Both the position numbers and the translations under genes were made by a program. The notes under the pieces were generated by a model, which made no database searches, was not told the DNA's origin, and was given only the letters and a program-made list of their open reading frames with translations. Positions 1 through 64,000 of a stretch of DNA of 64,000 nt are shown here, piece by piece. Each line of letters starts with the position of its first letter. The stretch's first letter is position 1. Location of the stretch: the NCBI RefSeq assembly GCF_964213995.1, contig NW_027590731.1:124001-188000 (forward strand), written 5' to 3'. This stretch comes from Mustelus asterias. Taxonomy: Eukaryota.

Positions 1-1050
1 CCCTTTTAGCCCTTCTAAGCTCGCTCTTCAACTCCCTCTTAGCCAATCTAAAGCTTTCTAGTGCACTACCCGAGTGCTCACGTCTCATCCGAACATAAGC
101 CTCCTTTTTCTTTTTAACCAACAAAGAAACTTTTTTGGTGCACCACGGTTCCCTAGCCCTACCAATTCCTCCTTGCCTGACAGGGACATACCTATCACAG
201 ACTCGCAGTAGCTGCTCCTTGAAAAAACTCCACATGTCGGACGTTCCCAGTCCCTGTAATCTCCTAGTCCAACCTATGTTTCCTAATTCTCTCCTAATAG
301 CCTCATAATTACCCTTCCCCCAGCTAAAACCACTGGCCCGAGGTTCATGCCTATCCCTTTCCATCACTAAGGTGAACGTAACCGAATTGTGGTCACTATC
401 ACCAAAATGCACACCAACTTCCAAGTCTAGCACCTGGTCTGGCTCATTTCCCAGCACCAGATCCAATATAGCCTCACCTCTAGTTGGCCTGTCTACATAC
501 TGAGTCAAAAAACCTTCCTGCACGCTTTGAACAAAAACTGACCCCTCTAACGAGCTAGAGCTATAACAATTCCAGTCAATATTAGTCAAGTTAAAATCCC
601 CCATAACAATTGCCCTATTACTTTCACTCCTAAGCAGGATTGACTCCGCAATCCTTTCCTCAACCTCTCTAGAACTTTTAGGAGGTCTATAAAAGACTCC
701 CAACAGGGTGACCTCTCCTCTCCTATTTCTAATCTCCGCCCATACTACCTCAACAGATAAGTCCTCATCAAACCTCCTCTCTGACACTGTGATACAATCT
801 CTGACCAATAATGCTACCCCTCCCCCTCTTCTACCTCCTTCCCTACTTCGACTAAAACATTTGAACCCCGGGACCTGCAGCATCCATTCCTGCCCCTGCT
901 CTATCCATGTCTCTGAAATAGCCACAACATCGAAGTCCCAGGTACTGATCCACGCTGCAAGTTCACCCACTTTATTGCGAATACTCCTGGCATTGAAGTA
1001 TACACATTTCAAACCCTGCTCCACCCCACCTCTGCAATGCCGTGCATTGC
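1..1050 (-). CDS. CR1 ORF2 N-terminal APE endonuclease (partial, continues beyond window)
   Basis: Minus-strand translation GLKCVYFNARSIRNKVGELAAWISTWDFDVVAISETW...GGGVALL, paralogous to 6771-7300. Confidence 0.85.
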
Positions 1051-1114
1051 AGTCCCCATCCATGCATCCCTCACTTTCAGCCCCACTACTCAGGATCCCT
1101 CCCCCCCCCCCGAA

Positions 1115-2098
1115 TCAGTTTAAACCTCCTTGCATGGCCTTAGCAAATTTACCCCCCAGGATATTGGTCCCCTTCTGATTAAGGTGTAGACCATCCTTCT
1201 CATAGAGGTCACACCTTCCCCAGTACGAGCCCCAATTGCTTAAGTACCTGAACCCCTCCCTCCTGCACCATCCCCTCAGCCATGAATTCAAACCTTCCCT
1301 CTCCCTATTCCTCTCTAAACTATCCCGTGGTACAGGCAAGAGTCCAGAGATAACCACTCTGTCAGTCTTGGCCTTTAGTTTCCACCCCAACTCCATAAAT
1401 CCCTGCCTAATATCCCCTTCCCCTATCCTCCCTATGTCGTGTGTCCCCACATGTACAATAACTTGTGGTTTATCTCCCTCCCCCCTAAGAGTCCTGAATA
1501 CCCTGTCAGACACATCCCGGACCCCAGCCCCTGGTAGGCAACACACCAACCCTGAGTCCCTACCTTTAGTTCCGACCCTCCTATCTGTCCCCTTAATTGT
1601 GGAGTCCCCAATCACAAGGCCCAGTCTTTTACAGCCCCTAACCACCTGAGCTTTCTCACTCGGCTCACCCCCAGAGATCTGCTCTCTATGCTCAGTTGAT
1701 TCCTCCTCAACTGTAGCCTCCAGCACCGAAAACCTATTATGGAGGGGAACCGCCCCAGGGGATTGTCTTCCCGAATGCTTCTTACCCCTCCTCCTGGCAT
1801 TGACCCAAGCCTCATTTCTAGGAGTTACTATTTCTCTATAACTCCTATCAACTTCCACCTCCGCCTCCCGAATTATGCGGAGTTCCTCTACCTCCCCTTC
1901 CAGCTCCTTTACACGCTCCTCCAGAAGCTGCAATCTAATGCACTTCTTACAACTAAAATCTCCTGAAACACTACTGGATTTCCTCACCACATACATCCCA
2001 CAGGAGATGCAGCATACTGCCTGAACTGCCATCCCTGAAGCCATTACCAGCAAGAAAAAAAAGAAAACAAAAAAAAAAACTTCCCCACACTTCCCCAA
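1115..2098 (-). CDS. CR1 ORF1p (zinc finger/coiled coil + SGNH esterase)
   Basis: 327-aa ORF: CISCGM..CKKC, LEERVKELEGEVEEL, VIGDS, VHVGTHD, DGLHLN; true start probably an internal Met. Confidence 0.9.
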   Translation of the reverse strand: MGKCGEVFFFVFFFFLLVMASGMAVQAVCCISCGMYVVRKSSSVSGDFSCKKCIRLQLLEERVKELEGEVEELRIIREAEVEVDRSYREIVTPRNEAWVNARRRGKKHSGRQSPGAVPLHNRFSVLEATVEEESTEHREQISGGEPSEKAQVVRGCKRLGLVIGDSTIKGTDRRVGTKGRDSGLVCCLPGAGVRDVSDRVFRTLRGEGDKPQVIVHVGTHDIGRIGEGDIRQGFMELGWKLKAKTDRVVISGLLPVPRDSLERNREREGLNSWLRGWCRREGFRYLSNWGSYWGRCDLYEKDGLHLNQKGTNILGGKFAKAMQGGLN

Positions 2099-2320
2099 CT
2101 GTCACTCTCCACTGCAGCCCGAGCAGCACTCCCTCACTGAGACACCAACTGTCACTCTCTACTGCAGCCCGAGCAGCACTCCCTCAGTGAGACACCAACT
2201 GTCACTCTCTACTGCAGCCCGAGCAGCACTCCCTCAGTGAGACACCAACTGTCACTCTCTACTGCAGCCCGAGCAGCACTCCCTCAGTGAGACACCAACT
2301 GTCACTCTCTACTGCAGCCC
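2095..2320. repeat. 50-bp tandem repeat (~4.5 copies) in CR1 5'UTR
   Basis: gtcactct recurs at 2101, 2151, 2201, 2251, 2301; units nearly identical. Confidence 0.95.
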
Positions 2321-2323
2321 TGA

Positions 2324-2715
2324 TCAAGCTGTCCAATGCTTACAGTCACTCAGGTGTATCCACCTTTCCTGCCCTTTCACCTTCACCGCGGTTGGGGTCT
2401 GTAGCAGAACTTGGAAGGTTCCTGTCCAGCGCGGTCCTAGTTTGGGTCGTTCCCAGTCATGAATCAGCACCCAGTCCCCGGTTTCGACTCCTTCCCAATC
2501 TCCGTCCTTGTCGGGTGGAGGCCTGGTAGATTCCTTCACCTGAGTATGTAAAAACTTGAGACATAGTCAATTGTATAAAATATTGCTGGAATTGGTCAGA
2601 CATGAGTGCAGATCTATCTGGGGAGGAGGAGGTTGAGCGCTATCCTACGGGGTTCTAAGTGGGCGCCCATATATTATCTCAGCGGCATTTAAACCGGTAC
2701 CGGTATACGGGGGTT
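2324..2715 (-). mobile_element. Endogenous retrovirus/LTR pol remnant, integrase C-terminus
   Basis: TGLNAAEIIYGRPLRTP and KLGPRWTGTFQVLLQTPTAVKVKGQERWIHLSDCK match retroviral integrase core end and C-terminal domain; stops present. Confidence 0.8.
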
Positions 2716-3823
2716 CTGATAAATGAGTAGGGGCGGTATCCAAGAAGGTGGCGAGATTAAGGACGGAACAAAAGGCAAAGGTCAATGGAAGGAGATTCAA
2801 AAGAGGATGCAAGTCAAAGTAATGGAGACTTTTGGATGAGGTTCTGAAACACTACTGTGAAAGGACGTAGAGGGATTTAAACATGAATGAGAACGTTAGA
2901 TTTGCAATACAGCAGCAAAAGCAAATCAGGGAAGATGCAATGGATGAGTGGGACATGATACTGGCAGCAGAATTTTAAATGAGCTAAAGATAACAGGAGG
3001 CAAAAAATGGAAAGCTAGCCAGATAAGGTCGTGATAATTGCATTGATAAGGGATCAGCAGCAGATGGACCAAGGCACACAATGTCAAAAATATCAATGAT
3101 TCTCAGGAAATTCAAAGGGCTGATACTATTACATAGCTCCTCACAAGCAGAAATGTGACACCACGGAACAACTTACCACACACCTCATACTTCTTTTTCG
3201 CAAACAACAGCAACTTATATATGCTCCTAAGTCCCTTTAACATAATACATCATTCAAAAGCAGTTCAAAGCAGCACTGTAAAAAAAAGTCAAGAGCTAAT
3301 TTCTGCCACTGTAACAAAATTACTGCAAGACAACCCAGAAATATTTTGGTGAATCTCATAAATTGACCTTTGAAGATCTACTGACTTGGTTTTCCGACTG
3401 CTTTTGTGGCAGAAGCAAAAACAAACAGCAGCTGGAAAAAAAGGGTTGCAGCCAAACTTAATCAACTCCAGCTTGCTGCTCTTAGCACAACCACAATTTC
3501 TCAGAACCCTCACGTAAGTATCATGTAACTCCATTCGCCAATGCACCATATAAGTTAGAACTTACCATATCCGATCCATATACCATCCATAAAGAGATCA
3601 ACGTTCTGAACCTCTGATACTTTCCATCCCACTGCATCCATTGGAATCCGCACTATTAATCCTAAACCCTTATGGAACACTCCACCACAATTATTCTCAA
3701 ACCAAACCTTGGTCAATCATCCAAACTGACATCAGGATACATTAGGATGTCTTTGTCCACAATTTAGAGAATCTAATTGTACATTACTAATCAGGAAATT
3801 CAAAGGGCTGATACTATTACATA

Positions 3824-3952
3824 GTATGTATGGTAGGGAGTGGGATAGCATGGTAGGGAGTGGGATAGCTTGATCTTGGTTTCAGATGAAGGTCGGCACA
3901 ACATCGTGGGCCGAAGGGCCTGTTCTGTGCTGTACTGTTCTATGTTCTATGT
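3824..3952 (+). mobile_element. CR1 3' end fragment
   Basis: ggcacaacatcgtgggccgaagggcctgttctgtgctgtac + (gttctat)n tail, same family as the tail at 4413-4480. Confidence 0.85.
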
Positions 3953-4500
3953 TAATCCAGGGAGGAATCTTACCTGATTAGCTTGTTCTGAATTCTCTCT
4001 AAATTGTTCTTTCATCCAATTCTCACAGACACTACACAAGGTTCTATTCTGCTGTTTCCCATCATTAATTGCCTTGTCTTTAATAATTTGATGAATGATT
4101 TTAGCATGTCTTTCTAATGCAGTCACCACATGTTGATCAGCAAGTTATCAGAACAATGATCCTGAAGCATCATTCTGATTATTGTGATTTACCTCAGCCA
4201 TTACTGGCTTAACCTGCTGGATTCATGTTTGAAGTTTGTGGTCGAGATTTGCCAAATCACCAGTCTTAACCATGGACTCTGCTGCACAATAAACAGTTGC
4301 TAAAACATTCATTAAATCCCTGCTCCAAGGACCTTTGGAATCACCAAACCATTCTTGCACCTCATTTGTTACTTCTTGATTTCACAACCTTTGTGCTCAA
4401 TGAAAATATAATGAGAACATAGAACATAGAACGGTACAGCACAGAACAGGCCCTTCGGCCCACGATGTTGTGCCGAGCATTGTCTGAAACCCAGAACAAG

Positions 4501-6894
4501 CTATTTCCTCCCTATCATGCCGAAGTACTCCATGTGCCTATCCAATAGCATCTTAAATGTTCCTAAAGTTTCTGACTCCACTATCCCTACAGGCAGCCCA
4601 TTCCACAACCCAGCCACTCTCTGAGTAAAAAACCTACCTCGGACATCCTTCCTATATCTCCCACCGTGAACCCTATAGTTATGCCGCCGAGTTACCGCTC
4701 CATTCACCCGAGGAAATAGTCTTTGAACGTTCAGTCTATCTATCCCCCTCATCATCTTAGAAACCTCTATCAAGTCTCCTCTCAACCTCCTCCGCTCCAA
4801 AGAGAAAAGCCCAAGTTCCCTCAACCTTTCCTCATAAGACCTACCCTCCAAACCAGGCAGCATCCTGGTGAATCTCTTTTGCACTCTTTCCAGTGTCTCC
4901 ACATCCTTCTTGTAGTGAGGTGACCAGAACTGCACACAATATTCCAAATGTGGTCTCACCAAGGTCCTGTACAGTTGCAGCATAACCCAACGGCTCTTAA
5001 ACTCAAACCCCCTGTTAATGAACGCCAACACACTATAGGCCTTCTTCACGGCTCTATCCACTTGAGTGGCAACCTTCAGAGATCTATGGATATGAACCCC
5101 AAGATCTCTCTGTTCCTCCACATTCTTCAGAACCCTACCTTTGACCCTGTAATCCACATTTAAATTTGTCCTACCAAAATGAATCACCTCGCATTTGTCA
5201 GGGTTAAACTCCATTTGCCATTTTCCAGCCCAGCTCTGCATCCTATCGATATCTCTTTGCAGCCCACAACAGCCCTCCACCTTATCCACTACTCCACCAA
5301 TCTTGGTGTCATCAGCAAATTTACTGATCCACCCTTCAGCCCCCTCCTCCAAGTCATTTATAAAAATTACAAATAGCAGGGGACCAAGCACTGATCCTTG
5401 TGACACTCCGCTGGTAACCGGTTTCCAGTCCGAAAATTGTCCATCCACCACCACCCTCTGTCTTCTGTCAGATAGCCAGTTACCTATCCAATCGACCAAA
5501 CTTCCCTCTATCCTACACATCCTTACTTTCTTCACAAGCCGACCGTGGGGGACTTTATCAAACGCCTTACTAAAATCCATGAATATGACAACAACTGCGC
5601 TACCTTCATCTACACACTTAGTTACCTCCTCAACAAATTCTATCAAATTTGTGAGGCAAGACTTGCCCTTCACAAATCCGTGCTGACTATCCCGGATTAA
5701 GCTGCATCTTTCTAAATGGTCGTAAATCCTATCCCTAAGGACCTTTTCCATCAACTTACCGACCACCAAAGTAAGGCTAACCGGCCTATAATTACCAGGG
5801 TCATTTATTTTCCCTTTCTTAAACAGAGGAACCACATTCGCCACTCTCCAGTCCTCTGGCACCACCCCTGTGGACCGTGAGGCCGCAAAGATCAATGCCA
5901 AAGGCTCTGCTATCTCATCCCTTGCCTCCCAAAGAATCCTAGGATATATTTCATCAGGCCCAGGGGACTTGTCAACTTTCAGTTTATTCAAAATTGCGAG
6001 TACATCTTCCCTCCAAACATGTACTTCCTCGAGCCTATCAGCCTGTGACACCATCTCTTCCTCAAAAACATGGCCCCTCTCCTTGGTGAACACCGAAAAA
6101 AAGTATTCATTCATCACCTCTCCTATCTCTTCTGACTCCATGCACAATTTCCCACTGCCGCCCTTGACCGGCCCCAACCTCACCCTGGTCATTCTTTTAC
6201 TCCTCACATAAGAGTAAAAGGCCTTGGGGTTTTCCTTGATCCGACCCGCCAAGGACTTCTCATGCCCCCTCCAAGATCTCCTAAGCCCCTTTTTCAGCTC
6301 ATTTCTTGCTAACTTGTAACCCTCCATCGAGCCAACTGAACCTTGTTTTCTCAAGCTAACATACGCTTCCTTCTTCCTCTTGACAAGACATTCCACCTCT
6401 TTTGTGAAGCATGGTTCCCTCACTCGGCCATTTCCTCTCTGCCTGGCAGGGACATTCCTATCAAGGACACGCAGTATTTGTTCCTTGAAAAAGTTCCACT
6501 TATCATTAGTGCCTTTGCCTGACAATTTTTGTTCCCATCCTATGCTTCCTAATTCCTGCCTGATTGCATCATAATTACCTCTCCCCCAATTGTAAACTAT
6601 GCCCTGCCGTATGGCCCTCTCCCTCTCCATTGCAATAACAAAAGACACCGAATTGTGGTCACGATCTCCAAAGTGCTCTCCCACAACCAAATCCAACACT
6701 TGGCCCGGCTCATTTCCCATTACCAAATCCAATGTGGCCCCACCTCTTGTCGGCTTATCCACATATTGTGTCAGGAACCCCTCCTGCACACACTGCACAA
6801 AAACTGCCCCATCCGAACTATTCGACCGATAAAGATTCCAATCAATATTTGGAAGGTTAAAGTCCCCATGACAACGACCCTGTGACCTCCACAC
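4501..6894 (-). CDS. CR1 ORF2 (end of APE + reverse transcriptase), separated from its N-terminus by frameshift
   Basis: GDFN, PTRGGATLDLV, NYRPVSLT, DFSKAFDKVPH, QGSVLGPLLF, KFADDTK, RPHLEYC. Confidence 0.95.
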   Translation of the reverse strand: MWRSQGRCHGDFNLPNIDWNLYRSNSSDGAVFVQCVQEGFLTQYVDKPTRGGATLDLVMGNEPGQVLDLVVGEHFGDRDHNSVSFVIAMERERAIRQGIVYNWGRGNYDAIRQELGSIGWEQKLSGKGTNDKWNFFKEQILRVLDRNVPARQRGNGRVREPCFTKEVECLVKRKKEAYVSLRKQGSVGSMEGYKLARNELKKGLRRSWRGHEKSLAGRIKENPKAFYSYVRSKRMTRVRLGPVKGGSGKLCMESEEIGEVMNEYFFSVFTKERGHVFEEEMVSQADRLEEVHVWREDVLAILNKLKVDKSPGPDEIYPRILWEARDEIAEPLALIFAASRSTGVVPEDWRVANVVPLFKKGKINDPGNYRPVSLTLVVGKLMEKVLRDRIYDHLERCSLIRDSQHGFVKGKSCLTNLIEFVEEVTKCVDEGSAVVVIFMDFSKAFDKVPHGRLVKKVRMCRIEGSLVDWIGNWLSDRRQRVVVDGQFSDWKPVTSGVSQGSVLGPLLFVIFINDLEEGAEGWISKFADDTKIGGVVDKVEGCCGLQRDIDRMQSWAGKWQMEFNPDKCEVIHFGRTNLNVDYRVKGRVLKNVEEQRDLGVHIHRSLKVATQVDRAVKKAYSVLAFINRGFEFKSRWVMLQLYRTLVRPHLEYCVQFWSPHYKKDVETLERVQKRFTRMLPGLEGRSYEERLRELGLFSLERRRLRGDLIEVSKMMRGIDRLNVQRLFPRVNGAVTRRHNYRVHGGRYRKDVRGRFFTQRVAGLWNGLPVGIVESETLGTFKMLLDRHMEYFGMIGRK

Positions 6895-7387
6895 CTATCC
6901 ATAATCTGCTTAGTAGTTTCTTGCTCCACATCTCTATTACTATTTGGGGGCCTATAGTAAACTCTTAAAAACGTGACCACTCCTTTCCTATTCCTAACCT
7001 CAGCCCATATTACCTCTGTAGGCAGATCCCCTTCGAAATGCCTTTCTGCAGCCGTTACACTCTCCTTGATTAACAGTGCCACTCCTCCACCTATTTTACC
7101 AGCTATCCTACACTTCTTGAAACATCTCCACCCCGGAACTTCCAACAACCATTCCTGTCCTTGTTCTACCCATGTCTCCATAATGGCCACAACATCGTAG
7201 TCCCAAGTGCCAATCCACGCCCCAAGTTCACCTCCCTTATTTCAGATGCTCCTTGCATTGAAGTAGACACACTTCAAACCACCTTCTTGTCTGCTGGTAC
7301 CCACCTTTGACCAGGATACCCTTCCCAGTACCTCACTACACTCACTGACCTCTGGACTACAACTCCTTTTCCCATCCGCCTGACAAA

Positions 7388-8330
7388 TTAGTTTAAATCC
7401 CCCCGAAGAGCTGTAGCAAGTTTCCCTCCCAGGATATTGGTGCCCTTCTGGTTCAGGTGCACCCCGTCCTGTTGGTACAGGTCCCACCTTCCCCAGAACG
7501 TGTTCCAATTATCCACATAGCTGAAACCCTCCCTCCTATACCATCCCTGCATCCAGGTGTTTAACTGCACTCTCTCCCTCTTCCTCAACTCGCTATCCCG
7601 TGGCACCGGCAACATACCAGAGATGACAACCTGCTTTGTCCTGGCTCTCAGCTTCCACCCAAGCTCCCTGAATTCCTGTTTTAAGTCCCCGTCCCCTCTC
7701 TTACCTATGTCTTTGGTGCCGACGTGCACCACGACTTGTGACTGTTGCCCCTCCCCCTTTAGAATCCTGAAGACACGGTCGGAGATGTCACAGACCCTGG
7801 CATCCGGGAGGCAACATACCATCCGTGAGTCTCTCTTGTTGCCACAGAACCTCCTATCTATCCCTCTAACAAACGAGTCCCCAATAACTATAGCTCTACC
7901 GCTCTCCCCCTTTCCCTCTGAGCCACAGGGACGGACTCAGCGCTGGCGATCTGGTCACTGCGGCTTACCACCGGTAGGTTGCCCCCCTCACCTGTATCCA
8001 AAGAGGAATACTTGTTGCTAAGGGGAACAACCACAGGGGATCCCCGCCCCGACTGCTTCCTCCCAGCGCCTCTCACTGTCACCCATCTATTTTCATTCCC
8101 TGGAGCAACTATATCCCTGAAGCTTGTGTCTATGGCCCTCTCTGCCTCCCTGATGACCCTAAGCTCATCCAACTCCAGCTCCAGCTCCCTAACGCGGTCT
8201 TGGTGGAGCTGCAGATGGGTGCACCTCCCACAGGTGTAATCAGCAGGGACACTGACTGAGGTGAGGTGCCCCTCACCTCAAACATTCTGCAGGAGGTACA
8301 TTGCACTGCCTTCACTTCCATCCCCTCCAT
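7388..8330 (-). pseudogene. CR1 ORF1, split over three frames
   Basis: ORFs 8130-8330 (CTSCRM), 7888-8172 and 7388-7822 (VHVGTKD, DGVHLN) align to ORF1 at 1115-2098. Confidence 0.9.
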
Positions 8331-8991
8331 ATGAAACTTACTGCTACAAAGAAAAAGAATTGCTCCAATGGAACACTGAACCCTTTTTCCCCTTCCTCAG
8401 AGTGCACTGGGAAAGAACAAGGATTCGAAATTGAATGGTAACAGAATTAATTTAAACCTGCCCTGTGTCGCCCGTTTCCGCCTAAGCCCTGCGAGCCAAA
8501 GCCCTTACAGCTCTCACTCTGCTTGCCAGTCAGTCCACAGCCCGCTCCCGACGCTGCCCGTTGTATAGTGCGGCCTGCTTTTTATGCTCCAGTCGAACAA
8601 AGAGGTCGAACCCCCCAGGTAACTGACTTTTATACTAAGAACTCAACCTCCCAGAATCCCCTTCAGCTGACGTCACTTCCCTTAATTTAAAACCTTGAAA
8701 AAAGCCCGCGAAACAAACAAGGAATACAACAAATAAATAAATGTTCCTGACAATCGTCAGTGGAAACAGCTTGTCCCTTTCTGCTCGATGAAACGGCCCT
8801 CTCCCATGTTGGGAGAAGCGGGAAACCACTAAATCGCAGCAACACTGTGGGGAGTAAAGTAGTCAAAGGGGTTTGCATAGTATTGTAAACGATCTGGTCA
8901 TGTTGTAGTTCTCGACTATGTTTTTAAAAAAAAACAGAATTGGGGTTGGATATATACAGCACTCGCTGACACCCTAATATAGAGTGTCTTC

Positions 8992-9064
8992 GTCTAAGTG
9001 GCGGAATTCGTTATTGCGTTCGACTTTAAGCAAATGGTTGGTGGCTCAGTACCATCCAGAGGCG
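8992..9064 (+). pseudogene. tRNA-Asn relic
   Basis: Degenerate match to tRNA-Asn; upstream flank paralogous to that of 14287 and 51162. Confidence 0.6.
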
Positions 9065-9724
9065 GTGGTTGTACTTTCATTTTCCCCATACGCATTCATT
9101 GTCGCGCAGTTCCGGTTTGTGAACCGAGGCAACAATAAAAATATTTCTCAAGTGTTGCCGCTTGACTGTTGTCAGGTGTTGCCGACATTATTTATTTGAT
9201 GAATATTGATATCATACATATCACATGGTATAATATATATTCATTTCAAATATGCAATTAAAGTTAAGAATTAGAGTCTTGGCTGGATGTGTTTGTCTGT
9301 CAGTTCTCCGGTGAGTCCTCATCTGAGACTGGGAAACAATCTCTCAGTATTCTGTAGTTCAATAAGATTGCCTCTCAGTCTTCCAAACTCCAGGGGATTT
9401 CAGCCAAATTTAGACAGCCTCTCATCCCAGGAGAACTCTCTCATCACAGGAACCTACCAAGTGGACCGTCTCCAATGGAAGGATAGCCTTTTTTTTCAAA
9501 GAAAAGCTTTGTGGATATCAAAAACGCACCGAATATTTCACACTTGCTCCCAACAAAACCCTGTATAAATGTAGATTGGCGTGTTTATTCTGATTCAGCA
9601 ATCTGCTGGCAAAAAGATCAAAATGCCATTTCCCTTCCTATTGTTTGCTGCACCACCATGCTATCTTCCTGCCTTCCTTGTACAAACACACCCAAATCTC
9701 TTCCAACATAAACGCTTATAACTA

Positions 9725-10080
9725 GGAAAGACGATGGCCTACTGGTATTCTCGTGAGACTATTAATCCAGAAACGCACCGAATTTTATGGGGTCCTGGTT
9801 TTGAATCCTGCCACGGCATGTTGTGGAATTTGTTTTCAATAAAAACTATCTGGAATTAAGAATCTACTGATGACCATGAAACCATTGTCGATTGTCGGGA
9901 AAAAAAACTTGGAGTTCGGTAATGTGCTTTCGTGAAGGAAATCTGCCGTCCCTTATCCGGTCTGGACAACACTGACTCCAGAGCTGTAGCAAAGTGGTTG
10001 ACTCTCAACTGTCCTCGGGCAACCAGGATGGACAATAAATGCTGGCCAGCCGGCGACGCCCATTTCTAATTAATTAAAAA
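9725..10080 (+). mobile_element. tRNA-headed SINE (Deu/SacSINE-like)
   Basis: tRNA-like head, body tctggaattaagaatctactgatgaccatgaaacc shared with 38375-38725, A-rich tail. Confidence 0.7.
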
Positions 10081-10147
10081 ATAACGAGGTCACCTTTACA
10101 AACATTGCCTGCTCTTTCTCCGGTCATGAACAAGAGAATATATTTTT

Positions 10148-10442
10148 GGGCAACATGGTGTCACTGCTGCCTCACAGCGCCAGGGACCCAGTTTCAATTC
10201 CCGGCATTGGTTACTGTCTGTGCAAAGTCTGCATGTTTTCCCCGTGTTGCGTGGGTTTCCTGCGGGTGCTCCTTCTTATTCCCACAGAGTGAACGATGCG
10301 CTGGTTAGGTACATTGGCCATGCTAAATTAGCTGTCAATTTACCCGAGAAGGTGCCGGTTCTGCCGACGAGGGAATTGTCACTGAAACTTCATTGCGGTG
10401 TTAATGTAAGCTTAATTGTGGGACTAATAAATAAACTTTAAA
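10148..10442 (+). mobile_element. HE1-like V-SINE
   Basis: cactgctgcctcacagcgccagggaccc...gcgtgggtttcctgcgggtgctcc V-domain. Confidence 0.75.
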
Positions 10443-11394
10443 CTGTCCAACCTTACACCCGATCTGCTGGAACCACTGAGCTATGGAGCGAATTCTTGCG
10501 CCCAGTGCGGAGTTAGTGTATCAGCATCAGTGGAGCGAAGAAGGGGTTGAATTTTCAGGTGGGTGACATTTGATGGATGTGGAAAAATCCGAGGTGGAGA
10601 ACAAGGAGTTAATCGATGAGACTTGAAAGAGGAAGAATTAGACATGTGTGTCAGTTGCTTTTGTGATAAATGCCTGCCGTGCCATCCTTCTTCAGAGTTT
10701 ACTGTTATTGTTACATCTCTAATACAATTCATACAGCTGAAGATTACTCTTGCTTCTCCCTTAACAGACACTGTGAGGCGTGTTTTCGTTTAATGAAGAG
10801 TTAAATAAGAAGTTATTCACTACTAGCCTGGGACTCCAACGCGAGACATGGCGCCGAAACCTGACCGCGGGACGCCAGGAAAGCTAATATCAAAGATTTG
10901 AAATTCGTTGATAACCATTTCTGTCTCCACCGCTTCATTTCAGGTCAATTTCGCTACTGACATTGTCACACAGGCATTCCAACATCTTATAACCATCTGA
11001 AACAAATGATGTCTTCTTCCTTTATGTTCAGATACTTTCAACTCCAGAAATGCAGTACGCGCTGAGCAAAGTGCTCTGTTTAGTTCACAGTTTGTCATCA
11101 GTTCCGGGCCATAGCGGTGGAAACATTGACTCTGAACCACTAGACCACCCAGGCTCCACTATCACTGGTTCAATGTTGCCTTGTCCACCATTCCTGGTGT
11201 CATGGAATCCATTCTGCCTTGTTCTCTATCACAGAAATTCCTTTTGATCCTTTCGCTGAGTGATTCCTCACTTTACAATCAGAAAATACTTGGAATACTC
11301 AGCAGGTCAGTTCATGTTTAGTGACAAACACGCAAATAATTCCAGTCGTCGAATCCCTCTGAAATTAAAAGCATTTGGATTTTTTTTTTCTGTG

Positions 11395-11602
11395 AAGGCA
11401 AAATACTGTGGATGCTGGAACCTGAAACAGAAATAGAAAAATGCTGGAAAATCTTAGCAGGACTGACAGCATCTGTAGAGACAGAATAGAGCCAACGTTT
11501 CGAGTCCGGAGCTCTGACGAAGGGTCATGCGCACTTTAAACGTTGGCTCTATTCTTCCTCCACAGATGCTGTCAGTTCAGTTCAGATCTTCCAACATTTT
11601 CA
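11395..11602. repeat. Hairpin-forming Penelope-derived short repeat
   Basis: tgctggaaaatc..gacagcatctg..aatagagccaacgttt / aaacgttggctctatt..cagatgctgtcag..ccaacatttt inverted arms. Confidence 0.65.
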
Positions 11603-11616
11603 CTATATGATGAAAG

Positions 11617-11688
11617 TATTTCTGCCGGGATTAAACGGCGGATCTTTCACGTGTAACGTGAATGTGACAACCACTACACCACAGAAAC
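11617..11688 (-). pseudogene. tRNA-Val(TAC) pseudogene
   Basis: GTTTCTGTGGTGTAGTGGTTGTCACATTCACGTTACACGTGAAAG...; anticodon stem intact, T arm disrupted. Confidence 0.75.
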
Positions 11689-11871
11689 ATTGCGATGCAC
11701 TGATTCAAGGAAACTGGTTCCCCAAACCCGTCAATTGCCAACAATAATTTACATTTGAGTTGCATGGAATTCGTGTGATAACAGAGATATTTCGTAAAGT
11801 TAATTAACTGGACATATAGCGGTGATTAGATTCGATCACATGCTTCAACTCATATGACTGCCTTGTAACGA

Positions 11872-12047
11872 GTCTCACAGCACCAGGTTAAAGTCCAACA
11901 GATTTATTTGGTAGCACGTGACTCACGTCATGAAAGGGCAGTGCTCCGAAAGCTTGTGCTGCCAAATAAACCTTTTGGACTTTAACCTGGTGTTGTGAGA
12001 TTACTTACTGTGCCTATCCCAGTCCAACGCCGGCAACTCCACATCAT
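11872..12047. repeat. Head-to-head Penelope terminal repeat fragments (hairpin)
   Basis: ctcacagcaccaggttaaagtccaaca..tttatttggtagcac / gtgctgccaaataaacc..ttggactttaacctggtgttgtgag; same sequence as 3' end of PLE at 19200-19320. Confidence 0.8.
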
Positions 12048-12312
12048 TACTGCCCTGAACTCATCAATGCTACCAGCAGAACCTATTGATGCCGTATCTG
12101 GTATTGCAAGTGAACAGAATCAATGGAGTAGAATTGGGTCACATGACCCATTGAGCCTCCTCCACCACTGAATCGAGGCAGATCCACAGCCTCAACCCCA
12201 ATTTCCAAGTTTATCCCGATAGCCCTTCATTCACTTAGATTCTAGCAACTTTCCACCTCAACCTTCAATGTCTTCATGAATTGAAAATCCACAGACCTCT
12301 GTGCAGCTCCAG

Positions 12313-12602
12313 AATTGATGCAAGATGGCACCCGAGCGAGGCAACCTCTTGCAAGCTGTGCCCAGCATACCTTCTAACTCTATCTTTTACTCTCGTTCTC
12401 TGCTTCTAAAACTTCATTCTAACTCTTTTAAACTCTCTCACAATGCTTCAATTCAATTTCTTACATCCCAGCTATGACTGTAACACTACACTCTGCACTC
12501 TCTCGTTTCCTTCTCTATGAACGGTATGCTTTGTCTGTACAGCGCGCAAGAAACAATACTTTTTATTGTATGCTAACATATGTGACAATAATAAGTCAAA
12601 TA
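12313..12602 (+). mobile_element. Short non-autonomous Rex/Babar derivative
   Basis: caagatggc-type 5' end joined to a 3' end matching the reverse complement of 44350-44475. Confidence 0.6.
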
Positions 12603-12849
12603 ATTCCAAAGACTCACAAGCCTTTGAGTGAAGAAATATCTCCATACCTCAGTGATAAATGGCTGAAACATTAACCAGAAAATGTAAGCCCAGAGTACCT
12701 TACTGAGGCACTTTTGCCAATGTCGAACCGGAACATCACTCATTTGCCATGGCTAATCCATCCAGCCTGCATCAGCTGCACCGTGAGTGTGACAGTGGAA
12801 GCAGAAAAGCAACAGTATGCCAGCGGCGACTTTGCTGAGGGTATTTTTT

Positions 12850-13810
12850 TCAATAAATGGTGAAGAACAAATTAACATTGTGTCTGCTCCAATCCAGTTC
12901 ATATGCAACAGCGATCAAGAATCGGGGAAAATTCAAAAAAATATTAATTTCGATAATGTTTCGATCTTATTTTGAATCGGGGAGCTCATCGTATATGAAA
13001 TGAACATGTTAACTCCTACAATCCAGGAACTCTGCTCATGACCAATGTGACCGGCCGAGAATATCAAACAGTGCAGTCTGATTGCAATTTAAATCCTTGT
13101 TTTCTTGAATTATAAGTCGTTTGCCAACCTTAGCCATGTGGCAGAGTCATTGATCTAACATCAGTTTCAGAAAATAACATTTGTCCCGAATTTTATCTCT
13201 GTCTCCATGAATGCAGTTGCAGAATATTATTCAAGCATTGGGGAAGTGTAAATGCCACATGGCTGTGAGATAATGTGATTCCTTAATATTTAATAACACT
13301 TAGAGATGGGACAGCTGCTTTGAAAAGGTTTTATCAGTTTTTTTGAACACAAGGATCAGTATACTTCAGGAACACAGGTGACACATCGAAGTATTTAGAA
13401 TTTGATGCGTGTCCACAGATTCTGCCAAACCTGCTGAGAATTTCCACCATCTAATGCTTGTATTATAAATACAGGTTTTATCAGGACGTAAAACACACCG
13501 CAAGACGGCAACGATAAATGAAATAGTCCCACAAGCTGTTCACGTGTAACTTTCAATTTCCAAAACCCACCAACCTCATCATTGCTGATCCTGTGAAACG
13601 TACCTTGTCAAACACGGCAGGCATTCATCTCTCAAAGAAGTGAAACGCCTCAAATGTGAACTATCTGCTCTCAATCTCAGGACTTTGCAATTATAAAAGC
13701 AGCATTCTGGTGAAAGTTTAACTCAGTCCTCATTCCACTGATCTTTGCCGACTTGCTGTGTATTTCCCTCATTGAAAACATTTCAGGTTGGGACAGACAG
13801 CTTCCTGATC
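12850..13810. repeat. Segmental duplication, inverted paralog of 27765-28735
   Basis: Long co-linear reverse-complement similarity (ORFs 13677-13859 minus and 27726-27974 plus share SQPEM.SMREIHSKSAKISG); contains a tRNA-Val relic. Confidence 0.9.
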
Positions 13811-14286
13811 TATCTGAGAAAGAAGAGGAATGGGCAAGAAAATGGAAACCCAAGATCAAACATGGGTTAAAGTTTCGAGTTCAGTTATTGAGTTTAACAA
13901 TATTTGAAATATATAAATTGTTACAAATAATATGTTGGAGATATATGTTCAATAAACTAACGTCGGCTAACAGTAGAGGCAGAAACACACGATAAGTTTT
14001 TTTTTAGTGTCGCCCAAGGACTCAGTGACACTCAAAAACCGAGAGACAATGAAAGCAATCAAGGACTCTATCAAACGGCCCTTTTCCATGTTAGGAGAAG
14101 GGATTAACCATTACACCACAACAACACTGTGGGGTAAAATAATAAAATATACATGTTTAGATTTCTGAACGATGCCATAATTTGGTCTTTCTGTGTCAGG
14201 TTTGGTGAAAATTGAATTGGCGTCGAACTTGCAGCCAACACGCTGTCACCCTGATTTAGGATGCCATGTAAGCTTGGGATGCGTCA

Positions 14287-14303
14287 GTCTCTGTGGCGCA
14301 ATT

Positions 14304-14336
<33 letters not shown>

Positions 14337-14360
14337 ATGGTTCAAGACCATCCAGGGACG
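14287..14360 (+). tRNA. tRNA-Asn(GTT)
   Basis: GTCTCTGTGGCGCAATTGGTTAGCGCGTTCGGCTGTTAACCGAAAGGTTGATGGTTCAAGACCATCCAGGGACG; compensated T-stem GATGG/CCATC; T8 terminator at 14370-14377. Confidence 0.92.
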
Positions 14361-14545
14361 GGGTTTCACTTTTTTTTCCTCTCCATCTGCTTTAGACCAT
14401 AAGACCATAAGACATAGGAGCGGAAGTAAGGCCATTCGGCCCATCGAGTCCACTCCACCATTCAATCATGGTTGATTTCAACTCCATTTACCCGCTCTCT
14501 CCCCATAGCCCTTAATTCCTCGAGAAATCAAGAATTTATCAATTT

Positions 14546-14712
14546 GCGTCTTCAAGACAGAAATTGATAAATTCTTGATTTCTCGAGGAATTAAGGGCTA
14601 TGGGGAGAGAGCGGGTAAATGGAGTTGAAATCAACCATGATTGAATGGTGGAGTGGACTCGATGGGCCGAATGGCCTTACTTCCGCTCCTATGTCTTATG
14701 GTCTTATGGTCT
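14546..14712 (+). mobile_element. Young 5'-truncated CR1 3' end (mirrored at 14394-14545)
   Basis: Reads identical to 61354-61520; (gtcttatg)n tail. Confidence 0.92.
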
Positions 14713-14745
14713 AAAGCAGATGGAGAGGAAAAAAAAGTGAAACCC

Positions 14746-14769
14746 CGTCCCTGGATGGTCTTGAACCAT

Positions 14770-14802
<33 letters not shown>

Positions 14803-14819
14803 AATTGCGCCACAGAGAC
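14746..14819 (-). tRNA. tRNA-Asn(GTT), mirror copy (probably the ancestral one)
   Basis: Exact reverse complement of 14287-14360; its flank continues into sequence paralogous to 50850-51160. Confidence 0.92.
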
Positions 14820-15228
14820 TGACGCATCCCAAGCTTACATGGCATCCTAAATCAGGGTGACAGCGTGTTGGCTGCAAGTTCGACGCCAATTCAATTTTCA
14901 CCAAACCTGACACAGAAAGACCAAATTATGGCATCGTTCAGAAATCTAAACATGTATATTTTATTATTTTACCCCACAGTGTTGTTGTGGTGTAATGGTT
15001 AATCCCTTCTCCTAACATGGAAAAGGGCCGTTTGATAGAGTCCTTGATAGATAGTTTGATAGAGTCAGACTGTTCCCACTGACTGGGCTCAGTAACAGAG
15101 GACTCGGATTGAAGATCATGAAATATTTGCATTTATATAGAACCTATCCCGACAAGCGGACGTCACAAAGCACTTTCCAGTCAATGAAGGGCAGTTTTAA
15201 TTGAAAAAAAAATCAATTAAGCGCGAAA

Positions 15229-15299
15229 GCAGTCTTTCGACTTGAATGCAGAAACGTCGTGACCTGTAGTCAAATGCTCCATTCCTAAGCTATATTCCC
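15229..15299 (-). pseudogene. tRNA-Cys relic
   Basis: GGGAATATAGCTTAGGAATGGAGCATTTGACTACAGGTCA..., paralog of 28772 and 50703. Confidence 0.6.
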
Positions 15300-16416
15300 T
15301 TAATGCCAAGCTTCCGTTTTGTCGGTCGTTAGTCCTCTGTCTCGCGTGGTCTATACTTATGTTTGCTCCTCTGTGTGCGTCACTGTGCTTACGTACCCCA
15401 AGGGTGTGAATGCGTTTTTTTTAACCATCACAAACTCTATTCACTTACTTTATAAATCGTATTGGTAAATGTACAGAAGATGGCAAAAGGCTGAAAGTTG
15501 CGAGATGAAATTGACCTTTTCTGTGATTTGTGAGTGAAGGGTGCTTATTGAATGAGTTCCCGTCTGTTCCATTGTGCAAGATGATTAAAAGTTTTCTTTG
15601 ATCAACATTTAAACAGACAGCGGATTCACTCGGTGTGATGGTGGTCCCAGTTCTATATCTGCGATCACAGCACCAGTTCATGTCACTTACTGTAAACCCA
15701 ATATTTCTAATAGGTTTGACGTCCCAATATTTCTAATACGTTGGATGTTTTATCTAATTTACTTCATTTTATATTTCATTATTTTCATCTCAGATCTATT
15801 TCCACCAGAGGTAAGTCTCTCTTTCAAAATGTTCTGTTCAGGTTGAACATAAGTTAGTCCTTCATCCAGTGGCAACAACGATTACTTTTCGCTGCCGTAT
15901 AAAAGCGGCAATGAGGTGAAGTAGTCACACAAGCTGCTCATGTGTTCCTCTCAATTTCCAAAATCCACCAACCTCATCACTGCAGCTCCTGTGTAATCAC
16001 TGTACAGTACACCCACCGGCTCCCTATTACCCACAGGACACGCGACTGCTTCAAAGATCTTGTGAATGGTCTCATGCTGCGGTGCAAACATTCTGTGATA
16101 CTCTGCTTTCCTCACTCTCAGGCCATGGGATACACAGTACTTGTTCATTTATCTCTCCTGAATTGAGCCTTATCAGAGCCCTTTCCTGTTGTTATTCTTT
16201 CTCGCTCCTGGATTTCACTTGTTTAAAACTTCCTACATCTCCAACCTTTACCAGTTGAAAAGAAAAGTGATGCAGGTATAAGAGGAGATTCCTTTCCCTG
16301 TGTGCACATGCTGCCTGGCTTCCTGAGTTTTTCCAGCGCTCCCCCTTCCACTGCAGTTGTCAGATCAGATTTGTAAGGCAATATAATATCTGTATTTGAG
16401 GCGACCTTACAGCAGT

Positions 16417-16506
16417 GGCTCGTTGGTCTAGGGGTATGATCCTCGCTTTGGGTGTTATGATTTGCAAGTTTGCGAGAGGCCCTGGGTTCAACTCCCAAAT
16501 GAGTCC
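16417..16506 (+). pseudogene. Intron-containing tRNA-Pro(TGG), decaying copy (intron 16453-16470)
   Basis: GGCTCGTTGGTCTAGGGGTATGATCCTCGCTTTGGG[TGTTATGATTTGCAAGTT]TGCGAGAGGCCCTGGGTTCAACTCCCAAATGAGTCC; T-stem and acceptor substitutions. Confidence 0.85.
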
Positions 16507-17224
16507 CGTCGTTGTTCGCAGTGGCGAAGTCTTGCTCATTTCTTTGCCGTGGACAGGGCAGGATGAGTTTTCTCACGGTTTGGTTTGGGAAACTGCCTCT
16601 CAAGTAATTCGAGATGTTTTCAAAAGTTGACTATGCTTTTCAACATTCTCTTTGTCCCTAGTCAACGGTTCAAGGACCCAATCCTTGTGGGCTCCGGCCG
16701 CTGGCTTTGTCGACATTGTTATTCATTCATTGGATGTGGCTGACTCCCCCACTATCTGTCACTTTGTTTCTGTGTATCGACGTCAGTCCCTTTCACTGTC
16801 TCAGTCTCTCTTTGTGCCTCTATAAACTTTCCATACTTTGCTCTTATTTCCCTCTGTTCTCGCGCTGTTTGTGGAACCAAGATTCACTGGATTGATTGTT
16901 GTGATGAGGCAGTTGCCCTTGGAGGAGAGATTCATTGCTGTTGCCTTGTTCTCCCTGGGGTTTGGGATAATGAAAAGTAATCTCATTGAAAAGTCTGGAA
17001 CGGCGAGACTGTTTGACAGTGTACATGCTGCGAGATTGTTTCCACCGCCCCTCTTCCCTCCACGCCCCCTCCCCCCCCCCCCCCCGCAACACCCCGTCCG
17101 ACCCCCACCCCCACTCCTCCCCCGCCTCTTGCTGGAGTCTAGAGTGCTTTGAACTGGGCTCACATTATCCGGATGGTGTGTCAACCATTTCGGACTGAGT
17201 TGAGGAGACAATTCCGCACTCAGA

Positions 17225-19322
17225 GGCCATCGTCATACTGAACAGAACGGATTACTGCAAAGAAGTGTACCGACAACTGAAAAACGAGGAACACTACAGA
17301 CAGTTACCCACAGATCCGACCAAAGAACACACCCGTCAACTCAGCACTCCGATCAAAACCTTTGATTCGGACCTTCAGAGCACCCTCCGTGCTCTCATCC
17401 CACGTACTCCCCGCGTTGGAGATCACTACTGCCTCCCAAAGATACACAAGGCAAACACACCCGGCCGTCCCATCGTATCGGGCAATGGGACCCTGTGCGA
17501 GAACCTCTCTGGCTATGTCGAGGGTATCCTGAAGCCCATGGTACAAAGAACCCCCAGACACTACGGATTTCCTACGGAAACTCAACACACATGGAACAAT
17601 TGAACTAGGAACACTCCTCGTCACAATGTATGTCTCGGCACTCTACACCAGCATCCCCCACGATGATGGCATTGCTGAAACGGCCTCAGTACTCAACGCC
17701 GACAACTGCCAGTTTCCAGTTGCAATTTTACAACTCATCCGCTTCATCCTGGACCACAATGTCTTCACCTTCAACAACCAGTTCTTCATCCAGAAACACG
17801 GAACAGCCTGGGGACAAAATTCGCACGTCAATATGCCGACATCTTCATGCACATGTTCGACCAAGACGTCTTCAACGCACAGGGCCTTCAATCGATGCTA
17901 TACACTAGATACATCGATGACATTTTCTTCCTTTGGACTCGTGGTGAACAATCACTGAAACAACTATATGATGACATCAACAAGTTCCATCCAACCATCA
18001 GGCTCACCATGGACTACCCTCCGGAATTGGTTGCATTCTCGGACACACGCATCTCCATTAAGGACGCTCGCCTCAGCACCTCACTGTACCGCAAGCTCAC
18101 GAATAACCTCACGATGCTCCACTTCTCCAGCTTCCACCCTAAACACGTTAAAGAAGCCCTCCCCTACGGACAAGCCCTCCGAATACACAGGATCTGCTCG
18201 GATGAGGAGGATCGCAACAGACACCTCCAGACGCTGAAAGAGGCCCTCATAAGAACAGGATATGGCGCTCGACTCATCGATCGACAGTTCCAACGCGCCA
18301 CAGCGAAAAACCGCACCGACCTCCTCAGAAGACAAACATGGGACACGGTGGACAGAGTACCCTTCGTCGTCCAGTACTTCCCCCGAGCGGAGAAGCTACG
18401 GCATCTCCTCCGGAGCCTTCAACATGTCATTGATGAAGACGAACATCTCGCCAAGGCCATCCACACACCCCCACTTCTTGCCTTCAAACAACCACACAAC
18501 CTCAAACAGACTATTGTCCGCAGCAAACTACCCAGCCTTCAGGAGAACAGGGACCATGACATCACACAACCCTGCCACAGCAACCTCTGCAAGACGTGCC
18601 GGATCATCGACACGGATGCCATCATCTCACGTGAGAACACCATCTACCTGATACACGGTACCTACTCTTGCAAGTCGGCCAACGTTGTCTACCTGGAAAG
18701 GCTGTCCCGAGGCACGGTAATTTGGGGAAACCATGCAGACGCTGCGACAATGGATGAATGAACACCGCTCGACAATCACCAGGCAAGACTGTTCTCTTCC
18801 TGTGGGGGAGCACTTCAGCGGTCACGGGCATTCAGCCTCTGATCTCCGGGTAAGCGTTCTCGAAGGCGGCCTTCACGACAGCGCAGAGTCGCTGAAATGG
18901 AGCAGAAATGGATAGCCAAGTTCCGCACACATGAGGACGGACTCAACCGGGATATTGGATTCATGTCACACTTTCGGTAACCCCCACAGCTTGCCTCCTG
19001 GACTTGCAGAATCTCACTGGCTCTCCTGTCTGGAGACAATGCACATTTCTTTAACCTGTGTCTAATGCTCCCTCCACGCACATTGTCTGTATCTTTGAGA
19101 CTTGGCTGGCTGCAAGGATTGGCATTCTAATCAGTATTCTGTAACTTGATTTTCTGTCTCTGTGTGCCTTGTTTGCGAGCAGATATCCACTCCATCTGAC
19201 GAAGGGGCAGCGCTCTGAAAGCTAATGGCATTTGCTACCAAATAAACCTGTTGGACTTTAACCTGGTGTTGTTAAAACTCTTAGTGTGTTTACTTCAGTC
19301 CAACGCCGGCATCACCACATCA
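17225..19322 (+). mobile_element. Penelope-like element, 5'-truncated (RT + GIY-YIG), frameshifted
   Basis: YCLPKIHK..PGRPIVS, SALYTSIPH, RYIDDIFFLW, TSLYRK, CHSNLCKTC..YSCKSANVVYL, TLRQWMNEHR; PLE terminal repeat at 3' end. Confidence 0.93.
17847..18761 (+). CDS. Penelope RT C-terminus, linker and start of GIY-YIG (disrupted ORF fragment)
   Basis: 304-aa ORF with RYIDD and SFHPKHVKEALPYGQALRIHRICSD. Confidence 0.85.
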   Translation: MHMFDQDVFNAQGLQSMLYTRYIDDIFFLWTRGEQSLKQLYDDINKFHPTIRLTMDYPPELVAFSDTRISIKDARLSTSLYRKLTNNLTMLHFSSFHPKHVKEALPYGQALRIHRICSDEEDRNRHLQTLKEALIRTGYGARLIDRQFQRATAKNRTDLLRRQTWDTVDRVPFVVQYFPRAEKLRHLLRSLQHVIDEDEHLAKAIHTPPLLAFKQPHNLKQTIVRSKLPSLQENRDHDITQPCHSNLCKTCRIIDTDAIISRENTIYLIHGTYSCKSANVVYLERLSRGTVIWGNHADAATMDE

Positions 19323-21193
19323 GGTGAAAAAAGGCCAGAGGAACAGCCATCGCTCGATAATATCTTGGGTGACCATCTCCAGAGGCCAGAGCAGCCAGTC
19401 AAAAGAACATTTGCCTCTACAGCAGTTCTCCACCCCTGACAGATTAAAATTCGCTTAAGAAAACTATCTAACAGAAGGATACGGAGTTAGAAAGACCTTA
19501 CAGACACCGCACAATTACTGAAGAACTCCAAAATCTTCTGAATCCATCGAGGCTGTTTGTATAATTTATTTGAGAGTGACTGAAATTCTGTTATTACAGT
19601 TTTGGTAATGAATGTTCACAGTCTTATTCGAACTGCATTTCAGTCGAACCGTACCTTACTTAACATGTTTTACTTGTTTACTTAAAGTTCTTGGTTATTT
19701 GAATAAAATAGCTTGTTAATTATTCACTCAAAGTGAATGACAGGCATTTTTATCATTAATAAGCCTCTGAACGTTAATTAAAAACAGTTAGTAGTTTCAC
19801 AAATAGTTTTTCCAGATTACGAGGTGAGATAAAGGGGATGAGCCTCTGTATCATAACAGTATGGTAATTTACTGAATAACAGCAAGACTGGCAAAGTTTG
19901 GACAATATTTCACTGTTACAGAAGGGCACAAAGTAAATCTATGTCGGGAATATAAGCAGAAACAGGAATAGCGGGAGTCCATTTGGCTCGGGGTGCTCTC
20001 AAACCTCCACACTTTCAATTGGCAGGTAAGTTTCCAGAACAAGTTTACTGCCGAAATAATACAGGAGTTTAAATTCAGGGCTTTCACTGCTTGGATTCAA
20101 TTCAATTCCCTGTCTCGATATTGTGCTAATTGTTGTAACTCACACTCAGTTACTAGTTTTAAAAAAGCCATATTAGACTCAGAACCTTAACTCTCTGTCC
20201 GCTTCACATTTGCTGCAAGACCTGCTGAGAACTTCCAGCACTTTATGTTTTTATTTTAACATGAATTACTGGCTTGATCATACACATGAACACAATAAAT
20301 AGGAGCAGGAGTAGACCACTCGGTCCATCGAGCGTGTTCCCGAAATTCAATACCGCTATGGCTGATCTTGGGCTACAACTCAGTTTTTCACCAGCTCCCC
20401 ATATTCCTGAATTCCCCGAGAGGCCAGAAACCTGTCTATCCCAACCTTAAATGTATTCGATGATGGAGCTTCCATAGCTGTCTGGCATAGAGAATTTCAA
20501 AGATTCACAACCATTTCAGTGAAGTAATTTCGCCTTTTCTTAGGCCGAAATGACCAGCCCATTTTCCTGAGACTGTACTGTCGTGGGTTAGATTTCCCGA
20601 CAAGCAGAAGAAATCTCTCAGCATCCATCCTGTCAAACCCAATCAGTCTTGTGTAGGTTTAACGAAATCGCCTCTCATCCTTCCAAACTCCAGAGACTTT
20701 CAGCCCAATTTACTCAGCCTCTCATCATACGACAACTCCCTCATCCCAGGGATCATCTGCTGAACCTTATCTGCACCGTTTCAAATGCAAACACATCTTT
20801 TATTAAATGTGAATATCATATCTGCACAGAATATTCAACATGTGGTCTCAACAAAACCCTGTGCTACTTCAGCAACACCTCATTATACTTGGACTCCAGT
20901 CTGCCGTCAATAAAGACTAAAATGCAATTTTCCTTCCAATCATTGCCTGCACCGACATGCTAGCTTTATGCATTCCTTGTACAAACGCATCTATTCTATG
21001 CTGAATATCGACACTGACCTTTTTCAGCTCTTCAAATGTGCCCTGCTCTTTCTATTTTTTGACGAAGAAGTAAATACCTATTCGCTTTCCAAAATTGCAC
21101 TCGATCTGCGCCTCCACTCATCAAAGCTCCCTATTTCGTCTCCCAGACTCGATTCCCCTTTCCGACAGCTTCTATTAGCTAAACCTTGCTCAT

Positions 21194-21266
21194 AGGCTCT
21201 AGCGAGAATCGAACTCGCGACTCCTGGTTTACAAGACCAGTGTTCTAACCACTGACCTATAGAGCC
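21194..21266 (-). tRNA. tRNA-Thr(TGT), D-stem mismatch (possibly pseudo)
   Basis: GGCTCTATAGGTCAGTGGTTAGAACACTGGTCTTGTAAACCAGGAGTCGCGAGTTCGATTCTCGCTAGAGCCT. Confidence 0.8.
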
Positions 21267-21610
21267 AAATGCTGCAAGGAGCTTCCAGTAAATGCAGCGT
21301 TATCCGTGGATTGAGGACCAGGATGGGATTTGAGGACGGAGATTTTTCATGAATGTGGAAATGTCTGAGGTGGAGAGCAGGAATTTAAAAGGCAGAAGTT
21401 GAAAGTGACATGATTTGACATGTGTATCTTGTATGTACGTGACATATATGTTGTGTGTGTCATGTGGTTCTTCTTCAGAGTTTATCGTTAATGTTACATC
21501 TCTAATTTTTCCAGCTCTGATACAAGTTCATCCAGCTTGGAGATTTAGCTTGTTGTTCCCTTCACGGACGCTGTTTTTATTAAATGAAGAAATGAACAAA
21601 AATTTATTCA

Positions 21611-21672
21611 CTCCGTGACTGGGAATCGAAACCGCGTCACGGCGCCGACGCTGATCACGAGACCCTCAGTGA
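21611..21672 (-). pseudogene. tRNA-Glu-derived relic lacking anticodon loop
   Basis: 62-nt match to tRNA-Glu with ~10 nt missing at anticodon; paralog of 54801-54862. Confidence 0.6.
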
Positions 21673-22217
21673 CGCTGATGTGACAAATTTGCAGTGAGTT
21701 GATCATCTCTGCTGCCATTGCTTCATTTCCAATAAATTTCAGTAAAAAAAGTCACAATGAGGAATGACGGGAAGTGTACATGACAGGATTTGAACCTCAG
21801 TAAGAAAATCCCAATCCATCCCCTGGGCCGGGACTGCAGTCTCAATGTTTGCAATCCTGCTGTTTATTTCGACAGACAGCCATTCAACCGGTGTTCCCGT
21901 TTGTATTCTCTGTCGGAGCAGCTCCACTCCTCCCAGCTTTGACAAAGGGTCATCTGGACTCGAAATGTCAGCTTTCTTCACTCCTTACAGATGCTGCCAG
22001 ACCTGGTGAGATTTTCCAGCATTTTCTCTTTTTGTTTCCGATTCCAGAATCCACGATAATTTGCTCCACTACTTCCACACTCGTTCCTTTACCTCAAAAA
22101 CTGTTTACATTGGTATGTCGCTCCTCTTTCTTCATGCCAAAACGACACAGCACAAATTCTTGCATTCAATCTGAAATGCTGAACTTCAACTGCAGGGACC
22201 AAAGCTCAAACCCATTC

Positions 22218-22299
22218 TGGCAGTGGCTGCAACCGAACCAGCAACTACCGTAGAGGCTAGACCTTGAGCCCCTGGCTTAAATTACTCGGCTACGTTACC
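22218..22299 (-). pseudogene. tRNA-Leu relic
   Basis: GGTAACGTAGCCGAGT...CACTGCCA, 82 nt; paralog of 35335 and 54186. Confidence 0.55.
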
Positions 22300-35416: not shown

Positions 35417-36947
35417 ACGGAAGTGCAAACGATCACCAGGTATTTTAACGGTATTGCTAGTGAAATAGCTCAGAGGCAAAGAATTTGGTATGAACCATTG
35501 GGTACTTCGAGTCCGTTCCGTCAGTTAATCAGAGAAGTGATCCATGCAACAAAGAGAACTCTTCTCCAGTCAGAAACACAATGAGCTTCAGTGAAGGGCC
35601 TGTACGATTTAAACTGTCCTTAACCTCGTCTGGTTCCTAATCTCCCGCCAGAAATGACAAGAAAACTTCCTGTTGAATTTGGTCAGGGTCTTCACTTCAA
35701 TAAGGGCAGGACATGAGGCGAGACCAGGATTCCTGCATTCTACAGGGAAATAACTGAAATGTGTTTCATGATTTGGACACGAGCAATAAATCTTCATATC
35801 CTGACCTGTAATCAAAACAGCAGTGAAAGTGTCAAACTCTATCCATCAGACCAGCAGTTACAGCATGTTTTAAAATTTGCTTTATCCACGCTCCTTTTGT
35901 TATTGTTAAGCTCGCTGAAAGCACACTTGAACCAAAGGGATTCTCCTGAAAAATGACACAATCTGCTTCAATACCAGTGATATGTTCAGCCATTGACAAC
36001 ATACAACAAACTCGCCACTTCAATTATTACATTCTTTCTGAGGGTTCGAAACCGGACAGCAATATTTCTGCATGCTTTTCAATACAGAGTCAGGGAAACG
36101 TTTCATAATTTGTGTTTTTGGTAAATGTCAACTGATATGCTGAGTATTTCCAGCATTTTCTGATTGCAAAGTCAGGAGTCACTCGGTAAAAACAACAAAA
36201 GTGAAGGTCTGTGGTAGAGAGCAAGGCAAGGTGGATTAATTGACACAAGGAATGATAGACACGCAAACATTGAGCAGGTGATGCTGGAGAGCGGGTGGTC
36301 TCGTGGTTCAGATTCAAGGCTTTAACCGCCAAGGCCCAGGTTCAATGACAGGTGACAAATTGTGAAAATAGAATTTCGTATGAAACAACTTGTCTCTTTC
36401 TTATTCCTGATCAACTAATCACAACTGTTGTTTCAAAGCAATATGCCAAGACTAATAAGCTGTTCCTCGACTGTAACTTTCTATAATTGTTTCATTTTCA
36501 TCCCCACTGCTGCTGCCTTCACAATATTTCTTTCATCCTACAACCCATTACTGCAAAATCCACCTTCTTCACTTGTGTTCAGCTCCTGTGACCTCATGGG
36601 ACTGAGTAGATTCAATGCGAAGATTATCATTTAGTCCGAGGTTTGGAGCGAGATCGAGGCGATGTTTGTGTCAGTGTAAAAGGTAAAGTCTGACCCATTA
36701 CCACCCAAATATACTTTGCAACACCATCTCTATCGTCAGTGCGTTGCAGCCTATCACTCTCCTTTGCTTAATAAAACAAATTATTGCTTATGCTGGAAAC
36801 TGAAACAGAAACAGAAAATGCTGGATAATGTCAACAGTTTTAACAGTATCAGTGGATAGAGAATAGAGACAACGTTTCGAGTCCTGATGACCCGCCGTCA
36901 GAGCTCTGAGCCTCTGACAAGTTGATTTCGAAACGTTGGCTCCAATC

Positions 36948-39030
36948 TCATAGAGTCAAAGAGTCTTAGAGTCACAGGTTTACAGCATGGAAAAAGGCCC
37001 TTCTGCCAGGCTTGTCCATGCCACCTTTTTTTAACGACCAAGCCAGTCCCAATTGCCAGCGTTTGGCCCATATCCCTCGATAGCAATCTTGCTCATGTAA
37101 CTTTCTAAACGCTTGTTAAAAGACACAATTGTACCCGCCTCTACTACTATCTCTGGTAGATTGTTACAGACACTCACCACCCTCAGTGTGAAAAAAGAAT
37201 GCTCCTCGGGATCCTTTTGTATCTCTCCCCTCTCATCTTAAACCTATGCCTTCCAGTTTTAGACTCCCCTACCACTGGGAAATGATATTGACTATCTAGC
37301 TGATCTATGTCTCTCAGTATTTCACAGACCTTTATAAGATCGTCCTGAGCCTCCTACATTCCAGAGAAAAAAGTCCCAGTCTATCCAACCACTCCTTGTA
37401 ACTCAAACCATCAAGTTCTCGGAGCATTCTAGTAAATCGTTTCTGCATTCTTTCTAGTTCAATAATATCCTTTCTATAATAGAATGACCAGAACAGTACA
37501 CAGTATTCCAAGTTTGGCTTACCAATGATTGCACAACTTCAACAATACGTCCCAGTTTCTGTATTCACTGTTCTGACCAATGAAACCAAGCATACCGAAT
37601 GCCGTATTCACCACCCTATCCACCTGTGACACCACTTTCAATGAGCTATGAACATGTACCCCCAGATCTCTTTGCTCTATAACTCTCGCCACGCCCTACC
37701 ATTAACTGAGCAAGTCCTGCCCTTGTTCGATCTACCAAAATGCATCACCTCGCATTTATCTAAATTAAACTCCATCTGCCATTCGTCAGCCCACTGGCTG
37801 AATTGATCAAGTTCCCGTTGAAATCTGAGATAACGTTCTTCACTGTGCACTATGCCATCATTCTTGGTGTCATGTGCAAACTTACTAACCATGCCTCCTA
37901 AATTCTCATCCATATCATTAATATAAATGACAAGTGACAGTGGACCCAACATCGATCCCTATGGCACACCGCTGCTCACAGCCTTCCAGTTTGAAAAACA
38001 AGCCTCTACACCACCCTCTGTGTTCTGTCATCAAGTTAATTTTATATCAATTTGGCGACCTAGCTGGATCCCGTGAGTTTTAATCTCATGCAACAACCTA
38101 CCATGCGGTACCTTGTCAAAGGCCTTGCTAAAGTTCATATAGACAACATCGACGGCACGGCCCTCATCTACCTTCTTGGTTACCCCTTCAAAAAAAACTC
38201 AATCAAATTTGTGAGACATGATTTTCCACTCGCAAAGCGATGCTGACTGTCCCTAATCAGTCTTTGACTCTCCAAATGCCTGTCGATCCGATCTGTAAGA
38301 ATTCCTTCGATCAACTTAGTTGGGCGGGGCGGCGGGGGTGGGGGGGGGGGGGGGCGGGGTGAGGGGGAGGGGGCGATAGCCTCGTGGTATTAACGCTAGA
38401 CTATTAATCCAGAAACTCAACTAAGTTCTGCGGACCGGGGTTCGAACTCGGTCATGACAGCCGGTGGAATTTGAATTCAATAAAAAAATTCTGGAATTAA
38501 GAATCTACTGATGACCATGAAACTATTGTTGATTGTTGGAAAGACTTATCTGGTTCACTAATGCTCTTTAGGGGAGGACATTTGCTGTCATTACACGGTC
38601 TGGCCTATATGTGACTCCAGAGCCACAGCAATGTGATTGCCTCTCAACTGCTTTCGGGCAACTGGGGATGGGCAATAAATGCTGGCCAGCCAGCGACGCC
38701 CATGTCCCATGAACACGTAAAAAAACTACAGCTGTGAGGCTCAACGGCCTGTAGTTCCCAGGCTTTTCGCTTTTAAACAAAGACACAACATTTGCCACCC
38801 TCCAATCTTCGGGCACCTCACCTATTGCTATCGATGTTTAAAATATCTCTGCTAGTGGATACACAATTTCCTCCCTAGCCTCCTACAACGTCCTAGGATA
38901 CACTTCATCAGGTGCTGAGGATTTATCTACCGGGATGCGCTTTAAGACTCCAGCATATCCTTCTCTGGAAAACCTAAACTCCTCAAGATATTGCTATTTA
39001 TTTTCCCAAGTTCCATCACACCCATGTCTT
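36948..39030 (-). mobile_element. Degenerate CR1 ORF2/3' end with nested SINE
   Basis: PEDWRVANVVSLFK, VSKFAHDTK..WQMEFNLDKCEVMHFG; tail at ~36950-36975. Confidence 0.88.
38375..38725 (+). mobile_element. tRNA-headed SINE (Deu/SacSINE-like) inserted in CR1
   Basis: Paralog of 9725-10080, ends in A-tail. Confidence 0.75.
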
Positions 39031-41097
39031 TCTGATGGTCTCTCTGCAAAAATGCCTTCAGACCTGATGAGATATTCTAGTCCACTTCTGGCCTCCCCCA
39101 CCATTAGGAACATTCTCTCTGAATCTACCCTGTCTAACTCTGTTAGAATTTTGTCGTTGCTATGACTCCTCCCTTATTCTTCTAAACTAGAATGAATGTA
39201 ATGCTAACCGACTTAGTCCCTCCTCATGTGACAGACCTGTCATCCCAGATATAAGCCTGGTAAACGTTCGCTGTACTCCCTGAAGGGCAATGAAATCCTT
39301 CCCCAGATAAGGACACCAAAACTGCACACAATACTCACGGTGTGGTCTCACTAACACTGTATACAATTGCATTAATGACTGAAGAGGCTCGAAAGGCTGA
39401 GCGGCCTGCCCTTGTCCCTATTCCTTATGGCATTGTTGGTCCTCATGCTTTGGAACTCTCTTTCTCAATAATCGGTGGCAACAGAGCTTTCATTATTTTT
39501 AAGGTAGATGTGGATAAGTTTTTGCTGAGTCATACGTGATTGGTGATCAGGTGTAGGTGGACTGCAAATTTGATGTTAGAATTAAGTTATGAAATGGTGG
39601 AGCGGGCTTGAGGGGCTTAATGTCCTACGTATCTTTCTATTTTGATTGTTCATACGACGATCTGAGAGAGAACACATTCCACATCATTGTCTTTAATGAG
39701 CGACCCCTTCTTTGAAACTTTCTCACCCGGTTTTGGATTCTCTCCGAAATGGCAACATTCTGTGCACATCCACAATGTCAACATCCCTCAAGATCTTAAA
39801 CTCTTCCATTAAGTCGCCTCTTACTATTCGAACTTTCAGTGTGTATATGTCTACTCTCTCCAACCATCTCCATGAGACAACCCGCTCATTACTGGAAATC
39901 GTTTAGTAAACCTTCTCAGGAGTGTCTCAAAGACATTTTCATTTCCCTTTATATATCGATAGCCAAAGGTATACACGTTATTTCTAATATGGGCTCACTA
40001 TCAGAAGGGCTTGAACCTGCAAGGCCACGGAGCAGATGATAGAATGTGGGATTAGACGGAGCCACTAGTTCCATTTGTCTCCGTTGTATCCAGAGTATGC
40101 ATGATGGGCTGAATGGCCCGTTTCGGCATCATTACTTTTCCATTCTTCTAGTTATCACCAGAGTTTTGTGCAACTGAATGGGTATGTATAAATAATATTG
40201 GGTGTAATTCGTGTAAGATAATGTCCTTTTTTGTCAGGTTTATAAATAGGCTCGACTGACATTTGTTTTAAATTCGAGCAAAAATAATAGAAGGAATTAA
40301 ATATTACTAAGTAGAGTGAATTGAAGGTGAAAGATATTTCGAGAAGATAAAACGTGCAGATCGATGGAATTGCATCCACACAGTCTGAAAGCAGCATGGC
40401 ATGCAGAGGAAGATGTAAGGTTGGGTGAAGGGCACAGGACACATCCTCACTTATCATCAAAAGTACAGGAAATTTTACATGTGTTTCAGAACGCAGGTTG
40501 GACACCTGATTTACCTCTTGCACGGGTTAATCTCCATAAAATAATATCTGTGAACAATACAAGGGCAGATGGTTGTTTTATCGGATTAAGACCTGTTTCT
40601 TGCTGAAAACCAGCAGTGTAATATTTCTAATCATCCTGCTTTTGACACCTCTCTTTTATTTGCAGAAGCATCAACATTATTCCCCGAATCTGCACCAATT
40701 TCACTATTACAGTTTCATTGAAATTCTGAAATTGTAGATTGACATTATGAGATAGAAATATTCGTTACTGTCTTAATTCACGTCAGTTCAGTAACATAGT
40801 CTTAATCAATAATCCTATTTTTCACCAAACTGCTTGGGCCAATTTGTTTGTCTTCAGTCAGATCATTTTCTATGATTGCAAAGGACTTTCAATAAACATG
40901 TATTTTGCAAGAAAAGCTGAATTCATCTTGTTTGTTCGGCGATTGTGAATAATCGTGTAGGCACAAAGTTTAATTGTTTCTCCGGTGACTTTACTCACTC
41001 CATAAATAGGCAATGCTTTCATTGTGCCCACCGGTGTTAAAAATAAGAGTGGTCTCCAGTACAACCAGAGATCATTGAATCTCAGAGTCGATGAACC

Positions 41098-42993
41098 ATG
41101 TACTGGATTATTCCACTTGAGCTTCGTATTATTTGGGTACGTCACGATGTCTGAAGGATTTACTACCCACTCCGTTGGTGTGACTGGTGAGTGTAATTTC
41201 ACTATATTTATTACCCTTGTCCATGAGATCCAGTTAATAATGTTATTATATGCAAACGTCATGTTCCTTATGTGTTAATGCAGTGGGAAAAATTCTCTCT
41301 CTTCTCAGCAGCCATTCTCCCTACTGTCGCCTGGTTGCTCTTTATTTCCCTCTCCCTCCCCTCCCCGCTACCACGCCCCCACCCCCCCCCCCCCCCCATC
41401 TCCTCGCTCCACCCACTCCGTCCCCACCTCCACCGGCCACTTTCACTGTTCCTGCCTTAGTATCTAAAGGGTCCTGACCTCAGTAAAAGTATATATATAA
41501 TTTCCAGTGCTGTGATTCACAGCCAATTCCAAATCAACTGATGCAATATCTACAAATGCAGAGTCTACAGCAGAGTCACAGCAGAGTGACCCGGACCAGG
41601 GACATTTGGTCCAAACCCATTGGCATCATTGTGTTTCCCAAATACAAATATGGAGAAGGCTTGAAAGTGGAGATCTGATCTGTTGGTGAATCTGCTTTCT
41701 TGCTACATCAATGCGAAGCTTTCCTACTGTGAACTCGGTCTCAGCGGAACCAGTGAATCCATATTATTCTGAGGCTGGATTATGTGAAAACAAATACTTC
41801 AATTGCTCCCCAGAATCCTGACAGACCGCTGCTCCCGTTCTCAATCTGAAATATGAGTTAATTGTGTCTCTCTTCCTTACAGTGAACTTATCGACGATTC
41901 TTATCCTGTCTCGCGGAAGGTGTGGACTTTCAAAATGTGTCACACGTTCCTAATTTCCATGTTAGCAGCGTGTGTACTGGTCGTCATCATCGACCTCATA
42001 TTGAGGCAAATTCCTATCAGAGTTAATGATCAATTTATCTTCATGCATCATACTCAAGTGTGCAACATCCATGCCGTCCTGCTGTACGCAGTCACCGATT
42101 GTTCTGTCTTGTTCACTGTCACTTTCACCTTTGATCGATTCGTGGCCATTACTTGTCAGAAACAGAAAATAAACTACTACACTGAGAAAACGGCAGTTGT
42201 GGTTATTGGAACAGTGAGTGTGCTGCTCAGTGCAAAGAACACGTTCTGGTACTATATGTCTGAGGATATAGTGTACTTTCCAAGAATCTCTACTTCTGTT
42301 ATGCAGATTCTGATGAATTGTTTTCACCAGCGTGAGTAGGAGTTGAAAGTCTGCATTATATTTTAGCCAAAAGACCAGAAGACCAAAAGACATAGGAGCA
42401 GCATTAGACCACTTGGCCCATCGAGTCTGCTCCGCCATTCAATCATGGCTGATATTTTTTCTCATCCCCATTCTGCTGCCTTTTCCCCATAACCCCGATC
42501 CCCTTATCAATCAAGAACCTATATCTCTCTGTCTTAAAGACACTCAATGAACTGGCCTCCACAGCCTTCTTCTCCAAACCTCATCTGTTCCTTTATTGCT
42601 GAAACTGCTGTGCAATATTTCAACCGTTAAACACATTTTATTGTCGAGCAAGGTTCTCCGTAGACCTCAGACGCAAAAGAGTGGGGAAAGTTCAAATGGC
42701 CAAGAGATAGAGAAGTGAAGAAAATCTACCATCTTACCCTTTGCGATGTCGGGAAATTTTATCCTGTTATGGTCAGGGTTCCTATTGTTTTGCCTTCATC
42801 AGCGATTGTACAAGTTGAATTTATTTCTGTTATTTTGCCATTATTTGTTCAGGAACTGGGATTTATGCTTCAACTCTAGAGTTGCTGCACCAACACATGC
42901 ATTCATGCCATGACCCAGACGCAATTCAGAGCGGATCTGAAGAATGTGGTGAAATTTTCATTTACTGGAATTGTGAAATTTATTAAACAGTGA
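41098..42993 (+). pseudogene. GPR139/GPR142-like class A GPCR pseudogene (exon 1 41098-41186, exon 2 41883-42993)
   Basis: RIYYP..VGVT|gtgagt...ttacag|VNLSTILILSRGRCGLSKCVTR; FTFDRFVAI; SCCTNTCIHAMTQTQFR; stops, frameshifts and CR1 tail insertion at ~42370-42570. Confidence 0.85.
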
Positions 42994-43994
42994 TCAGATA
43001 GTTTACCATAACAGTGTGTTTATCTGGTGTACTGTACAAAACCCCATCTCAGTCAGACACGCACAGTGAGACCGTTTTTGTTTTGTTATTCTGATCAATC
43101 CATGAACAGCAAGCGCAGAAATAGAAAATAATCGAATTTACGTCCAGAGGCACTGGGTTTGGATCATTTCAATGCTGACATTCAGCATGGCCTGGGCAAA
43201 ATGAGCTCCAGAGTAAAGTATCCCCATGGCAAAGCGGGAGGGAGATTGGTGACTGTGACATTTTGCGTCTACTCCAACACACCTCCAACAACAAATGGAG
43301 ATGCCAGCCCTAACGTCCCTTAAACCTCACCGCACCATAAAACTTTATTATTTAATAAGTCTGGATGAGAAAAGTACACATCACTTTAAATCAATAAAAG
43401 AGGTCATAAAATAATTAGCTGTTAATGGGCATATTTATTCGTGGGACGATGAATGCCAATGTCAGTATTAAATTCATTATCCTTCGGCCAGATTTCCCTG
43501 TGAATATTACTGACACAGATACGAATGTCGTTGCTTTACTTGTTGGTTCCTTTCTGGGGAAACAAGGAAATAAATTTAACCTAAAAATCTCCTCAAACCT
43601 GTTTTGCTATCTTGTCGTTAACGTGATACAACACCACCATCTGCTGGCGCCCCGCAGCAACTGCAGATTTGTGAGTCTCAAAGTTCAGTCTGGATGGCTG
43701 CATCCGCGAACCTTTTGCTGAAGTGTGACTATTGAACGATATTGTCCGAGATTTGAGTTTACAGAAGGAGCTCGGCTGGCGCATTCGCCCTTTTATATAA
43801 CTAGACACCGCAAAGGAACTGCGTTCTTCATTACCCATTGGAGACATGGTCTGGACATTGAAGTTGGTGTTATTTCAGATTGCAATGCGTGTATTCGATG
43901 CAGTTATCAGATGTTAAATCACGTTCAGAATGGGAGTGGGTAAACGTTTCTTCCCTCTGTAATTCACTGTCAGACATTTTCAAGGTTTAATCCT

Positions 43995-44188
43995 ACAGGG
44001 GCACGCGCACACAGACATTTACAGCAGCGCGCACATACACAAAGACATTTACAGGGGCCCACACACGCGCAAACATACACACATAGAGATACAGGGGCGC
44101 GCACTCGTACACAGAAATACAGAGGCACAAACACACACAGACATTTACAGGGGCCCGCACACGCATAAACTCACACAAACACACAGAT
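43995..44188. repeat. CA-rich minisatellite
   Basis: Repeated acacagacatttacaggggc units. Confidence 0.85.
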
Positions 44189-44344
44189 CCTTATAAAGAA
44201 TGTTCACAGTAACTTCATTGCAATGTTAATGTAAGCCTAATTGTGACACTAATAAACGTCAATGTTTCCAATATAATCCACTAAATTTCACACAATGATT
44301 CTTTGAAGATTGAAAACGAAATCATTTTAAGGCGCAGATTTTAT

Positions 44345-45182
44345 TTCTTTGATTGCATTTGATTTATTTTTGTCACGTATATTACATACAGAGAAAAGTA
44401 CAGTGAAAAGACAAAGCATATCGTTTATAGAGAAGGAAACGAGATATTGAAGAATGTAATGTTACAGTCATAGCTTGGGTGGAGTGAAAGATCAGCGTAA
44501 TGCAAAGTAAGTCCATTCAAAAGTCAGACGGCAGCAGGAAAGAAGCTGTTCTTGAGTCGGTTGGTACGTGTCCTCAGACTTTTGTATATTTTTCCCGCGG
44601 AAGAAGGCGGAAGATAGAATGTCCGGGGTGCGTGGGATCCTTAATTATGCTGGCTGCTTTGCCGTGGCAGCGGCAGTCAATGGATGGGAGACTGGTTTGC
44701 GTGATGGATTGGGCTCTATTCATGCCTTATTGTTGTTTCTTGCGGCCTTAGGCAGAGCAGGAGCCATACCAAGCTGTGATACAACCAGAAAGAATGATTT
44801 CTATGGTGCATCTGTAAAAGTTGGTGAGAGTCGTTGCTGACATGCCAAATTTCCTTCGTCTTCTGACAAAGTAGAGGCGTTGGTGGGCTTTCTTAACTTT
44901 CGTGTTGGCATGGGGGGACAAGGACAGGTTGTTGGTGATCTGGATACATAAAAACTTGAAGCTTTCGACCATTTCTACTTCGTCCCCGTTGATGTAGACA
45001 GGGGCATGTTCTCCTTTTCGCTTCCTGAAGTCGATGACAATCTCCATTGTTTTATTGACATTGAAGCAGAGATTATTGTCGCCGGAACAGTTCACCATGT
45101 TCTTCATCTCATTCCTGTACTCTGTCTCGTCATTGTTTGAGATCCAACCCACTACAGTGATGTCGTCGGCAAACTTGAAATT
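44345..45182 (-). mobile_element. Rex1/Babar LINE, 5'-truncated
   Basis: KFADDITVVG.ISNNDETEYR, NVNKT.EIVIDFRK, VESFKFL, KKAHQRLYF, TNFYRCTIE.ILSGCITAWYGSCS. Confidence 0.9.
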
Positions 45183-45577
45183 ATTTTGTATCTTCACAGC
45201 CTTTATTCACACTGTATCCGTGCTCGATAAATAAGGTTTTCCCATTTTGAAGCTCTTGGCCTACATTATAAAAGTTACCGTGATGCAGAAAAAAACCCAT
45301 CTGTGTTGGAATGAAAATGTTCAACCTCCATTCTTGTTCCGATTTGCCCTGCCAGTTATATACCTCAACAAGTTTCGTACATATTCATCAGAGAAAGTTT
45401 CGGTGTTGACTCTTATGAGACTGTTGGGCCATTCCCTAACACACAATAAACACAGAGGCTCAATGTTGCTTCAATTGTTTCTGGAACTGATAGCATCCAG
45501 AATGGAGAGTTTGGTTAATGTTATTTTCTTTCAAATTTGAAGTATGTTTCTGTTTTACAATGTCTCAATGTCGCACT

Positions 45578-46522
45578 GACACTCACACAACACAAACATG
45601 TACTCACACACGTACAGTTACGCATTCAGAAACTTTCTCATAAACACATGCTGCCATATACACACTCTCTCACCCAAACAAACACACAGACTTATATATA
45701 GACACAAACTTAAAAAACATACTCAAAAGCACACGTTCACACACAGGGGAACAGACAGAGAGAAACTGAAAACCTCACAGACACAGGGGCTCACACACAC
45801 AGTTACAGGGACACACAGATACTGGGGCACACACAGTTGCATGGGCACATTCAGATACATGCGCATATTTAGATACATGGGCACACAGACACAGATACAG
45901 GGGCACACGCAGAGACATGGGGGCACGCACACAGATACAGGGTCACACACACAGATAGAGGGACAGACATACAAATAGGGGGACACAGAAAGACAGATAC
46001 ATGGACACACACACACACACACAAACAGACACACACACACGCGCGTGCACGCATATACAGGCATACACACACGGAGAGACACAAAGATACCGCGGCAAAC
46101 ACGCACATACAGTGACACACATGAAGGTAGATACAGGGACGCACACTCACACAGATACCAGGGTTCACACAGATACAGGGAGACGCACAGATTGAGGGAC
46201 ACTCAGAGATAGAGAGGCACACACACAAACAGAGATACAGAAGCACACAAACAGATACTGGGGCATACAGAGAGCCAGGGGCACACGCAGCTCTGCGGCA
46301 CACACACACACACACAGTGGTGCACACACAGATACAGGGACAGACACAGAGAGGTAGTGGAGCGTACACCAATTCAGGGGCATACACAGATTTAGGGGCA
46401 CACACAGAGAGATAGCGGTGAAAACACAGATACAGGGGAATGCACAGAATAAGGGGCACACACACAGATATAGATGCACACACACAGCGATGCAAGGACT
46501 TAAACAGAGATACAGGAGCACA
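45578..46522. repeat. CA-rich minisatellite (acacagatacaggggcac-like unit)
   Basis: Degenerate ~20-bp unit; source of spurious Cys/Val-rich ORFs. Confidence 0.9.
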
Positions 46523-46627
46523 AACCTACTGAGAACTTACAACGTCTGCTGTTTTTATTATCAATACACGTTTTATTATAAGTTAAAACACAGCAAGTTG
46601 GCAAAGGTCAGTAGAATGAGGTGCATC

Positions 46628-47665
46628 TCCTCGTAGCAACGGGATGTGACGCTCGACTCATTGATCGACAGTTCCGCCGCGCCTCAGCGAAAAACCGCAC
46701 TGACCTCCTCAGAAGGCAAACACAGGACATGACCGACAGGGTGACCTTCGTCGTCCAGTACTTCCCCGGAGCGGAGAAATTATGACATCTTCTTCGGAGT
46801 CTTCAACATGTCATCGATGAAGATCAGCATCTCGCCGAGGCCATCCCCACATCCCCACCACTTGTCTTCAAAAACCGCGCAAACTCAAACAGACCATTGG
46901 TAGCAGCAAACTACCCACCCTTCAGGAGAACAGCGACCACGACACCAAACAACTCTGCCACGGCAATCTTTGCAAGACGTGCCGGACCATTGACATGGAG
47001 GCCATCATCACACATGAGAATTCTCTCCACCAGGTACACGGTACATACTCATGCAACTCGGCCAACGTTGTCTACCTCATACGTAGAAAACGATGTCCAG
47101 AGGCGTCGTACATCGGCGAATCCAGGCAGATGCTACAACGGCTGAACTGACACTGCGCAACAGTCACCAGGCAGGAGTGTTCCCTTCCTTGCGGGGAACA
47201 TTTAAGCAGTCAAGGGCATTCAGCCTCGGACGTCCGGCTAAGCGCTCTCCAAAATGGCCTTCAAGACATATGACAACGCAGAATCGCCGAGCAGAAACTG
47301 ATAGCCATGTTCCGCATGCATGAGCACGGCCTCAACCGGGATCTTGGATTCATGTCACACTACATGTAACCAATTGGCGTGGAAGTGCAAAATCCTACTA
47401 ACTGTCCTGGTTTGAGACAATTGACACCTCCTTAACTTGTGATTGTCCCTCTCGCCACTTGCATTGTCTGTACCTGTAAAGACTTGATTGCCGGAAAAGA
47501 CTCTTATTCCAAACATTATCTTACAATTGTGTCTTTGTGTATATATACCGCGTTTGTGAAACCTGGCTCTGCACTTACCTGATGAAGGAGCAGCTCTCCG
47601 AATGCTCATGATTGCAAATAAGCCTGTTGGACTTTAACCTGGTGTTGTGAGACTTCTTACTGTGG
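46628..47665 (+). mobile_element. Penelope-like element 3' part, degenerate
   Basis: Co-linear with 18245-19290, including GIY-YIG region and terminal repeat. Confidence 0.9.
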
Positions 47666-48049
47666 AACGAGGGAAAGGTAAACTTTCACCTGGATGGTAT
47701 TTTTAGTACTGCAAAATTCTGCGATAGAAAGAATGGAGTTCAAATTAATTGCGTGTCAGTTCCTTAATACAAGGCTGCTATGTTGGCGTTGTTTGTTTCA
47801 TTGGAGCCACAATGATGAGGTTGGTGGATTTTGGAAAGATACACAAGAGCAACCTGTGGGACTATTTCACCTCACTGTCGATTGCATGTTCCAGGTTACA
47901 GCAAACAGTGATGTCACTGGCTGAAGGAGTTACTCATGTTCCATCTAAACATGGCATTTTGCCCATCGCAGGTATAAAACAAAAACTGAAATGAAAATAA
48001 AGTCCAAATTTAATATAAATGGGTGAGGTTAAAGTGCAGGCAGACACCT

Positions 48050-48130
48050 TCCCTGCTGGTCTCGTGGTTAGGACTCGGAGGATTCGGAGTTTTCAGTACC
48101 GCGGCCTGGGTTTAATTCCAGGTCAGTGAA
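48050..48130 (+). pseudogene. tRNA-Glu(TTC) pseudogene with 9-nt internal duplication
   Basis: TCCCTGCTGGTCTCGTGGTT-AGGACTCGG-AGGATTCGG-AGTTTTCAGTACCGCGGCCTGGGTTTAATTCCAGGTCAGTGAA. Confidence 0.75.
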
Positions 48131-49501
48131 TGCAACTCTATTGCTGTCGTGCAGCACATGAATGAAGAGGAGTTGAAATTACTTCCTACTCGAAAACAGG
48201 GGTGGTACTTGTGCCACTTTGAAAAATAAGGATTAAATTTCCATCCCATTCCACAATCCTGCCAATTGTCCCGAACAACTTGTATTTACATCGTCTCTGC
48301 TGGCTCCTTTTGTCCAAGTGAATAAGATGTTTTCTGCTGCATTAAATCTGAGCCATGGCATGATCGACCAAAAGTGTTTCATGAAATTTAAAATAAATCA
48401 AATGAAATATTAAAAACAGTGGAATACGATCCCACGCCTCCACAAAACATCAGTTCAGTGCCTTGGACCAAAGACCAAATTTACCAGTAGAAAAGGAATG
48501 CTGTCACGGTTGCTGTTGCTAGTGGACAGAATCGATGGAGAAGGAGTGGGTCATATTTCCCTTCGACTCTCCTCCACCACGGAATAAGATCCGGTGGATC
48601 CCATGTTCAACACCAATTTGCCAACAAATCCCGAATCTCTTAATTCCCTTCGAGTTCAAAAAAATTATCCTTCTCAGTATTCAATATCCTCACTGGTTGA
48701 GGATCCGCAGACCGTTGGGCTACAGAATTCCAAGCATTCACAAGCCTCTGAGTGAAGAATTCTCTCCTCACCTCGGTCCTAATGGTTGACGTACTATCCG
48801 GATATTGTGAGCCCAGTTTAAAACACTCCAGACTCAAGCAAGAGGCGGGGAAGGAGGAGGGGTGTAGGGGGGGAGGGGCGGGGTGCGGTGGAGGGGTGTA
48901 GGGTGGCGAGGGGGTGAGGCGGGGGGGGGGGGGTGGAAACAATCTCTCAGCATGTACACTGTCAAACAGTCTCGCCGTTCCAGACTTTTCACTGGGATCA
49001 CTTTTCATTTTTCCAAACTCTCGAGAGAACAGGGTAATTACAATGAATCACTCCTCCAAAGGCAATTGTTTCATCACAGCAATCAATCCAGTGAATCTTG
49101 GTTACACAGACAGCGCGAGAATAGAGGGAAATAAGAGCACAGTATGGAAAGTTGATGGAGGTACAGAGAGAGTCTGAGAGAGTGAAAAAGACAGATCGAT
49201 ACACAGAAACAAAGAGAGACAGTGCGTGGGGGAGTCAACCACATTGTATGAATGAATAACAGTGCACACAAAGCCAGCGGCCGGAACCCACAAGCATTGG
49301 GTCCTCTGAATCGTTGACGAGGGATAAAGAGAATGTCCAAAAGAAGCGTCAACTTTTGAAAACATCTTGAATTACTTGTGAGCGCGTTGTGTAATTGGAT
49401 CCCCTGTATTGTCAGTTTCTCAAACGAAACCGCAGGTAAACTCATCCAGCAGAGCACACGGTAAAGAAATGAACAAGACTTTGCCATCGCAAACAACAAC
49501 G

Positions 49502-61520: not shown

Positions 61521-62111
61521 TAAATGTTTATACTTCAAGATCGTTCCATTGAATGTACAGTGACAGCCAGTACCTTTTCTCCAAAGCGGCAGGTATATTT
61601 TTTAAGCATCGTCACAAACACATGTTCCTTCATTTGAACTATAGTGGGAAGGATTGCATAACTGGTTATCCGACCGCTGAACGGCGGCATAACCGCTCCT
61701 TCCTTCACCAACAGATCCTCGCTTTAGCCTTGAATTGGGAGTTTCTCTTCAAACGGCAGGGACGCTGGCAATGTGGTGAGTCAATCAGCCACTCCGACAT
61801 AAAATGCAATAATTGTTCAATAATTGCCTCAGTGCTTCATGGGGAAAATCTCGCAGTCATGGCTGAGCCACTCCCCCGATGGTAAGGCTTAAACGGACTG
61901 ATCCTGAATGAACCAAATCCTGGAGCAAGCCTGAGTTTGACGGCCACAATGATCAGAATCGGGTTTAAATGTCACCATCTGCTGTGTAAAACTGAAATAT
62001 TCCTCCCATAAAGCACTGACTGTGACCCGGCTCTGAGCGTTTCCAATCATTGGCAGTCAGCCAAAGGCAGCCAGCTCACCAGCCTGCCTATTCTCAATGT
62101 CACTGGGAACA

Positions 62112-62168
62112 TCAGGAAGTGAAGTGAAAACATCCTGAGACCCACAGCAGATTACTGAGGGCGGGGTT
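62112..62168 (+). promoter_or_regulatory. Putative V-gene promoter elements (Ets/IRF-like GGAAGTGAAGTGAAA, GC box GGGCGGGG)
   Basis: Motifs 60-110 bp upstream of leader ATG; motif match only. Confidence 0.45.
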
Positions 62169-62223
62169 TAGAACGGGTGTCTTCAAAATCCCCAACTCCT
62201 CTTCGACAGAGCGGACAGAGACA

Positions 62224-62686
62224 ATGCGGCTGCTCAGCATCTGGGTTGTGTGGGCAATATTTCTGACAGGTAAATGTGGACCAAACACATTTCAACTTTT
62301 TTGTTACATTTTTGAAACATGGTGTAAAACGAAATTTTCAACAGTCGCCGGTCAGATCTTTTTATATTTGTTTTTTCAGATCTGATTCATGGAGATTCTG
62401 TCACTCAGTCGCCGTCCTCAGATGTTAGGACAGAAGGAGAAGCGGTGACTTTAAATTGTAAATATGATACTGAAGCGAACAACTACGATCTATCCTGGTA
62501 CCGGCAGCACCCGGACTCACAGCCTCAGTTTATACTTTCGAAATACTCTCGCGGCGCTGAAGACAAAGCCGATTTTGCCAAAATCCGTTTCTCTGTTGAG
62601 CTCCAGACGGAGAATAAATTCAGCAGTTTAACCATCTCGGGTCTGAAGCTGGCTGACGCCGCCGTATATTACTGCGCTTTCAGACT
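62224..62686 (+). CDS. TRAV/DV: T-cell receptor alpha/delta variable gene segment (leader 62224-62269, intron 62270-62379, V exon 62380-62686)
   Basis: MRLLSIWVVWAIFLT|DLIHGDSVTQSPSSDVRTEGEAVTLNCKY..LSWYRQ..PQFIL..RFSVEL..SSLTISGLKLADAAVYYCAFR; phase-1 GT-AG intron, open frame. Confidence 0.93.
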
Positions 62687-62725
62687 CACAGTGACAGAAA
62701 ACAAGCTCAGCCCTGTACAAAAACT
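62687..62725 (+). other. V(D)J recombination signal sequence, 23-bp spacer
   Basis: CACAGTG + acagaaaacaagctcagccctgt (23 nt) + ACAAAAACT. Confidence 0.97.
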
Positions 62726-64000
62726 GCCTATTAATACAGAATACAGCTCCTGTCTGTTGTGGCTTGTGTAAAATCGCGGTAGATGTAGCCACAATGTACA
62801 GCAAAAGGAAACCAAGCCAACCTCGAATGAAACTGTTCCCAGGAGCAACGACACAAACAAACTGCCGATTTCAATCCGACAAACAGATCAGCACAGAGTC
62901 ATATTTGAAGATACCCGTTCTAATCCCCGCCTTTAATAATTTGTTCTCTACCCTGGGGATGTTCATGCCTCACTTCCCTATGTGACTCTGGTTCTGTGAG
63001 ACCACTTGGTGGCGATCTGGTGCTGACATGGAAAGAAAAGCGTCCGAACCTGGCTACAGTCAGTGTCTTGATAGGGGAACGGCCGCACTTTCAGAGACTG
63101 GGGGAGATGGAAGAGGTGGGCGGGGAATGTAATCCTGGTCTGTATATTATCATCAGAAAAATCTGGATTGTTAGTGCTGACAGAAACCACACCAGCCTCC
63201 AGGAAACATTCTGAAGCTCAGTGGGCACGAGGGAAAATTTACTTGGGGTTGGTTTAAAGATCACAGTCACCACTTTGCGAAATCTGTTCAATGTGAATAA
63301 GTTTTCTCTGATTCGGAACGTACTCTGTTTAAATAAACTGTGAGCAGGCCGCGGTCAAAGGCTCCAGGAAACTGGGAGGGGATATGAAGAGAGGGTTGTT
63401 CAATGTTACAGTCACGGAAATGTTTGTGGCTCAAAACTGGGTAGGAGCGCTGTTGGACATTTTTCATTAAGCGTGTGCGAAGTCTGTATGATTTAATTTC
63501 ATTACGCAACATTACACGAATCTCGATGTAACATCATTTCAAATGCTTTCAGGAATATCAGAAATGCTGTACTTTAGGACGCAATGTCAGGAAATAAATG
63601 TTTGTACACATTCGCAACTCGTTCAGTCCACAACAATATTTAATGGATTTATAGATGCAGACTAACATATGTAATCGCCATCTGAAACATGTCTAATGGT
63701 ATTGCGTGCTCTAAGACATAGACACAAGTAAAACTGTAAGTGAACTAGAGGAAATGGCGCACAATTTCCATAAGTATTTTTAAAAAATTGTTCTTCATGA
63801 TAAAGAATTAGGAAAAACCTCTCGGGCAGATGAGGCAATCGTGGATCAGTGCGGACCTGCTGGGCCTACTGTAGATGAACGAGATTTCAGCGCCAGAATG
63901 TTTCACACATAGAAAAAAGAGGGATCAAGTATAACTAACAGGTCATTTTTCAATCTGTTTCCTTGAAGGATGTTTGATTTTGTTTAAAAGATGACTATGG

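Follow-up and report, generated by a model that had tools for sequence, protein, structure and literature searches.

A CR1-type insertion in Mustelus asterias with an inverted copy of its own end and of a neighbouring tRNA-Asn gene: a probable case of cDNA snap-back

Fold-back junctions in LINE insertions and the M. asterias locus

Fold-back and templated junctions have been described for several LINE systems. In R2-protein (PRINT) insertions, the 3′ end of the cDNA can prime further synthesis with the cDNA or, more rarely, target DNA close by as template (PMC11371274, PMC11204384, PMC11331408); the resulting antisense strand then becomes linked to the upstream side of the target (PMC11371274). 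According to the available text of these reports, the events were engineered and site-specific, took place in human cell culture, were recorded as junction reads at low frequency and often involved full-length cDNA; the same text describes neither a duplicated gene nor synthesis that passes from the cDNA across the 3′ junction and continues for hundreds of bases into the host. The zebrafish elements ZfL2-1 and ZfL2-2 (L2 clade) carry 5′ extra nucleotides templated from flanking genomic or LINE DNA (PMC4245944, PMC4760211), which the accessible parts of these papers present as several nucleotides holding two ends together. Fold-back inversions upstream of the target, 52–220 bp in length, are reported as rare outcomes of somatic L1 insertion (three cases, 0.3%, plus one combined; PMC10191854); in the available portion of that study it is the upstream target end that folds and not the cDNA, and no element or downstream sequence is copied. 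For L1-mediated rearrangements, the available text of another study describes a TPRT-extended end that self-anneals on downstream DNA and forms a hairpin, which is sealed and replicated into a chromosome-scale fold-back (PMC11702581). Twin-primed L1 insertions have an inverted 5′ segment within the target duplication, and as far as the accessible text goes this segment is a more 5′ piece of the RNA, overlaps by a median of 12 bp and includes neither a mirrored tail nor host flank (PMC12016303).

The locus described here lies in a 64,000-nucleotide stretch of M. asterias DNA (the window, on contig C699; the genome searched was the 3.68-Gb assembly). We put at roughly 0.87 the probability that its 655-bp insert is a truncated CR1 end plus an inverted copy of that end and of 336 bp of flank, made in one cDNA snap-back insertion. 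As in R2 snap-back, one segment (14058–14545) is the reverse complement of another (14561–15048) and is joined upstream, at 14057/14058; priming by the cDNA 3′ end is in our case suggested by the position of the axis on a native stem and by the recurrence of such junctions in the family. The locus resembles the ZfL2 insertions in that a LINE of a related clade with short target duplications has acquired templated 5′ extra bases, but here these amount to 488 nt anchored on an intramolecular hairpin. With the somatic L1 fold-backs it shares an inverted duplication that would have been made while the insertion resolved. In contrast to the sealed L1 hairpin, the extended end would here have come free and been joined again, so that the insertion is confined to one site and flanked by a target duplication. 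A twin-primed 5′ inversion was rejected, as 336 of the 488 inverted bp are host flank and the other 152 bp repeat the sense part.

The literature searched, which left most subscription papers outside, yielded in its available text no natural CR1 case and no gene-duplicating run-through inside a target duplication; the accessible text of a recent preprint (10.64898/2026.06.26.733778) held nothing on fold-backs. The locus differs from the published cases in that the CR1 insertion is natural and that synthesis would have run for 488 nt, past the tail and into host DNA, so that a tRNA-Asn unit was duplicated; the class of mechanism is known.

Palindrome anatomy, empty site and target duplication

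The inverted repeat spans 14058–15048 (991 bp) and was returned by a repeat finder as arms 14058–14552 and 14554–15048. When the arms were paired position by position, every base inside the palindrome was paired except for that at the axis (14553) and those at offsets 6 and 7 (14546–14547 against 14559–14560), and pairing stopped at offset 496. The perfect arms are therefore 14058–14545 and 14561–15048, each of 488 bp with 0 mismatches, around a 15-bp centre, which bears out the first-pass annotation, where arms of this length without a mismatch had been claimed by eye. The centre (14546–14560, plus strand) is native CR1 sequence and is composed of the micro-hairpin GTCTT-C-AAGAC (14548–14558) and two unpaired bases on either side. 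An independent 5′-truncated copy of the same CR1 family elsewhere in the window (61181–61521, plus strand) shows the native sequence around the hairpin and matches the centre from 61354 onward, so that the axis does coincide with the loop of a native micro-hairpin, as had been proposed. The CR1-type end itself (14546–14712, plus strand) is 5′-truncated and comprises 167 bp with the last ORF2 codons (stop at 14626), the 3′ hairpin and a tail of 8-bp repeats. Its reported identity to 61354–61520 was likewise reproduced: 14546–14715 and 61354–61523 agree at 169 of 170 positions, and the mismatch lies past the tail.

The left arm (14058–14545, minus strand), the predicted product of snap-back, is composed of two parts. 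Positions 14058–14393 (336 bp, minus strand) mirror the downstream host flank at 14713–15048 and include the 229-bp leader of the tRNA gene (14058–14286), and positions 14394–14545 (minus strand) mirror the last 152 bp of the insert, tail included. The right arm (14561–15048, plus strand), which would have served as template, consists of the CR1 end and the original flank and is continuous with the ancestral module, where the older similarity runs on (14778–17227 against 51202–48744, 83.6%). At the left junction, 14057/14058, the left flank and the continuation of the template share no base. With 0 differences between the 488-bp arms, the palindrome event is, to judge from the sequence, very recent. 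Arm-to-arm gene conversion was considered on account of four differences from the nearest empty copy that are common to both arms; it is unneeded, as the window has the commonest paralog base at three of these sites and the base at the fourth is also present in two of 19 paralogous stretches. Long palindromes are prone to cruciform extrusion and are unstable, and cruciform formation or instability is plausible at this one.

When the left arm was used to search the genome, 547 candidates yielded 40 scored matches, from which 20 loci were taken: two from this locus and 18 paralogs. Together with an extra stretch of contig C900 (L025), the paralogs make up 19 paralogous stretches, and the site is empty in all of them, with the equivalent of 14057 joined directly to that of 14719 and a single AAAGCA. 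Comparison with these empty paralogs, which join 14057 to 14713 with a 6-bp overlap, identifies AAAGCA at 14052–14057 and at 14713–14718 (both plus strand) as the two copies of a target-site duplication. The insert is thus 14058–14712 (655 bp), composed of the 488-bp inverted copy and the 167-bp CR1 end within one 6-bp target duplication. Neither the duplication nor the empty sites featured in the first-pass annotation; its assignment of the right arm as ancestral and the left as derived is upheld by the continuation of the former into the module and by the absence of the latter from 19/19 paralogous stretches.

Because the target duplication brackets the entire insert and all 19 stretches are empty, the fold-back most likely arose during insertion. 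The earlier annotation had also allowed for a break at the hairpin, and broken ends are known to fold back at short inverted repeats. According to such a scheme, a longer CR1 copy inserted normally and, once the DNA had later broken or a fork had stalled at the hairpin, the end folded back, copied 488 nt and was rejoined with loss of the 5′ part of the element; L1-linked fold-backs, as described in the available text of one study, lend this some precedent (PMC11702581). Since the left junction coincides with the end of the duplicated target, the removal of 5′ CR1 sequence would have had to stop precisely there, leaving no CR1 base and taking no flank base, and the element shows no difference from the commonest young type, which allows little time for a second event. 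We find a later break barely credible.

The nearest empty copy (L003, contig C900) matches the host-flank part of the left arm at 98.8%. This contig and the window are about 99.5% alike over window positions 2,934–21,999 (approximately 19 kb) and about 93% alike beyond, and the C900 copy could be allelic or have arisen by recent duplication.

A fold-back read or amplification chimera carried into the contig would also give identical arms. In keeping with this, the 33-mer at the axis occurs once in the assembly, and among the 24 public read runs listed none held half of the words of the left-junction stretch (best share, 0.37). Empty-site sequence continues from 14057 in contigs or reads of three of the four related-shark runs compared, but these four runs carry fixed differences and so represent relatives or paralogs, uninformative on the left junction. 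As no independent read of this junction was found, the structure rests on one assembly. A fold-back read, however, would not return to the collinear left flank, which it does here exactly at the end of the 6-bp duplication, and both switches would have had to fall at the 5′ junction of the element. The centre is native CR1 throughout, with no foreign bases, and short versions of the same structure are present at two other loci. An artefact is accordingly very improbable.

The CR1-type family and fold-backs on its native stems

The family to which the element belongs is large: the 31 bases before the tail end occur 7,407 times exactly in the assembly. We surveyed the first 90 copies among the matches listed, all of them on contig C1, and over its last 160 nt the CR1 end at the locus was identical to 56 of the 78 copies reaching that far. 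One family copy (L123), which contains the CR1 sequence of the window, has an open frame of 1,015 amino acids with endonuclease (PF03372/PF14529) and reverse transcriptase (PF00078) domains in a single ORF, and three other copies match it at 99.76–99.77% over 2.1–2.6 kb. The family is young, and the frame of L123 is intact. The tail is an 8-bp unit repeated at the element end, and the predicted 3′ hairpin (14640–14712) is modest in stability (−22.2 kcal/mol, z −1.71). Comparison with the Atlas returned unnamed EN-RT clusters only. The family shows the short target duplications and frequent 5′ truncation of the CR1 clade; on the strength of the ORF with endonuclease and reverse transcriptase, the 3′ hairpin and 8-bp tail, the short duplications and a resemblance in motifs, we assign the element provisionally to the CR1 type. 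Penelope-like retroelements can have head-to-head ends in which both arms are element sequence; this option was rejected for the locus, as the element combines an APE-type endonuclease with its reverse transcriptase and most of the arm is host DNA. A 3′ hairpin and an 8-bp repeat tail are among the CR1 traits given in the available text of two papers (PMC8665684, PMC4316615).

The 5′ end was resolved within about 1.8 kb of the tail in 77 of the 90 copies, and the other 13, in which the element reached or nearly reached the edge of the stretch taken, were dropped from the junction survey. A direct match of at least 5 bp was present at 26/77 junction pairs as against 50/770 shuffled pairs. This is in agreement with the peak of 3–5 bp that the accessible part of one study reports for target duplications of L2 and CR1 (PMC4245944), and the 6-bp duplication at our locus is normal for the family.

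From the anatomy of the locus, we infer the following course of priming, fold-back, extension, release and joining. The element would have nicked the target approximately 30 bp past the 3′ end of the tRNA-Asn gene and primed reverse transcription, and the cDNA would have stopped after 167 nt (14546), two bases beyond a 5-bp self-complementary stretch. Its end would then have folded back and been extended from a terminus with a G-T and a C-C apposition, either by the reverse transcriptase of the element or by a host polymerase such as Pol theta, between which sequence does not discriminate. Synthesis would have covered 152 nt of the cDNA, crossed the primer junction and gone on for 336 nt along the covalently linked host strand. 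The new end would then have come free and been connected to the upstream end of the target with no microhomology, a 6-nt stagger giving the duplication. A complete Pol III unit would in this way have been duplicated on the spot, in inverted form and with DNA as the template. All junctions fit this course, which the first-pass annotation had put forward as a CR1 cDNA snap-back on the native hairpin, and the target duplication, the 19/19 empty sites and two further hairpin-centred fold-backs in the family lend it additional support.

The position of the axis points to self-priming. Within 2 kb of a natural copy, only 15 of 3,982 fold registers have a stem of at least 5 bp with a short loop, and the palindrome axis is among them; the comparison is a fair one, as the locus was found regardless of hairpins. 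The cDNA end folds weakly (−1.6 kcal/mol), and its last two bases face T and C without Watson–Crick pairs. These two terminal bases are the two mismatched offsets of the palindrome.

We also searched the whole genome for fold-back junctions at seven stems (six of the 15 and the 3′ stem-loop), such that all axes searched carry stems. Three of the seven gave one match each, namely this locus and loci on contigs C25 and C74, and the remaining four gave no fold-back junction anywhere in the genome. The idea that other palindromes might be centred on this same CR1 hairpin thus yielded no second locus, and fold-backs were instead found on two other native stems. The single-copy fold-back on C25 (L121:1495–1540) has 21-bp arms around a 4-nt loop, 15 nt of the whole being non-native templated sequence, and at that on C74 (L126:1500–1532), also single-copy, nine non-native nucleotides mirror the bases after the stem, as read by eye. 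In both, the foot of the stem is precisely where the junction falls. The L126 insert sits in an older antisense repeat, which reads on across it, and at L121 a few bases of no assigned origin precede a possible target duplication. The 9-nt (L126) and 15-nt (L121) cases would count as ZfL2-type extra nucleotides.

By contrast with these targeted matches, the survey gave cDNA snap-back at 0/77 junctions, with a scan that recovered the 488-bp arm of our locus as a positive control; none was present at L039, a copy truncated one base away from the CR1 end at the locus. Snap-back in this family is thus recurrent but rare, and copying beyond the tail was found at this locus only. As the C25 and C74 cases are short, the run-through into host DNA is a single example. 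At the 5′ junction of L063, a 14-bp perfect hairpin lies at the upstream target end and overlaps four element bases, and it looks like a 14-bp example of the upstream fold-back described for somatic L1. Inverted matches near the L031, L058 and L119 junctions lie by eye in older host repeats and were excluded, and a 9-bp hairpin at L043 was within the control range. A truncation hotspot at the hairpin was likewise set aside, since only one other copy of the 90 ends within a base and the local density of short copies can account for it.

The same final sequence, target duplication included, could be reached by a double template switch of the MMBIR or repair type at the time of insertion. The 3′ end of the upstream target would invade the downstream flank 336 bp away, copy backwards through the flank and the already double-stranded CR1 end, and then switch onto the cDNA end. 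In its favour, the available portions of published papers describe flank-templated extra nucleotides in zebrafish LINEs (PMC4760211, PMC4245944) and templated genomic inserts at L1 insertions (PMC11702581). Two switches are needed, neither with microhomology, and the scheme predicts neither an axis in register with a native stem (15/3,982) nor the two other stem-centred cases. We therefore regard a double switch as quite improbable and favour snap-back of the cDNA.

If cDNA snap-back is correct, the locus would be a clean natural record of a retrotransposition intermediate. For synthesis to run 488 nt from cDNA onto the host strand, the cDNA end must have carried no RNA or have been able to displace it, a hairpin end with mismatches must have been extended, and the joining of the upstream end must have come late. 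The locus also suggests that some unexplained extra 5′ nucleotides of CR1/L2 insertions are short snap-backs, predictable from the hairpins of the element.

The duplicated tRNA-Asn gene and its surroundings

The original tRNA-Asn(GTT) gene (14746–14819, minus strand) was identified by ARAGORN and Rfam and is matched at 74/74 positions in the empty copy L003; its T8 run lies at 14729–14736 (minus strand). The new copy is at 14287–14360 on the plus strand (ARAGORN; Rfam RF00005, 67.7 bits) and is followed by a T8 run at 14370–14377, read from the sequence like that of the original gene. A T run serves as the terminator of Pol III genes, and the one after the new copy is likely to act as such. 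Both copies are full length and score 67.7 bits with no non-standard pair marked; each has an intact cloverleaf, internal promoter boxes and a likely terminator. The claim that either arm holds a tRNA-Asn(GTT) gene, a T8 run and a CR1 tail is thus supported by both programs and by direct reading. As judged from these features, the new tRNA gene is structurally complete and identical in sequence to the original, so RNA reads cannot separate the two.

The content of the left arm also bears on whether RNA was the source of the inverted segment, either by twin priming or because the CR1 machinery had captured a pre-tRNA transcript. Twin priming does yield 5′ inversions in L1, and in the available text the overlap has a median of 12 bp (PMC12016303), whereas 152 of the 167 CR1 bases are repeated at our locus. 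The inverted host DNA comprises the 229-bp leader, the tRNA gene, its T run and the target hexamer, so that neither pre-tRNA nor element RNA can be its source: the piece extends past the T8 to the target sequence of this very site and the new CR1 tail, and no pre-insertion RNA could hold the tail-to-flank junction. Apart from this locus itself, the loci taken from the genome search were all empty paralogs. We consider the likelihood of an RNA route negligible. On the snap-back reading, a LINE can duplicate a complete host gene beside its landing site without the gene ever being in RNA.

Any effect on the host is probably slight, being that of one gene added to a large tRNA-Asn family. Of the 31 exact occurrences of the first 42 tRNA bases in the assembly, two lie here, so that tRNA dosage is hardly changed. 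Both window copies have an A in the T-loop where 17 of the 18 paralogs have a G, the A being otherwise present only in the C900 copy. Because transcription of either gene should stop at its T run, short of the centre, long double-stranded RNA would not be expected from them unless there is read-through. A scan with bacterial promoter and terminator models, which do not apply to Pol III, gave nothing in this sequence. The importance attached to the locus in the first-pass annotation was overstated, as snap-back is a described class of junction and the tRNA has many near-identical paralogs.

More broadly, hairpin-primed snap-back might be a regular part of CR1 insertion in sharks, with run-through past the tail duplicating the downstream DNA of the target in inverted form, but we rate this generalisation as unlikely. 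If true, it would be a DNA-templated counterpart of 3′ transduction, in which promoters are copied along with genes. As the family seems to land often in tRNA modules, it could then recurrently yield new small-RNA genes, together with palindromes that seed inverted rearrangements of tRNA clusters.

The C900 copy of the module has its own 106-bp insertion of the same CR1 family (L003:1918–2023, corresponding to window position 13968/13969), in the same orientation and less than 90 bp from the site in the window. Across the tRNA-module paralogs L003–L020 (59,870 bases) there are two independent same-family insertions, the one in L003 and one common to L005 and L006, against 0.12 expected at the genome-wide density (P about 0.007, a pattern noticed after the fact). 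The family may favour tRNA clusters or be tolerated in them.

The window as a whole is a patchwork of older duplicated modules that are 65–93% alike, among them inverted duplications of 82–93% identity (12845–13813/27760–28729, 14778–17227/48744–51202 and 19859–25267/51208–56566). Three related 91-nt tRNA-like ARAGORN calls (16417–16507, 29966–30056 and 49501–49591; Pro or undetermined), all below the Rfam tRNA threshold, probably represent a disrupted tRNA-Pro carried by the duplicated module. Positions 1–8000 show a strong negative GC skew, and a 50-bp tandem array lies at 2095–2320. At the other end of the window, 62328–62725 contains an exon of the Ig V-set type (Pfam V-set) and, behind it, a recombination signal whose spacer measures 23 bp and of which the heptamer (62687–62693) and nonamer (62717–62725) were read from the sequence; exon and signal have the look of what we take to be a T-cell-receptor-type V segment beside the tRNA modules.
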